Source: an uncultured Gemmatimonadales bacterium (GTDB taxonomy: Bacteria; Gemmatimonadota; Gemmatimonadetes; Palauibacterales; Palauibacteraceae). From it: 64,000 nucleotides of DNA. Positions 1 through 64,000 of the stretch are shown here, piece after piece. The stretch is from positions 864,001-928,000 of the forward strand of contig CAWANJ010000009.1 in NCBI GenBank assembly GCA_963783385.1, given 5' to 3'. Positions within the stretch are counted from its first letter, which is position 1; every line of letters starts with the position of its first letter. Under the pieces are notes generated by a model. It was given only the letters and a program-made list of their open reading frames with translations. It had not been told where the DNA came from and did not search any database. Both the position numbers and the translations under genes were made by a program.

Positions 1-786
1 TGGGGCTATCCGTACGCCTCGTCGGAGGTGGGCCCCGGACCCGCCGCCGGCACCCTGGTGGACGGGGCGCTCGGCCAGGAGGTCGCCGGGCTCGGCGGCT
101 ACGGGATGTTCAACAGCACCCTGTACGGAGCCTTCACGCTGTACCGATCGGCCCAGCAGGGAGGCCCCCAGCCGCCGGACGTGACCGCGGAGGGCGTGAT
201 CAGCGGCGTGGCGCCCTACTGGCGTGCGGCCCTCACCCACGACTGGGGCACGAACTCCTTCGAGCTCGGGACCTTCGGCCTGCACGCGCAGATGTTCCCC
301 AACGGCATCAGCGGCCTGACCAACAAGTTCACCGACGTGGCCCTGGACGCCCAGTACCAGCACATCACGGCACTGGGAGCGCTGACCGCGCACGGGGCGT
401 TCATCCACGAAAAGCAGACCCTGGACGCCACGTACCAGGCGGGTGAGTCGGACAATCCCACGAACAATCTGAATACGGTCCGGGGCGACGTCTCCTACCA
501 CTGGAACGACGCGGGCCTGGGCCTGACGCTGGGAGCCTTCTCGACCACGGGCACCACCGACGCCGGCCTGTACGGCCTCGCGGCGGTGGATGGCAGCGCC
601 ACCGGGAACCCCAAGACGAACGGCTTCATGGGCCAGATCGGCTACATGCCCTGGCTCAACACGCGCTTCGTCCTCCAGTACGTGCTGTACAACGATTTCA
701 ACGGCGGCAGCACGAACTACGACGGGTTCGGACGCTCCGCCTCCGACAACAACACGCTCTATCTGCTGAGCTGGATCATGTTTTGA
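1..786 (+). CDS. cyc2: Cyc2-like fused cytochrome c-porin, C-terminal beta-barrel portion (5' end outside window)
   Basis: Frame 1 is open from base 1 (WGYPYASSEV...). Segments GVAPYWRAALTHDWGTNSFELGTFG and YMPWLNTRFVLQYVLYNDFNG...NNTLYLLSWIMF match my recollection of Acidithiobacillus-type Cyc2 (APYVRLAYQHDWG..EVGTFG; YLPWWNTRFSLRYVVYNKFNG). It ends in an aromatic residue as OM barrels do. The heme motif is not visible. Confidence 0.75.
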   Translation, partial: WGYPYASSEVGPGPAAGTLVDGALGQEVAGLGGYGMFNSTLYGAFTLYRSAQQGGPQPPDVTAEGVISGVAPYWRAALTHDWGTNSFELGTFGLHAQMFPNGISGLTNKFTDVALDAQYQHITALGALTAHGAFIHEKQTLDATYQAGESDNPTNNLNTVRGDVSYHWNDAGLGLTLGAFSTTGTTDAGLYGLAAVDGSATGNPKTNGFMGQIGYMPWLNTRFVLQYVLYNDFNGGSTNYDGFGRSASDNNTLYLLSWIMF

Positions 787-806
787 CCGTTCACACCGCG
801 TCTCGC

Positions 807-838
807 GCCGGGCCCGACCCTTCGGGGTCGGACCCGGC
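807..838 (+). terminator. GC-rich stem-loop with C(UUCG)G tetraloop after cyc2 (terminator or stability hairpin)
   Basis: GCCGGGCCCGACCC-TTCG-GGGTCGGACCCGGC with one mismatch; no U-tract. Confidence 0.5.
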
Positions 839-1018
839 CGTGGCGTCCCCCCCACCCGGCCGCGTCCCGGTGTACACTCGCTACCCAACCCGATTGAGCG
901 GACCCCAGCGCCAACCGCTCCGCGCGGGCGCCATCCGTCGTTCGGTCGCGGATGGGTCTTCAGCGGGCCCGCCGGGTACACAAGCGCTCGGACAGCTCGA
1001 ACTCGATGGGAGGACTGG

Positions 1019-1435
1019 ATGACGAAGGTGAGACTCACGGCCATGATGACCGTCCTGTTCACCCTCGCCCTGGTCGGAGGGGCCGCCGCGCGCGAGCCGC
1101 AACCGGCGGTGGCGAGGTGGGCGACCGCCGCCGACTCCGACACGGCCGCCCAGATCACCGAGGCCATGATCAATGCGGGGCGGAAGATCTTCCACGGGCC
1201 GGGCAGCTGCTTCGCCTGCCATGGACAGAACCTCCAGGGGACCGCGATCGCCCCGCGTCTGAGCGATTCCACCTGGAAGAACGGAGACGGAAGCTACGCC
1301 GACATCGTCAAGATCATCACGAACGGCGTGCCGGGAACCGCCATGGTGTCACACCCGGGAGGCATCAGTGATCAGCAGCTCCTGAAGGTGGCAGCCTACG
1401 TGTGGGCGGTGAGCCACGGGAAGGCGAAGGACTAG
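1019..1435 (+). CDS. Periplasmic monoheme class I cytochrome c
   Basis: GGAGG RBS, Sec signal peptide, CFACH, distal Met in GVPGTAM. Confidence 0.9.
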   Translation: MTKVRLTAMMTVLFTLALVGGAAAREPQPAVARWATAADSDTAAQITEAMINAGRKIFHGPGSCFACHGQNLQGTAIAPRLSDSTWKNGDGSYADIVKIITNGVPGTAMVSHPGGISDQQLLKVAAYVWAVSHGKAKD

Positions 1436-1478
1436 GGAGGGTTCATCCCCCGGGGAGAGCTCCTCCCCCAGGTACACC

Positions 1479-1515
1479 AAGAGGCGGGCCCGCGTCGATC
1501 GCGGGCCCGCCTCTT
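1479..1515. terminator. Bidirectional terminator between convergent genes
   Basis: Perfect 16-bp inverted repeat AAGAGGCGGGCCCGCG-tcgat-CGCGGGCCCGCCTCTT. Confidence 0.75.
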
Positions 1516-1574
1516 CATGTGCTCCTGTCCGGTCGCGAGCGGGCCCCTCGCGGGAGCCCGCCCGGGGACATGGC

Positions 1575-2108
1575 TCAGTGGTTCGGTGCGCTCACGGCGG
1601 AGGGCGGCTCACCGGTGACGGCGATCGTTCCCTTCATCCCGAACGACTGGTGCGGCACGCACTCGTAGGAGTAGGTGCCCGCAGGAAAGTACGCCGGGTC
1701 GATCACCAGCTGGTACGTCGCCCCCTGGCTCACGAGGAAGGGGCTCATCTTGGGAGGCGCCCCCTTGGCGTCGAAGACGGTGCGGCTCGCCGCCATGATC
1801 GTGGGAAAGCTACGGGAGGAAAGCCGACCCCCCGAAGGCTCATTCGTGAACTCGACGTCGTGGGGCGTGTTCGTGGTGTTGACCCATCGCACCGTGTCGC
1901 CGGGCACGACCGTGACGTTCGAGGGAACGAACTTGAAGTTCTCCATCTGGATCGTGACCGTATGGGGGTGCCCGGTGTCCTGCTGGGCCGCCGCGCTCGT
2001 GGCGGTGATCGCCAGCGCGACCAGCGCGGCGCCGATCACGAGCTGGAGGGACCAGATCAGATCTATCTGTCGTCGTGACACTTTCGGTCTCCGGACTGTT
2101 CGAGTCAT
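1575..2108 (-). CDS. Plastocyanin/azurin-family type-1 blue copper protein (exported)
   Basis: Signal peptide; FVPSNVTVVPGDTVRWVN, H(DVEF) and YECVPHQSFGMKG give His/Cys/His/Met ligands. Confidence 0.9.
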   Translation of the reverse strand: MTRTVRRPKVSRRQIDLIWSLQLVIGAALVALAITATSAAAQQDTGHPHTVTIQMENFKFVPSNVTVVPGDTVRWVNTTNTPHDVEFTNEPSGGRLSSRSFPTIMAASRTVFDAKGAPPKMSPFLVSQGATYQLVIDPAYFPAGTYSYECVPHQSFGMKGTIAVTGEPPSAVSAPNH

Positions 2109-2277
2109 CCATCGCCCAGAACCATCGGTTCCGGGAGCGAACTCTCACAGCCAGAATAAAACAAAGCGCGGGCTCCTCCACCGTAGGGAATTCCCCCACG
2201 AACAGGGTGGGGCAACTCTCCATCGGGTGTGAGGGGCCCGCGCCTACATCTGTAGACCGGGTCGCGCGCCGCCTACA

Positions 2278-3096
2278 TCAGTCGGCGCCGCGGCCTCTGG
2301 CCGCGTGAGCCTTCAGGAACGACTCGATCCCGCTGAGCTGGTCCGTGGTCAGGGTGTCGACCTGCATCAAATGCATGTTCTGCTGCATGCGCGGAACGAC
2401 CTCGCTCCACTCGGACGCCGTGTGAGCCTTGGGTGAAGGCGTCTGGTGGCACACCGTGCACCGGCTGACGAAGACGGCCGCCTCCGGACCCGACGGTATC
2501 TCTCCGGCCTTCGCGACGGGTAGGGCGTTCCGCGTCAGGTAGGCCCGCAGGGAATCGATCTGCTCCCCGGTCGGCAGCGACCGGAAGGTCACGGCCGAGC
2601 GGAGCTGCTCCCCTCCGACGCGCTGCAGGAAGGGCCCGTTCACCCTGCCCTCGAGCAGGCTCATCCGCAGCTCCATGCGGCGCAGCAGGATGGGCCACTC
2701 CACCGCCGAGTGCATCTGGGGCGTCGGCAGCCAGTGGCACTGCGTGCAGTACGCCTGGAGAAGACCGGCCCCCGTGCTGTGTGGCTCCGGCAGAGCGGCG
2801 GCCGTGAAGCCCGCCGGGGGCAGGCCCGTCCCCAGCGACGCCACGGCACGCCAGCGCTGCGCCCGGCTCAGCTGAGCGAACTGCGGACCGCCCAGTTCCT
2901 CCATGAAGCTGTCGGCCCTGGCCACGATCGTTCCGTTCTGCGTCGACTGCGCGGCCTGCGGCGCGCCGCCTCGGGCGCACGCCACCAGGGCGAGCCCGGC
3001 CACGGCCAGCCCCAGCGGGAGAACCCAGCCGGATCCTCCCCTGCTCCGTCTGTGCGACGAGGCCGGGTGCTCGTCCGCCACTCCCTCGGTGCCCAT
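2278..3096 (-). CDS. Diheme cytochrome c lipoprotein
   Basis: RBS GAGGGAGG before ATG 3096; lipobox-like LALVAC; two repeated domains CTQCH..PTPQMH..EW..RM and CTVCH..PSPKAH..EW..RM. Confidence 0.85.
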   Translation of the reverse strand: MGTEGVADEHPASSHRRSRGGSGWVLPLGLAVAGLALVACARGGAPQAAQSTQNGTIVARADSFMEELGGPQFAQLSRAQRWRAVASLGTGLPPAGFTAAALPEPHSTGAGLLQAYCTQCHWLPTPQMHSAVEWPILLRRMELRMSLLEGRVNGPFLQRVGGEQLRSAVTFRSLPTGEQIDSLRAYLTRNALPVAKAGEIPSGPEAAVFVSRCTVCHQTPSPKAHTASEWSEVVPRMQQNMHLMQVDTLTTDQLSGIESFLKAHAARGRGAD

Positions 3097-3313
3097 GCTG
3101 CCTCCCTCGTGCTGTGGCGCGCCCGCTCCAGCGAGCGGACGCACCCCTGTCGTCCCTTCACCCATCCTTCGAGGTCGCGGTCGCCGAGCCCACCGTCCGT
3201 CCCATCCATCCCTGTCCGGGCGGGCTCGGCGCACTTTGCGCCGCGACGGTCTCTAGAGTGCTGAGGAAGCCCGCTCGACGCAATACGTAGGAGACGAACG
3301 GGAGCCACGGCAA

Positions 3314-3364
3314 CGGAGGGGGTGGGATTCGAATCCACAAGGGCTCTCGACCGACGGTTTTCAG
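3314..3364 (-). repeat. Diverged copy of the 3' half of tRNA-Ser (distal att site)
   Basis: CGGAGGGGGTGGGATTCGAA is identical to 14077-14096; similarity continues with mismatches to GGTTTTCAG (anticodon loop). Confidence 0.85.
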
Positions 3365-3535
3365 AATGGATCGGGCGGGTTTCGCAGGACTCCGTTTGAG
3401 TCCCTTCAGGTCCGCTTGAGGCTACGTGCGTTGAACTTTCATGACCAGCCCGTTTTCACGCTCCGTCACATGCGCCGTCTACAGCCGCCTCCGTCCCCGA
3501 CAATTCTCCCAACGGTGACCTGAGCGACCTGCCCC

Positions 3536-3584
3536 GCTCGCCTCCACAGTCGTCGGTCATGGCGGCACCGAACCACAAGTCGCT
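3536..3584 (+). repeat. 49-bp perfect direct repeat, copy 1
   Basis: GCTCGCCTCCACAGTCGTCGGTCATGGCGGCACCGAACCACAAGTCGCT, identical to 13031-13079. Confidence 0.95.
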
Positions 3585-3695
3585 CCTGGAGTGTCGGGAT
3601 CGGAGCTGGCTACGCCCACTCCGTCCCGCCTACGAGAGCGACCGAGCTGTCACATTCTCAGCCGCCACGACCGTCACATTTACGACCGCCGCTGA

Positions 3696-4095
3696 CACTC
3701 CCATGACCTGCAGGTCCCGACCGGAGCCTCGCCCAAGGCGACGAAGGGACCGTCCTTCGACCTGTCGACCTGCACCAGCTCGGCCCAGTACGTGGCCGTT
3801 GATCTGGACACCCTGGATGGCACGGGGAGCGTGGCGTTTGGCATCAACACGGCCGGCCAGGTGGTGGGAGAGAGCCAGATCTCCGGCGTCGCCGCGTGGC
3901 ATGCCTTCCTGTGGCAGGACGGTACGATGCAGGACCTGGGCACCCTGGGCGGCGCATAGAGCGGGGCCGGGGGCATCACTACGGGCGGGCAGGTAGCAGG
4001 TTCGAGCCAGACCACAGACGGCGTGCCGCACGCCACCCTCTGGCCCCTGATCACTCCCGTCGAGCAGGTGGACAACCTCCCTGGGAAGCACACTG
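3696..4095 (+). pseudogene. HAF-repeat extracellular protein fragment
   Basis: [25 protein letters not shown]...[25 protein letters not shown]...HATLW; in-frame TAG at 3957-3959 and no start codon. Confidence 0.8.
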
Positions 4096-4119
4096 CTCAC
4101 GGACGCGGACGTTGTCCAC

Positions 4120-5076
4120 GTGAGCGAGAACGTGGAATCGCGCTACCTGGCCATGTTCGAGGCCCATGTCAGGAATCCCGAGCCGGGTGCGCTTCGTTTC
4201 GACGACGGGCAACTCGACCACGCGTGGGCCGTACGTAGGGGGCGACGACTCGAAGTCTGGTCCATCCCGATGCTGGCGCGGCTGATGGACACGCAGCTGG
4301 ACCAGGCCCCGGTCTATCACGAATTCGTGGAGCCGGCCGGCATGACGCATGGGGCGATCGTCACGGCCCCGGTCTCTTCCGAAGAGGCCATCCTCGGCAT
4401 GTCACATTCGCAGCCTGGCCGCACCGACTTCTGCGAGAGGAGGGCTCTCGGCCTGATGCGCCTGGTGGCACCCGCCTTCAAGGCAGAGGTCGATACGCTC
4501 CTCCGGCTGCAGCCGATCTGGAGCTCGCTGGCGCGTACCCTGGATGACCTCGCCCACGCGCTCGCCGTGTTCGATGCCGGCGGCCGGCTGCTCTAACAGA
4601 CCCGAGCCCTCCAGGTCCTGGACCGGGAGGAAGCGGCGGAAGGCACTCTCTCCGAAGAGATCCATTGCCTGGCGGCGACCGTGACGAACCGGCGGCTGCC
4701 CCCAACCCCCGACGCGGTCGTTCGGTCCGGCACGGCGACGGTGGAAGTCGAGACCCCGACGGCCAGGTACGTGCTCCGAGCCACCCGGGTGCGCGCCGGA
4801 CTGCTGTCGATAGATGTATCCGTCCTCATCAGCGTGGAGCGTCTCACCCCCCGCATGCCCGATCCGGGGACGCTGATGGAACGCTATGGGCTCACGCCGC
4901 GGCAGGCGGAGGTAGTCGTTCTGCTCGCCCGAGGTCTCTCGGACGCTGAGATCGCGGAGCGGCTCTCGATCAGCCCCCACACGGTCCACCACCACACAGA
5001 GTTGGTGTTCCTGGCGCTGGGGATCCACACCAGGAAGGGGCTGGGCCTCAAGCTCCTGGAGGACGAGGGGACCTAG
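4120..5076 (+). pseudogene. LuxR-family HTH regulator with internal stop
   Basis: ORFs 4120-4596 and 4681-5076 share a frame, split by TAA at 4594-4596; C-terminal GLTPRQAEVVVLLARGLSDAEIAERLSISPHTVHHH; appears 5'-truncated. Confidence 0.8.
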
Positions 5077-5165
5077 CTCGCCGGCGACCGTTACGGCTCA
5101 AGTATCCGCGTCACCCGGGTCCTCCACCGCCTCGGCCGAGGACCTCCAGGACACCGGCCGCTCCG

Positions 5166-5560
5166 TCAGCCATCGCACCGCGTGCAGCGGTAGCCAGGAT
5201 TCAGCTCGAAGGCGCCGGCCTCGATCCCCCCCGCCGCCTCCAGCAGCATTCCCGGCATGCGTCCGACCTGCTCTTCGCCGTGGCGGGCCACCTCGAAGGA
5301 CGTCTGCGAGGGGAGGCGGTCGAGCGTCAAGCGGCCGACGTCCCTGCCCAGCTTCTGCTCGGTCTCGGTCCCGCCCGCGGTCGTGTTGTCGATCCAGTCC
5401 ACGTAGCCCGGGAACGGTAGGCCCTCGACCTTGAAGGCGAAGCGCTCCTGGACGGCGAGCGCGAGCTCAAAGCCGTCGGCGCGCTTCCGGTGGTAGGGCT
5501 CGACCATGGCGAGGCCGTCGGCCTTCGTTACATCTCGCGACTCGCGTAGATTACCTTTGG
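5166..5560 (-). pseudogene. PD-(D/E)XK (RecB-like) nuclease remnant
   Basis: AVQERFAFKVEGLPFPGYVDWID and C-terminal FELNPGYRCTRCD; the DYKT motif is missing, suggesting an internal deletion. Confidence 0.55.
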
Positions 5561-5659
5561 TGCACGTTCCGGACTCGAGAGCCCCGGATGTCGGAGCTCA
5601 CCGCAGCGACTCGGGCATGCCCTCACCCCCTGCACCTTCTGGAAGGAGCTCCCAGCACC

Positions 5660-7012
5660 GTGCCACTTCCGACCTTTCGGTCCGTCGCCGCTCGCATGGA
5701 TGGAGTCCGCTCTCCGGTCAGACTCCGGGGCATATCGCCCGACGCCGTCGAGAGGCTGCTCGATCCTGACGACCTGTTCTGGCTCGGCTATCGGTCCGGG
5801 CCCAATGGACCTTCCCTGGACGAGCTCTGCCCGACGGTGGCCGCGGGCGATCACCGGGTCGCCGTGGACAACACGCGCGGGTACATGGACGGCCGGGACA
5901 AGGGTCTCTGGCAGGTGCATCGACACCTCAAGGATCACGAAGCCGTCTCGCTCCGAAGCCTCCTCGCTCGCCACGACCGATCGGAGCGCAGCCGCGCCCA
6001 TCACGTGCTGTGGTACAACACCTACCTGCTGCGGCCGTTCTGGGTGGGGGTTCCCGGCTCCGGCCGCATGTTCCAGATCGAGGCGACCCCCGACTCCGAC
6101 CACCGCAGGACCCAGATCGGCGCCGCCATCGAGGAGGTCGGATACAGCATCGCCGGGCTGTGCGAGGTGTGGAACGACGACGATCGAGGAGCCCTGCTGC
6201 GGGAGATACCGCATCGCGAGTCGAAGACGGGCGTCCGAACACCCACCGTGGGGAGCGGCCCCCTGGGGGTCGAGAGCCTGAAGGGCAGCGGGCTGGTCAC
6301 GCTCACCCGGGGACCGGACGACGCACGGCCGCACATCATGCGCGACGAGCACACGACGTTCAGCGATCAGGGAGAACCGTTCAGGGACACTGACGCCTAC
6401 TCGCGCAAAGGCGTGCTCCTGACCGAGATCGACCTCGGCCCGGGTCACCTCGACCTGTACACGACGCACCTCATCAGCGGGGGAGGCGTTCCCGAGACGA
6501 TCCGGGCGTCGATGTCCGGATTCCCGCTCCGACCGCTGAGAGAGATCCGGGCCCGGCAGATCCGCGAGCTCGCGGAGTTCATCGCCCGCACGCACAAGCC
6601 CGAGAACCCCGCTCTGGTGCTCGGCGACTTCAACGTCCATGCGAAGCCCGGCGATGCGGCCACGGAGTACCAGGGCCTCCTGAAGGCAATGTACGCTCTC
6701 GGGCTGCAGGACGCGTGGCTCGGTCGCGGAAGTCCGTGGGGCGACTCCTACGAGCCCGCGTCCGCGTGCGAGCGCGACGCGACGAGCGGGCCGGCCGGGC
6801 TATGCGTGGACTACCCCGAGGACCGGGGCCCGGCGGAGGAGTCGAACCGCTTCGACTACGTCTTTCTGGAGTTCCCGAGCCCCCACCACGCGTTCCAATT
6901 GGATATCGGTCGGATTCGGCGTGCATCGTTCTGGCGCGGCGGCGACGAACCGCCGCCCTACCTCTCGGATCACCTCGGGCTCGACTTCACCCTGGTCGCC
7001 AGCCCTCGGTAG
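5660..7012 (+). CDS. Endonuclease/exonuclease/phosphatase (sphingomyelinase-like) protein with N-terminal extension
   Basis: WYNTYLL, GLCEVW, YTTHL, LGDFN, RFDYVF and LSDHLG motifs; AAGGAG RBS before GTG 5660 (ORF open from 5588). Confidence 0.85.
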   Translation: MPLPTFRSVAARMDGVRSPVRLRGISPDAVERLLDPDDLFWLGYRSGPNGPSLDELCPTVAAGDHRVAVDNTRGYMDGRDKGLWQVHRHLKDHEAVSLRSLLARHDRSERSRAHHVLWYNTYLLRPFWVGVPGSGRMFQIEATPDSDHRRTQIGAAIEEVGYSIAGLCEVWNDDDRGALLREIPHRESKTGVRTPTVGSGPLGVESLKGSGLVTLTRGPDDARPHIMRDEHTTFSDQGEPFRDTDAYSRKGVLLTEIDLGPGHLDLYTTHLISGGGVPETIRASMSGFPLRPLREIRARQIRELAEFIARTHKPENPALVLGDFNVHAKPGDAATEYQGLLKAMYALGLQDAWLGRGSPWGDSYEPASACERDATSGPAGLCVDYPEDRGPAEESNRFDYVFLEFPSPHHAFQLDIGRIRRASFWRGGDEPPPYLSDHLGLDFTLVASPR

Positions 7013-7036
7013 CCGGGCGCCGCCACGTGTCGGCGT

Positions 7037-8788
7037 TCATCTCGAAAGGCTGAACTGGTCTGTGAAGTTGTTGTCGAACACGCCCAGGGCGTTGAACCGG
7101 CGGTACGCCGCCAGCCACTTGTCCAGGCGTGGGAAGGCCGCCTCGAGGTCGCTCCGGTTCATCTCGGTGTACTTGCCCAGGTGCGGCCGGACGGGGATCC
7201 GACCCTCGTCGATGAGCGCTCGCTCCATCGCCGCCAGCTCGCGCTTGGCGAGGACCATCCGCCGCTCGACTTCCGCCTCCCGGCCCGCTTCGATGAGGAT
7301 CGGAACCTCGATCATCGCGGTGAAGCGGCCCTGCGAGGCGTCCAGGTAGTGCGCGGAGGGACCCGTGAACCGGATGCCCATCGGCGTGGCGAACAGGGAG
7401 TCGCTCTGGCCGATGAACTCGAGCACCCTCCCGACGGTCTCAGCCGTCGAATTCACGGGCACCGCGAACTCGGTGGAGATGGCCCGATCGGGCGGCTCGG
7501 GAGCTTCGTCGGGGCCCGTGGTGTTCCTGAGTCTTCGGAGCGCGATGTAGCTGGCGGACGCGGTGCGCCTCTTCACGAACGGCGGGCGGTTCGCTTCGGG
7601 CTCGAAATAGTAGTTCTTGAGCTTGTTGCCGATGCCGGGTCGATGCGAGTCGGGAGCCGGATGGCCGCCGATGATGGCCCGGACGATGTCTCGCACCGTC
7701 GTCCGCCTTCTCTCGGGTGGCCAGTCGGGCCGCCACGAGTCGGGCTTGGACTCGGCGCCCGTCTCTGCGTGCCGCTTGATGAGGCACGTGACGTTGTCGA
7801 CGGGCGGATCGGCCTGCCGCTCCGCAATGTTGACCAGCACCCCCACGTGCCGGTGGTCAAGCAGGAACTCCGGCACGTCCACGTCTCCCTCGATGCGCAT
7901 CTTCGGACCAGCGAGCCGGCGCTCGAGTCCCTCCAGATCGGTGAGCTCGCTGCTCTCCTCAAGCCAGTACTCGTCGCGGACCTCAAGAGTGTAGGCGACC
8001 GCGATCCCCATGCATCCGTAGCCCACCACGACGGAGCGGAACAGATCGGTGTCCTGCAGCAGGACCATCCCGTGCCGCCCGAAGTCCCGCTCGAACCGGA
8101 CGGGATCGGTGATCCCGTGCTCGGGCTCCAGCCGCAGCGGCTGGACCACGTGTCTGCCCGTGTCGGTCGCGAGGAGGGTCACGAGTTCGACGGAGCGGAC
8201 GAAGTCGGCCATGGTGGCCAGCAGGAGACCCGTCCCGTGCGTGCCGGTGTTCACCGCTCCGGCGACCGTCTGCCCGTCGAAGGAACCCATGTTCATCAGG
8301 GCGCGGCGGGCATCGGGCAGGATGCTCCGGTTCAGCTTCTTGATGGTGGTGCCCGCCCGCACGCGGATCAGGTGCTCAGCGTCCACGCCCGGACGGATCC
8401 AACCCTCGTGAGCGAGTTTCCCCTGGAGCGCCGAGAGATCCACCCGGATGTCCCGGACGTCCGCTCCCGGGCAGGCCGCGTTGGAGTGGGAATGCCCGGA
8501 GCCCACAGCCCGGATCCGGACGCCGCGTCGCACCGCCTCCTGTAGGGCGCCGATCACCTGGGCGCGTTGCGTCGGACGGACCGTGAAGGTAGAGACGGCA
8601 TGGTCCCCCAGCCAGTTCGCCCACGCACTGACCGAGAGCTCGGGCGGATCCTCCGGAAGCGCCGCGAACTGCTCTCGAAGACCGACGGGGCGCGCTGCCT
8701 CCCCGTGCCGGCGTGCCAGGTCGTCCAGGCCCGCCGCTTCGTCGTCCTCGCCGCGGGCCCGGATCAGCGTTCGGAACGAGAGGGGCAT
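7037..8788 (-). CDS. FAD-linked oxidase, aldonolactone oxidase (GULO/ALO) family
   Basis: WANW, RAVGSGHSHS (covalent-FAD His), QTVAGAVNTGTHG, RPHLGK, GVFDN. Confidence 0.85.
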   Translation of the reverse strand: MPLSFRTLIRARGEDDEAAGLDDLARRHGEAARPVGLREQFAALPEDPPELSVSAWANWLGDHAVSTFTVRPTQRAQVIGALQEAVRRGVRIRAVGSGHSHSNAACPGADVRDIRVDLSALQGKLAHEGWIRPGVDAEHLIRVRAGTTIKKLNRSILPDARRALMNMGSFDGQTVAGAVNTGTHGTGLLLATMADFVRSVELVTLLATDTGRHVVQPLRLEPEHGITDPVRFERDFGRHGMVLLQDTDLFRSVVVGYGCMGIAVAYTLEVRDEYWLEESSELTDLEGLERRLAGPKMRIEGDVDVPEFLLDHRHVGVLVNIAERQADPPVDNVTCLIKRHAETGAESKPDSWRPDWPPERRRTTVRDIVRAIIGGHPAPDSHRPGIGNKLKNYYFEPEANRPPFVKRRTASASYIALRRLRNTTGPDEAPEPPDRAISTEFAVPVNSTAETVGRVLEFIGQSDSLFATPMGIRFTGPSAHYLDASQGRFTAMIEVPILIEAGREAEVERRMVLAKRELAAMERALIDEGRIPVRPHLGKYTEMNRSDLEAAFPRLDKWLAAYRRFNALGVFDNNFTDQFSLSR

Positions 8789-8896
8789 GCCAGTGCTCCG
8801 GCTGGAGTGGAGGCGTAATCCAAACTAGTCCGGACACTCGAGGGGCACCACGGTCGACTCGCCGGCCCCGGTGTCCACGACTCCCTCCGTGCGGAG

Positions 8897-8933
8897 GTCG
8901 GAGTTATAGTTATGGAGGCTCTTATTTTCCGAC
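8897..8933. promoter_or_regulatory. AT-rich divergent promoter region flanked by GTCGGA/TCCGAC inverted repeat
   Basis: GTCGGAgttatagttatggaggctcttatttTCCGAC between divergent genes. Confidence 0.3.
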
Positions 8934-8962
8934 AGCCTCATCCCAGGACCCCGGGGGATCCC

Positions 8963-9601
8963 ATGGCGACCGACATCGTGCTGACGCAAGACGAGGTGCA
9001 GCTCATCGGCCAGGTCTCGGGCCGGTCCAAGGAGGACGCCGAGGACACGTTCAAGCTCGATACCGTCCACGGGAACCTCCGCCTCGGAAGGGGACAGCAG
9101 GATGGCGACGTGTTCCTGGACGACGGAGAGGGCAAGAGGCGCGTGCACCTGTCGGCAGGTGAGCAGAGCCGGGACGCCAGCGTCCGTGTTCTGGTGGACG
9201 GCAGTCTCGGCAACGTGACCTTGGGCGGGGACGACGCCGACGGCGACCTCGTGATGCTCGACGGTCACGGCACGGCGACCGTCCATATCACGGCGGGCGG
9301 CGGTCCCATCCAGAGCACAGCCCGGGTCCTCCTGGACGCGGAACACGGGGTCTTCGTTCTGCGGAATCACGAAAACGACGTGATCCTGGATGTCCGCGGC
9401 AACGCGCTCAAAGTGACCACGACCGGCGGCATGGTCGTACAGGCCGGGCACACATCGACCTTCCTCGGGCCCAACGGGGCCATGGTCGTTGGCGGTGGGA
9501 AGCGGGTGGAGATCACGCCCGGAGACGTGAAGGTCCACACGGGCGACAAAACCATCTCCCTGACCGACCTCGAGGAGCGAGTCGCGGCCCTCGAAGGCTG
9601 A
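8963..9601 (+). CDS. Hypothetical protein with ~46-aa beta-rich tandem repeats and C-terminal coiled coil (spike/fibre-like)
   Basis: Repeats LDTVHGNLRLG..DGDVFLDDGEG..VHLSAG / VDGSLGNVTLG..DGDLVMLDGHG..VHITAG; ends LTDLEERVAALEG. Confidence 0.7.
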   Translation: MATDIVLTQDEVQLIGQVSGRSKEDAEDTFKLDTVHGNLRLGRGQQDGDVFLDDGEGKRRVHLSAGEQSRDASVRVLVDGSLGNVTLGGDDADGDLVMLDGHGTATVHITAGGGPIQSTARVLLDAEHGVFVLRNHENDVILDVRGNALKVTTTGGMVVQAGHTSTFLGPNGAMVVGGGKRVEITPGDVKVHTGDKTISLTDLEERVAALEG

Positions 9602-9661
9602 GGGGCTCGGCCACCTTCCCCAGATCCCGACGCTCGCCTCACTTCTCGAAGGAGACCGTCC

Positions 9662-11311
9662 GTGCGAATCGTGGCCATTGGGGACTCCGTCGTGTGGGGA
9701 CAGGGGCTCCTCCACGAAGACAAGTTCGTCCGCATCGTAGCCGATCAGCTGGGCGGGGACCTCGAGGTTCCCGGGGACTTCCTGGCCCATTCCGGCGCGG
9801 TGATCGGACCGGCGGACCCCGACGGCTGCCAGGGGGTGGACGCCCGGATCACGGATTTCACGGCGCGCGGGGAGGTGCCCTGTGACGCACCGACCGTCGT
9901 CAAACAGCTGGCGGACGTCACGGACCCGGAGAGCGTGGACCTGCTCATCCTGGACGGAGGGGCCAACGACCTCGAGTCGGGCTTCTTCATGACCCTCGTG
10001 GACCCCCTCAAGACGCTCCCCGGGTTGGAGCGAAAGATGGGGCGTGCCTTCCTCGGGGTGCCGGCTCTCATCGCCAAGGCCCGAGCTCGATGCCCGAACG
10101 CCGTGATCGTCTACACGGGCTACTACGCCGGGGTCTCCCGGGAGACCGACACGCGCGCCATCGACAAGCTAGCTTTTCTCCAGTTCATGTCCAACAACGC
10201 GGTCACGGCGCTCGCCCTCGTCGCCGCACGGAACTCGATCGTCATCAACAACCTGTTCTTCGGACACGACCAGCTCCGCCGGATCCGCAGGGCCGTGTCC
10301 GAAGCCATGTCGGACCCGGAGGTTCGGGGACCCGGCATCCTTTTCGCCCACCCCAGGTTCGCGTCCACGAACGCCCTTGGCGCCCGCGGAGGCGACGGGT
10401 GGGTCCAGCTGGTGCTGGGGACGTACATCGACGACGCCCAGTTCGACGTCCGCAAGGTAGCCTGCAGGATCCAATACGGTCCCGATGCGGATGCCCTCCT
10501 CGCGCAACTCGATAACGCGGCGCGGGACGGCCCGCCTCGTGCGGTCGGCCCCGAGCTCCTGGCCCTGCGGGAGGAGCTGCTGGGCGAGCCGTTCGAGCGA
10601 TTCACCTGCCAGATCGCGGGGAACTTCCATCCCACGGTGGAGGGGGCTCGGAAGGGCTACGCCAGGGCGGTCCTCGATGCGTTCCATTCGAATCAAACGA
10701 TCTCGGTCGGCGACCTGGCGCACGAGCTCGCACCGACCACCGGTTCGGTGCGACGAGGCCTGCGCCGGTACGGCCTCGATGGACTCGCCGATCAACAGGG
10801 CAACGTGAGCCTCCGAGACGTGAACCAGCACCTGGTGGCCGACGTGCTCATGGTGGCGGTCCAGACCGGTCACCGGGATGGTCCGTTCGGAGGCGGCGAA
10901 GGAACGGACCACGAGATCCACCTGGACCTGGGGCGCCGCTCCTGGCACCTGACGAGGGCGGCCGGGCGTAGTCGGCATCGACATCCCGTCAACGAGTTCC
11001 AGGCGAGCGAGGAGCCTCACCTGTTCACGGTGGATCCGTCATACGCTCCGGACGATGGAGCTGGGGAGGGCGAGCCCCTGAGGCTCTCGGACATCACCCG
11101 GGTCCGGATCCGAAAAGTGGTGGATCAGCCCGCCGTGTCACCCGACCTCTTCCTGGGCAACGTCATGCTCACTCTGAACGAGCGCGTCGTCATCTACGAC
11201 GCCAGCGGAGGCTCGGGCTCCGCCGACGCCATCGACAAGGCGCTGACGCATGACGATCCCACGTGGACCTCGGGCGAGCAGGATACTCCCTTGTATCCGC
11301 TTCCCGAGTAG
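9662..11311 (+). CDS. SGNH/GDSL hydrolase with C-terminal PLAT-like domain
   Basis: GDSVVWGQG, AHSGA, LDGGAND, FHP; C-terminal VQTG...EGTDHEIHLDL...NEFQ resembles PLAT/LH2; GGAG RBS. Confidence 0.8.
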   Translation: MRIVAIGDSVVWGQGLLHEDKFVRIVADQLGGDLEVPGDFLAHSGAVIGPADPDGCQGVDARITDFTARGEVPCDAPTVVKQLADVTDPESVDLLILDGGANDLESGFFMTLVDPLKTLPGLERKMGRAFLGVPALIAKARARCPNAVIVYTGYYAGVSRETDTRAIDKLAFLQFMSNNAVTALALVAARNSIVINNLFFGHDQLRRIRRAVSEAMSDPEVRGPGILFAHPRFASTNALGARGGDGWVQLVLGTYIDDAQFDVRKVACRIQYGPDADALLAQLDNAARDGPPRAVGPELLALREELLGEPFERFTCQIAGNFHPTVEGARKGYARAVLDAFHSNQTISVGDLAHELAPTTGSVRRGLRRYGLDGLADQQGNVSLRDVNQHLVADVLMVAVQTGHRDGPFGGGEGTDHEIHLDLGRRSWHLTRAAGRSRHRHPVNEFQASEEPHLFTVDPSYAPDDGAGEGEPLRLSDITRVRIRKVVDQPAVSPDLFLGNVMLTLNERVVIYDASGGSGSADAIDKALTHDDPTWTSGEQDTPLYPLPE

Positions 11312-11336
11312 CCGACCGATATAGCCGGGAGGCGAG

Positions 11337-11714
11337 ATGGCCAAGCAAACAGCCAGGGTGGGCGGCGTGCGGGTCGTGTTCCGGACCTTCGACCTGAACC
11401 TGGGCGTCTTCCGGCGCATGGGGTGTAGCGTTCACCTCAAGGGGGGGCGCCGGACGACCGGCGACATCCACCTTGTGAACACGTACTACGCATCGGTGGA
11501 CGGGGTCACCCTGGACGTGGCGACGGTCGAGAAGGAGCGCCGGGGCGTGAAGCACTGTTCCCTCGCCGACTTCTGGGTCGGTCTCTCGGCCACGGTCGAC
11601 ACGGGAGGTGACGTGTCTCCCGGCTCCGCTCCACAGGCGTCCGTGGACGGAGTCAGGACCGCCGCCATGGTCGTCGTGAACGGTGAGAGCCACAGGTTCA
11701 CGGGAGAGACCTGA
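11337..11714 (+). CDS. Hypothetical beta-rich protein
   Basis: GGAGG RBS, 125-aa ORF directly downstream of the SGNH gene. Confidence 0.65.
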   Translation: MAKQTARVGGVRVVFRTFDLNLGVFRRMGCSVHLKGGRRTTGDIHLVNTYYASVDGVTLDVATVEKERRGVKHCSLADFWVGLSATVDTGGDVSPGSAPQASVDGVRTAAMVVVNGESHRFTGET

Positions 11715-11847
11715 CCGGAATCCGGGCGTCCCTTACGGCTCCGGGCACCCTCACGGATGACCCCGGCAACCCGCACCTCCCTGACCGGGCAGCCGATCCA
11801 TCCCCGGCGGCGCGGCTCGCGATCACGACCACCATGCAGGAGGCGCC

Positions 11848-12883
11848 GTGACGTCCACGCTAGCGGAGGCGCTCCACGACATCGGCCTCGCGCCGCCCTT
11901 CAGCTGGCGCAGGACCATCACCGGCCCGCGCCCCCGCCGTCTGAGTGAGCTCATCGCCGCATGCCGCCCGCCGCGCATGGCCGATTGGACCAATCCCACC
12001 AGGTCTCGGGTCGAGAACCAGGACTACACCGAGGAAGCCAACGGTATGGTCACGGACGGATCGGCCTGGTATGTCACGAGCAACGCTGATGATCGGCGAG
12101 AGGGACTGTACAAGCTGAGTTCTGGGTTTCGACGTGCTCGGCAGGCTCGCCGCGCCGCTCGATCCGGACGATACCCATTCGGGTTCCCTGTGTGTCCGCG
12201 ACGGGCTGCTCTACGTGCCCTGCCAGCGACGCTACGGCATCTGGGTCGTCTCTTCGGATCTCCAGTCCAGCACCTTCCTAGCCATCGACCAGCTCCCCGA
12301 CGGTGACCTGTTCGCGTGGTGCGACATCCACCCCGCCAACGGGCTGATCTACACCTGCAATTTTTCCAACCCCACGCAAATGCGGGCCTACGAGATCGCC
12401 AGCACGCAGGCGGTCTACCGCCCGGAGCAAGATATCCCGATCCTCCAGCCCGGAGACGGAAAACGCACCGACCAGGTACAGTCGGCGTGCTTCACTTCGC
12501 ATCACAGGTGGTTCGCCGTCTGCGACGTCGATGGTGCCGAGCGCATCCACTGTCACACGACCCTCACCGGACGGTTCCTGGATCGCCGTACCCTGCGCGC
12601 CAGCGCCGACGAGGACACCTGGCCTCATAGTCAACCTGAGGGCCGCTGGCCACGTAACGAGCTCGAGGGCATTCGGATTCACCCACTCCAGACCACCGAC
12701 GGAACGCCCGTGGAAGTGCATGTCCTGGAGCTCAACAACGAAGTGGGCTCGCCGGACGACATCTACCTCTGGCACTTCTCCGCGCCGGACCCTTCCGCGC
12801 TGTGGGCGGCGCATTCTCAGGCCCACGGGATCATTTTCTCGAACCTGGCTCGACCCGTCGTCCGCTTGGGCCTGCTGGCGTAG
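11848..12883 (+). CDS. Hypothetical beta-propeller-like protein, frameshifted near 12129
   Basis: AGGAGG RBS; ...GLYKLSSGF continues as DVLGRLAAP... in the 12134-12883 frame after a +1 base; repeated short beta-strand motifs. Confidence 0.55.
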
Positions 12884-12894
12884 GGGACCGGGAC

Positions 12895-13033
12895 CGGCGG
12901 GCGATCGAGATTTCGACCCGCGCCTGGGCCAGGCCGAGGGCTCGGACGCGTGGCCCTTCCTCCTCGGCGACGTCGAGCGCACAGTGCGGCGCATGCCTCT
13001 CTGGAAGCTCCAGACCGTGGGGAGCCGGAAGCT
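12895..13033 (+). pseudogene. HNH-endonuclease-family internal fragment truncated at the 49-bp repeat
   Basis: LLGDVERTVRRMPLWKLQTVG resembles the MPLxKLQxxG motif I associate with the N-terminal part of a group of HNH proteins. Confidence 0.4.
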
Positions 13034-13079
13034 CGCCTCCACAGTCGTCGGTCATGGCGGCACCGAACCACAAGTCGCT
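13031..13079 (+). repeat. 49-bp perfect direct repeat, copy 2
   Basis: Identical to 3536-3584. Confidence 0.95.
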
Positions 13080-13241
13080 GGGCGGAGGGGAGCGATGGTT
13101 CGGAACCGCTTTCGCGGTCGAGACCCGCCGGGTCGCCGTACGGGCCGACGCGAGCACGGGACGTGGTGACCTAACGTGAGCTCGCGCCGATGCCGCTGCG
13201 GACGTTCGCCCCTGACGCCGGGGGAGGATCCGATCCGGAAC

Positions 13242-13301
13242 CTGGGCACCCTGAGCCATAAGGTGGCGATCCTGGCGCAGACGCCGGTCCTCCTCATCTG
13301 A
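13242..13301 (+). pseudogene. Universal stress protein C-terminal remnant
   Basis: LGTLSHKVAILAQTPVLLI* matches the USP terminal motif LGSVSxxV...PVL. Confidence 0.5.
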
Positions 13302-13354
13302 GCGGGTATGAGAAGTGCGGGGTGTGGAGAGCATCCACGGAGAGGAGGAAAGCG

Positions 13355-13720
13355 ATGGTGAGGAACGGCTTTCGCAGTCGAGACCGGTCCAAAGCGCGGA
13401 TCGGACTCCTGCTGGTGGCGGTCGCGGCGCTCGGGGCCTGCAGTTCGACCACCCAGATCGGAGACCTGCTGGCCGATCCGGGGCGATACGATGGGCGCAA
13501 GGTCCGGGTCGAGGGGGAGGTGGGCTCCTCGGTCGGGCTCCTGGGTCACGGGGCCTACCAGATCGACGACGGGACCGGCTCGCTCCCGGTGGTGAGCAAG
13601 CAGTTCGGCGTGCCGGCCCAGAGGACGCATGTCACGGTGGAGGGGATCTTCCACGCCCTGTTCACGCTGGGGTCGCGCAGCGTGGCGATCCTGGAGCAGA
13701 CGCGCAGCGTCATCCCCTGA
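13355..13720 (+). CDS. OB-fold lipoprotein
   Basis: GAGGAGG RBS; lipobox LGAC; IGDLLADPGRYDGRKVRVEGEV...YQIDDGTG. Confidence 0.8.
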   Translation: MVRNGFRSRDRSKARIGLLLVAVAALGACSSTTQIGDLLADPGRYDGRKVRVEGEVGSSVGLLGHGAYQIDDGTGSLPVVSKQFGVPAQRTHVTVEGIFHALFTLGSRSVAILEQTRSVIP

Positions 13721-13892
13721 CGACGCGACCGCTCTCCGGCCGGTCCCGCCGCCCGCTCGAGAGACTCGGGGCGTCTCGCGCGCCTTCCACTTCCGCCCGC
13801 GTGAGATACGTTTCCAGGTGGGTCCGGACGAGGCGGTGCAGGACCGTTCGTTCGGGGCGCCGGCGGCGGTACACGCCTGAACTCCCGGCCAT
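13710..13892 (-). mobile_element. IS91-family (Y2) transposase N-terminal remnant
   Basis: GVYRRRRPERTVLHRLVRTHLETYL resembles the segment preceding the Zn-binding domain of IS91/ISCR-type transposases; it is truncated. Confidence 0.6.
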
Positions 13893-14076
13893 GCCACAGG
13901 GCTCTCGGGCCTCTGCCTGAACCTCCCCCCCGTGCGCGGCCGCGATCCACCCTGGTCCGGTCTATGCCGTCGAGGATGGCTGGAGGGCGCTGGCCCGCTG
14001 TCTGCCCCGGCATTCCGAAGGGAGCTCCGTCGCCACCAGCGCGGCCGGCCGGCGCCGCCAGTCGTTGCGGTGCAAG

Positions 14077-14160
14077 CGGAGGGGGTGGGATTCGAACCCA
14101 CATGGGGCTTTCGCCCCGCCGGTTTTCAAGACCGGTGCATTGCCGTTCTGCCACCCCTCC
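14077..14160 (-). tRNA. tRNA-Ser (anticodon UGA), CCA not encoded
   Basis: GGAGGGG/CCCCTCC acceptor stem, CCGGT-CTTGAAA-ACCGG anticodon arm, long variable arm GGGGC-GAAA-GCCCC, GGTTCGAATCC T-arm, G discriminator. Confidence 0.97.
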
Positions 14161-14267
14161 GGCACGGCCAAGCTAACGCGGTTCGTCCGGGCTTCCCACC
14201 GGTCGGCGGTGCGGGAACGTGACATCCGCCCGACACCATGCGCTGCGCCCGGCCAACACGGCCGACC

Positions 14268-14345
14268 TTTTGTTGAAACTATTAGATGCTAGAAATTATA
14301 TAACGAATTATATTAGAACCACTTACAGATGTCGCACAGCTGGCA
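14268..14345. promoter_or_regulatory. Strongly AT-rich intergenic segment (promoter or protein-binding region)
   Basis: ttgttgaaactattagatgctagaaattatataacgaattatattagaaccacttaca lies between the divergent tRNA and methyltransferase. Confidence 0.45.
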
Positions 14346-14636
14346 TTCTCCATGCATCTCTGTCCGTTTCGACATGACAACCGACAGGACGTTCTCCAGC
14401 CTCCCCTGGACGGGCCGTCTCCGCGCTTCGGTCGCAGGGACGGCCTCCGGGCAGCAGACGCGCGGAGGGCGTCCTCCGAGGTCGTCCGCGCGTCCCCCCT
14501 CCGCTTCTCCCCGCTCCGTGCACCAGCCGCATGACGCCTCCATTCCCCGTTCCGCGTCCGTCGCAGGAGCGACACGAAGGGCGCGCCGATCCCGCGCGGG
14601 CCGGCGCGCGATCTCCCCAGAAAGGACAGCTCGGAC

Positions 14637-15425
14637 ATGAACCCTCAGGCGCAGCATAGAGCGGACTCGGCCGCACCCTTCCCGTTCACCACCCGGCTAG
14701 CGCAGATGGTCCGCCGGGTCGCACGACGGATCAGCCCCGACGGAAGACCGGACCGACGCCTGGACGCGCCCGAGTGGTGGGACCGGATCTACCGGAATCG
14801 GGGACCGTTCGCCGCCTCGGGGCACTACGGGGCACCGGAGGACCTCAACGCACAAGGCTTCTCCGACCGCTGGAGGACGCTGAGAGACGTGATCGAGGCG
14901 CACACCGCGCCGGGCCATCGTCTTCTCGAAGTGGGCTGTGGCAACGGGCGCATGACCCGCGAGCTACTCGCCATGGGGTTCGACGTGACCGCCTTCGACG
15001 TCTCGGACGAGGCCCTCCGCCTGGCCCGTAGCTACGTCGGTGCGACCGCGCCCTGCCGGTGGCTGCGGTCCTCGGCCACCACGTTCGACTCGGAGATCCG
15101 GTTCGATGCCGTGCTGTGTGCGGGCGTGCTATGCGCTGTCGTCGACGACGACGAGCACGCGCGCGCCGTGGCCAATCTCGTCCGCCACGTTGCCCCGGGG
15201 GGTCGCTTCATCCTCGAGGAGATCATGATTCCCCTGGTCGATGTGGCCGACCATCCTTACCAGCCGGGCTCCCGCATCCGGCTGCGGACCCAGGAAGCCT
15301 ACGAAGCCCTGCTGGAGGAGGCCGGCTACCGTGCTCTCGACGTCGTCTACCACGTGAATCCGGTTTTCCACCAGACCTGGACCCTCATGGTGTTCGCGCG
15401 AGACGGAGTCGAGCTCGTCGACTAG
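14637..15425 (+). CDS. Class I SAM-dependent methyltransferase
   Basis: LLEVGCGNG, AFDVS, FDAVLC, APGG motifs. Confidence 0.9.
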   Translation: MNPQAQHRADSAAPFPFTTRLAQMVRRVARRISPDGRPDRRLDAPEWWDRIYRNRGPFAASGHYGAPEDLNAQGFSDRWRTLRDVIEAHTAPGHRLLEVGCGNGRMTRELLAMGFDVTAFDVSDEALRLARSYVGATAPCRWLRSSATTFDSEIRFDAVLCAGVLCAVVDDDEHARAVANLVRHVAPGGRFILEEIMIPLVDVADHPYQPGSRIRLRTQEAYEALLEEAGYRALDVVYHVNPVFHQTWTLMVFARDGVELVD

Positions 15426-15477
15426 GGCGGCACGGACCCCGTGGCGCTCCGGGGCGCCACGACCTACCCTGCCCGAC

Positions 15478-16731
15478 ATGCCGCAGGAACCGTCCTCCCG
15501 TCCCTCGCTCCGCGAAACGCTCTCCGGGAACCCCCTCGGCCTGGGGATCACCTCCTTCTGGGCGGACGTGGCGGGAGAGATGATGTACCCGCTCCTTCCG
15601 GCGTTCCTCACGGTCGTGCTGGGCGCCAACGCGGCCTTCCTGGGCCTCGTGGAAGGCGTGGCGGAGAGCACGGCCAGCCTGCTCAAGCTGGGCGGCGGCT
15701 GGCTCTCGGACCGGCTGGGCGTCCGCAAGCCCCTGGCGGCGTGGGGCTACGGCATCGCGGCCGTAGCCCGGCCCCTCCTCGCCCTGGTGACGGCGCCCTG
15801 GCAGCTCCTCGTCGCCCGGGCCGCCGACCGTGCCGGCAAGGGGATCCGCGCCGCGCCGCGCGACGCTCTCCTCGCCGGGTCGGTGGACGCGGAGCGGAGG
15901 GGCGTGGCCTTCGGCTTCCAGCGGGCCATGGACAATGCGGGAGCCGTGGTGGGCCCTCTCGTGGCCGCCGGCCTCATGGCCCTGTGGGCCGGGGGCTACC
16001 GGCGCGTGTTCGCGCTCTCGGCGGTTCCGGGCGTGCTCTCGGTCCTGGCCGTCCTGCGCCTGACGCGGGAGGTCGGGCCAGGCGGGGCCGCGGCGGGCCT
16101 CGGACCCGAGGCGGTCGGCGGCGCGGAGCCCGAAGGTCCCGCCCTGCCCTCCCGCCCGCGCCTGTCGCTCACCGCGTTCGGCGAACCCTTCCGGGGCTAC
16201 CTGGGCGCCGTCTTCCTGTTCACCCTCGGCAACTCCTCGGATGCCTTCCTCCTGCTGCGGGCGGGACAGCTCGGCGTGGCCACCGCCGCCATCCCCCTCC
16301 TGTGGGCCGCGTTCAACCTCTCGAAGACCGTGTGGAACCTGCCCGGAGGCGCACTGTCGGACCGGCTCGGACCCCGGCGTTCGATCCTGCTCGGCTGGGG
16401 CCTGTACGCGCTCGTGTACGCGGGCTTCGCGCTCGCCGGCCATACGTGGCACGCCTGGGCGCTGTTTCTCGTGTACGGGCTGTTCTACGGGCTCACGGAG
16501 GCGCCGGAGCGGGCCTACGTGGCCCAGATGGCACCCGAGGAGCTCCGCAGCATGGCCTACGGCACCTTCCACTTCGCGGTCGGGCTCGCCGCCCTGCCCG
16601 CCAGCCTCCTGTTCGGGGCCGTGTGGGAGATGGTGAGCCCCTCCGCGGCGTTCCTGGTGGGGGCGGGGCTCGGGGTGGCCGCGGCGATCCTCCTGACCCT
16701 GCTCACGCCGTCGCGGCCGGCACCCGCCTAG
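15478..16731 (+). CDS. MFS transporter
   Basis: 12 TM; GWLSDRLG, DRAGKGIRAAPRDALLA, RAMDNAGA. Confidence 0.92.
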   Translation: MPQEPSSRPSLRETLSGNPLGLGITSFWADVAGEMMYPLLPAFLTVVLGANAAFLGLVEGVAESTASLLKLGGGWLSDRLGVRKPLAAWGYGIAAVARPLLALVTAPWQLLVARAADRAGKGIRAAPRDALLAGSVDAERRGVAFGFQRAMDNAGAVVGPLVAAGLMALWAGGYRRVFALSAVPGVLSVLAVLRLTREVGPGGAAAGLGPEAVGGAEPEGPALPSRPRLSLTAFGEPFRGYLGAVFLFTLGNSSDAFLLLRAGQLGVATAAIPLLWAAFNLSKTVWNLPGGALSDRLGPRRSILLGWGLYALVYAGFALAGHTWHAWALFLVYGLFYGLTEAPERAYVAQMAPEELRSMAYGTFHFAVGLAALPASLLFGAVWEMVSPSAAFLVGAGLGVAAAILLTLLTPSRPAPA

Positions 16732-16812
16732 CGCCGCGGCGCGGGGCGGGTGCCGGAACCCCGGACCGGGGCGCGCCGGGAGGGAGGCCGACGGCTCCCG
16801 GAAACGGCGGCC

Positions 16813-17637
16813 CTACCGCCCCGGAGAGTCTCCGATCCGCGACCAGCGCACGGACGTGACGACCGGGAGGGGCCGGGGCGAGGAGGTGTCGTAGGACCAG
16901 TACAGGAAGGCCAGCTTCCCCTCGAACCGCGAGCGATCCAGGAAGCCCCAGAAGCGCGAGTCGAGGCTGTGCTCGCGGTTGTCCCCCATGACGAAGTACT
17001 GGTGCGGCGGCACCACGATCGGTCCCCAGTTCTCCAGCGTGGGGCGGTAGGTCTTCCGGTCCACGCCGGGAGCCAGGAACCGATACTGCCACACCATCCA
17101 CGGGTGGGTCTGGTCGGCCACCGTCGAGTCGCGCACCACGTACGGCTCGACCTGCGGCTTGCCGTCTCGGATGAGGGTGCCGTCGCGCATGGCCAGCGTG
17201 TCGCCCGGCACCCCGATGACGCGCTTGACCACGTCCACGTCCGGCTCCCAGGCGGGCCGGAAGATGGCGATCTCGCCCCGCCGCGGGTCCTGGTAGCCCG
17301 GCAGCCGGGCGTGCGTCCCGGGAATGGGCGCCCCGTAGGCGACCTTGTTCACCATGAGGACGTCGCCCACCAGGAGCGTGTTCTCCATGGAGCCCGAGGA
17401 GATGTAGAAGCTCTGCAGGAGGAAGGTCCGGACGACCAGGAACAGCACGATCGCGAACAGGATCGTCTTCGTCCACTCCCACAGGGCGCTGGTGCGCGCG
17501 GGCGGAGCGCCGGCCGCCGGGCCACCCTTCGGCGACCTGTCGCCGGCCCCGGGCGAGGCCGCGCCTCCCCGGGACGATCCCTTCCGGCCGGATCCGCCCT
17601 CCGGTCCGCTCGACTTCGACTTTCGCTTCCTGGCCAT
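16813..17637 (-). CDS. lepB: Signal peptidase I
   Basis: SGSMENTL (Ser), VKRVIGVPGD (Lys), MGDNREHSLDSRFWG. Confidence 0.95.
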   Translation of the reverse strand: MARKRKSKSSGPEGGSGRKGSSRGGAASPGAGDRSPKGGPAAGAPPARTSALWEWTKTILFAIVLFLVVRTFLLQSFYISSGSMENTLLVGDVLMVNKVAYGAPIPGTHARLPGYQDPRRGEIAIFRPAWEPDVDVVKRVIGVPGDTLAMRDGTLIRDGKPQVEPYVVRDSTVADQTHPWMVWQYRFLAPGVDRKTYRPTLENWGPIVVPPHQYFVMGDNREHSLDSRFWGFLDRSRFEGKLAFLYWSYDTSSPRPLPVVTSVRWSRIGDSPGR

Positions 17638-17839
17638 CGGCCCCCGTCGGAATGGATGGTCGGACGCCTCCGAGGATAGGGGTACGGCGCCCGCGGGGCC
17701 ACACCGGCATCCCGGCCTCCCGGGGTTTCGCGGCCGCCTCGGGCGCCGCTAGCTTTCGGCGGCCGTCACGGCGGCCTCGGTGAGAGCCCCCGGCGTCCAC
17801 CGACGCGCTTCCCTGGGAACCCGTACCCGGAGTGAGCCC

Positions 17840-19987
17840 ATGCACGGCCCCGCCTCCGAAAGCGTCTCCCGCTCGACCTTCGCGGCCCCCCTCGCCGTCC
17901 TGGTCGTCTCCGCGTGCCTCGCCGGCGCCTCGACGGTCGCGCGCGCCCAGGACGCGAGCGCCGCGCCGAACAGCGAGCGTCTCACCCTCGACAAGTACAT
18001 GGACATGGAGGGCGTGCGGGACCCGAGGCTGTCCCCCTCCGGCCGCGAGATCGCGTACGTGCGGAGCTGGATCGACCCGATGGCCGACAGCCACAAGTCG
18101 GCCGTGTGGATCATGAACGCCGACGGCTCCCGGAATCGCTACCTCGTGGAGGGCGGCTCGCCCCGCTGGTCGCCCTCGGGCGACCGGCTGGCCTTCCTGG
18201 CTTGCGGCACCGCCGGTGGGGACCGCAGCGCCCTCGAAGACTGCGAGGAGGGCTCCCACCGCCAGATCTACGTGCGCATCATGGCGGGAATGGGCGCAGG
18301 CTCGGTGACGCAGGTGACCCGGCTCACCCACAGCGCCTCGGACGTCGCCTGGTCGCCGGACGGCGCGACGCTCGCCTTCCGCTCCTTCGTGCCCTCGCGC
18401 GACAAGTGGACGATCGACCTGCCACACCGTCCCGAGGGCGCGAAGTGGACGCCCGACCCGCGGGTGGTGGACCGCCTGGACTACCGCGCCGACCGCCGCG
18501 GCTTCCTCCCGAAGGGCTTCCGGCACCTGTTCACGGTCCCGTCCACGGGTGGCACGCCCCGGCAGGTCACCGACGGCGAATGGGATGACGGGGCGCCCGC
18601 CTGGAGCCCCGACGGGAAGACCCTCTACTTCGACGGGCTCCGGCTTCCCGACGCGGACTACCATCTGCGGGAGTCCGAGATCTACGCGGTCGACGCGGCC
18701 TCGAAGCGGGTCCGGCAGCTCACCCACCGGCACGGACCCGACCACTCCCCGGTGGTGTCCCCGGACGGCCGTCACATCGCCTACGTGGGGATCGACTCCT
18801 CCCACTGGACCTACTCGGTGCAGAAGCTCTACGTCATGGGAGCCGACGGGTCCGCGGCCCACGCGGTCGAGGGCGACCTGGACCGGAGCCCCTCCGACGT
18901 CACCTGGGCGCCCGGCTCGGACGGCGTGTACTTCACGGTCGCCGACCACGGCGTGCACGACGTGGTCTTCGCCGACCTCCAGGGCCGCGTGCGGCGCGTG
19001 ACCCACGGCGAGCACGTCCTGTCGCTGTCCGACATCGGGAAGGACGGCACGGCCGTCGGGGTGATGTCGACGCCCCACCGGCCGGGCGACATCGTCTCCT
19101 TCGCCCTCGACCACCCCGATCCGCGGTGGCTCACGGCGGTGAACCAGGACGTGCTGGGCGACGTCGAGCTCGGGGAGGTGGAGGAGATCGAGTTCAGGTC
19201 GAAGGACGGCCTCCCGATCCAGGGATGGATCGTCAAGCCACCCGATTTCGACCCGGGGAAGAAGTACCCGCTCATCCTCCACATCCACGGCGGGCCGTGG
19301 GCCATGTACGGTGTGGGGTTCAACTTCTCCTTCCAGGACTTCGCGGCCAACGACTACGTGGTCCTGTACGTCAACCCGCGCGGCTCCACCGGTTACGGCT
19401 CGGACTTCGTGCATGGCATCGAGCACGCCTACCCGGGCCAGGACTTCGACGACCTCGTGGCGGGCGTCGACGCGGTGCTGAAGCGCGGCTACGTGAACCC
19501 GAAGGACCTGTACGTGACCGGCTGCAGCGGCGGAGGGGCGCTTTCGGCCTGGACGGTGGGCCACACGGACCGGTTCGCGGCCGCCGTCGTCCGCTGCCCT
19601 GTGATCGACTGGCTCTCCTTCGTGGGGACGACGGACGGGCCCTACTGGTACCACAACTTCGCCCATTTTCCCTGGGAGGACCCGTCCGAGCACCTGCGGC
19701 GCTCGCCCCTCACGTACGTGGGGAACGTGACCACGCCCACGCTGCTCATGACCGGCGTGCTGGACATGCGCACGCCGATCTCGCAGACGGAGGAGTTCTA
19801 CGACGCGCTCAAGATCCGGAAGGTGCCCACCAAGATGATCCGCATGAACAAGGAGTACCACGGCACCGGGTCGCAGCCGTCCAACTTCCTGCGCACGCAG
19901 CTCTACATCATGAAGTGGTTCGGAGAGTACATGACCGACGACGTCGCCGCGGGCCGCAAGGACGGCCACCTGGCCGGGGGAGCGTAG
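17840..19987 (+). CDS. S9 family peptidase (DAP/acylaminoacyl peptidase), exported
   Basis: Signal peptide, WSPDG propeller repeats, IHGGP, NPRGSTGYG, GCSGG nucleophile elbow, D and H triad residues. Confidence 0.92.
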   Translation: MHGPASESVSRSTFAAPLAVLVVSACLAGASTVARAQDASAAPNSERLTLDKYMDMEGVRDPRLSPSGREIAYVRSWIDPMADSHKSAVWIMNADGSRNRYLVEGGSPRWSPSGDRLAFLACGTAGGDRSALEDCEEGSHRQIYVRIMAGMGAGSVTQVTRLTHSASDVAWSPDGATLAFRSFVPSRDKWTIDLPHRPEGAKWTPDPRVVDRLDYRADRRGFLPKGFRHLFTVPSTGGTPRQVTDGEWDDGAPAWSPDGKTLYFDGLRLPDADYHLRESEIYAVDAASKRVRQLTHRHGPDHSPVVSPDGRHIAYVGIDSSHWTYSVQKLYVMGADGSAAHAVEGDLDRSPSDVTWAPGSDGVYFTVADHGVHDVVFADLQGRVRRVTHGEHVLSLSDIGKDGTAVGVMSTPHRPGDIVSFALDHPDPRWLTAVNQDVLGDVELGEVEEIEFRSKDGLPIQGWIVKPPDFDPGKKYPLILHIHGGPWAMYGVGFNFSFQDFAANDYVVLYVNPRGSTGYGSDFVHGIEHAYPGQDFDDLVAGVDAVLKRGYVNPKDLYVTGCSGGGALSAWTVGHTDRFAAAVVRCPVIDWLSFVGTTDGPYWYHNFAHFPWEDPSEHLRRSPLTYVGNVTTPTLLMTGVLDMRTPISQTEEFYDALKIRKVPTKMIRMNKEYHGTGSQPSNFLRTQLYIMKWFGEYMTDDVAAGRKDGHLAGGA

Positions 19988-20023
19988 GCCCCGCCGCGCG
20001 GAACCCCGGGGGGCGCGGCGGCC

Positions 20024-20515
20024 TCAGCCGAACAGCGCCGCGCCCCCCACCACCAGGACCACCACCCCGACCGAGATCTTGAGCGCCGCCGAAGCGGCCC
20101 GCCCGAGGACGGCCCCCCAGCCCACCCGGGCCGCGGTCGGCGCATGCCGCGTCTCCCACAGGGCCGCGGCCGCCGCTCCGACGAACGTGCCGAGCACGCC
20201 CGCCACCAGGGTGCCCACCACCGGGATCGGCGAGCCGACCGCCGCCCCCACGAATCCGCCCAGGATCGCGCCCCAGAACGCCCACCCCGAGCCCCCGTAG
20301 CGCGCCGAGATCCGCTTCACCAGGGCCCACTCGGCCGCCTCCGCCGCCGCCACCAGGCCGACCAGGAGGGCGAGCGTGACCCACCCGACCCGACCCGCCA
20401 CCGTGCCGGCGATCGGCACCAGGAGCATGAGCCACGTGCCCGGGAGTCCCAGCGGGACGAGGAGGAGGCACAGGGCCATGAAGGCGACGCCGAGCACCAG
20501 CAGGATGGTGGTCAT
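20024..20515 (-). CDS. DUF456 family membrane protein
   Basis: LGLPGTW, YGGSGWAFWGAILGGFVGA, Gly-rich TM helices. Confidence 0.8.
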   Translation of the reverse strand: MTTILLVLGVAFMALCLLLVPLGLPGTWLMLLVPIAGTVAGRVGWVTLALLVGLVAAAEAAEWALVKRISARYGGSGWAFWGAILGGFVGAAVGSPIPVVGTLVAGVLGTFVGAAAAALWETRHAPTAARVGWGAVLGRAASAALKISVGVVVLVVGGAALFG

Positions 20516-20640
20516 GGAACGGTGCGCGGGCGCACTCCGTTGAAGGGAGGAGCGGGCTCCGGTCCGGCTTGCGGCCGCCGGGAGCACGCTCCTATGGTGG
20601 CGGAGGCCGGACGGTCGCGCCAGTCCAGGGAGGTATCGCC

Positions 20641-21411
20641 GTGCACGAGCGCCTCGCATCCCGCACGGGCCTCGTCGGCTTCACGGGGCTCATCGCCGCC
20701 GCCCTCGTCGCCGCGTCCGGCGCCCTCCGCCCGGCCGCGGCCCAGGAGCCGGGCACCCTGGTGGGTCGCGTCGTCACCTCCCCCGACCGCGCGCCCGTCG
20801 CGGGGGCCCGTGTGGCCATCGTCGGCGCGCGGGACACGGCCGTCACCGACGAGGACGGCCTGTTTCGATTCCGGGGCCTCTCCGCCGCGCCCCTCGTACT
20901 CCGCATCGAGTACCTGGGCATGCGGTCCCGAGACGTCCCCGTGGATCTCGATCCCCGGGGTCCGTCGTCCCTGGAGGTCGCCGTGCGGATGTCGGTGATC
21001 CCCGTGGCCGAGCTCTTCGTCGCGGTGGACCAGAGCCTGCCGGTGAGCAAGCTGTACGACTTCTACCGGCGCATGGCCCACGGGCACGGCTACTTCTTCA
21101 CGCGCGCGGACGTCCTGCGCAGGCACCCGGCCCGCGTCACGGACCTGCTGCAGCGGGTCCCGGGCATCGACGTGGGCCCGCACCGGCTGGGGCGCATCTC
21201 GGTGACCATGGGGCGCCGGAAGGGCTGCGTGCCCGAGTACTACGTGGATGGGGCCCGGGCGCCCTACTTCGATCTGGACGACCTCCAGCCCGCCGACCTG
21301 GCCGGCCTCGAGGTCTACCGGGGGAACTCAGAGGTCCCACTCGAGTTCAAAGCGTTCGAACAATGCGGAGCGATTATCGTCTGGACGCGGGATCCGGGGG
21401 CCGGACGCTGA
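20641..21411 (+). CDS. CarboxypepD_reg-like + TonB plug-like domain protein without barrel (paralogue 1)
   Basis: GGAGG RBS, signal peptide, GRV..TDEDGLFRF, DLLQRVPGI, C.PEYYVDG...LEVYRG.SEVP...CGAIIVWTR. Confidence 0.85.
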   Translation: MHERLASRTGLVGFTGLIAAALVAASGALRPAAAQEPGTLVGRVVTSPDRAPVAGARVAIVGARDTAVTDEDGLFRFRGLSAAPLVLRIEYLGMRSRDVPVDLDPRGPSSLEVAVRMSVIPVAELFVAVDQSLPVSKLYDFYRRMAHGHGYFFTRADVLRRHPARVTDLLQRVPGIDVGPHRLGRISVTMGRRKGCVPEYYVDGARAPYFDLDDLQPADLAGLEVYRGNSEVPLEFKAFEQCGAIIVWTRDPGAGR

Positions 21412-21424
21412 CCCACGGAGCCCC

Positions 21425-22297
21425 ATGCGCCGGGCGCCCGTGACCGCGCCCCGAACGCACCGGGAGGACGACGAGACCGTGCCCCGAACGACCCATGCGC
21501 GACCCTGCCGCCGGAGCCCCACGGCTACCACCCTCCCGGCGATCCTCCTCCTGCTCCTGGCCTCGGCTCTCCCGCTGGGCGCCCAGGACCGGCAGGAGAA
21601 GAGCGAGCTTCCCGTCGACACGACCGCCACCCTGACGGGCACGGTCGTCTCGGCCATGACGGGCGGTCGCCTGGCCAACGCGCGGGTCGTCTTGATCGAG
21701 TCCGGCTTCGGTGCCTTCACGGACAGCACCGGGGCGTTCCGCATTCCCAGGGTCCCGTCCGGGCTGGACACGGTGGAGGTCTCGCTGCTGGGGTACGCCA
21801 GCGCCAAGGCCCCGCTCCTCCTGCAGAAGGGGGCCACCACCACGGCCACCTTCTCGCTGAGCCAGACCGTGCTCAGGGTCGAAGAGCTCCACGTCGAGGT
21901 GAAGCGGGCCGCCGGCATGGGCAAGCTGGCGCAGTTCGACGAGCACCGCCTCCACGGTCTGGGGTTCTACATCACCCCGCAGATGATCGAGAAGCGCCAC
22001 GCTCAGCACCCCAGCGACCTGCTGCGCATGGTCCCCGGTCTCGAGGTCGGTCCCTACAACCTGGGCCACGCCAACGTCCGGGTGGTCCGGGCCACGCTCA
22101 ACTGCAATCCGCCGATCTACGTGGATGGCATCCTGAGCCCCAGCCTGTCGATCGACGACCTGAACCGTGACGACATCATGGCCATCGAGGTCTACCGCGG
22201 GCCGTCCGAGACGCCGGCGGAGTACGAACAGGGGCGGAACAACTGCGGGGCCGTGGTCGTGTGGACGCAGGCAGGGGGCACGCAGGATGGGCACTGA
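21425..22297 (+). CDS. CarboxypepD_reg-like + plug-like domain protein (paralogue 2)
   Basis: Same architecture; CNPPIYVDG...IEVYRGPSETP...CGAVVVWT; alternative GTG start at 21479. Confidence 0.85.
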   Translation: MRRAPVTAPRTHREDDETVPRTTHARPCRRSPTATTLPAILLLLLASALPLGAQDRQEKSELPVDTTATLTGTVVSAMTGGRLANARVVLIESGFGAFTDSTGAFRIPRVPSGLDTVEVSLLGYASAKAPLLLQKGATTTATFSLSQTVLRVEELHVEVKRAAGMGKLAQFDEHRLHGLGFYITPQMIEKRHAQHPSDLLRMVPGLEVGPYNLGHANVRVVRATLNCNPPIYVDGILSPSLSIDDLNRDDIMAIEVYRGPSETPAEYEQGRNNCGAVVVWTQAGGTQDGH

Positions 22298-23150
22298 GGT
22301 GGCCGGACGGGACGGGCGCGCGGGGCGGGTCGCCGGGCTCGCGTTCCTTGCCTGCACGCTGCTCCTGCCGGCCGGCGCCACGGCCCAGCAGTCGGGCGCC
22401 GATACCGCCACCACGGCGGGCCCGGACACGGCCGGAACGGCCATCCCGGCCGGGGAGCGCACGTCGACCCTGGAGGGCCAGGTCGTCTCGGCCATGACGG
22501 GAGGCCCCCTGCCCAACGCGCTCGTGTCGCTCGGGGGAACCAGGCTCGGCGCCTACTCGGACAGCACCGGGCACTTCGTCATCCAGGACGCTCCGGCCGG
22601 TCTCCTGCCCGTGAAGGTCCGCCTGATCGGCTTCGCCAACCAGCAGGTCCAGGTGCGGCTCCAGCCGAGCGCCATCACGCACGTCACCCTGCTCCTCAGC
22701 CAGACCGTGCTGCGGGTGGAGGCGCTCCACGTGGAGGTCAAGGCGGCCCCCACCGAGACCAAGGAGCTCAAGGGGTTCTACGCGCGCATGCACCGCACGG
22801 CCGGCTTCTTCATCACGCCGCAGATGGTCAAGAAGCTGGCCCCAGAGCACCCGAGCGACCTGCTGCGGGTCGTGCCGGGCGTGCAGGTCGGGCCGTGGCA
22901 GCTGGGCGAGGGCGCGCCGGTCTACTTCACCCGCAGCCGCATGGACTGCAACGCCTATCTGATCGTGGACGGCCTGCGCGAGCGTGGCATGACCATCGAC
23001 GACCTCAACGAGGCCGACATCCTGGCCATCGAGGTCTACCACGGTCCCTCCGAGACGCCCCCCGCCTTCCGGTTCCAGGAGGGCTCGTGCGGCACGATCG
23101 TCGTATGGACCAGGAGCGGGGGCGCCCCGGCCGACACGACGGGAGATTGA
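22287..23150 (+). CDS. CarboxypepD_reg-like + plug-like domain protein (paralogue 3)
   Basis: Same architecture; CNAYLIVDG...IEVYHGPSETP...CGTIVVWTR; overlaps the previous stop. Confidence 0.85.
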   Translation: MGTEVAGRDGRAGRVAGLAFLACTLLLPAGATAQQSGADTATTAGPDTAGTAIPAGERTSTLEGQVVSAMTGGPLPNALVSLGGTRLGAYSDSTGHFVIQDAPAGLLPVKVRLIGFANQQVQVRLQPSAITHVTLLLSQTVLRVEALHVEVKAAPTETKELKGFYARMHRTAGFFITPQMVKKLAPEHPSDLLRVVPGVQVGPWQLGEGAPVYFTRSRMDCNAYLIVDGLRERGMTIDDLNEADILAIEVYHGPSETPPAFRFQEGSCGTIVVWTRSGGAPADTTGD

Positions 23151-23184
23151 GCGTCGGCCCGGCGCCGGCGCGCGCGGCGGCCGC

Positions 23185-23601
23185 CTAGGGCTCGATCTCG
23201 ATCTCGACCTGCGCGGTCTCGCGGAGCTCGGGGTCCAGCGAGTGGTAGACGCTGCAGTACCTGTCCAGCGACAGCGCCACGGCCCGTTCCACCTTCGCCC
23301 GGTCCACGTCGCCCCGCACCCTGAAGCGCAGGCGCAGCCGGGTGTAGCGCCGCGGCGGCTCCTCCCTCCGCTCGCCCCCCATCTCCACCGTGAGCCCCTC
23401 CAGCGGCTGGCGGCCCTTGCGCAGGATGTCGACCACGTCGATGGCCGAGCAGGCACCGATGGCCTCGAGGAGCAGCTGCGTGGGCGAGGCTCCCGCCTGG
23501 CCGTCCCCGTCGATCGACGTCACCTTGCCGCCCCGCGTGACTCCCTCCAGCCGGAAGTCGTCCTGCCACGTCAGGCTCACGATCGCGTCCCGTCGGTCCA
23601 T
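23185..23601 (-). CDS. OsmC/YhfA family protein
   Basis: SPTQLLLEAIGACSAIDV...LSLDRYCSV with two Cys. Confidence 0.9.
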   Translation of the reverse strand: MDRRDAIVSLTWQDDFRLEGVTRGGKVTSIDGDGQAGASPTQLLLEAIGACSAIDVVDILRKGRQPLEGLTVEMGGERREEPPRRYTRLRLRFRVRGDVDRAKVERAVALSLDRYCSVYHSLDPELRETAQVEIEIEP

Positions 23602-23778
23602 GCCGGCCTCTCTCCCGCTCGCCTCGATCGCCTCTCGCCCCGCCCACGTTGCGGAGCCTCCGCGAGGCAGGAATGTTGAGAGGGACGGACCCGGCCGCCA
23701 CCGGGGCCCCTGCACGGGACCCGCCCCTGAAACCCGCCCTCGGATGGACTCGTAGGTTGGGGTGGAGGTGATGCTGAC

Positions 23779-24054
23779 ATGATCGACATGCTGATGATGG
23801 GCATAGCCGGCGCGGGCGTGGTGACGAGCTACCTCACCGTGCGCCGGTTCGTGCGGGACCGACTTCGCTACGTGGATGCGGTGCGCAAGCCGTCGGCGCC
23901 CTTCGTGGCCGGCGCGGTGGCCACCCTGGCGGCGGCGCCCGTGGCGTGGCTCCTCCCCGTGATCGGAGGCGGCTCGGCGCTGCTGTTCGGCGTGGCCGTA
24001 GGCGCCGGAGTCGTTTCGGGCCGCCGCGACATGAAGCGGCTGCCGCCCGGCTGA
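23779..24054 (+). CDS. Small membrane protein
   Basis: GGAGG RBS; RRFVRDRLRYVDAV followed by two or three TM helices. Confidence 0.75.
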   Translation: MIDMLMMGIAGAGVVTSYLTVRRFVRDRLRYVDAVRKPSAPFVAGAVATLAAAPVAWLLPVIGGGSALLFGVAVGAGVVSGRRDMKRLPPG

Positions 24055-24145
24055 CCCTCCGCCGGCGGCCCTTGCCGCCGCGAGGTGAGCCCCCGACCTT
24101 GCGCCGCTCTCGGGCGGTCCGGGTTCCGCGGCGCGGAGGACGAGG

Positions 24146-25105
24146 TTGGGGGGAGATGGACTCCAGGAGCGGGCGGAGGGCTGGCGCGTGCGTGCGGCCC
24201 TCGCCGTCGTGTACCTGGTGTGGGGCTCCACCTTCCTGGCCATCCGCTACGCCGTCCGCACCCTCCCTCCCCTGCTCATGGCCGGCGCGCGCTACTCCAT
24301 CGCCGGCGGCATCCTGTACGGATTCCTCCGCCTGAAGGGCGCCCGTCCGCCGTCGCGGTCGCAGTGGCTCAGCGCCCTGGTGGTGGGAGCCCTCATGATC
24401 GGGCTCGGGAACGGTCTCCTCACCTGGTCGGAGCTCGTGGTCCCCTCTGGCACGGCCGCCCTCCTGGTCGCTGCCATGCCGTTGTGGATGGTGCTGCTGG
24501 ACTGGCTCGTCTTCGGCGGGCGGAGGCCGCGCCTTCCGGTCGGCCTGGGCCTGGTGGCGGGATTCGCCGGAGTGGCCCTTCTCCTCGGTCCCTCGCGCGG
24601 CTCGGGCGGGGGGCACGCCGCCCTGCTCAGCGGCTTCGCGATCCTGGTCGGCACCCTCGGGTGGGCCTACGGGTCCCTGTGGTCGCGGGGCGCCGCCATG
24701 GCCGACCCGCCGCTCCTCGGAACGGCGTCGCACATGCTCGCCGGCGGCCTCCTCCTCGTGGCCGCGGGCCTCGCCCTGGGAGAGGGCGGTGACCTGTCCG
24801 TGCGCGCCGCCTCGACGCGGTCGCTTCTCAGCTTCGCCTATCTCATCGTGCTCGGGTCGCTGGTCACCTACACGACCTACATGTGGCTGCTACGCCACGC
24901 GCAGGCGTCGCTGGTCAGCACCTACGCCTACGTGAATCCCGTGGTGGCCGTGTTCCTGGGATGGCTGCTGGCCGGCGAGGCCGTCACGGCCCGCACCCTG
25001 GTGGCGGCGACCGTCATCGTCGGGGCCGTGGCCCTCATCGTCACCTTTCGGAGGGCCGGCCCCCGGCCGCCGGCGCGTTCGCTGACGAGGGCGGCCGGTA
25101 CGTAG
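24146..25105 (+). CDS. EamA/DMT transporter (YedA-like)
   Basis: VYLVWGSTFLAIR, STYAYVNPVVAV, 10 TM; start codon uncertain. Confidence 0.9.
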   Translation: MGGDGLQERAEGWRVRAALAVVYLVWGSTFLAIRYAVRTLPPLLMAGARYSIAGGILYGFLRLKGARPPSRSQWLSALVVGALMIGLGNGLLTWSELVVPSGTAALLVAAMPLWMVLLDWLVFGGRRPRLPVGLGLVAGFAGVALLLGPSRGSGGGHAALLSGFAILVGTLGWAYGSLWSRGAAMADPPLLGTASHMLAGGLLLVAAGLALGEGGDLSVRAASTRSLLSFAYLIVLGSLVTYTTYMWLLRHAQASLVSTYAYVNPVVAVFLGWLLAGEAVTARTLVAATVIVGAVALIVTFRRAGPRPPARSLTRAAGT

Positions 25106-25140
25106 ACGGCACCGGGCCGGGATCGGCTCGCCGGCTTCCG

Positions 25141-26625
25141 TCAGGCCCCGGGGAGTCCGCCGAACACGACGGGCAGGAGGAGCCAGGTCGCCAGCACCAG
25201 GAGCCCCAGGAAGAGGGCGTTGAGGAGGATCCCGGCCCGGGCCATCTGCGGCACCGTGAGGGCACCGCTACCGTAGACGATGGCGTTGGGCGGCGTGGCC
25301 ACCGGCAGCATGAAGGCGCAGCTCGCCGCCACCGCGGCCGGGACGACCAGCGACATCGGCGCCAGCCCGACCCCGACGGCGACCGAGGCGAGCACCGGCA
25401 GGAAGGCCGCGGCCGTGGCCGTGTTGCTGGTGAGCTCGGTGAGCAGGATCACGATCGCCGCCGTCACGGCCACCAGGGCGAGAGGCGGCACCCCCGCCAG
25501 GGAGCGCGCCACGCCCCCGATCGCCTCGGTGAGGCCGGATGACTGGAACGCCGACGCCAGGCTGAGCCCGCCCCCGAACAGGAGCAGCACGCCCCACGGC
25601 AACCCGCGGGCATCCTCCCAGTCCAGGAGCGCCTCCCCCGACCCGCCCCCGGCCGGGAGGAGGAAGAGCAGCACGCCCCCGCCCACGCCGATGCCCGCGT
25701 CGGAGAGCCCCGCCACCAGCCGGCCGAGCAGCGGGCGCGTCACCCACAGGAGGGCGACGACCACGAACACGACGGCCACCCGCCGCTCGGGCCCGCGCAG
25801 CGGTCCGAGCGCGCTCCGCTGCCGCCGCAGGAGCTCCCGCCCACCCTCGATGGACTCGCTCCCCAGCCTCGTCACCAGGCGGGTGAGGACGAGGTAGGCG
25901 AGCGGCAGGCCGACCAGGACGAGCGGCACGCCGAACGCCATCCAGCGGGCGAAGCCGATGCGGACGCCGTACTCCTCGGACATGAAGGCGGCCAGGAAGG
26001 CGTTGGGAGGGGTGCCGATGAGGGTGCCCAGCCCGCCTATGCTGGCCGAGTAGGCGATCCCGAGCATGAGCGCCACGGCGAGGTCGCTCCGGCCCGATTC
26101 GTCCGGCTCGAGCAGCTCCAGGACCGACAGGCCGATCGGGAGCATGATCATGGCGGTCGCGGTGTTGCTCACCCACATGCTGAGGAGCGCGGTGGCCAGC
26201 ATGAAGCCGCCCACCACCCCGCGCGGCGATGTCCCGGAGAAGCCCACCACCCGGAGCGCGATGCGTCGCGGGAGCCCCCACCTCTCCATCCCGCGCGCCA
26301 GCAGAAAGCCGCCCAGGAACAGGAACACGAGGTCGTTCGCGTAGGGAGCGGCCGCCGCGCCGATCTCGGCGATGCCGAGGGGCGGGAACAGCACGATCGG
26401 AAGGAGCGAGGTGACCGGAATCGGCAGGGCCTCCGTCACCCACCATGTGGCCATGAGCATGGCGCAGGCGGCCGTCCGCCACGCCGCCACCGTCATCCCG
26501 CCGGGCGGCTGGATCACGAGGCCGACCGCCAGGAACGCGAGGCCGAGGCCGAGGCCCACCCGACGCCTGACCGGCCCGGCCCGCCCGAAGCCGCCCCCCC
26601 GCGTGCCACCCGGCGCCATCCCCAT
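25141..26625 (-). CDS. SLC13/DASS sodium:dicarboxylate/sulfate symporter
   Basis: SMWVSNTATA, TLIGTPPN, TELTSNTA, AFMLPVATPPNAI. Confidence 0.93.
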   Translation of the reverse strand: MGMAPGGTRGGGFGRAGPVRRRVGLGLGLAFLAVGLVIQPPGGMTVAAWRTAACAMLMATWWVTEALPIPVTSLLPIVLFPPLGIAEIGAAAAPYANDLVFLFLGGFLLARGMERWGLPRRIALRVVGFSGTSPRGVVGGFMLATALLSMWVSNTATAMIMLPIGLSVLELLEPDESGRSDLAVALMLGIAYSASIGGLGTLIGTPPNAFLAAFMSEEYGVRIGFARWMAFGVPLVLVGLPLAYLVLTRLVTRLGSESIEGGRELLRRQRSALGPLRGPERRVAVVFVVVALLWVTRPLLGRLVAGLSDAGIGVGGGVLLFLLPAGGGSGEALLDWEDARGLPWGVLLLFGGGLSLASAFQSSGLTEAIGGVARSLAGVPPLALVAVTAAIVILLTELTSNTATAAAFLPVLASVAVGVGLAPMSLVVPAAVAASCAFMLPVATPPNAIVYGSGALTVPQMARAGILLNALFLGLLVLATWLLLPVVFGGLPGA

Positions 26626-26810
26626 GCAGCCTCCCGCGTGCTGGCGTCACGCCCGGACGGGATCCGCGTCCCGCCCCGCGCCCGCCAACCTACGGCCGCC
26701 TCCGCCGGCTGTCTCCCCACCCGCGTGCAGCCTCGAGGCGGGGCCGATAACATGAACGTCGGTTCCACGTCCCGACACCAGACGGATTTCGGCACCCGAT
26801 GGAGGCGAGC

Positions 26811-26942
26811 ATGCGCGAGCCGATCTACCTGACCCTCCTCCTGAGCGCCGCCGTGGCGGACACCACGGTGACGTACGGAACCGTGGACGGCCGGACGCGC
26901 ACGCTGGCCTTCCTGGACGAGCACCTGAACAGCGGGGCCTGA
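26811..26942 (+). pseudogene. 43-aa ORF, probable internally deleted dienelactone-hydrolase-like gene
   Basis: GGAGG RBS; MREPIYLTLLLSAAVADTTVTYGTVDG joined to RTRTLAFLDEHL*, which resembles the DLH C-terminal helix; ends 4 nt before the GNAT start. Confidence 0.4.
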
Positions 26943-26946
26943 CCGC

Positions 26947-27765
26947 GTGGAGATCCGACCCCTCGCATCCTGGAGCGAGTACCGGGCCTGCGAGGCCGTG
27001 CAGCGCGAGGTGTGGGGGGAGGCGTTCACCGAGCTGGCCCCGGCCAGTCTCCTCAAGATCGCCCAGCACGTCGGTGGGGTGACCTCGGGGGCCTTCGACG
27101 AGACGGGGGCGCTGGTGGGATTCGTGTACGGGCTCACCGGCCTCGAGCACGGCCGGCCGGTGCACTGGTCCCACATGCTCGCCGTGCGCGGGACCCACCG
27201 CGGGCGGGGCCTGGGGAGGGCCCTGAAGCGACACCAGCGCGAGCGGCTCGTGGCGGCCGGCATCGAGATCTGCTACTGGACCTATGACCCTATCATGTCG
27301 TCGAATGCACACCTCAACCTGAACCATTTTCTAGCAAGAGTGGATCGCTACGTGGTGGACATGTACGGGGAGACCGGCAGCCACCTGCACGAGGGGCTGG
27401 GCACCGACCGGTTCGTGGTGGTGTGGCCTCTGGACGAAAGCGCGCCGGACCCGTTCGACGCCGCGGACCCGGAGCGCGCCCTGCGCGAGGCCGAGCTCGG
27501 GAGGCACGCGGCGGCGGCGCTGGCCAATCCCGGCGGCGCGGACGACGCCCCGCTCCCCGACGGCCCGGCGGTCCGGGTGGCGATTCCGGCCGACGTCCTC
27601 GCCGTGCGCCACCGGGACCCCGGGGCCGCCCGCCGGTGGCGCACCTCCACGCGCCGCGCCTTCCGTCACTACCTGGGGGCTGGCTACCGGGTGGCGGGCT
27701 ACCTGCCCCCGGCCCCCGGCGACCCGGAGGGGCACTACGTCCTGCTCCGCGGTGAACGCCTGTGA
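26947..27765 (+). CDS. GNAT acyltransferase of the NSAR-associated D-amino acid N-succinyltransferase type
   Basis: QREVWG, HWSHMLAV, GLGRALK, WTYDP..NAHLN, TDRFVVVW; coupled to the next gene. Confidence 0.85.
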   Translation: MEIRPLASWSEYRACEAVQREVWGEAFTELAPASLLKIAQHVGGVTSGAFDETGALVGFVYGLTGLEHGRPVHWSHMLAVRGTHRGRGLGRALKRHQRERLVAAGIEICYWTYDPIMSSNAHLNLNHFLARVDRYVVDMYGETGSHLHEGLGTDRFVVVWPLDESAPDPFDAADPERALREAELGRHAAAALANPGGADDAPLPDGPAVRVAIPADVLAVRHRDPGAARRWRTSTRRAFRHYLGAGYRVAGYLPPAPGDPEGHYVLLRGERL

Positions 27766-28895
27766 TCCCGCCCCTCCGTGCCGACCGCCTCGTGCTGCGC
27801 GAGCTGAGCATGCCCCTGCGACAGCCGTTCCGCATCTCCTCGGGCGAGATGTCCGATCGGCGCGTGTTCCTCCTCGAGCTTCGCCACCCGGACGGGGCGG
27901 TGGGATGGGGCGAGTGCGTGGCGGGCACGAGGCCCAACTACAGTCCCGAGACCACCGACACGGCGTGGCTGGCCATCACCCGCTGGCTGGCGCCCCGGGC
28001 GCTGGGACGGGAGTTCGCCGGTGCCCGGGACGTGGCTCCCGTCCTCGCCGAGGACATCCGGGGGCACCTGATGGCGAAGGCCGCCGTCGAGATGAGCTTC
28101 TGGGCCCTCGAGGCCGACCTCCGGGGCGAGCCGCTGGCGCGGCTCCTGGGCGGCACGCGCGACCGGGTCGCGGCGGGCATTTCGCTGGGCATCCAGGAGA
28201 GCCCCGCCGCCCTGGCCGAGAAGGTGTCCGCGGGCCGGGACGAGGGCTACCGGCGGATCAAGGTCAAGATCGAGCCGGAACGCGACGTGGCCTTCGTGGC
28301 CGCGGCCCGGGCCGCGGCCGGACCGGACCTGCCCCTCAGCGCCGACGCCAACGCGGCCTACGGACGCGGGGACGCCGAGCGGCTCGCGGAGCTCGACCCC
28401 TTCGGCCTGGTCTACCTGGAGCAGCCGCTCGAGGCGGACGACTTCCTGGGCCTGGCGCGGCTGCAGGCGAGGCTGCGGACGCCGCTGTGCCTGGACGAGT
28501 CGATCGAGTCCGCGGCCCGGGCCGCGGACATGCTGGAGCTGGACGCCGGGCGGGTCATCAACCTCAAGCCCGGCCGTGTGGGCGGCTTCGCCTCCTCGCT
28601 GGGCATCCACGAGCTGTGCCGCGAGCGCGGTGTCCCCCTGTGGTGCGGCGGCATGCTCGAGAGCGGCATCGGTCGGGCGCACAACGTGGCGCTCGCCTCC
28701 CTGCCCGGCTTCACGCTGCCGGGCGACCTGTCGGCCAGCGCCCGCTACTGGGAGCGCGACATCGTCCGGCCCGAGTGGACGCTCGAGGCCGACGGGACGC
28801 TGCGGGTCCCGCTCGAGGAACCGGGCATCGGTGTCGCGGTCGACCTGGACCGGATCGACGATCTCACGGTGCGAAGGGAGATCCTCGAGGCCTGA
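27762..28895 (+). CDS. menC: NSAR/OSBS enolase-superfamily enzyme (o-succinylbenzoate synthase / N-succinylamino acid racemase)
   Basis: RIKVKI, DANAAY, EQP, LDES, NLKPGRVGG, WCGGMLESGIG, PGDLSAS. Confidence 0.9.
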   Translation: MIPPLRADRLVLRELSMPLRQPFRISSGEMSDRRVFLLELRHPDGAVGWGECVAGTRPNYSPETTDTAWLAITRWLAPRALGREFAGARDVAPVLAEDIRGHLMAKAAVEMSFWALEADLRGEPLARLLGGTRDRVAAGISLGIQESPAALAEKVSAGRDEGYRRIKVKIEPERDVAFVAAARAAAGPDLPLSADANAAYGRGDAERLAELDPFGLVYLEQPLEADDFLGLARLQARLRTPLCLDESIESAARAADMLELDAGRVINLKPGRVGGFASSLGIHELCRERGVPLWCGGMLESGIGRAHNVALASLPGFTLPGDLSASARYWERDIVRPEWTLEADGTLRVPLEEPGIGVAVDLDRIDDLTVRREILEA

Positions 28896-28944
28896 GGGAT
28901 CATCGAGGCCTGGGGAGAGCCGGCCGCGGCCCCGACCCCGGGCC

Positions 28945-30324
28945 TCAGCCGGTTCGCTCGCGCACCCGGCGGACGACCTCCCGATAGCGCTCCCGGACCT
29001 CGCCGCCCTCCGGGGGGTGCCCGCCACGGGCCACGCGCCGCCCGCCCACGTAGACGTCCCCCAGGTCCGCGCGAGACGCCCCGGTGACCAGGGCATCCAG
29101 GACCGCCTCGCCCCCCTGGCCCAGCCAGGGCGCCGCGTCCTCGTCCAGCACGACGAGGTCGGCGAAGCGGCCCGGCTCCAGCAAGCCTACGGGCAGGCCG
29201 AGCGCCGCCGCGCCGCCGGCCGCGCACCGGCGCCACAGGGGACCGCCCAGCCCTTCGGCCCCGGCCAGCCGCGCCCGGGCCCCGGACGAGAGCCGCTGCC
29301 CGAACTCCAGCCAGCGCAACTCGCCGACCGCGTCGATGCGGACGTTTCCGTCCGAGCCCACCGCGATCCCGCCGCCGCTGGCGACGTGCTCCGCCGCGGG
29401 GAACAGGCCGTCCCCGAGCCACGCCTCGGTCAGGGGACACAGCGCCGTCGTGGCGCCCGCGGCGCGGATCCGGACGAGCTCGCCCGGCGTGGCGTGCGTG
29501 GCGTGCACCAGGGTCCAGCGCGCCCCGAGGGGCGCGTGCCGGTCCAGGAGGTCGATGGGCGTCGTGCCGTGCGCCGCCCGGCACGCCTCCACCTCGGCCG
29601 GCTGCTCGGACACGTGCACGTGGACCGGAAAGGCGTCGCCCAGCACCTCGCGCGCTCCCTCGAGCAGCGCCGGCAGGTGCCCCGGATCCACCGCGCGCAG
29701 CGAGTGGGGCGCCACCCCCAGGCTCCAGGCCGGTCCGGAGCGTCCGTCCCGCGCGGCCTCCTCCGATCTCCGCCGTGCCGAGAGGCCGGCGAGGAGCCGG
29801 AGGTAGCCCGGCAGTCCTCCCGCGGAGAAGGGTCGCTGCTCGGGGCGCAGGGGCTCGCCGAAGCCCCCGCGCTCGTACAGCACCGGGAGCAGGACCAGCC
29901 GGATGCCCGCGTCCCGGGCGGCGCCGAGGATGGCGTCCGCCATGTCCGCGGGACCCGCCCCGTCGGCGCCGTGGTGCAGGTAGTGGAACTCGGCCACGCT
30001 GGTGAACCCGGCGGCCAGCATCTCCCCGAACGCGAACCGGGCCACGGCCGCCACGTCTTCGGACGTGAGCGAATCCGCCAGCCCGTACATCGCCTCGCGC
30101 CAGCTCCAGAAGCTGTCCTCGCCCCGGCGCGCCTCGCCGCGGCCCGCCAGGGCCCGCTGGAAGGCGTGGCTGTGCGCGTTCGGCATGCCCGGCAGGGCCA
30201 GGTAACCGTCCCACGGGCCCGGGTCGGGCTCCACGGCCGCGATGCGACCCTCGTCGTCCACGACCAGGGCCCGGCCCTCCGCCAGGCCGCCCGGCTCGAG
30301 GAGATAGCGGAAGGAGATCCTCAT
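28945..30324 (-). CDS. hutF: Formimidoylglutamate deiminase
   Basis: PGMPNAHSHAFQR, FWSWREAMY, EFHYLHH, PHSLRAV, HVSEQ, CPLTE..LGDG. Confidence 0.93.
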   Translation of the reverse strand: MRISFRYLLEPGGLAEGRALVVDDEGRIAAVEPDPGPWDGYLALPGMPNAHSHAFQRALAGRGEARRGEDSFWSWREAMYGLADSLTSEDVAAVARFAFGEMLAAGFTSVAEFHYLHHGADGAGPADMADAILGAARDAGIRLVLLPVLYERGGFGEPLRPEQRPFSAGGLPGYLRLLAGLSARRRSEEAARDGRSGPAWSLGVAPHSLRAVDPGHLPALLEGAREVLGDAFPVHVHVSEQPAEVEACRAAHGTTPIDLLDRHAPLGARWTLVHATHATPGELVRIRAAGATTALCPLTEAWLGDGLFPAAEHVASGGGIAVGSDGNVRIDAVGELRWLEFGQRLSSGARARLAGAEGLGGPLWRRCAAGGAAALGLPVGLLEPGRFADLVVLDEDAAPWLGQGGEAVLDALVTGASRADLGDVYVGGRRVARGGHPPEGGEVRERYREVVRRVRERTG

Positions 30325-31559
30325 GCGTCCGTCCGCCACGCCACCCGGCCTCCGATGACGGTGGCGACGCAGGCGTTGGGCCGGTGGTGGTAGAGCCACG
30401 TCTCGACATCCGGCGCGTCGAGGATGGCGAAGTCGGCGGCCTTTCCCTTCTCGAGCGATCCCGCCCGCTCCTCCTCTCCGCAGGCCCGCGCCGCGATCAG
30501 GGTGGCGCCCTTGAGCGCTTCCGCGGGCGTGAGCCCACCCTGGACGCAGGCCAGCGTCATGGCCAGCGGGAGATCGTAGCTCGGAGCCGAGCCGGGGTTG
30601 AAGTCGGTCGCCACGGCCACCGCGACGCCGTCCCGCACCATGCGGCGGGCCGGAGCGGGGGGGGCGCCCAGGTAGAGCGAGGCGAGCGGGAGCGCGACGC
30701 CCACCGTGGACGCGGCCGCCAGCGCCCGGATCCCGGCGGGCGAGACGTGCTCGAGGTGGTCGGCCGAGACCGCGTCGAGCTCGGCCGCGAGCTCGGCCCC
30801 GCCGCCGTCCCGCAGCTGGTCGACGTGGAGCCGGGGCGCCATGCCGTGCTTCCGGCCCGCCTCCAGGACCCGCCGCGCGTCGGCCGGCGTGAACGCCCCC
30901 TCCTCGACGAACACGTCGCAGAAACGGGCCAGCCCCTCCTCGGCGGCCGCGGGGACGATCTCCTCGCACACCAGCCACACGTAGCCTTCGCGGTCCCCGG
31001 CGTACTCCGGCGGCACCGCATGCGCGGCCAGCAGGGTGGGCACCAGCGCCTGCGGGACGCGCTCGGCGAGGCGGCGGTAGACCCGCAGGAGCTTGATCTC
31101 CTGGTGGAGGTCGAGCCCGTAGCCGCTCTTGGCCTCCACCGTGGTGACGCCCAGGGCCAGCATCCGCTCCAGGAAACCGGCGGCGCGCTCGACCAGCTCG
31201 TCCTCCGACGTCTCGCGCGTGGCGCGCACGGTGGCGAGGATGCCGCCGCCCGCCCGCGCGATGTCAGCGTAGGTCTCGCCCCGGGCACGCCGCACGAACT
31301 CGTCGGCGCGCCACCCGCCGAAGGCCAGGTGCGTGTGGCAGTCGACCAGGCCCGGAACCACGAGGCGGCCGGCGGCGTCCAGGTCGTCGTCGGACTTCCA
31401 GGCCGCCAGGCGCCGGGGCATCTTCGCCTGCGGCCCGGCCCAGGTGATGCGGCCGTCGTCGTCCCAGGCCAGCGCGGCCTCGGGGACCGCGTGGATCTCC
31501 CCCTGCCCCCCCTCGGCCGCGCAGGTGGCCAGGAGGCCGATGTTGCGGAGGGCGGGCAC
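30321..31559 (-). CDS. hutI: Imidazolonepropionase
   Basis: DCHTHL, GGGILATVRATR, EAKSGYGL, SADHLE, ATDFNPGS. Confidence 0.95.
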   Translation of the reverse strand: MPALRNIGLLATCAAEGGQGEIHAVPEAALAWDDDGRITWAGPQAKMPRRLAAWKSDDDLDAAGRLVVPGLVDCHTHLAFGGWRADEFVRRARGETYADIARAGGGILATVRATRETSEDELVERAAGFLERMLALGVTTVEAKSGYGLDLHQEIKLLRVYRRLAERVPQALVPTLLAAHAVPPEYAGDREGYVWLVCEEIVPAAAEEGLARFCDVFVEEGAFTPADARRVLEAGRKHGMAPRLHVDQLRDGGGAELAAELDAVSADHLEHVSPAGIRALAAASTVGVALPLASLYLGAPPAPARRMVRDGVAVAVATDFNPGSAPSYDLPLAMTLACVQGGLTPAEALKGATLIAARACGEEERAGSLEKGKAADFAILDAPDVETWLYHHRPNACVATVIGGRVAWRTDA

Positions 31560-31560
31560 C

Positions 31561-33253
31561 TCAGCCGATCCCGGAGGCCGGGGGACCGTCCAGCATGGGG
31601 ACGTCGACGCCCCGCTCGCGGGCCGTGTGGATGGCCTCCTCGTAGCCGGCGTCAGCGTGGCGCGCCACGCCCGAGCCCGGGTCGGCCGTGAGCACCCGCT
31701 CCAGCCGCCGGTCGGCCATCTCCGAGCCCTCGGCCACGCACACCATGCCCCCGTGGATCGAGTAGCCGATCCCGACGCCTCCGCCGTGGTGCAGGGACAC
31801 CCAGCTGGCGCCGCACGCCGTGTTGAGGAGGGCGTTGAGCAGCGGCCAGTCGGCGATCGCGTCGGAGCCGTCCTTCATCCCCTCCGTCTCCCGGTTGGGC
31901 GAAGCCACCGAGCCCGTGTCCAGGTGGTCGCGGCCGATCACGATGGGGGCGTCCACCTTCCCCTTCCGGACCAGCCAGTTGAAGCGCAGCCCCATCTCGG
32001 CGCGCTCGCCGTACTCCAGCCAGCAGATCCGGGCCGGGAGCCCCTGGAAGTGCACCTGGTCCTGCGCCTTCCGGATCCAGCGCGCCAGGCTCTCCTTCTC
32101 CGGGAAGGTCTCGAGCACGGCCCGGTCGGTCTCGTCAGATGTCCTCGGGGTTCCCGGACAGCGCCGCCCACCGGAAGGGGCCGGCGCCGCGGCAGAACAG
32201 CGGGCGGATGAAGGCGGGCACGAAGCCGGGGATGTCGAACGCCTCGTCCAGGCCGCGGTTGTCGGCCACCTGTCCCCGGATGTTGTTGCCGTAGTCGAAG
32301 GTGATGGCGCCCTTCTTCTGCAGGGAGAGCATGGCCTCCACGTGGCGGACCATGGAGTCGAGGACGCGGGTCTCGTAGCCCTCCGGGTCGTCCTCGCGCA
32401 TCCGCTCCGCCTCCTCCAGCGACACCCCGCTCGGGATGTAGCCGATGCGGAGGTCGTGGGCGGAGGTCTGGTCGGTGAGGAAGTCGGGGACCACGTCGCG
32501 GCGGTCGAGCTCGGGGATCACGTCGGCCGCGTTCCCCACGAGCCCCACGCTGAGCGCCTCGCCCTTCTCCTTCGCGTCGAGGACGAGCTCCAGCGCCTCG
32601 TCCAGGTCATGGGCCAGCCGGTCGCAGTAGCCCGTGTCCACGCGGCGCCGGATCCTGGCCTCGTCCACCTCGACGCCCAGCAAGGCGCCGCCGTTCATGG
32701 TGGCGGCCAGCGGCTGCGCGCCCCCCATGCCGCCCAACCCCGAGGTCACCACCAGGCGCCCCGACAGGTCGCCGCCGAAGTGCTGCCGGGCCGCCTCGGC
32801 GAAGGTCTCGTAGGTGCCCTGCAGGATGCCCTGCGTCCCGATGTAGATCCAGGAGCCGGCCGTCATCTGGCCGAACATGGTGAGGCCGAGGGCCTCCAGC
32901 CGCCGGAACTCGTCCCAGGTGGCCCAGCGCGGCACCAGGTGCGCGTTGGCGATGAGCACGCGCGGTGCCTCCTCGTGCGTGCGGAACACGCCCACCGGCT
33001 TCCCGCTCTGCACGAGCATCGTCTCGTCGTTCTCGAGGCGGCGCAGGGTGTCGACGATGGCGTGGTAGCAGTCCCAGTTCCGCGCCGCCTTCCCCGCCCC
33101 GCCGTAGACGATGAGCTCCTCGGGCTTCTCGGCCACCTCGGGATCGAGGTTGTTCATGAGCATCCGGAGAGCCGCCTCCTGGTGCCAGCCCTTGCAGGAG
33201 AGCTCGGTGCCGCGCGGGGCGCGGACCGTCTCGGGTGCGGCGGTGGTCGTCAT
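31561..33253 (-). CDS. hutU: Urocanate hydratase (one extra base near 32137)
   Basis: [53 protein letters not shown]; EDI and DETDRAV join by removing one base. Confidence 0.95.
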
Positions 33254-33517
33254 CGGTGCCTCCAGCGGTTGGTCGGATCCCGGGGCGTGCCGCCCCGCCT
33301 CATCGTAGATCCCGCGGCCGTTACGGGCCAGCGGGCCCGATCTCGAGCCCGGCCTGGAGGGCGCGGCCCGCCACCGGCTGGCCGAGGACGGCCGCGGGCC
33401 GACCCGGCTGTCGCGCGGGGCGGGCCCGACCGTAGCTTCGGCCGCGCCCGAGACCGATCCACACTGCGGCGGCCGGAGGACGATGCGAACATGCGACGGC
33501 GGACCGCGGGAGACGCG

Positions 33518-34399
33518 GTGAAGGGCCGCTTCCCTCCCGGGATCCGTTACATGGCGGGAGCCGCCTTCGGGTTCAGCCTCATGAGCCTGTTCGTGAAGAT
33601 CGCCGGACAGAGGCTGCCCACGGCCGAGGTGGTCCTGGCCCGCGGCGTCGTCATCGTGCTGGTGACGCGCATCCTGCTGTGGCGGGCGGGGATCGCCCCG
33701 TGGGGGACCAGGAAGGGGCTCCTCCTCCTGCGCGGCCTGTTCGGCTTCGCGGCGGTCGGCTGCTTCTACTACGCCATCGCCCACATCCCGCTGGCCGATG
33801 CCACGGTCATCCAGTACACGAACCCGGTGTGGACGGCGCTCCTCGCCGCCGCCGTGCTGGACGAGCATCTCCGCCCCGTGGAGGTCGTGGGCACGGCCGC
33901 CTGCCTGGCCGGCGTCCTGCTGGTGGCGCGCCCCTCCTTCCTGTTCGGGGCCGAGAGCGCCCACCTCGATCCCCTGGTGGCCGGCATCGCCCTCGCCGGC
34001 TCGATGCTGAGCGCGGCCGCCTACGTCACCGTCCGCAAGCTCGGGGAGAGCGAAGACGCCCTGGTGATCGTGTTCTACTTCGCCCTGGTCAGCACGGTCG
34101 GGTCCCTTCCCGTGGCCGCCACCGAGGCGGTGTGGCCCACGGGCGGGGAGTGGCTGGCGCTGCTCGGCGTGGGGGTGACGGCGCAGGCGGCCCAGCTCCT
34201 CATGACGCATGGCCTCAAGCGGGAGCGGGCCGGCCGCGCCATGGCGGTCGGCTACCTGCAGATCGTGTTCGCCGGCCTGTGGGGGGCCCTGTTCTTCGCC
34301 GAGATCCCGGGCCTGTGGAGCTACGCGGGCGCCGCCCTCGTGGTCGCCGGCACCTGGATGATCGGCCGGCGGGGGACCTCGGGGGCGGCCCCAGCCTAG
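33518..34399 (+). CDS. EamA/DMT family transporter
   Basis: [27 protein letters not shown], 10 TM; alternative ATG at 33491. Confidence 0.9.
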
Positions 34400-35265
34400 A
34401 GCTCCGCGCCCCCCGTCTCCGAGGGCGGCCGACCGCCCGGCTCCAGCCCCATCCACGCTCCGTACAGCTCCGGCCGCCGGTCGCGCCAGAACAGGCGCCT
34501 CGCGTGCGAGCGCTCGCACGCCGCCCGGTCCACGTCGGCGATCACCAGGTCCTCCTCGCCACTCGCGCCCCTCGCCGTGACCCGCCCCTCGGGGTCGACC
34601 ACGAAGGACTCCCCCGCGAAGGCCAGCTCGCCCTCCTCGCCCACGCGGTTGCACAGGGCGGCCCAGTAGCCGTTCTGGAAGGCCGCCGCGCGCACCTCGG
34701 CCTCGTACAGTCCCTCGGGCCACTCTCCCACCGTGCCGGCCTGCGGGATCACGACCAGCTCGGCGCCGGCCACGCCCAGGGCGCGCATGTACTCGGGGTA
34801 GTGGCGGTCGTAGCAGATGGCCACGCCGACCCGCCCCACGGCCGTGTCGTACACCGGCGCCCCCCGGTCGCCGGGATGGTAGTACGCCTGCTCGTGGAAG
34901 CCCGGGTAGTCGGTGATGTGGACCATGCGGGTCACGCCGAGGAGCGAGCCGTCGGCATCGATCACGGGCGAGCTGTCGAAGCGGCGGCCCCGCTGGTCCA
35001 CCTCGTACAGGTTGAACACGACCACCAGGGAGAGCTCCGCCGCCCGCCGGGCGATCCGCCCGGTCGTCGGACCCGGCACGGGCTCGGCCAGTCCGTCGGA
35101 GCCCTCCCAGCACCGAAGTCTCGGGAAGAACGGCTCCAGGGCCAGCTCCGGGAACGCCACCAGCCCGGCGCCCGCCTCCGCCGCCCGCCCCATCGCCTCC
35201 AGCGCCGCCTCCAGGTTCCGCTCCCGGTCCGGACCCGCCCGACCCTGCACCAACGCGATCCTCAT
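34396..35265 (-). CDS. Carbon-nitrogen hydrolase (nitrilase superfamily)
   Basis: FPEL (Glu), ICYDRHYPE (Cys), NRVGEE, F..DRRPELY; the Lys position reads RMVH. Confidence 0.9.
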
Positions 35266-35423
35266 CGGCTCCTCCGCGCGTGTCCGCTCCGTGTCACCCT
35301 CGAGGTGCGCATCCTACGTCTTGCCGCGCGCCGGGTCACGGTCCGAGATTGGCCCGCCGCTCCCGCGGCCGATCCGGTCCGGGAGCGCGGTGCGCACGAA
35401 CAGTCTCAGCAGGGAGTCCTCAC

Positions 35424-38036
35424 ATGATCGACCTCGACCCCGTCCGACCCGGTCCGTCCCGGGTTCGCCGCCTCCTCCTCGCCGCCTGCACCCTCCTCCT
35501 CGGCCTCCTCCTCGCTCCGCCGGGCGCGGCCGCGGTCCGCGCGCAGGAGGCCGGACACGGCGGCGGCGAGGCCGAGGGTGCCAAGCCCCTGCCCACGATC
35601 GAGGTGAAGACGAAGGGCATGGAGCCCATGCCCGGCTACTTCGACCTGTACTGGGACGGCCAGGCCGACAAGCTCTACCTGGAGGTCGACCGTTTCGACC
35701 ACGAGTTCCTGTACCAGGAGTCACTGGCCACCGGGCTCGGCTCGAACCCGGTGGGCCTGGACCGGGGCCAGGAGGGCACGACCCGCGTCCTGGTGGCGAG
35801 GCGCGTGGGCCGCAGGATCCTGTTCGTCGAGCCCAACCTCGGCTACCGGGCGCGGAGCGGCAGCGAGGCCGAGAAGGCGGCCGTGCGCGAGGCGTTCGCG
35901 CCGGGCACCGTGTGGGGCTTCGACGCCGTGGCCCGCACGGGCGACCGGTGGCTGGTGGACGCGACGCCCTTCTTCATCCGCGACGCGCACGGGGTCGTCC
36001 AGACCCTGAAGCGCACGGACCAGGGCGACTTCAAGCTGGACGCGAGCCGCAGCACGATCTACCTGCCCCGCACGAAGGCGTTTCCGAAGAACACCGAGGT
36101 CGAGGCGTGGCTGACCTACACGAGTCCCCGGCCCGGGCCACTCGTGCGCCGAACGGCGGCCGACGCGGAGGCCGTGTCGCTGCGGGCCCACTATTCCCTC
36201 GTGCAGCTCCCCGACGACGGCTACCAGCCGCGCCGCGCGGACCCGCGCGTCGGGACCTTCGCGGTCGGCTTCCAGGACTACGCGGTGCCCATCGACCAGG
36301 ACATCCACGTGCGCTGGGCCACCCGTCACCTCCTGGTGAAGAAGGACCCGAACGCGGCCGTGTCCGAACCGGTGAAGCCGCTCGTCTACTACGTGGATCC
36401 AGGGATCCCCGAGCCCATCCGCAGCGCGGTCATGGAGGGGATCTCGTGGTGGTCGAAGGCGTTCGAGGCCGCCGGCTTCAAGAACGCCTTCCAGGTGAAG
36501 GTGCTGCCCGACAGCGCCGATCCCATGGATCTGCGCTACAACATCGTGCACTGGACGCACCGCCGGACGCGCGGCTGGTCGTACGGCGCCTCGGTGGTCG
36601 ACCCGCGCACGGGCGAGATCCTCAAGGCCAACGTCAACCTGGGCAGCCTGCGCCTGCGCCAGGACCACCTCATCGGGCAGGGGCTCGTGCCGAGCTACGC
36701 GGGAGCGGCGGCCGACGGTGCCGGGATGGGCACCGACGCCCGGGGCGTGGGCGGCTGCGACTACGGCGAGGGGCCCTCATTCGGCTACCTGGCCGACCTG
36801 GACCCGAACACGACCCCGACCGGGATGGCGCTGGCCCGCGTCCGCCAGCTGGCGGCGCACGAGGTCGGCCACACGCTCGGCCTGGCCCACAACTTCATGG
36901 CCAGCACCTACGGCCGGGCCAGCGTCATGGACTATCCGGCGCCGGCCGTGAACATCCGCGACGACGGCACGCTCGACCTGTCGGACGCGTACGGGGTGGG
37001 CGTGGGCGCCTACGACCTGTTCGCGATCAAGTGGCTGTACAGCCAGTTCCCGAAGGGCACCGACGAGGCCGCGGCCCTGGACTCGATCGTTCAGGACGGG
37101 CTGAGCAAGGGGTACGGCTTCATCACCGACGCCGACGCGCGGCCGGCCGGCGCGGCGCACCCGCTGGCCGCCCTGTGGGACAACGGCTCGAACCCCGTGG
37201 ACTACCTGGAGCACGAGCTCCAGGTCCGGAAGGTGGGGCTCGAGCACTTCGGTCCGGCCATGATCCGGAAGGGCGAGCCAATGGCCTCGCTCGAGTACGT
37301 GCTCGTCCCGCTCTACCTGCACCACCGCTACCAGCTCAACGCCGCCGCCCACAGCCTGGGAGGGGACGACTACCGCTTCGCCATGCGGGGCGACGGCCAG
37401 ACGCCGAACACGCCGGTGGCCCCGGCCGAGCAGGAGAAGGCGCTCCGGGAGATGCTCTCGACCCTGGAGCCCTCCTTCCTGGCGATCCCGAACCGCATCC
37501 TGGACCTGATCCCGCCACCGGCCTACGGGATGGCGCCCGGCGAGAGCTTCGATTCGCGCACGGCGCCGGTGTTCGACCCCCTGGGCGTGGCCGGCTCCTC
37601 GGCGCGCTTCACGCTGGACCTCATCCTCCAGCCGCAGCGCATGGCGAGGCTGGTGGCGCAGCACGCCCGCGACCCGAAGGAGCCCGGCCTGGCGCAGGTG
37701 CTGGACCGGACGCTGGACGCCACCTGGCGCGCCCCCGCCCCGGACGACGGTTACCGGCTCGCCATCCGCCGCACCGTGGACCGCGTCTTCCTGGACCGGC
37801 TCCTGGATCAGGCCGGTAGCGGCCAGAACACCGAGCTGGTGCGGGCCGAGCTCGACGCGGGGATCCGGTCCCTGCGCGACTGGCTGGCCGCGCGGCCCCA
37901 CCCGGATCCCGTGCAGGCCAAGGCGCTCGAGGACATCCAGCGCTGGATGGCGCGCCCCCAGGGCACCACGCCCCCGGCGACCGTCGAGCAGCTCCCGCCG
38001 GGCGACCCGATCGGCAGCGGTGGCGGCGGGCGCTGA
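35424..38036 (+). CDS. Zinc-dependent metalloprotease (DUF5117/EcxA-type metzincin), exported
   Basis: Signal peptide, DPRTGEI, HEVGHTLGLAH, SVMDY Met-turn. Confidence 0.9.
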   Translation: MIDLDPVRPGPSRVRRLLLAACTLLLGLLLAPPGAAAVRAQEAGHGGGEAEGAKPLPTIEVKTKGMEPMPGYFDLYWDGQADKLYLEVDRFDHEFLYQESLATGLGSNPVGLDRGQEGTTRVLVARRVGRRILFVEPNLGYRARSGSEAEKAAVREAFAPGTVWGFDAVARTGDRWLVDATPFFIRDAHGVVQTLKRTDQGDFKLDASRSTIYLPRTKAFPKNTEVEAWLTYTSPRPGPLVRRTAADAEAVSLRAHYSLVQLPDDGYQPRRADPRVGTFAVGFQDYAVPIDQDIHVRWATRHLLVKKDPNAAVSEPVKPLVYYVDPGIPEPIRSAVMEGISWWSKAFEAAGFKNAFQVKVLPDSADPMDLRYNIVHWTHRRTRGWSYGASVVDPRTGEILKANVNLGSLRLRQDHLIGQGLVPSYAGAAADGAGMGTDARGVGGCDYGEGPSFGYLADLDPNTTPTGMALARVRQLAAHEVGHTLGLAHNFMASTYGRASVMDYPAPAVNIRDDGTLDLSDAYGVGVGAYDLFAIKWLYSQFPKGTDEAAALDSIVQDGLSKGYGFITDADARPAGAAHPLAALWDNGSNPVDYLEHELQVRKVGLEHFGPAMIRKGEPMASLEYVLVPLYLHHRYQLNAAAHSLGGDDYRFAMRGDGQTPNTPVAPAEQEKALREMLSTLEPSFLAIPNRILDLIPPPAYGMAPGESFDSRTAPVFDPLGVAGSSARFTLDLILQPQRMARLVAQHARDPKEPGLAQVLDRTLDATWRAPAPDDGYRLAIRRTVDRVFLDRLLDQAGSGQNTELVRAELDAGIRSLRDWLAARPHPDPVQAKALEDIQRWMARPQGTTPPATVEQLPPGDPIGSGGGGR

Positions 38037-38206
38037 GCGCGTCCTCGTGAGACTCCCGCGCTCGGGCCGGTGAGCCCGACGGCGGCTTGCCGCCCGCGCC
38101 GGGGCGGGCGAAGTTGTGCCCGCCCCGGGGGCCGCCCGCTCGGCCCCTCGTCCGACCCGCCGCATCCCGCGCCGGAGCGCGCATTCCTCGAGGAGGCGGA
38201 GCACGC

Positions 38207-39730
38207 ATGAGCACCTCGACGTCCACGTCCGAAGTCACGGCGAGCTCGACCCGGCCCGGCGCGCCGCCCCGCGACGGCTTCTTCGGCCACCCGCGCGGGC
38301 TGGCGACGCTGTTCTTCACCGAGATGTGGGAGCGGTTCAGCTACTACGGCATGCGCGGCATCCTCATCCTGTTCATGGTCGACGCCGCGACCACGGGCGG
38401 CATGGGCCTCACCGACAAGCGGGCCGCGGCCATCTACGGCCTGTACACGGCGGGCGTCTACCTCCTGGCCCTGCCGGGGGGCTGGATCGCCGACCGCATC
38501 CTGGGCCAGCGCAGCGCCGTCTTCCTGGGCGGGGTCGTCATCGCCTGCGGGCACTTCAGCATGGCGATCCCCACCACCGGGACGTTCTTCCTGGGCCTGG
38601 CGCTCATCGTGATCGGCACCGGCCTCCTCAAGCCCAACGTGAGCTCCATCGTCGGGGACCTGTACCCCGAGGGCGGCGCCCGCCGCGACGCCGGCTTCTC
38701 GGTGTTCTACATGGGGATCAACCTCGGCGCCTTCGTGGGACCGATCATCTGCGGCTTCCTGGGCGAGAAGATCAACTGGCACCTGGGCTTCAGCGCCGCC
38801 GGAATCGGCATGGTGCTGGGCCTGATCCAGTACAAGCTCGGCGGCAAGTACCTGGGTGACTGCGGGTACATGGAGCCCGAGGAGGAGGCGCGACGACCGG
38901 CCGCGCTGCGCTGGCTCGTGGCCGGCCTGGCCGCGTTCGCCGCGATCGTCGTGGCGCTGGCGCTGCTCCAGGCCGGCGGCGCGATCCAGATCACCTTCGA
39001 GAAGGTGGCCGAGGGCGCGGCGTTCGTGATCATGGGCGTGGCGGTCCTCTACTTCGGCTCCGTGCTCGCCTTCGGCGAGCTCACGGGCGTACAGAAGAAG
39101 CGCGTGGTCGTGATCTTCCTCCTGTTCTTGGCGGCGGCGCTGTTCTGGTCGGGCTTCGAGCAGGCCGGCTCCTCCATGAACCTGTTCGCCGAACGGCTCA
39201 CGAACCGGACCGTGTTCGGGTGGCAGGCGCCGGCGAGCGCGCTCCAGGCCGTGAACCCCCTGTTCATCATCATATTCGCTCCCCTGTTCGGCTCCCTGTG
39301 GGTGTGGCTCAACGCCCGGAAGAGGGAGCCCTCGATCCCGGTCAAGTTCGGGATGGGACTCCTCCTCCTCGCGGTGAGCTTCCTGGTCATGACGTGGGCG
39401 GCCACCAACGCCAGCGAGACACACCGGGTGACGCCCTTCTTCCTCATCGCCGCCTACTTCTTCCAGACGTGTGGCGAGCTGTCGCTCAGCCCGGTCGGTC
39501 TCTCCAGCGTGACGAAGCTGGCTCCGAAGCGGCTGGTGAGTCAGATGATGGGCACCTGGTTCATGGGCTCGGCGCTCGGGAACCTGATCGCGGGACTGGT
39601 GGCCGGGCAGTTCCAGAGCGTTCCGCTCCCCGAGCTGTTCGGGCGGGTCGCCCTGTGGGCGGCGGCCGGAGGCTTCCTCATGCTGCTGTTCTTCAAGCCG
39701 ATCAAGAAGCTGATGGGCGGCGTGCGGTGA
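38207..39730 (+). CDS. POT/PTR proton-dependent oligopeptide transporter
   Basis: GHPRGL, EMWERFSYYGMR, GTGLLKPN, FYMGINLG, GELSLSPVG. Confidence 0.95.
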   Translation: MSTSTSTSEVTASSTRPGAPPRDGFFGHPRGLATLFFTEMWERFSYYGMRGILILFMVDAATTGGMGLTDKRAAAIYGLYTAGVYLLALPGGWIADRILGQRSAVFLGGVVIACGHFSMAIPTTGTFFLGLALIVIGTGLLKPNVSSIVGDLYPEGGARRDAGFSVFYMGINLGAFVGPIICGFLGEKINWHLGFSAAGIGMVLGLIQYKLGGKYLGDCGYMEPEEEARRPAALRWLVAGLAAFAAIVVALALLQAGGAIQITFEKVAEGAAFVIMGVAVLYFGSVLAFGELTGVQKKRVVVIFLLFLAAALFWSGFEQAGSSMNLFAERLTNRTVFGWQAPASALQAVNPLFIIIFAPLFGSLWVWLNARKREPSIPVKFGMGLLLLAVSFLVMTWAATNASETHRVTPFFLIAAYFFQTCGELSLSPVGLSSVTKLAPKRLVSQMMGTWFMGSALGNLIAGLVAGQFQSVPLPELFGRVALWAAAGGFLMLLFFKPIKKLMGGVR

Positions 39731-39740
39731 GCCGGCGCTG

Positions 39741-40000
39741 ATGGACGCCCGTCCGCGCCTGATGCCCCCGGGGCTCACGCGGCGTCAGCGCCGCGTGTAC
39801 GGCGCCGTGACGCTGTTCTTCATCATCGTGTTCTTCGCGCTGATGTGGCCCGTCTACCCGCTGTTCTCGGGCATCCGGCCCGTCGTCCTCGGGATGCCCT
39901 TTTCGCTCGTCTACCTGGTCGTCATCCTGGCCGTCTCCTTCCTGGTGCTCCTCGGCCTGTTCGCGTGGGAGGGCCGCGCCGACCGGCGGGACCGCTCCTG

Positions 40001-40001
<1 letters not shown>
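39741..40001 (+). CDS. Small 2-TM accessory subunit of the SSS transporter (DUF3311-like)
   Basis: WP...P.VLGMPF motif; TGATG overlap with the SSS gene. Confidence 0.75.
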
Positions 40002-41488
<1,487 letters not shown>

Positions 41489-41492
<4 letters not shown>

Positions 41493-42691
41493 CCGGCGGC
41501 GCTCTCGCCGCCGGCGGCTTTCCACGCGGCCGGCCACGCCCCGGCCAGCGCCTCGGCGATGTCGAGGGCCCGCTCCAGCTCCGACAGCTCCACCGACTCC
41601 CGGACGGTGTGGGCCAGGGCCTCTTCCCCGGGCCCGATTCCGATCACGGTGGAGCCGTGCGCCACGAAGTGGCCTCCGTCGGTGGCGAACTTCCACACGC
41701 CGACCGGCGGCCTCCGGCCCAGCGCCCGCTCGAGGACGTCGCCGGCCGTCACCACCGCGGGGTCGCCGGCGGCGCGCACCCAGGACGGGTTCACGGCCGG
41801 GACCTCCCGGACCAGCCCCGTCCACGTGGCGTGCTCGACCGCCGGCACGAGGATCTGGGCCGTGGCCCCCGGGACCGCCGCCGCCGCCTCCTCGAGCGCC
41901 GGGGCGAGCAGGGCACGGAGGATCTCGGGCGTCGTGTCGGGTCCGGTGCGCACGTCCAGGGTGAGCCACACCTCTCCCGGGACCACGTTGCGGCTCACCT
42001 GGTCGGTCCGGATCAGCGTCGGGGCCACCGACGTGGGGCCCAGCTCGGGGTCCTCGGGGAGGTCGACCGAAGGGAGCCGGTCGAGGAAGCCGGCCACCAC
42101 GTACAGCGGGTTCACGCCGCGCTCGGGCGCGCTGGCGTGGACGCTCCGGCCGGTGGAGTGGAGCCGGAGCTCGGTCCGCCCCCGGTGGCCGCGCCGCAGC
42201 TCGTTCGAGCTCGGCTCTCCGATCACCACGAGGTCGGTGGCGAGGCGCTCCGCCAGGTAGCGGGCTCCGAGCCCCCCGATCTCCTCCTGGACGACCGCGC
42301 TCACGTACACGTCGGACGGCGGGCGCGCCCCATTGGCCAGGAGGCGAGCGACGCCGTGCACCTGGGTCGCGAGCGGTCCCTTGATGTCCACGGCCCCTCG
42401 GCCCCACACGCGACCATCGGCGATCTCCCCGCCGAAGGGCGGGTGCGGCCAGCGACCCGGGTCCCCGACGTCGACGTGGTCCAGGTGGGTGTTGAACATC
42501 AGCGAGGGACGCCGCGCCTCGCCGCGCACCAGGCCGACCACGTTGCCGGCCTCGTCCACCGATACCTCGTCGTAGCCGAGCGCCTCCATCTCGTCCCGCA
42601 CGACGGCCGCCGTCCCCTCCTCCTCGCCCGGCAGTCCGGGCGTCCGGATGAGCCGCTGCAGGAAGTCGACGGTCCGGTCCAGATCGATCAT
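41489..42691 (-). CDS. M20 family metallo-amidohydrolase (ArgE/DapE/YgeY-like)
   Basis: NTHLDHV, GRGAVDIKG, VQEE, GEPS, HAS.PERG.N, AHTVRE; AGGAGG RBS. Confidence 0.9.
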
Positions 42692-42829
42692 GGTCCTCCT
42701 CGCATGCGTGTCGGCGCCGTTTCCGGGGCTCAACCTACGCCCCGCCCCGCCCCGGCGCCTCGTTGCGCATCCCTCGGTCCGCGTCCTAGCATCCCGGACC
42801 CGCGAACCCCGGATGGAGAGTCTCCCTCG

Positions 42830-44740
42830 ATGCGATCCGAGAACAGCCGCCGCGCCGCGGTCCTATGCGCCCTGGCACTCGCCGGCCTGCCGGGCGCCGC
42901 CCTGGCGCGGTCGCCGGGCGGGTCGTCGCCGGCGAGCACGACGCGGCCCGCCGCCGCTCCGCCCGTTCGCTACGAAATCCGCTTCCCGAACGCCGCCCAC
43001 CACGAGGCCGAGGTGAGCGTGACCTTCGCCGGCCTCGGGTCCGCACCGCTCGAGCTGCAGATGAGCCGTTCCTCGCCGGGCCGCTACGCGCTGCACGAGT
43101 TCGCCAAGAACGTGTACGGGCTGGCCGCCGCCGGGCCGGACGGGGAGGCCCTCTCCGTCGAGAAGGTCACCCCCTCCCGCTGGAGGGTGGCACGACACGG
43201 GGCGTCCGTCACCGTGCGCTACACGCTGTTCGGGGACCACGCGGACGGCACCTACCCGGGCATCGACCGCACCCACGCCCACCTCAACATGCCGGCCGCC
43301 TTCCTGTACGCGCGCGGGCTCGAGGACCGGCCCATCGTGATCACCTTCCGTCTCCCGGAGAGTTCGGGCTGGAAGGTGGGCACGCAGCTCGAGCCCACCT
43401 CGGACCCGGAGCGCTTCACCGCCCCCGACCTCCAGTACTTCATGGACAGCCCCACCGAGCTGTCCGACTTCGACGAGCGCGCCTGGCGGGAGCCCTCGGG
43501 GGACACCGCCTACACTATCCGACTGTTCGTCCACCACCGGGGCTCGAAACAGGACCTGGACCGCTACGAGTCCATGGTGAAGCGGATCGTCCGGGAGGAG
43601 AAGGCCGTGTTCGGGGAGCTGGCGCCGTACGACTACGGCACCTACACCTTCCTGGCCGGCTACCTGCCCTGGGTGTACGGGGACGGCATGGAGCACAGGA
43701 ACTCCACCTTCCTCACCAGCACGCGGCCCCTGGCCGATTCCGCCGACGCCGTCCGGGACCTGGGCGCCCTCGCGCACGAGTTCTTCCACTCGTGGAACAT
43801 GGAACGCATCCGCGACCGGGCCATCGAGCCCTTCGACTTCGCGCACGTGGACATGTCGGGGCTGCTGTGGTTCGGGGAGGGCTTCACGCAGTACTACGGG
43901 CAGATCGCCATGGAGCGGGCCGGATTCACCGGGCGGCGGGACTACCTGGACGGCCTGGCCCGCACGCTGGACTACGTGGTCGACTCCCCGGGGCGGAGGT
44001 TCCGGGGACCGATCGGGATGAGCCGCTACTCGCCCTTCGTGGACGCGGCCCGCTGGGTGGACCGCACCAACGCGCCCAACACGTTCATCTCCTACTACAG
44101 CTACGGGGCGGTGCTGGCCGCGGGGCTCGACCTCGAGCTCCGCACCCGCTACCACCTCACCCTGGACGACTACATGCGGGCCATGTGGAAGCGTTACGGG
44201 CTCACGGGGACCCCGTACACGCTGGAGGGCCTGCGCGCGACCCTGGGCCGGGTCACGGGCGACACGGCCTTCGCCCGTCACTTCTTCGCGGAGGAGATCG
44301 AGGGGCGCCGCCTCCCCGACTTCGCCGCGCTCCTCGGCCGGGCGGGGCTGCTGCTGCGCCCGGCGCACCCGGACCGGGCCACGCTCGGCGGCGCGCGGCT
44401 CGTGGTGGGAGACAGCGGCGTCCGGGTCGCCTCCGGCACCCTGATCGGCAGCCCCCTGTACGCCGCCGGGGTCGACATGGATGATGTGCTACTGGAAATG
44501 GACGGACGTAAGATACTGTATATACAGGATATCACCGGCGTCGTTTCCGCCCACGCGCCTGGCGACAGCGTCACCCTCATCTACGCCGCGCGCGACGGCC
44601 GGCACCGGGCCCGGGTGGCCCTCGCGGCCGACCCGTCGCGGGAGATCGTCCCCTTCGAGAAAGCCGGGCGGCCGGTCACGGACGCCATGCGCCGCCTGCG
44701 TGAGGCGTGGCTGGGGTCCGAGGTCTCCAGGGGCCCGTGA
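42830..44740 (+). CDS. M61 glycyl aminopeptidase with C-terminal PDZ
   Basis: Signal peptide, DGMEHRNS, HEFFHSWN, LWFGEGFTQYY, SYYSYG, PDZ-like GSPLYAAG. Confidence 0.92.
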   Translation: MRSENSRRAAVLCALALAGLPGAALARSPGGSSPASTTRPAAAPPVRYEIRFPNAAHHEAEVSVTFAGLGSAPLELQMSRSSPGRYALHEFAKNVYGLAAAGPDGEALSVEKVTPSRWRVARHGASVTVRYTLFGDHADGTYPGIDRTHAHLNMPAAFLYARGLEDRPIVITFRLPESSGWKVGTQLEPTSDPERFTAPDLQYFMDSPTELSDFDERAWREPSGDTAYTIRLFVHHRGSKQDLDRYESMVKRIVREEKAVFGELAPYDYGTYTFLAGYLPWVYGDGMEHRNSTFLTSTRPLADSADAVRDLGALAHEFFHSWNMERIRDRAIEPFDFAHVDMSGLLWFGEGFTQYYGQIAMERAGFTGRRDYLDGLARTLDYVVDSPGRRFRGPIGMSRYSPFVDAARWVDRTNAPNTFISYYSYGAVLAAGLDLELRTRYHLTLDDYMRAMWKRYGLTGTPYTLEGLRATLGRVTGDTAFARHFFAEEIEGRRLPDFAALLGRAGLLLRPAHPDRATLGGARLVVGDSGVRVASGTLIGSPLYAAGVDMDDVLLEMDGRKILYIQDITGVVSAHAPGDSVTLIYAARDGRHRARVALAADPSREIVPFEKAGRPVTDAMRRLREAWLGSEVSRGP

Positions 44741-45834
44741 GCTTCGACCTCCGGCACGATGTCCCGCTGGCGCCGCTCACCACCCTGGGGCTGGGCGGTC
44801 CGGCCTCGCACCTGGCCGACGCCGGGGACGCCGCTGGCGTGCGGGAGGCCCTCGATTGGAGCCGGGAGCGGGACGTCCCCGTCCTCATACTGGGGGGCGG
44901 CAGCAACGTGATCCTGCCCGACGCCGGCTTCGAGGGGCTCGTGCTCCGCGCCCGGGCGCCCGGCGTGTCCTTCGAAGAGGGAGCGGGGCGCGGGGAGGCG
45001 GCGGGACGGGTCGTGGTCAGGGCGGGAGCCGGCGTCTCGTGGGACGAGGTCGTCCGGGCCTCCGTCGAGCGCGGCCTCGTGGGCATCGAGTGCCTGTCCG
45101 GGATCCCGGGATGGTGCGGGGCGGCGCCCATGCAGAACATCGGGGCCTACGGCCAGGAGCTGGCCGAGACCCTGGTGGCCGTGACGGCCTACGACCGGGA
45201 CGACGGCGAGGTCGTGCGCCTTCCATCCGACGCCTGCGGCTTCGGCTACCGGACCAGCTGCTTCAAGGCCGCCGACCGCGACCGTTTCGTGATCCTCTCC
45301 CTCGAGCTCGCCCTCGCCCCGGACGCCCGGCCGCGACCGCGCTACCCGGAGCTGGCCGAGGCCGTGGCTCGCGAGGCTGACCTCGCCACCCTGTCGCCCG
45401 GGGAGGCCGTGCGGCTGGTGCGGGAGCGCGTCCTGGCCCTTCGGCGCGCCAAGTCCATGGTGATCGACCCGGACGACCCCGACACTCGCTCGGCCGGCTC
45501 CTTCTTCCTCAACCCGGTGCTCAGCGCCCGCGCCTTCGACGGCCTGGTCGAGAGGCTCGCGGAGCACGGCATCGCGGCCCCGGTCCCGTCCTACCCCTCC
45601 CCCGGCGGCGTGAAGGTCCCGGCGGCGTGGCTCGTCGAGCGCGCGGGTTTCCGCAAGGGCGAGCGCCGCGGGGGCGTCGGGATCTCGTCGGTGCACGCCC
45701 TGGCGCTGGTGAACCGGGACGGCACCGCCGCGGAGCTGCTCGAGCTCGCGGCGTCCATCCAGGACGCGGTAGAACGCATCTCCGGTCTGAGGCTGGAGAT
45801 CGAGCCCACCATCGTGGAGAATCCACCCGCCTGA
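44737..45834 (+). CDS. murB: UDP-N-acetylenolpyruvoylglucosamine reductase
   Basis: TTLGLGGPA, LGGGSN, GIPG..GAAPMQNIGAYG, FGYRTS, SAGSFFLNP, HALALVN, LEIEP. Confidence 0.95.
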   Translation: MSFDLRHDVPLAPLTTLGLGGPASHLADAGDAAGVREALDWSRERDVPVLILGGGSNVILPDAGFEGLVLRARAPGVSFEEGAGRGEAAGRVVVRAGAGVSWDEVVRASVERGLVGIECLSGIPGWCGAAPMQNIGAYGQELAETLVAVTAYDRDDGEVVRLPSDACGFGYRTSCFKAADRDRFVILSLELALAPDARPRPRYPELAEAVAREADLATLSPGEAVRLVRERVLALRRAKSMVIDPDDPDTRSAGSFFLNPVLSARAFDGLVERLAEHGIAAPVPSYPSPGGVKVPAAWLVERAGFRKGERRGGVGISSVHALALVNRDGTAAELLELAASIQDAVERISGLRLEIEPTIVENPPA

Positions 45835-45969
45835 TCGGACCGACCGGGAGCCCGGGCTGTACAGACGGTGCTGGCCCCTGTTCACTTGTGGCCGGATCAG
45901 ACCCGCCGCGGTGGCGGCGAAGCACGCCGCGCGGCGGACAGACGTTCCATCACACAGCGGCCACGAGCC

Positions 45970-48123
45970 ATGAGCGACCACAACCCAGACCTCCCTCGAC
46001 TCCCGGAGCCGATCTCCGGCCTCCGGGAGATCGCCATGAACCTCTCGTGGCGCTGGAATCCGCGCGCCCGATATCTGTTCCGGAGGCTGGACCGGCCGCT
46101 GTGGCACCGGACCCGACACAATCCGGTCGCCATCCTCCGCGAGGTCGATCCGGCGCGCCTCGCGCGCCTGGCCGAGGACGTCGACTTCCGCCGCCTGCAC
46201 GACGAGGTGCTGGCCGACTGCCGACAGGAGGACTCCCGCGCGGGCACCTGGATGGCGGCCGAGCACCCCGACTTCGGGGACCGCCCGGTGGCCTATTTCT
46301 GCGCCGAGTTCGGGCTCCACAACTCGGTCCCGATCTACTCCGGCGGCCTCGGCGTGCTGGCGGGCGACCACTGCAAGACCGCCTCGGACCTCGGCCTGCC
46401 CCTCGTGGGCGTGGGGCTGCTGTACGTGAAGGGGTACTTCGACCAGACCATCCGGCTGGACGGGTGGCAGGAGGACACGGAGGCGGCCTTCGACCCGGCC
46501 TCCACCCCGCTCGTGCCGGTCCCCGGCCGTGACGGCGACCGGAGGGTGGCGCGGCTCGAGATCAACGGCCACGACCTCGCCATCGGGGCCTGGAAGCTGC
46601 GGGTCGGCCGGGTGCCGATCTACCTCCTGGACACGGACCTGGAGGAGAACCGGCCGGAGGACCGCCAGCTGGCCAGTCGGCTGTACCCGGGCGGCCGCCT
46701 GGAGCGACTCCAGCAGGAGTGGATTCTGGGCGCGGGCGGGGTCCGGGTGCTGCGTGCCGTGGGCGTGGAGCCCGTGGCGTGGCACGCGAACGAGGGCCAC
46801 GCGGCGTTCATGCTGCTGGAGCGCGTGCGCGAGCGCATGGAGCGTGGCTCCACCTGGGAGGAGGCCGTCGCGCACGTGCGCGCTTCGAGCGTGTTCACCA
46901 CCCACACCCCCGTGCCGGCGGGCCACGACATCTTCCCCCTCGAGCAGGTCGAGGCCTGCGCCGCCCGGCTCCTGGACGCGCCGGGCATGAGCACATCCCG
47001 CCTGGCCGAGGTGGGCCGCGGCCTGGAGGGCCCTGCGGGCTTCCACATGACGGCCCTCGCCATCCGCCTCTCCGGCGGCCTCAACGGGGTGTCGGAAACG
47101 CACGGACGGGTGACACGCCGGATGTGGCACGCCCTGTGGCCCGACCGCGCCGTGGAGGACGTCCCTGTCGGGCACATCACGAACGGCGTGCACCTGTCGA
47201 CCTGGATGTCCCATTCCCTCATGTCGCTCCTGGACGGACACCTCGGCGCGGGATGGGTGCACCGGATCGCCGACCCGCGGCTGTGGGAGGCGATCCGCGA
47301 CCTGGACGACGAGGGGCTGTGGCGCGTGCACCGGCGGCGCAAGGAGACTCTGCTCGCCTTCGTGCGCGAGCGGGCCCGCCACCGGTGGGCCGAGCACTGG
47401 GGCGACAGCGGCCACCTCGTCGGCGCCGGCACCCTCCTCGCCCCCGACGCGCTCACGATCGGCTTCGCGCGTCGCTTCGCGGAGTACAAGCGCGCCGACC
47501 TCCTCTTCCGGGACGCGGACCGGCTGCGCCGGCTGGTGACCGACCCGCACCGGCCCGTTCAGGTGGTGTTCGCGGGCAAGGCCCACCCGGCGGACGACCA
47601 GGGGAAGCGCATCCTGCAGCGCGTGTACGAGGCGGCCCGCGATCCCGGGTTCGAGGGACGCATCGCCTTCCTCGAGGACTACGAGCTCCACATGGCGCAC
47701 CGGCTCGTGCAGGGGGTGGACCTGTGGCTCAACCTCCCCCGCCCTCCCCTCGAGGCCTGCGGAACGAGCGGCATGAAGGCTGCGCTGAACGCAGTGCCCC
47801 AGCTCGGCACGTGCGACGGATGGTGGGCCGAGGGCTACGAGGGCTCGAACGGCTGGCAGATCCCCCCCGCACCGGAGGAGGAGGACGTCGACGCGTGGGA
47901 CGCACGGCACCTGTACGAGATCCTCGAAGAGAGGGTCGTGCCGCTGTACTACGAGGGCGAGCGCCATGCCGCGCCCCGCGGCTGGGTCGCGGTCATGAAG
48001 GAGGCCCTCCGCATCGGCGGGAGCCGGTTCACCGCGCGCCGGATGCTGCGCGAGTACGTGTCGGACTACTATCTCCCCGCCCGCAGAGGGGCGCTCTCGG
48101 GCGCCCCGGTCGAAGCCGGGTGA
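45970..48123 (+). CDS. glgP: Alpha-glucan phosphorylase
   Basis: YSGGLGVLAGD, NEGHAAF, ITNGVH, GFARRFAEYKR, EACGTSGMK (PLP Lys). Confidence 0.95.
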   Translation: MSDHNPDLPRLPEPISGLREIAMNLSWRWNPRARYLFRRLDRPLWHRTRHNPVAILREVDPARLARLAEDVDFRRLHDEVLADCRQEDSRAGTWMAAEHPDFGDRPVAYFCAEFGLHNSVPIYSGGLGVLAGDHCKTASDLGLPLVGVGLLYVKGYFDQTIRLDGWQEDTEAAFDPASTPLVPVPGRDGDRRVARLEINGHDLAIGAWKLRVGRVPIYLLDTDLEENRPEDRQLASRLYPGGRLERLQQEWILGAGGVRVLRAVGVEPVAWHANEGHAAFMLLERVRERMERGSTWEEAVAHVRASSVFTTHTPVPAGHDIFPLEQVEACAARLLDAPGMSTSRLAEVGRGLEGPAGFHMTALAIRLSGGLNGVSETHGRVTRRMWHALWPDRAVEDVPVGHITNGVHLSTWMSHSLMSLLDGHLGAGWVHRIADPRLWEAIRDLDDEGLWRVHRRRKETLLAFVRERARHRWAEHWGDSGHLVGAGTLLAPDALTIGFARRFAEYKRADLLFRDADRLRRLVTDPHRPVQVVFAGKAHPADDQGKRILQRVYEAARDPGFEGRIAFLEDYELHMAHRLVQGVDLWLNLPRPPLEACGTSGMKAALNAVPQLGTCDGWWAEGYEGSNGWQIPPAPEEEDVDAWDARHLYEILEERVVPLYYEGERHAAPRGWVAVMKEALRIGGSRFTARRMLREYVSDYYLPARRGALSGAPVEAG

Positions 48124-48127
48124 CCGC

Positions 48128-49591
48128 GTGAGGCCGGCTCCGCGCGTCGTCCACCTGGTCGCGGAGTACTGGCCCTACGCTCAGACGGGCGGCCTGGCCG
48201 AGGCGGTGCGCGGCCTCGCCGTCCACCAGGCCCGGTCGGGGATGGAGGTCACCGTCGTCCTGCCCCTGTACCGCGGAGTGCGCGAGGGGCCGGCCACCCT
48301 GGAGCCGGTGGGCCCGGCCGCCGAGCTCTCCCTCGGCGGCGAACAGCGGACCGTCCGGGTGTGGCACGCCTCGGGCGCCTCGGTCGAGCCCGGCCCGGAG
48401 GTCCTGTTCGTCGAGCACGACCCCTTCTTCGATCGCGACGGGCTGTACGGGGACGGAGGCGCGGACTACCCCGACAACCCGCTCCGCTTCGCGCTGTTCG
48501 GACGCGCCGTCGCCGAGCGCATCGTCGCCCCGAAGGCGGCGGAGCCGGGCCGGGAGCCGGTAGTCGTCCACATCCACGACTGGCACGCCGCCCCGGCCCT
48601 GCTCTACCTGCCCGCCGGCACGGGGCCGGGCCGCGCGGCCCGCGTGCTGACCGTCCACAACGCCGCCTTCCAGGGCCGCTTCGGCATCGACCTCGAGCCG
48701 GAGCTCTCCCTCCCCGGGGACGGCGACGTCCACGGGACCCTGGAGTGGGACGGCGAGCTCAACTTCCTCAAGGCCGCCCTCGTCCTGGCCGACGTGGTCA
48801 CGACGGTGAGCCCCACGCACGCCACCGAGCTGTGCACCGAGGAGGGGGGCTTCGGACTCGATCCGATGTTCCGCGAGCTGGGGGACCGGCTGATCGGGAT
48901 CCTCAACGGGATCGACACCGAGCTGTGGGACCCCGCCGACGACGAGTTCGTCCCGCCACCCTTCGTCTTCGACGCGGACGACCCTTCGGGGAAGCTCCGG
49001 GCCAAGGAGGCGCTGCAGCGAGCGGCGGGGCTCCCCGTCCGGCCGGAGGTCCCGCTGTTCGGCATGGCGGCCCGACTGGCGCGCCAGAAGGGCATCGACC
49101 TCCTGCTCGAGGGTCGTTGCCTGGAGCGGGCTCCTGCCCAGTTCATCCTCCTCGGGAGCGGCGACCGGTGGTACGAGGAGAACCTGGTGGCCCGCGCCCG
49201 GCCCGACCGGGTGGTCGTGGACGCTCTGTTCAGCGAACGCAAGGAGCACGAGCTGCTCGCCGCCGCCGATTCGCTCCTCATGCCATCCCTGTACGAGCCC
49301 TGCGGCCTCACGCAGATGCGCGCCCAGCGCTACGGCGCCCTGCCGGTGGCGCGCCGGGTCGGAGGGCTGGCCGACACGATCGAGGACGGCGTGACGGGCT
49401 TCCTGTTCGGGGCCTTCGAGCCCGGGGCCCTGGACGACGCCGTGGACCGGGCCATCCAGGCTTACGGCGACGCGGCCGGGTGGGCTGCCATGCGCCGGAC
49501 GGCCATGCACCGGCCGTTCGGTTGGTCGGAACCGGCGGCCGCCTACGCGGCGTTGTACGGTCGGGCGCTGGCACGACGCGGAGGCGCCTGA
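48128..49591 (+). CDS. glgA: Glycogen synthase (GT5)
   Basis: QTGGLAE, HIHDWH, TVHN..FQG, GILNGID, EPCGLTQM, GGLADT. Confidence 0.9.
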   Translation: MRPAPRVVHLVAEYWPYAQTGGLAEAVRGLAVHQARSGMEVTVVLPLYRGVREGPATLEPVGPAAELSLGGEQRTVRVWHASGASVEPGPEVLFVEHDPFFDRDGLYGDGGADYPDNPLRFALFGRAVAERIVAPKAAEPGREPVVVHIHDWHAAPALLYLPAGTGPGRAARVLTVHNAAFQGRFGIDLEPELSLPGDGDVHGTLEWDGELNFLKAALVLADVVTTVSPTHATELCTEEGGFGLDPMFRELGDRLIGILNGIDTELWDPADDEFVPPPFVFDADDPSGKLRAKEALQRAAGLPVRPEVPLFGMAARLARQKGIDLLLEGRCLERAPAQFILLGSGDRWYEENLVARARPDRVVVDALFSERKEHELLAAADSLLMPSLYEPCGLTQMRAQRYGALPVARRVGGLADTIEDGVTGFLFGAFEPGALDDAVDRAIQAYGDAAGWAAMRRTAMHRPFGWSEPAAAYAALYGRALARRGGA

Positions 49592-49709
49592 GCCGACCGA
49601 GGCGAGAGCGGGAGCTTGGTCCCCGTCTGGCCCGGACGCGGCGCCCCGCATAGTTTTCTGGTCGGAATCTGTAACCAGTGTCGTTCGGCGTCTCCAGAGA
49701 GGGGTTCGG

Positions 49710-50363
49710 ATGGCCCGGCACGACGCGCGCACCCAGTATCGTGTGGCCCTGGCGGCCGGCCTCGTCGGCTCGGTCGTCATCCACGGGCTGCTGCTCCTGT
49801 TTGCCCCGGCCTTGCCCATCGGCAACGCCGTCGCGCGGGCGAGCGCCCTGCAGGTGGTCGACATCCCGCCGGCCCCCACCCCCGCCCCGCCGGAGGCGCA
49901 GGTCCCCGAGGAGCCGGCCCCCATCCCCACGCCGGCCATGCCGGTGGCCGCGGCCCTGGACGAGCCGCCCGACGCGCCCCAGCTGATCCCCTACGAGATC
50001 GCCCCCAAGCTCGAGAACCCCGCCGAGGTCCAGCGCATCCTCCAGGACCTGTATCCGGCCGAGTACCGGGACCAGAGGATCGGGGGCGTGGTCGTCCTGT
50101 GGCTGTACATCGACACGGAGGGGAACGTGGCCCGCGTGCTGGTGCGGGCCCCCAGCGGCCACGCGGGCTTCGACGAGGCCGCCCAGGCGGTCGCGCACCG
50201 GATGGCGTTCCGCCCCGCCTACATCCACGGCCATCCCGTCGGCGTGTGGGTCTCCCAGGGGATCCGCTTCACCGTGCGTCAGACGGCCGACACCAACGCC
50301 CTCCGGTCCGTCCCGCACCAGAGCCCGGTGGCCTCGAACCGGACCGGAGGTCACGGGCCCTAG
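49710..50363 (+). CDS. tonB: Energy transducer TonB
   Basis: N-terminal TM with SxxxH, Pro-rich linker, YP...GGVV.L..IDTEGNV..SG...FDEAA C-domain. Confidence 0.88.
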   Translation: MARHDARTQYRVALAAGLVGSVVIHGLLLLFAPALPIGNAVARASALQVVDIPPAPTPAPPEAQVPEEPAPIPTPAMPVAAALDEPPDAPQLIPYEIAPKLENPAEVQRILQDLYPAEYRDQRIGGVVVLWLYIDTEGNVARVLVRAPSGHAGFDEAAQAVAHRMAFRPAYIHGHPVGVWVSQGIRFTVRQTADTNALRSVPHQSPVASNRTGGHGP

Positions 50364-50809
50364 CCTTCCGCCCGCGCCTCGACCTCCTGTCGGCGGCGGC
50401 GGTCGAGCCGCCTCCAGCGGGACAGCCGCACGGCCACGTGCCACCCGAACAGGGCGGCGCCTACCACCTCCAGGACCCTTCCGGCGAGCACCGCCCACCC
50501 GGCTCCGGCCAGGGCACCGGCGGCCGCGCAGGCGACCCCGGACGCCACCCCGGCCGCCCCCGCACCGGCGGCCCGGGGCGCGGGACGCCGCCCGCCGGCG
50601 CGCGGCAGGATCCAGTAGGCCACGCCCAGGGCCAGCTGCACCAGCCAGCCCACGGCGAGCAGCTCCACGTGGACCGGGACGAGACGGACGAGGCCTCCGG
50701 TCGCCGACGGGTCCAGCGGGGGGACGGCCAGGAGCGCCGCCCCCAGGAGCGCGCCCAGGACGAGACACACGAGCGACGCGCGCACGGCCCACACGGTCAG
50801 CCTGGGCAC
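50360..50809 (-). CDS. 4-TM membrane protein (H-x-E-x3-GW..Q..GVAYWILPR motif)
   Basis: Conserved His in TM2; homologous to its neighbours; part of the DUF2249 cluster. Confidence 0.75.
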   Translation of the reverse strand: MPRLTVWAVRASLVCLVLGALLGAALLAVPPLDPSATGGLVRLVPVHVELLAVGWLVQLALGVAYWILPRAGGRRPAPRAAGAGAAGVASGVACAAAGALAGAGWAVLAGRVLEVVGAALFGWHVAVRLSRWRRLDRRRRQEVEARAEG

Positions 50810-50810
50810 G

Positions 50811-51206
50811 TCAGCTCCCGCGAACGCGCGGCCACAGGACGGCGGCGAAGGTGAAGAGCGCGGCCGCCTGCGTCACGGCCGACAGGACGAGCAGCGTTCC
50901 CCACGGCGCACCGCCCCACGCGGCCCGGGAGGGCTCCGCGACCACCCGCATCCCCAGCCCGCCGTACAGCAGCGCGTACACGATCCACAGGGGCGCGTCG
51001 CGCCCCCGCGAGGGGAACAGCCAGTGGGCCACCCCCACGACCAGGCCCGTGAGCCAGCCCACGACCAGGAGATGCATCCTCACCGGCTCCAGGGCCGGAA
51101 TGCGCGGGCCGACGCCTCCGGGCAGCGCGCCCAGGACGCCGGCCAGCAGGCCCGCGGCCAGGCAGGCGAGCGCCGTGCGCACGAAGGCCCGGCTGACGCG
51201 CGGCAC
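50811..51206 (-). CDS. 4-TM membrane protein (H-L-x3-GW..GVAHWLFP motif)
   Basis: Paralogous to 50360-50809 and to repeats within 52289-53575. Confidence 0.75.
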   Translation of the reverse strand: MPRVSRAFVRTALACLAAGLLAGVLGALPGGVGPRIPALEPVRMHLLVVGWLTGLVVGVAHWLFPSRGRDAPLWIVYALLYGGLGMRVVAEPSRAAWGGAPWGTLLVLSAVTQAAALFTFAAVLWPRVRGS

Positions 51207-51212
51207 GGCCGA

Positions 51213-51908
51213 CTAGGAGGCCGGGAGCACGGGGAGGACGGCGACCCAGACCCGCTCGTCCGCCCGGTAGGAGCGGTAGGACGACGCGTCGAAGCGATCC
51301 GCCCGCTCGGCGCACATCTCGTAGTACAGGGGCTTCGGGTCGTGGTCGTTCACGATCGTGAGGGCCTGGCCGGGCCCGAGCGCGGCGAAGCGCTCGTGGA
51401 TGGTGGCATGCTTGGCCGGCCCGTCCAGCCTGCGCACGTCCAGCAGATAGGGCCCCTGCAGCGCGCCTTCCTCCTGGACCGGGCGGTCGGGCCGTCCGCT
51501 CGGCTCCCGCGTCGCGCGCGCGGAGGCCGGCTCCCGGAAGGCCCCGCCGCAGCGATCGTCGGTGCCGCGAGCCTCTCCCTCGTCGGTCTCGAGCTCCGCC
51601 GCCGCGCCCTCCTCGTCGCCCGCTCGATGGAACCACACCCGCCAGTCGTCCGGCGCCAGCCGCTCCGCCCGGGCGCTGAACCCGCGCTCGGCCAGTACGG
51701 CGTACAGCGGCACGGGCTCGAACGGAGCGCGCAGGCACAGCACGTGGCCCGCGGGCACGCGGCCGGCGTGCTCGAGGATGGTGGCCAGGGGCTCCTCGCC
51801 GCGGGCCAGGATCGGTCGCACGTCCAGGTCGTGGACGAGCGCCTCGGGGACCGCCTCCGGCGCGGAGCGGCCCTCCGGGTCGGCGTTACGGATCGAGAAC
51901 AGCTTCAT
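51213..51908 (-). CDS. Tandem DUF2249 domain protein
   Basis: LDVRPILARGEEPL..APFEPVPLY and LDVR..KHATI..NDHDPKPLYY. Confidence 0.88.
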   Translation of the reverse strand: MKLFSIRNADPEGRSAPEAVPEALVHDLDVRPILARGEEPLATILEHAGRVPAGHVLCLRAPFEPVPLYAVLAERGFSARAERLAPDDWRVWFHRAGDEEGAAAELETDEGEARGTDDRCGGAFREPASARATREPSGRPDRPVQEEGALQGPYLLDVRRLDGPAKHATIHERFAALGPGQALTIVNDHDPKPLYYEMCAERADRFDASSYRSYRADERVWVAVLPVLPAS

Positions 51909-51980
51909 GGTGCACCTCGGTCTTCGGAGTCGCGTTCGGAGTCGTGGTTCGGACTCGTGGGTCCGCCGGGCCGGTGGCGC

Positions 51981-52292
51981 TCAGCCCCAGCCACGGATCA
52001 TGTCGGGGTGCCAGGCCGGCTCGGCCGTGTAGCACAGCTCCACCCGGCCCACCTGGGGCAGGGCCTCGAGCGTGGCCCGCATGGCCCGCTCCAGGTGCGC
52101 GGCCAGGGGGCATCCCGGCGTGGTGAACGTGTGGACGACGCGCACCCCTTCGCCGGTCCACTCGATGCCGTACACGAGCCCCAGCCGCACGACGTCCAGC
52201 CCCACCTCGGGGTCCACCACCCGCCGCAGGGCCGCCGCGATCCCGGCCGCGCCGGGGTGCACGACGAAGGCCGGCCCCGCCGGCCCGTTCAC
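51981..52292 (-). CDS. DUF59/SufT-like metal-sulfur cluster assembly factor
   Basis: VVDPEVGLDVVRLGLVY, TTPGCP, EPAW..DMI; GTGA overlap with the upstream gene. Confidence 0.9.
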   Translation of the reverse strand: MNGPAGPAFVVHPGAAGIAAALRRVVDPEVGLDVVRLGLVYGIEWTGEGVRVVHTFTTPGCPLAAHLERAMRATLEALPQVGRVELCYTAEPAWHPDMIRGWG

Positions 52293-53575
52293 GCCGGCCT
52301 CCGCCGCGCCACGCCGGCGAGCTGCACGGCCTGGAGGAGGGCGCCGCACGCCAGGCTCGCCGCCGCGGCGCGCGTGACGGCGGCCGAACCGGCCAGGATC
52401 GCCCCCACGAGAGCGGCGGCGCCCGCCGCCTGGAGCCCGGCGGCCACGAGGGCCGGGCCGCGCGCGAACAGCTCGGCCACCATCGGCACCGGCCGCTCCG
52501 AGGCCACCGGGCCGAACCGGTGATGCCAGACCAGGAACGGCAGGATCTTGTACTGGTGCCCCGCCACGAACAGGCCGAGGCCTCCCACCACCAGGGCCGC
52601 CACGTACGCGGTGGCCAGGCGCGGTGAGGTGCCGGGCACCAGCATGGCGGGCACCCCCAGGACGAGCGCCACGGCCAGCAGGGCCAGGGCCACCGCCACC
52701 AGCCGCATGCCCGGATCGAGGGAGGGCCGGCGCCGGGCCCGGAAGTGGAGGGCGGCCTGCCACAGGAAGGCGGCGGCGCCCGCGGCCAGCAGACCGCCGC
52801 CCGCCGGCATGGCGGCCAGGGGGAGCACGTGGTGCGCGAGCGCCAGGACGCCCGCCCCCAGCGCCAGCAGCCAGGCCGCCGCCCGGCCGGGCCCCTCCGT
52901 GACCCCGTGGCTGAGCAGGAACATGGGCAGCAGCCTCCGGGAGACGCCCACGATCACCAGGAGCACCCAGCCCGCCGCGGCCACGTGCAGGTGGAGCGCG
53001 ATGAGCAGGAAGCGGCCCGGGCCCAGGAAGCCGGTGCGCAGGTTGAGCGCCAGGAGCGCCCCCAGCGACACGGCCACGACCAGGAACCCGTCCGCCGCGG
53101 CCAGGCAGCCCCACGTGGTGTCCCGGCGGGCGGTGCTCCGCAAGGCGGCGGCCAGGTGCGCGGCGAACAGCAGGAGCCCGGTCCCGAGCGTCCCCGCTCC
53201 GATCACGACCAGCGCCGTCCTGCCGGCCGCGAGCCCGAAGACGAACAGGCCGACCCCGACCACGTGCAGCGCGAAGGTCACGTGCGCCAGGCGCGGCCAC
53301 GGGAACCGTCCGCCGAGCGCCACGGGCAGCAGCTGGTAGAGGGCCCCCATGATCGAGGTCGTGATCCAGCCCAGCGTGAACAGGTGGGCCACCGCCGCCA
53401 CCCGCGGGTCGGCGTAGCCGCCGCGGGCCAGCGACGGCGCCACCACCCACAGCCCGATCCCGCCGGCCGCGTAGAACCCGAGGGCGGCCAGCAGGTGCTC
53501 GGCCGGGACCCGGAGCGGAACCCCGGGCGCCGGGGCCGCGACGGCCTCCGGGGCGGGGGCCGCGATGGGGTCCAT
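52289..53575 (-). CDS. 12-TM membrane protein with His-containing repeats (heme-copper oxidase subunit I-like fold)
   Basis: HLFTLGW..IMGALYQLLPV, HLHVAAAGW...LLPMF, YKILPFLVW. Confidence 0.8.
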   Translation of the reverse strand: MDPIAAPAPEAVAAPAPGVPLRVPAEHLLAALGFYAAGGIGLWVVAPSLARGGYADPRVAAVAHLFTLGWITTSIMGALYQLLPVALGGRFPWPRLAHVTFALHVVGVGLFVFGLAAGRTALVVIGAGTLGTGLLLFAAHLAAALRSTARRDTTWGCLAAADGFLVVAVSLGALLALNLRTGFLGPGRFLLIALHLHVAAAGWVLLVIVGVSRRLLPMFLLSHGVTEGPGRAAAWLLALGAGVLALAHHVLPLAAMPAGGGLLAAGAAAFLWQAALHFRARRRPSLDPGMRLVAVALALLAVALVLGVPAMLVPGTSPRLATAYVAALVVGGLGLFVAGHQYKILPFLVWHHRFGPVASERPVPMVAELFARGPALVAAGLQAAGAAALVGAILAGSAAVTRAAAASLACGALLQAVQLAGVARRRPA

Positions 53576-53576
53576 C

Positions 53577-53789
53577 TCAGGCGCCGGCGTCACCGGGACG
53601 CAGGGCCCGGAGCAGCGCCTCGAGATCGAGGTCGTGCAGGCGGGCGGCCTCCCGCAGCGGCAGATCGCCGCCACAGCACAGGTCGAGACCGTGCCCGAGG
53701 AGGACCTCCCGGGCGCCGGGGAGTCGCCGCACGAGCTCGTGCAGGGTGAGCCCCGAGAGCTCGGTGCCGGAAGTCGAGACGGGTTGCAT
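53577..53789 (-). CDS. Stand-alone DUF542 (ScdA_N / RIC N-terminal domain) protein
   Basis: GLDLCCGG..L..AA motif, 70 aa, GAGGAG RBS, no hemerythrin domain. Confidence 0.85.
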   Translation of the reverse strand: MQPVSTSGTELSGLTLHELVRRLPGAREVLLGHGLDLCCGGDLPLREAARLHDLDLEALLRALRPGDAGA

Positions 53790-53897
53790 GGCGGATCTCC
53801 TCGTCGCCGGGCATGTGACCTCGGGCCGCCCGGTGGTGCCCGGCCTGCTCGCCGGTCGGTCCCTGCCTCCGACACCTACGATGGGACGGGCGGGAGG

Positions 53898-53935
53898 AGT
53901 TGTCAAGATTGTCATCATGTTTATATTGTAAAATG
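53898..53935. promoter_or_regulatory. AT-rich divergent promoter/operator
   Basis: ttgtcaagattgtcatcatgtttatattgtaaaat with TTGTCA repeats between the DUF542 operon and the regulator. Confidence 0.5.
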
Positions 53936-54005
53936 CGGCTGGCCCCGTCGCCGTGCTATCGTTGGCGGGTATCACGAGCACCTTCAGCAACGGGCAGGCA
54001 CGAAC

Positions 54006-54710
54006 GTGGACGAAGCCGACACTCAGCGACCCGAGGAGCTCCTGGCTCCCGGCATGAGCGATACGCGCCGCCGGCTCCTCCTGCGGCTCAAGCGGCACGG
54101 GGCCATGACGCTGGCCACGATCTCGGAGGCGTTCGACCTCTCTCCCGAGACGCTGCGCAGCCACCTGCGCGACCTCGAAGCGGAGGGGTTGGTGGAGCGG
54201 GCCGGGGTCCGGAGGCACGGGCGGGGCCGGCCCGAGGTGATCTACCAGCTGGCCCCCGCCGCCGAACCGCTGTTCCCGCAGCGCGAGGGCGAGGTGCTGG
54301 GCGAGCTCGCCGCCTTCCTGGTCCGCAGCGGCCGTCAGGACCTCATCCAGGGCTTCTTCGACGAGCGCATGGCCACGCGCCGCACCGAGGCGCTGCGGCG
54401 CGTGGAGGGGCTCGAGGGACGGGCCCGCATGGAGGAGATCGCCGACCTCCTCACCGAAGAGGGCTTCATGGCGGAGGTGGAGACCTCCGCCGACGGAGAA
54501 GCCGAGCTCCGCCTGTGTCACTGCCCGATCCGGGAGCTGGTGGACGTGTCGTCCGTCCCGTGCCGGGCCGAGATCGGCCTGGTCCGCGAGCTCCTGGGCG
54601 AGCGCTTGGCCCGGAACAGCTACATCCCGAACGGCGAGCCCGCCTGCAGCTACTCGCCCGGGCCCCGGGATGGAGCGAGGAACGAGCCGGCCGCGGAGGC
54701 CGCCGGCTAG
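54006..54710 (+). CDS. SufR-like HTH transcriptional regulator with C-terminal Cys cluster
   Basis: HTH, GRGRP..Y.L, CHCPI...C..E...C.Y. Confidence 0.85.
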   Translation: MDEADTQRPEELLAPGMSDTRRRLLLRLKRHGAMTLATISEAFDLSPETLRSHLRDLEAEGLVERAGVRRHGRGRPEVIYQLAPAAEPLFPQREGEVLGELAAFLVRSGRQDLIQGFFDERMATRRTEALRRVEGLEGRARMEEIADLLTEEGFMAEVETSADGEAELRLCHCPIRELVDVSSVPCRAEIGLVRELLGERLARNSYIPNGEPACSYSPGPRDGARNEPAAEAAG

Positions 54711-54832
54711 CGGCCGGCTCCCCGCGTCGGGCACGGGTCCCCCCCTCCGGCGGCGCGTGGCAGGCATCCTGCTGAGCGTGACGGGGCGACCGATCCGAGG
54801 ACCCTTCCCCCCGTTGCGGCGGAGTCTCGCTC

Positions 54833-55978
54833 GTGGACATCCCGACGGCCCTGGCGGCCATCCTCCGGCACACGGTCGGCATGGCCTGGAAGATCGCGTG
54901 GGGCCTGGCGCTCGGCTTCATGATCTCCGGAGCGATCCAGGCGTTCGTGTCTCGGGAGGAGATCGCCCGCCACCTGGGCCGGCCGACGCTCCGGGCCCTC
55001 GCCCTGGCCAGCTTCTTCGGGTTCGCGTCCTCCTCCTGCTCCTACGCCGCCGCGGCCATGAGCAAGACCCTGTTCCAGAAGGGGTCGCACATCGTCAACG
55101 CCACGGCCTTCCTGTTCGCCTCCACCAACCTCGTGATCGAGATCGGCCTCATCATCTGGGTGCTGCTGGGATGGCAGTTCGTCCTCGCCGAGTTCGTCGG
55201 GGGGATCCTGCTCATCGTGGTGATGGCCGTCCTCCTGCGCTGGTTCGCGCCGGCCGGGGTGTTCGAGGAGGCCCGCCGGCACCTGGACGAGGCCGGAGGC
55301 GGAGGCCACGAGCATCACCGCCACGGCGGGACGCTGCCGGCCTCCGCGCTCCTCACCCGGCGAGGGCTGGCGGCCACGGGACGCTACCTGTCGACGGACG
55401 TGCGCATGGTGGGCAGGGACATCGTCCTCGGGCTGGTCATCGCGGGCACCCTGGCGGCGCTGGTCCCGCAGGAGTGGTGGCGGTCCCTGTTCCTGACGGC
55501 GGGATCGGGCGGCGCCGTCCACCCGGGATTCTGGGTGAGCGTGGAGAACGCGGTGGTGGGACCGGTAATCGCCATCGTCTCGTTCGTGTGCTCGGTGGGC
55601 AACATCCCGATGGCGTCGGTGCTGTGGGCGGGAGGGATCTCCTTCGGCGGGGTCGTGGCGTTCATCTTCGCCGACCTGGTCACGATCCCGATGGTGCTGG
55701 TGTACCGGCGCTACTACGGCTGGAAGCCGGCGCTTGTGTATGCCGGCTACCTCCTGGCGACCATGGTGGTCACGGCGCTGATCGTGGACGGCCTGTTCCG
55801 GCTCACGGGGATGGCGCCCGAGGTGCCGGTCGCGGCCCGCAGGGGCCTCCAGCACGTGGACTACTTCGCGTGGGACTACACGGCGTGGCTGAACCTGGTG
55901 TTCGTGCCGCTGGCCGCGGGCCTGTGGTGGCTGGGGTCACGCCGCGCCGAGGTGGGAGAGCACCGGCACGGCGGGTAG
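54833..55978 (+). CDS. DUF318/ArsP-type permease with His-rich loop
   Basis: SSSCSYAA, ASTNLVIE, GHEHHRHG, FVCSVGNIP, FIFADL. Confidence 0.88.
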   Translation: MDIPTALAAILRHTVGMAWKIAWGLALGFMISGAIQAFVSREEIARHLGRPTLRALALASFFGFASSSCSYAAAAMSKTLFQKGSHIVNATAFLFASTNLVIEIGLIIWVLLGWQFVLAEFVGGILLIVVMAVLLRWFAPAGVFEEARRHLDEAGGGGHEHHRHGGTLPASALLTRRGLAATGRYLSTDVRMVGRDIVLGLVIAGTLAALVPQEWWRSLFLTAGSGGAVHPGFWVSVENAVVGPVIAIVSFVCSVGNIPMASVLWAGGISFGGVVAFIFADLVTIPMVLVYRRYYGWKPALVYAGYLLATMVVTALIVDGLFRLTGMAPEVPVAARRGLQHVDYFAWDYTAWLNLVFVPLAAGLWWLGSRRAEVGEHRHGG

Positions 55979-55990
55979 TCGGCCCGGCTC

Positions 55991-56551
55991 CTAGCCCGCC
56001 ACGCCGTACTGGGCCACCGCCTTGACCATGTCGGTGGTGCTGAGCAGGCCGACCAGGCTCCCATCCTCCATCACGAGCACCCGGTGGACGCCCGTGCGCA
56101 GCATGTAGCGGGCGGCGTCCCGGATGCTGTCGTCGGGGCCGACCGAGGACACCTTCCGGGTCATGATCTCCTCGACGGTGTGGTCGTCGAACACGTTCCA
56201 CTCCGGCGCGTCGGGGCTGGCGAGTCGCTCGACCACGTCCACCCCAGCGTCGGCCCAGTAGGCCAGGAAGTAGGCGGCCGTGGGATCGTCGGGCGCCTCC
56301 GCGGCCCGTTCTTCCTCCTCCGAGAGGCCATCGGGCTCGGAGGGAAAGTCCCGTTCCGTCGGCGAGCCCGGCGCGTCGGCGGCGAACATGGCCAGGTCCG
56401 AGGCGCTCACCACGCCGACCACCTCGTGGCCGGCGAGCACGGGTAGGCCCGTCACTCCCGACGTGACCAGCGTCTCGGCGGCTTCCCGCAGCGTAAGGTC
56501 CGGCGACACGGTCACCACGTCCAGCGTCATGACGTCCCGTACGCGCAGCAT
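55991..56551 (-). CDS. CBS-pair domain protein
   Basis: VRDVMT..V.TV, GLPV, VEEIMT, HRVLV, GLLSTTD. Confidence 0.9.
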   Translation of the reverse strand: MLRVRDVMTLDVVTVSPDLTLREAAETLVTSGVTGLPVLAGHEVVGVVSASDLAMFAADAPGSPTERDFPSEPDGLSEEEERAAEAPDDPTAAYFLAYWADAGVDVVERLASPDAPEWNVFDDHTVEEIMTRKVSSVGPDDSIRDAARYMLRTGVHRVLVMEDGSLVGLLSTTDMVKAVAQYGVAG

Positions 56552-56897
56552 CTTGCGACTCCTCGGACTCGTGTCTCGCGTCCCCGGCATCCCCTGCCCT
56601 CGCGCCGGCCGCCGGAGCCATCCGGCCCCGTTGCGCGGAAGCTAGGGCAGGCCGTCCCGAGCGGCTGTCCTGCACTTCCCGTTTCGAAGTGTGGGGGGAT
56701 TCTCGCGGCGCGCCGGCCGCATCGTGGAGCGGGCCCGGCGCCGCTGGCAGCCAGCGCCCGCGACGCCGGCCGCGTCCCCCGCGACGGCCGGCCGCGTCCT
56801 TCGCGCTGACGTCCGCGTCGACGTCCGCGTTGACGTCCGCGCCGCCGGCCGGCATCGTGCGGCCGCGAAGGATGATCAACCCCACCAGGAGCCGAGC

Positions 56898-59800
56898 ATG
56901 TCCCGTCCCGTCGACGCCGCCCCGGGCCGCGCGCCCCGCCGTCCGCTGGCCCTCGCCGCGGCGCTCGCGGCGGTACTGGCCGTGCCCGCCGCCCTCGCCG
57001 CGGCGGCCCCGCTCCTCGCCGCTCCGCCCGCGGCGGCCGACACGACCTTCGGCGCCCTGCGCTGGCGCTCGATCGGTCCGTTCGAGGGAGGACGCGTCGA
57101 GGCGGTCACCGGCGTGCCGGGCCAGCCGAGCACCTTCTACTTCGGCGCCGTGGTCGGGGGCGTGTGGAAGACGACCGACGCGGGCGGCCACTGGCGGCCG
57201 GTGTTCGACGGGCAGCCGATCGCCTCGATCGGCGCCATCGCGGTGGCGCCCTCCGACCCCAACGTGATCTACGTGGGCACCGGCGAGCCCGACCCGCGCG
57301 GCGACATCTCGTTCGGCGACGGCGTCTACAAGTCCACCGACGGCGGCAAGACGTGGACGAACGTCGGCCTGCGCGACACGCGCCACATCGGCGACATCGT
57401 GGTCGATCCGCGCGACCCCGACGTGGTCTACGTGGCGGCGCTCGGCCACATGTTCGGCCCCAACGAGCAGCGCGGCGTGTTCCGCTCCACCGACGGCGGG
57501 AAGACGTGGGAGAAGGTCCTGTACCGGGACGAAAACACGGGCGCGGTCGACCTGTCGATCGACCCGAACAACCCGCGCGTCCTGTTCGCGGCGCTGTGGC
57601 AGGTTCGGCGCCGCCCGTGGCAGCTGGCGAACGGCGGGCCGGGCAGCGGCCTGTACGAGTCCACCGACGGCGGCTCCACCTGGACGCAGGTCCAGGGGCG
57701 CGGCCTCCCCTCGGGCACCCTGGGGCGGCTGTCCGTGTCGGTGTCGGGCGCCGACGGCGAGGTCGTCTACCTGCTGGTCAACCACAAGACGAAGGGCGGC
57801 CTGTACCGCTCCGACGACGGCGGGGCCACCTGGACGCTGGTGAACGACAGCCAGACGATCCAGCAGCGGCCGTGGTACTACTTCCGGGTGTACGCCGACC
57901 CGAAGGACCCGAACACGGTCTACGTGTGCAACTTCCTCTTCCACCGCTCGACCGACGGGGGCCGCACGTTCGGCACGATCCGGCTCCCGCACGTCGACAA
58001 CCACGCCCTGTGGATCGACCCGTCGGACCCGAGCCGCATGATCGAGGGGAACGACGGCGGCGCCACGGTCACCCTGAACGGCGGCCGCGACTGGAGCTCG
58101 GAGTCCAACCAGCCCACCGGCCAGTTCTACCACGTGAACGTCGACGACCGCTTCCCCTACTGGCTGTACGGGGCCCAGCAGGACCGCGGCACCATCGCCA
58201 TCGCCAGCGCCTCCTACCGCGGCGGGATCACCGACAAGGACTGGTACAACGTGGGCGGCGGGGAGAGCAGCTACGTGCTGCCCCGGCCGGGCGACCCGAG
58301 CGTCGTGTACGCGGGCTCCTACTTCGGCTACACCACCCGCATGGACGTGAGCACGGGGCAGACCCGGAACGTGAGCCCCTGGCCCCTGAACCCCGAGGGC
58401 GCGCCCGCCAAGGCGGTCAAGTACCGGTTCAGCTGGGTGTCGCCCACGGCGGTCGACCCGCGCCACCCGAACGTGGTGTACGCCGGCTCGCAGAAGCTGC
58501 TGAAGTCGACCGATGAGGGGGCGAGCTGGACGGAGATCAGCCCCGACCTCACCCGGAACGACACCACGAAGCAGGTACGCTCGGGCGGGCCCGGTCACCT
58601 GGGACAACGTGGGGGCCGAGTACTACGACGTGATCTACACGATCGCCCTGTCGCCGAAGGCCGAGGGCGAGATCTGGGTGGGCTCGGACGACGGGCTGGT
58701 GCACCTGACGCGCGACGGCGGGCAGCACTGGACGGACGTGACCCCGAAGGGCATGCCGACCTGGGCCAAGGTGAGCCTCATCGAGGCCTCGCCGCACGAC
58801 CCGGCCACCGCGTACGCGGCCGTGGACGCCCACAAGGCGGACGACTTCACCCCGTACTTCTACCGCACGCACGACTACGGGCAGCACTGGACCCTGATCA
58901 CCAGCGGGATCCAGGCGCCCTCGTTCGCGCGCGCCATCCGCGAGGACCCGGTCCGCAAGGGCCTCCTGTACGCGGCCACCGAGCTGGGCGTGTACGTGTC
59001 CTTCGACGACGGCGACCACTGGCGCTCGCTGCAGACCAACCTGCCCACGACCTCGGTGCGCGACCTGGCCGTCAAGGACGGCGACCTGGCCATCGCGACC
59101 CACGGCCGCGGCTTCTGGATCCTGGACGACCTGGCGCCGCTCCGGGGCTGGACGCCCGAGGTGGCCTCGGCGCCGCTGCACCTGTTCACCCCCGACACGG
59201 CCTACCGCACCGAGGCGGCGGGCGGCCGCGTGTCGCCCGGCGAGGCGGCGGGCCAGAACCCGCCGCGCGGAGCCATCCTGGACTGGTCGCTGGCCTCGGC
59301 CGCGACCGACTCGGTGCGGCTCGACATTGTGGACGGGAGCGGCGCGGTGATCCGGAGCTTCCGGCGCCCGCTGGAAGGTTCGGGCGGCTCCGCGGCGGGG
59401 TCGAGCGCCGGACGCGGCGGCGCGTCCGGCGGCCTCCCCGCCCACGCCGGCGTGAACCGCTTCGTGTGGAACCTGCGCTACGCCGGCGCCCCGCCTCTCC
59501 GGGTGCCGGGCGGCGCGGTGTTCGAGGCGGGCGGTCCGGCGGCGCCCCGCGCCTTGCCGGGCACCTACACGGTGCGGCTCACGGTGGACGGCCGCACCGA
59601 GACCGCGCCGCTGCAGGTGGCGCTCGACCCGCGCGTCGAGGCGAGCCCGGAGGACCTGCAGGCCCAGCTCGACCTCATGCTGAAGCTGCGCCAGGCGATG
59701 ACGGACGACCACGTCGCCTTCAACCGGATCGCCGGGGTGCGCGAGCAGCTGGGCGTGCTGGAGCGGCAGCTGGGGAGCGACGCGTCCCACGCCTCCGTGG

Positions 59801-60126
59801 TCGCCGCCGTGAAGAAGCTGGACGAGCGTGCCGACTCGACCGCGACGCAGCTGTTCCAGTTCCGGGCGAAGGTGCCCAAGGAGCTGTTCATGAACCACCC
59901 GGCCACCCTGAACGTGAAGCTGGCCTCGTTGCAGGGCTCGGTGGACGCGGCCGACGCGGCCCCCACCGCGCAGCAGGTGGACGTGTACGACCTGCTGCGG
60001 AAACGGCTGGACGACGTGCTGACCGAGTGGAACGAGATCCGCACCAAGGAGATCCCGGCGCTCAACGAGCAGCTGCGCGCGGCCGGGATCGGACCGGTGT
60101 TCGTGCCGGGGGGCGGCGGGGAGTAG
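56898..60126 (+). CDS. VPS10/BNR-repeat glycosyl-hydrolase-like exported protein (+1 base near 58590)
   Basis: WRSIGP..GGR, repeated S/TxDGGxTW Asp-boxes, ISPDLT, ATHGRGFWILDD, PGTYTVRL; SGGP and VTWDN join by removing one base. Confidence 0.88.
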
Positions 60127-60326
60127 GAGGCCGAGCGGGCGGAGGCTGGCCCGGGCCTCGGGTCGCGGCGACGCCTCCCTTCCCCGGCCCTTGACCGTGC
60201 GGCGAGATCGGGCGTAGATCGTTTCTTGGAAGTTCGAGGCCCCATCCGGACCCGGACCGGCGGCACCGCCGACTCCGGAGGTCGCGCTCCTCCCTGCCTC
60301 CTCACCCCGGTGCAAGGAATCCTACC

Positions 60327-61541
60327 ATGCCCGCGACGGCCCACACGCGCCCTCTCTCCCCCCGGCTCCGGGCCTCCCCCCCGATCCGGGCGGCGCTTCT
60401 CCGCACGACGCTCCTCGTGGGCCCGCTGAGCCTGCTCGCCTGCGGCGGCGGCGGCGCGAGCTCGACCGGACCCGACACGGGCAGCCTGTCGGTGACCACC
60501 AAGACGAGCGGCCAGAGCCTGGACCCGGACGGCTACACGGTGACGGTGGACGGCGGGCAGGCGACCTCGATCGGAACCAACGACTCGAAGGCGTTCGCGA
60601 GCCTGTCCCCGGGGAGCCACGAGGTCGAGCTGTCCGACGTTCGGGCCAACTGCGCGGTGGGCGGCGACAACCCGCGATCCGTGTCGATCGACGCGGGAGC
60701 CAGATCCGGCGCGCTGTTCGACGTCACCTGCCAGCAGGCGCTCGTCGACCGGATCGCGTTCTCGACGACGCGGGATGGCAACATTGAGGTCTACGTCATG
60801 AACCCGGACGGCTCGGAGCCGGTCGACCTCAGCAACGATCCGTCGAGCGACGGGAGTCCCGCCATCTCCCCGGACGGAACGAAGGTCGCGTTCGTGACCT
60901 ACCGGGACGGCAACAACGAGATCTACGTCATGAACGCCGACGGGTCCGACCCGGTGGACCTTACCAACGACGTGGCCGATGACGGGGGTCCCGCCTGGTC
61001 TCCCGACGGCTCGCAGATCGCATTCTGGACCGACCGGGACGGCAACGCCGAGATCTACGTCATGAACGCGGACGGCTCGAACCCCATTCGCCTCACCAAC
61101 AACCCGGCCGTCGACTCGAAGCCCGCGTGGTCGCCCGACGGATCGCAGATCGCGTTCGTGTCGAGCCGCCCGGGCAACGACGACGTCTACGTCATGGACG
61201 CCGCCGGCTCCGACCCCGCCGACCTCACCAACGACCCGGCGACCGACACCGATCCCGCCTGGTCTCCCGACGGATCGCAGATCGCCTTCGCGACGAACCG
61301 GGACGGCAACCTCGAGGTCTACGTCATGGGCGCCGATGGCTCGAGTCCCCTCCGGCTCACCCACGGCTCGGGCGTCGAGGTGGGTCCGACCTGGTCGCCC
61401 GACGGATCGAAGATCGCGTTCCAGGGGGACAAGAACGCGGTGGCCGACATCTGGGTCATGGACGCCGACGGCTCCAACCAGGTCGACGTCACCCTGACCC
61501 CGGCCAGCGAGGGCGAGCCCGCGTGGAGCCCGCTCCAGTAG
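60327..61541 (+). CDS. Lipoprotein with Ig-like domain and TolB-like PD40 beta-propeller (copy 1)
   Basis: AAGGA RBS, lipobox LLAC, DPDGYTV domain with Cys pair, repeated EIYVMNADGS..LT..P.WSPDG. Confidence 0.9.
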   Translation: MPATAHTRPLSPRLRASPPIRAALLRTTLLVGPLSLLACGGGGASSTGPDTGSLSVTTKTSGQSLDPDGYTVTVDGGQATSIGTNDSKAFASLSPGSHEVELSDVRANCAVGGDNPRSVSIDAGARSGALFDVTCQQALVDRIAFSTTRDGNIEVYVMNPDGSEPVDLSNDPSSDGSPAISPDGTKVAFVTYRDGNNEIYVMNADGSDPVDLTNDVADDGGPAWSPDGSQIAFWTDRDGNAEIYVMNADGSNPIRLTNNPAVDSKPAWSPDGSQIAFVSSRPGNDDVYVMDAAGSDPADLTNDPATDTDPAWSPDGSQIAFATNRDGNLEVYVMGADGSSPLRLTHGSGVEVGPTWSPDGSKIAFQGDKNAVADIWVMDADGSNQVDVTLTPASEGEPAWSPLQ

Positions 61542-61573
61542 GGCCCCGGACCGGGAAGACGAGGAGCACGATC

Positions 61574-62776
61574 ATGCGCCCGACGGCCCACGCACGACAC
61601 CTTTCCACGCTGCTCGGCGCGGCGACTCTTCGCTCGACGCTGCTCGCCGGGACGCTGGGTCTGCTGGCCTGCGGCGGTGGCGGAGGCGCCACCGGCCCGG
61701 CGACGGGCAGCCTGACCGTGACCACCTCGACGACGGGACAGGACCCGGACCCGGACGGCTACACGCTGACCCTGGACGGCGGGCAGGCGACCCCCATCGG
61801 GACGAGCGACACGCACACGTTCCCCGGCCTCTCCACCGGGAGCCACGAGATCGAGCTGGCCGACGTCCGGGCCAACTGCGGCGTGGGCGCCGACGACCCC
61901 CGGTCGGTGTCGGTGGACGCGGGGGCCACGGCCAGCACGACGTTCGACGTCACCTGCAAGCAGGCGCTCATCGGCCAGATCGCGTTCGTGGCCTTGCGGC
62001 AGTTCACGCCGCAGGTCTACGTCATGAACGCCGACGGCTCCGACCAGGTCAGCCTCGTGAACTGGCCGGCCCAGGAAGCGGCCATCTCACCCGGCGGGAC
62101 CCGGGTCGCGTTCAGCGGCCCCTCGGCCACGGCGGGCGGCCTGGACATCCACCTGGTGAACGCCGACGGCTCCAGCCGCGTCGACATCACCAACGACTCC
62201 GCCGGCCAGGACGACCATCCCGCCTGGTCGCCGGACGGGTCAAGGATCGCCTACGATCGGTACCGGAATGGCGACACCGAGATCTACGTCATGAACGCCG
62301 ACGGCTCGGATACGGCGAACCTCACGAACGACCCGGGAGCCGAGGACCGAGAGCCCACCTGGTCGCCCGACGGATCGCAGATCGCGTTCTCCACGAACCG
62401 GGACGGGAATTTCGAGATCTACGTCATGAACGCCGATGGCTCGAATCCTGTCCGCCTCACCCACGAATCCGGAGCCGTCGATTCCCATCCCGCGTGGTCG
62501 CCCGACGGGACGAAGATCGCGTTCGCGACGGACCGGGACGGGAACCTCGAGGTCTACGTGATGGACGCCGACGGCTCGAATCCGGTTCGCCTCACCCACG
62601 GCACCGGAACCGAGACGGAGCCCACCTGGTCGCCCGACGGATCACAGATCGCGTTCACGGGCGACAGGAACGCCGTGGCCGACATTTGGGTGATGGACGC
62701 CGACGGCTCCAACCAGGTCGACGTCACGATGACCCAGACCATCGAGGGCGGTGCCTCCTGGAGCCCGGTCCAGTAG
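61574..62776 (+). CDS. Lipoprotein with Ig-like domain and TolB-like PD40 beta-propeller (copy 2)
   Basis: GAGGAG RBS, LLAC lipobox, same architecture, closely similar to copy 1. Confidence 0.9.
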   Translation: MRPTAHARHLSTLLGAATLRSTLLAGTLGLLACGGGGGATGPATGSLTVTTSTTGQDPDPDGYTLTLDGGQATPIGTSDTHTFPGLSTGSHEIELADVRANCGVGADDPRSVSVDAGATASTTFDVTCKQALIGQIAFVALRQFTPQVYVMNADGSDQVSLVNWPAQEAAISPGGTRVAFSGPSATAGGLDIHLVNADGSSRVDITNDSAGQDDHPAWSPDGSRIAYDRYRNGDTEIYVMNADGSDTANLTNDPGAEDREPTWSPDGSQIAFSTNRDGNFEIYVMNADGSNPVRLTHESGAVDSHPAWSPDGTKIAFATDRDGNLEVYVMDADGSNPVRLTHGTGTETEPTWSPDGSQIAFTGDRNAVADIWVMDADGSNQVDVTMTQTIEGGASWSPVQ

Positions 62777-62778
62777 GC

Positions 62779-64000
62779 TCAGCGCCAGGTGCGCCGCAGC
62801 GGGTGCGCCTCGGTGTTGAACACGACCGCGAGGGTGTCGCGGGCGCCGGCGCTCGTCCCCGACGCCCCGGTCGAGTCCGCCGCGGCCGTGTCCGCCCCGG
62901 CCACCCTATCGGTCCCCGCCCACGTCCTCAATTTCAGCGCCGAGTCGGGCGAGAACAGCAGCCACGCGTACTTGAGGGTCTCGGCCAGGAAGTAGGAGGG
63001 CATGCGGTCGGCGCGCTCCCCGGTGCGCACGTCCTTCAGGGCGGCGAAGCCCGCGTCGGTGCGGCAGCGCTCGACGATCGCCTCGAACATCCTGCGGCCC
63101 ATCTCCCGGTAGCGGACGTCGCCGGTGGCGCGCCACAGGTAGAAGGCCGACTCGAGCGCCTCGGGGCGGAGCTCGTAGCCGGGGCTCACGATCTTCATGG
63201 TCCGGTAGTCCATGACCTCGGGCTCGATCCCCCACCGCTCCCACATCGTGTCGACCGAGGCCATGAGCGGGACCGCGCGGCCGAGGAGCGTGTCCGCGAG
63301 GACGGGCATCGAGTCGGCGCGTAGGGCCTCCGAGCCCAGGGTCAGGGCGCCCGGGAAGAAGGCGTCCAGGGCCCCGAAGTGGGCGGCGCCGCGCTTCCCG
63401 GTCCGCATGTCGGCGTGGCCGTACCAGGCGCCGGTCGGACCGCGGTCCGCCAGGTAGCGACCCGCGGCCGACACGCTGGTGCTCCACATGTCCAGGAAGT
63501 CGGGGTCGCCGAACAGGAGCCACGCCTTGAGCAGGTACTCGTAGTAGGAGTCGATCCCGCCGCTCACGTGGCTGTCCGAGGTCGGTCCACTTCCCCGTCC
63601 GCACGTCGATCCCGCTCCCCACCAGCCCGATGTTCGAGCGCCGCTCGTACAGGGCGGTCACGGCGCGCTTGGCGTCGTGGTAGTAGATCGTGTCGCCCGT
63701 CAGCTTCGAGAGGGTCCCGAACTCGAGCATCAGGGTGCCGACCTCGGCCGGGTTCGACACCGGGCCGGAGACGGCGCCGGTGCGCAGGTTCACGAACCTG
63801 TAGGGCATCCCGGTGGGCGAGCCGAACGCGGGCAGGAGCCGGTGGCCCAGGTCCTCGGCCAGGGCCAGGAAGCGCGGATCGCCGTCCATTTGGTAGGCGG
63901 ACAGGAGCCCGCCCAGCATCCGGATGGTGATCTCGAACACTTGCACCCGCTGGCTCCGGTCGAAGGACAGGCTGTCCAGGATCATCGACTTCGCCCGGGC
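62779..64000 (-). CDS. Glycoside hydrolase family 47 (alpha-1,2-mannosidase-like); 5' end outside window, frameshift near 63580
   Basis: VFEITIRMLGGLLSAY, AEVGTLMLEF, GGIDSYYEYLLK, LRPEALES, SYFLAETLKY, FNTEAHP. Confidence 0.92.

Follow-up and report, generated by a model that had tools for sequence, protein, structure and literature searches.

A tRNA-Ser-linked island holds three unrelated enzymes around a beta-repeat protein

The window (the whole 64,000-nucleotide stretch analysed here) contains a tRNA-Ser-linked island of ~10.7 kb with a cassette centred on P229, a beta-repeat protein. The island and its limits are as follows:

3305 to 14160, no strand: island as a whole
3305 to 3363: partial copy of the tRNA-Ser 3' end, island limit
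14077 to 14160, minus strand: intact tRNA-Ser, island limit
3536 to 3584 and 13031 to 13079: perfect 49-nt direct repeat, inside the island limits

The GC content of the island is 68%, against 70-77% downstream, and the reading frames of its ORFs agree with third-position GC. In a genome of the same genus (G003), the same flanks enclose 8.9 kb of unrelated genes. P229 is surrounded by three unrelated enzymes: a sphingomyelinase-like EEP protein, an SGNH-PLAT lipase-like protein and an FAD oxidase. Apart from the fibre-type matches of P229 relatives in PHROGs, no phage gene turned up, either within the island or among the foreign loci that were read. The genes discussed below are:

5660 to 7012, plus strand: predicted EEP enzyme of 450 aa with a GTG start at 5660, resembling neutral sphingomyelinase / beta-hemolysin (PF03372)
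7037 to 8788, minus strand: predicted FAD-linked oxidase of aldonolactone/alditol type, 583 aa (PF01565 and PF04030)
8963 to 9601, plus strand: P229, beta-repeat protein, proposed partner or carrier (family alignment A4)
9662 to 11311, plus strand: predicted SGNH hydrolase followed by a module and a PLAT-like beta-sandwich, 549 aa (PF13472)
11337 to 11714, plus strand: 125-aa ORF (P125) with a coding-type GC3 signal
11848 to 12883, plus strand: 'propeller' gene split over two frames (three-frame translation and GC3 switch)

The EEP enzyme is predicted to be of the sphingomyelinase C / beta-hemolysin-like type. Its PF03372 match scored 30.8 bits (cut-off 24.5), and its family profile matched the B. 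cereus sphingomyelinase 2ddr (E = 1.9e-20) and beta-hemolysin (E = 4.7e-16). The frame is open from ATG 5588, giving a 474-aa ORF in which PF03372 begins at residue 168; the start at 5660 is supported because the homologue at locus L029 aligns from residue 25 of this longer ORF. The oxidase matched PF01565 (FAD_binding_4, E = 2.1e-18, beginning at residue 69) and PF04030 (ALO domain, E = 1.3e-10), and among solved proteins xylitol oxidase and GLDH come nearest to it in sequence. It scores under the NCBIfam subfamily cut-offs and is predicted to be a VAO-type aldonolactone/alditol oxidase.

In the third enzyme, PF13472 covers residues 5-161 (33.4 bits, cut-off 32.9). Both family alignments, A1 and A3, show no variation at G7, D8, S9, G99, G100, N102, D103 and H323, so that the GDS block with its serine, the GxND block and the predicted catalytic histidine of an SGNH hydrolase are all conserved. 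The AF2 model of this protein (pLDDT 77.7, pTM 0.84) retrieved the Streptomyces phospholipase A1 4hyq in Foldseek (E = 1.9e-5), as well as PLAT-bearing chains of C. perfringens alpha-toxin with E values of 5e-5 to 3e-4 and whole-chain TM-scores of only 0.18-0.28; a Pfam scan of the protein returned no PLAT match. The model suggests a phospholipase-A1-like domain followed by a PLAT-like sandwich. These assignments agree with the enzyme types named in an initial annotation of this DNA.

P229 consists of ~29-aa repeats of the form G-N-h-x-h-G-G...D-G-D and ends in a short heptad stretch; its family, with 128 relatives in the representative library, has a conserved N-terminus, 'MA.(S/T)DI(I/V)L'. 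The window P229 has no match in Pfam or PHROGs and no S74 domain. Peptidase_S74 or DUF4097 is present in some relatives; three of them (P0018, L085 and L165) carry S74, a tail-fibre chaperone domain found at the C-terminus, and some match PHROGs tail-fibre families. Evidence on the fold of P229 is mixed: beside the DUF4097/S74 matches of its relatives there were 'Pizza'/PknD propeller-repeat matches (E~1e-7). Phage tail fibre was rejected as an identity for P229, the protein itself having neither a tail-fibre profile match nor S74.

P125 had no match in Pfam, NCBIfam, PADLOC or PHROGs. The propeller gene carries a frameshift near 12118-12125 and was not found in 400 other genomes of the phylum.

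The three enzyme families carry a three-helix module

The initial annotation had pointed to similar Arg-rich segments in four non-homologous proteins, the EEP enzyme, the oxidase, the SGNH protein and the propeller. All four segments are present in the sequence, and those of the three enzymes lie outside the catalytic folds, left uncovered by the Pfam catalytic matches. Family profiles bore out a shared segment for the three enzymes; the propeller N-terminus (11851-11961) was picked up by no module profile, and with a rank of 7498th under the EEP-trained motif chain described below the propeller was rejected as a module carrier. The modules are located as follows:

5660 to 6001, plus strand: N-terminal module of the EEP enzyme (motifs at 5669-5704, 5891-5926 and 5945-5980)
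8654 to 8788, minus strand: N-terminal module of the oxidase (motifs at 8747-8782, 8699-8734 and 8654-8689)
10700 to 10840, plus strand: inter-domain module of the SGNH protein (motifs at 10700-10735, 10742-10777 and 10805-10840)

The module comprises three short helices within 40-115 residues, each opening with h-S-h-R-x-h (hydrophobic-Ser-hydrophobic-Arg-x-hydrophobic). Read from the sequence, the helices are Arg-rich and amphipathic. Motif 2 of the oxidase and SGNH families follows S-h-R-x-x-(A/L)-x-(R/E)-(R/Y)-G-h. Homologues of all three enzymes conserve the three-motif module. In the EEP enzyme, where an insert of ~60 aa separates motifs 1 and 2, the N-terminal module is kept in seven foreign homologues, and a three-motif PSSM chain trained with the window's own protein left out ranked that protein first among 29387 ORFs. 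The SGNH linker module is kept in alignments A1 and A3. The module of the window oxidase is a degenerate copy; its residues S4, A25, R38 and E39 sit in nearly invariant columns of alignment A5, and a profile made without it ranked it second of 29387 ORFs (E = 0.61). Among 119 oxidase homologues, 56 passed the module filter, and at least 20 of those failing it begin no more than 11 residues from the FAD domain. Other domains precede the module in some oxidases, and an RR-D-h-L motif occurs upstream of it in some homologues (P0178 and P0209).

AF2 placed a short helix at each of the three EEP motifs, with pLDDT <50 over residues 1-19 and 37-97 and the N-terminal module unpacked. The SGNH model has module helices at residues 349-356, 363-369 and 384-388 in a block with pLDDT 79-89; here the module is predicted with confidence to be an inter-domain element, not a free tail.

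Similarity between the modules exceeds that of shuffled controls

Helix starts rich in Arg, Leu and Ser could look alike by eye in a 71%-GC genome, by chance or convergence, with no common module behind them. The motif 'SLR...G...PxSLR', aligned by eye in the initial annotation, did not hold up as worded: the literal regular expression matched none of 2062 approximate genome proteins (shuffled mean 0.1), and a looser one matched 8 proteins against 8.75 in shuffles, with the oxidase as the sole island match. An all-vs-all BLASTP of 10 island ORFs aligned no pair (lowest E = 0.29). In cross-family HMM searches, the EEP and SGNH models each missed the other's family. These results speak for chance, which also fits the propeller segment. 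The EEP-trained chain ranked the SGNH protein 332nd and the oxidase 708th, and in both, as in the propeller, its match lay away from the segments noted initially.

Profile-profile comparison argues against chance. With hhalign, the oxidase profile aligned to the SGNH linker over 34 columns with the three motifs in register (probability 79.9%, P = 1.4e-5). When the oxidase profile was compared with family windows, the module regions took the top three of 42 SGNH windows and the top four of 26 EEP windows, above all other windows, with reversed controls scoring about 0.5; for each of the three family pairs, none of 150 column shuffles equalled the observed score. The EEP module aligned with the other two locally and out of register, over 16 columns in one case (P = 0.0012) and 6 in the other (P = 0.018). 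MAFFT brought 60 modules of the three families into register, and a combined HMM run against the window's own genome (29387 ORFs) ranked the SGNH protein 1st, the oxidase 6th and the EEP enzyme 7th. Acidic haloarchaeal proteins share the module, as do AT-rich Bacteroidota, whose loci have 34-44% GC, and it has an independent genomic link to P229, described below. Collectively, the profiles and alignments indicate modules that are conserved within each family and recognisably alike across families. Chance is disfavoured for the EEP enzyme, the oxidase and the SGNH protein, and we consider it quite improbable overall.

Module-bearing proteins are encoded beside P229-like genes

Across several bacterial phyla, and in Halobacteria as well, genes for module-bearing proteins have P229-like genes as neighbours; clustering of diverse enzymes with homologues of the 8963-9601 protein is what the initial annotation had named as support for its tag. 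A P229-like gene was found directly upstream of the module-bearing SGNH gene in 11 of 13 foreign loci and next to the module-bearing oxidase gene in all three haloarchaeal loci. Kin do not count as independent cases, and L143 and L055 are nearly identical. Genome G140 encodes, between an SGNH and a P229-like gene, a protein of 398 aa that has an N-terminal module and belongs to no Pfam family, which makes a fourth carrier family. The P229 N-terminal pattern occurred beside an SGNH gene elsewhere only at L039 (Marinobacter), where the linker has a weak match to the module model (E = 0.014); another two matches of the pattern were judged spurious.

Across 301 Halobacteria, the P229 model matched six genomes and the module model gave strong matches (E ≤ 2e-4) in five, all within those six, four of the five having supplied sequences to the module model. 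G336, another of the six P229-positive genomes, has no module neighbour. There was no match at E ≤ 1e-3 in 320 other Bacteroidota.

A putative adaptor for lipid- and membrane-active enzymes

The linkage of the module to P229 hints at an undescribed form of enzyme-carrier coupling. We tentatively propose, at a little less than even confidence, that the module is a putative dockerin-like adaptor joining lipid- or membrane-active enzymes to a P229-like protein. The module would couple interchangeable enzymes to this protein, and the cassette would therefore build an enzyme-loaded fibre or scaffold, most likely used on the envelope of another cell or on the cell's own surface. Weighing against it are the negative cross-family HMM searches, the local and out-of-register EEP alignment, the ordered internal module of the SGNH model, the generic character of such helix starts, the mixed fold evidence for P229, the kinship among the loci and the P229-positive genome G336 with no module neighbour. 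A broader version is unlikely on present evidence: a horizontally mobile, undescribed tag-and-receiver pair of bacteria and archaea, dockerin/cohesin-like or of cargo/carrier type, that would gather exchangeable lipases, sphingomyelinases, H2O2-forming oxidases and enzymes of unknown kind into a single weapon or surface organelle, perhaps with its own non-Sec exit.

The module might instead be real and shuffled between families while acting within its own protein, with P229 an operon partner that has a separate role and docks nothing. Its task might be that of a lid or of an autoinhibitory element, or its helices might bind membranes, for instance to seat lipid-active enzymes on the bilayer. 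The well-ordered module between hydrolase and PLAT-like sandwich in the SGNH model may be a structural linker; the Arg-rich, amphipathic helices are in keeping with an own-protein role, and so is the lipid- or membrane-directed type of two carrier families out of the three with a name (the oxidase is of alditol/aldonolactone type, and a fourth family has no assignment). However, the EEP model leaves its N-terminal module unpacked at pLDDT <50, and an own-protein role leaves unexplained why three or four unrelated carriers, a soluble-type sugar/alditol oxidase among them, adjoin P229-like genes in distant lineages. We regard it as a serious possibility, though a rather unlikely one.

The initial annotation had favoured an export or packaging tag. 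In agreement with its statement that no Sec/Tat signal is evident, the 12-residue Kyte-Doolittle mean peaked at ≤1.27 in the first 70 residues, and no RR-x-h-h motif was found in the EEP enzyme, oxidase, P229, SGNH protein, propeller or P125, these two measures together making a crude test. That all four of the window's proteins lack a Sec/Tat-like N-terminus would suit a loading signal of an undescribed route, or a hitchhiker signal used with a signal-bearing partner. The Tat-signal FG-GAP propeller encoded upstream of the oxidase in two of the three haloarchaeal loci, and the RR-D-h-L motif of the two oxidase homologues mentioned above, point the same way. Against an export signal, the module is internal in the SGNH protein and stands behind other domains in some oxidases, and the loci read around the cassette have no conserved secretion or packaging genes. 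In the window's own genome (92% complete), there were no matches to VipB/TssC (PF05943; positive control matched in E. coli), to the contractile sheath Phage_sheath_1 (PF04984) or to Linocin_M18 (PF04454), the sole encapsulin family searched (controls for the latter two matched in three genomes). We consider such a signal improbable. The annotation was partly confirmed in its observation and partly supported in its interpretation.

Comparison with known addressing systems

In cellulosomes, the dockerin of the dockerin-cohesin pair is a short module of repeated segments added to many unrelated enzymes. Here too a repeated-segment module occurs on unrelated enzymes, with a nearby non-catalytic repeat protein as its presumed receiver. 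In contrast to dockerins, which have Ca-binding loops, the module has S-h-R helix starts, and it comes with no cohesin, signal peptide or significant Pfam match. Cargo of T6SS and eCIS is marked by MIX, FIX and RIX or, for PVC payloads, by N-terminal leaders; these are likewise non-catalytic N-terminal elements on effectors of differing enzymatic types, whereas the present module also occurs in Halobacteria and is internal in the SGNH protein. Encapsulin cargo-loading peptides are short peptides on enzymes. Both systems place a short element on unrelated enzymes beside one structural-protein gene, but the three-helix module is longer, and P229 is a beta-repeat protein of no shell-type family. 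T6SS marker, eCIS/tailocin cargo and encapsulin peptide were rejected as identities of the module, the required sheath and shell families not having been found in the genome. Branched phage receptor-binding proteins carry N-terminal adaptor modules, as in SGNH-esterase tailspikes. There a fibre serves as the anchor for enzymes, SGNH hydrolases among them, and some P229 relatives have the S74 domain and tail-fibre matches; unlike those proteins, the enzymes here are not themselves fibres, and the window P229 lacks S74.

No description of the module was found in the literature covered, to which subscription journals and preprint supplements did not belong. If the module docks enzymes on a P229-like protein, the two would form a new portable protein-protein addressing pair of bacteria and archaea, a function could be predicted for unannotated enzymes with the module beside a P229-like gene, and cargo tethering would be a possible use. 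Docking or not, the module is a conserved element unmatched by Pfam that marks a rare, patchy cassette of lipid-active and oxidative enzymes.

The SAP/HeH helix-turn motif reads 'h-R-x-x-L-x-x-R-G-L', and motif 2 of the oxidase and SGNH families resembles it, but the module has no SAP or HeH match in Pfam even at E ≤ 10. At this threshold, seven module segments returned only chance-level matches to DUF7390 (E = 0.13) and pKID (E = 0.27). Helix starts with a Ser N-cap and a hydrophobic staple are generic, and a lone 'SLRELA..YGV' helix was found in unrelated HAD-type proteins.

An island at a tRNA-Ser site encodes the enzymes

The G+C content is about 68% for positions 1-14000, against about 72% for the window as a whole. 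Gene calls in this region were backed by third-position GC (GC3), and the following features were identified:

3305-3363, partial copy of the tRNA-Ser 3' end
3536-3584 and 13031-13079, perfect 49-nt direct repeat, inside the limits set by the tRNA fragment and enclosing ~9.4 kb
4120-4596 and 4681-5076, LuxR-type regulator in two same-frame pieces (GC3)
5166-5507, minus strand, 113-aa gene (GC3)
5660-7012, EEP enzyme, sphingomyelinase-like (GC3)
7037-8788, minus strand, FAD oxidase (GC3)
8963-9601, P229, a beta-repeat protein (GC3)
9662-11311, SGNH protein, a hydrolase with a possibly PLAT-like sandwich (GC3)
11337-11714, 125-aa gene (GC3)
11848-12883, 'propeller' gene, with a frame switch near 12118-12125 (GC3)
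14077-14160, intact tRNA-Ser

The intact tRNA-Ser with its partial copy, the direct repeat, the absence of a paralogue for any of the island enzymes in the 3.54-Mb genome and the presence of 8.9 kb of unrelated genes between the same flanks in a genome of the same genus (G003) together mark this region as an island at a tRNA-Ser site, within whose limits no integrase ORF was detected. The unknown island proteins had no PADLOC, NCBIfam or PHROGs match, and PADLOC found no defence family.

A stop at 4594-4596 and a further 84 nt lie between the two pieces of the LuxR-type regulator; only the second piece has the GerE HTH, and the gene may be split or broken. The frame of the 'propeller' gene, for which a search of 400 other genomes of the phylum gave no match, changes between '...LYKLSSGF' and 'DVLGRLAAPL...' (12100-12130), which points either to a pseudogene with a frameshift or to an error in the assembly. 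A coding stretch whose end, at 3700-3950, resembles an HAF-type extracellular repeat has no proper start and probably represents the remains of a gene on the margin of the island; a 34-nt stretch from this region recurs, 79% alike, at 13223-13256. The 113-aa gene, which has no family match, displays a very high GC3 (0.91-0.97); a paralogue with 47% identity is located at another place on the window's contig (C9:32282-32698).

A three-motif module is conserved within three enzyme families

The initial annotation had proposed that four non-homologous island proteins (EEP, oxidase, SGNH and 'propeller') share an 'SLR...G...PxSLR' tag acting as a cargo-addressing or export signal. The four segments were indeed present at the positions given there, outside the Pfam catalytic matches, and by a crude measure none of the proteins had the hydrophobic or twin-arginine N-terminus of an evident Sec or Tat signal. 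As a shared motif, the tag failed ordinary tests. In an all-vs-all BLASTP comparison, no pair among 10 island ORFs fell below E=0.29; a literal regular expression matched none of 2062 approximate proteins (shuffled mean 0.1), and a loose one matched 8 of them, compared with 8.75 in shuffles.

Family alignments revealed a module made of three short h-S-h-R-x-h helix starts. The SGNH protein had only 8 relatives in a word-indexed search, all of which kept the whole architecture, and a contig scan with this family yielded 160 loci. The conserved elements of its linker are h-S-L-R..., S-h-R-x-x-L-x-R-Y-G-L and, directly before the C-terminal sandwich, h-S-h-R-x-h. In six foreign loci (L003, with two copies, L029, L083, L007, L084 and L006) the SGNH gene is immediately followed by an EEP homologue; in L085 the homologue is on the opposite strand. 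The N-terminus is conserved between these homologues and the window's EEP: motif 1, M..(T/N)S(F/L/I)R.(I/V)A..MD, is at the extreme start of the protein, and motifs 2 and 3 precede the first catalytic strand.

The oxidase has hundreds of relatives, 119 of which were examined. Of these, 56 passed a filter for an extended N-terminus reading M.ISLR.L ... S(V/M)R..A...(G/N)h ... P(F/V)(S/T)hRELITPQ, and at least 20 others begin no more than 11 residues ahead of the FAD domain. The module of the window's oxidase is degenerate, with S4, A25, R38 and E39 in nearly invariant columns. The haloarchaeal module-first oxidases P0169, P0185, P0187 and P0189 have no N-terminal signal peptide and end in a 'PGFG...AAWWL' hydrophobic stretch with an acidic tail, which by its sequence resembles a membrane anchor. 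P0187 was not found in the four genomes containing L029, L003, L007 and L002.

The module is alike between families

An oxidase-module profile containing no SGNH or EEP sequence brought all three motifs into register with the SGNH linker across 34 columns (probability 79.9%, P=1.4e-5). When this profile was slid along whole-family alignments, the module regions were the top 3 of 42 SGNH windows and the top 4 of 26 EEP windows. The remaining windows scored at most 11.0 (SGNH) and 10.4 (EEP), except for one SGNH window, starting at column 520, which scored 13.9 and overlaps the beginning of the linker; reversed controls scored about 0.5. Profile-pair scores were compared with 150 column shuffles, none of which reached the observed value for any pair: 25.5 for oxidase versus SGNH (highest shuffle 13.7), 20.0 for oxidase versus EEP (16.8) and 13.3 for SGNH versus EEP (12.6). 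The EEP matches to the other two families were local, spanning 16 and 6 columns, and fell out of register, which would be compatible with a repeated unit but is less conclusive.

A MAFFT alignment of 60 modules, drawn from all three families, kept them in register. Among 29387 ORFs of the window's genome, a combined HMM ranked the SGNH protein 1st, the oxidase 6th and the EEP 7th; the 'propeller' was not found. The EEP-module and SGNH-linker HMMs each matched their own family only; a weak match of the former (E=0.056) at 46620-47558 on the minus strand (C9:910620-911558) is taken as chance. A chain of three PSSMs trained on foreign EEPs ranked the window's EEP 1st of the same ORFs, with the SGNH protein 332nd, the oxidase 708th and the 'propeller' 7498th, not at the segments first proposed. 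An EEP-trained PSSM applied to 18 SGNH proteins gave low absolute scores and a top match in the linker in 6; with its motif positions chosen by eye, this test carries little weight. GC content does not account for the motif, which recurs in AT-rich Bacteroidota and in the acidic proteins of haloarchaea. By these profile comparisons, three of the four proteins (EEP, oxidase and SGNH) do carry the module; for the 'propeller' the claim of a shared element finds no support.

Scanned at E<=10, the module had no Pfam match beyond chance level. Its motif reads as what we take to be a Ser N-cap with a hydrophobic staple. The AF2 model of the SGNH family (pLDDT 77.7, pTM 0.84) has one helix per motif (349-356, 363-369 and 384-388) in a block of pLDDT 79-89, followed by the beta-sandwich. 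Foldseek related its N-terminal domain to a Streptomyces phospholipase A1 and listed PLAT-bearing alpha-toxin and lipases for the rest. The EEP model, built from 8 sequences, was poor (pLDDT 60, and below 50 at residues 1-19 and 37-97), with short helices at all three motifs. In these predicted structures the module is outside the catalytic folds; in SGNH it is well ordered and sits between two domains rather than forming a loose tail.

The module is linked to P229-like genes

A P229-like gene was directly upstream in 11 of 13 foreign loci with a module-bearing SGNH; L082 and L113 have other genes upstream, and the near-identical L143 and L055 should be taken as a single locus. A Mur-ligase-like gene intervenes between the P229-like gene and SGNH in four Bacteroidota loci. 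An oxidase search of 301 Halobacteria was positive in 3 genomes, and a P229-like gene adjoined the oxidase in all 3, with a Tat-signal FG-GAP propeller upstream in 2 and a Mur-ligase-like gene downstream in 1. Searching the same 301 genomes with P229 gave 6 positives, two of them new. Genome G140 has the order SGNH, a 398-aa protein with an N-terminal module (no Pfam family) and a P229-like gene; G336 has a P229-like gene without a module neighbour.

A search of these Halobacteria with the module profile gave strong matches (E<=2e-4) in 5 genomes, all among the 6 P229-positive ones; four of the five, all except G291, had supplied sequences to the model. Weaker matches (E 7e-4 to 1e-2) occurred in 14 genomes. 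The six inspected were unrelated: 237-247-aa ORFs like HAD-type hydrolases, a ~900-aa ORF like a heavy-metal ATPase (both labels by sequence inspection, not family scan) and otherwise spurious frames. With six of 14 inspected, the weak matches are taken as noise. No match at E<=1e-3 was found in 320 other Bacteroidota. Several lines of evidence, partly independent of one another, thereby connect the module with P229-like genes.

P229 itself is not an orphan, as an exhaustive search gave 128 relatives. A word-indexed search had returned only P229 and one 86%-identical fragment, a first metagenome scan gave no relatives, and the gene was not found in 40 relatives of the window's genome. The family has an N-terminus of the form MA.(S/T)DI(I/V)L..D, ~29-residue repeats and a short C-terminal heptad stretch. 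Some relatives end in a Peptidase_S74 tail-fibre chaperone or have a DUF4097 match, and the family profile also matches 'Pizza'/PknD propeller repeats at about E=1e-7, so that any fold assigned to it would be tentative. ESM Atlas gave weak leads only, below 0.9.

Possible role of the module

The mechanism that we tentatively regard as the most likely is docking, in which the module-bearing EEP, SGNH and oxidase would be interchangeable cargo binding a P229-like protein via the module. Complex prediction with the P229 family alignment and oxidase residues 1-62 scored 0.02, with an uncertain partner fold, and weighs neither way on binding. The main rival, which we consider possible but rather unlikely, is that the module has an intramolecular or membrane-binding role and is linked to P229 merely by operon. 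The originally proposed export signal seems improbable, with no machinery to point to: T6SS sheath, phage/eCIS sheath and encapsulin families were not found in the 92%-complete genome. Dockerins, T6SS markers and encapsulin peptides are established examples of shared addressing modules, but none of the membership tests run against these and like systems placed the module among them. The part of the literature covered by our search contained nothing on such a module or cassette.

The enzyme types suggest a possible action on lipids or envelopes: the EEP is sphingomyelinase/beta-hemolysin-like, the SGNH lipase-like and the oxidase of the alditol/aldonolactone type.

Other genes of the cassette

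The 398-aa protein of G140 (L185 8528-9724), which is without a PDB relative, is a candidate fourth cargo family. The Mur-ligase-like gene (Mur_ligase_M and Mur_ligase_C, without the N-terminal domain) lies within the cassette at L083 6539-7612, L007 8932-10062 and L165 12312-13478, and also in L084 and L006. It occurs in Bacteroidota and one haloarchaeon, is absent from the window, and hints at a putative ATP-dependent ligation step in the system. A ~580-aa protein containing 'DP(L/M)W(F/Y)L.RQWQ.GEF.GEDAG(S/T)P', with no Pfam or PHROGs match and no ESM Atlas lead for the 578-aa L003 copy, is encoded upstream of the cassette on two unrelated contigs (L003 588-2324 and L082 8238-9995) and may be a further component.
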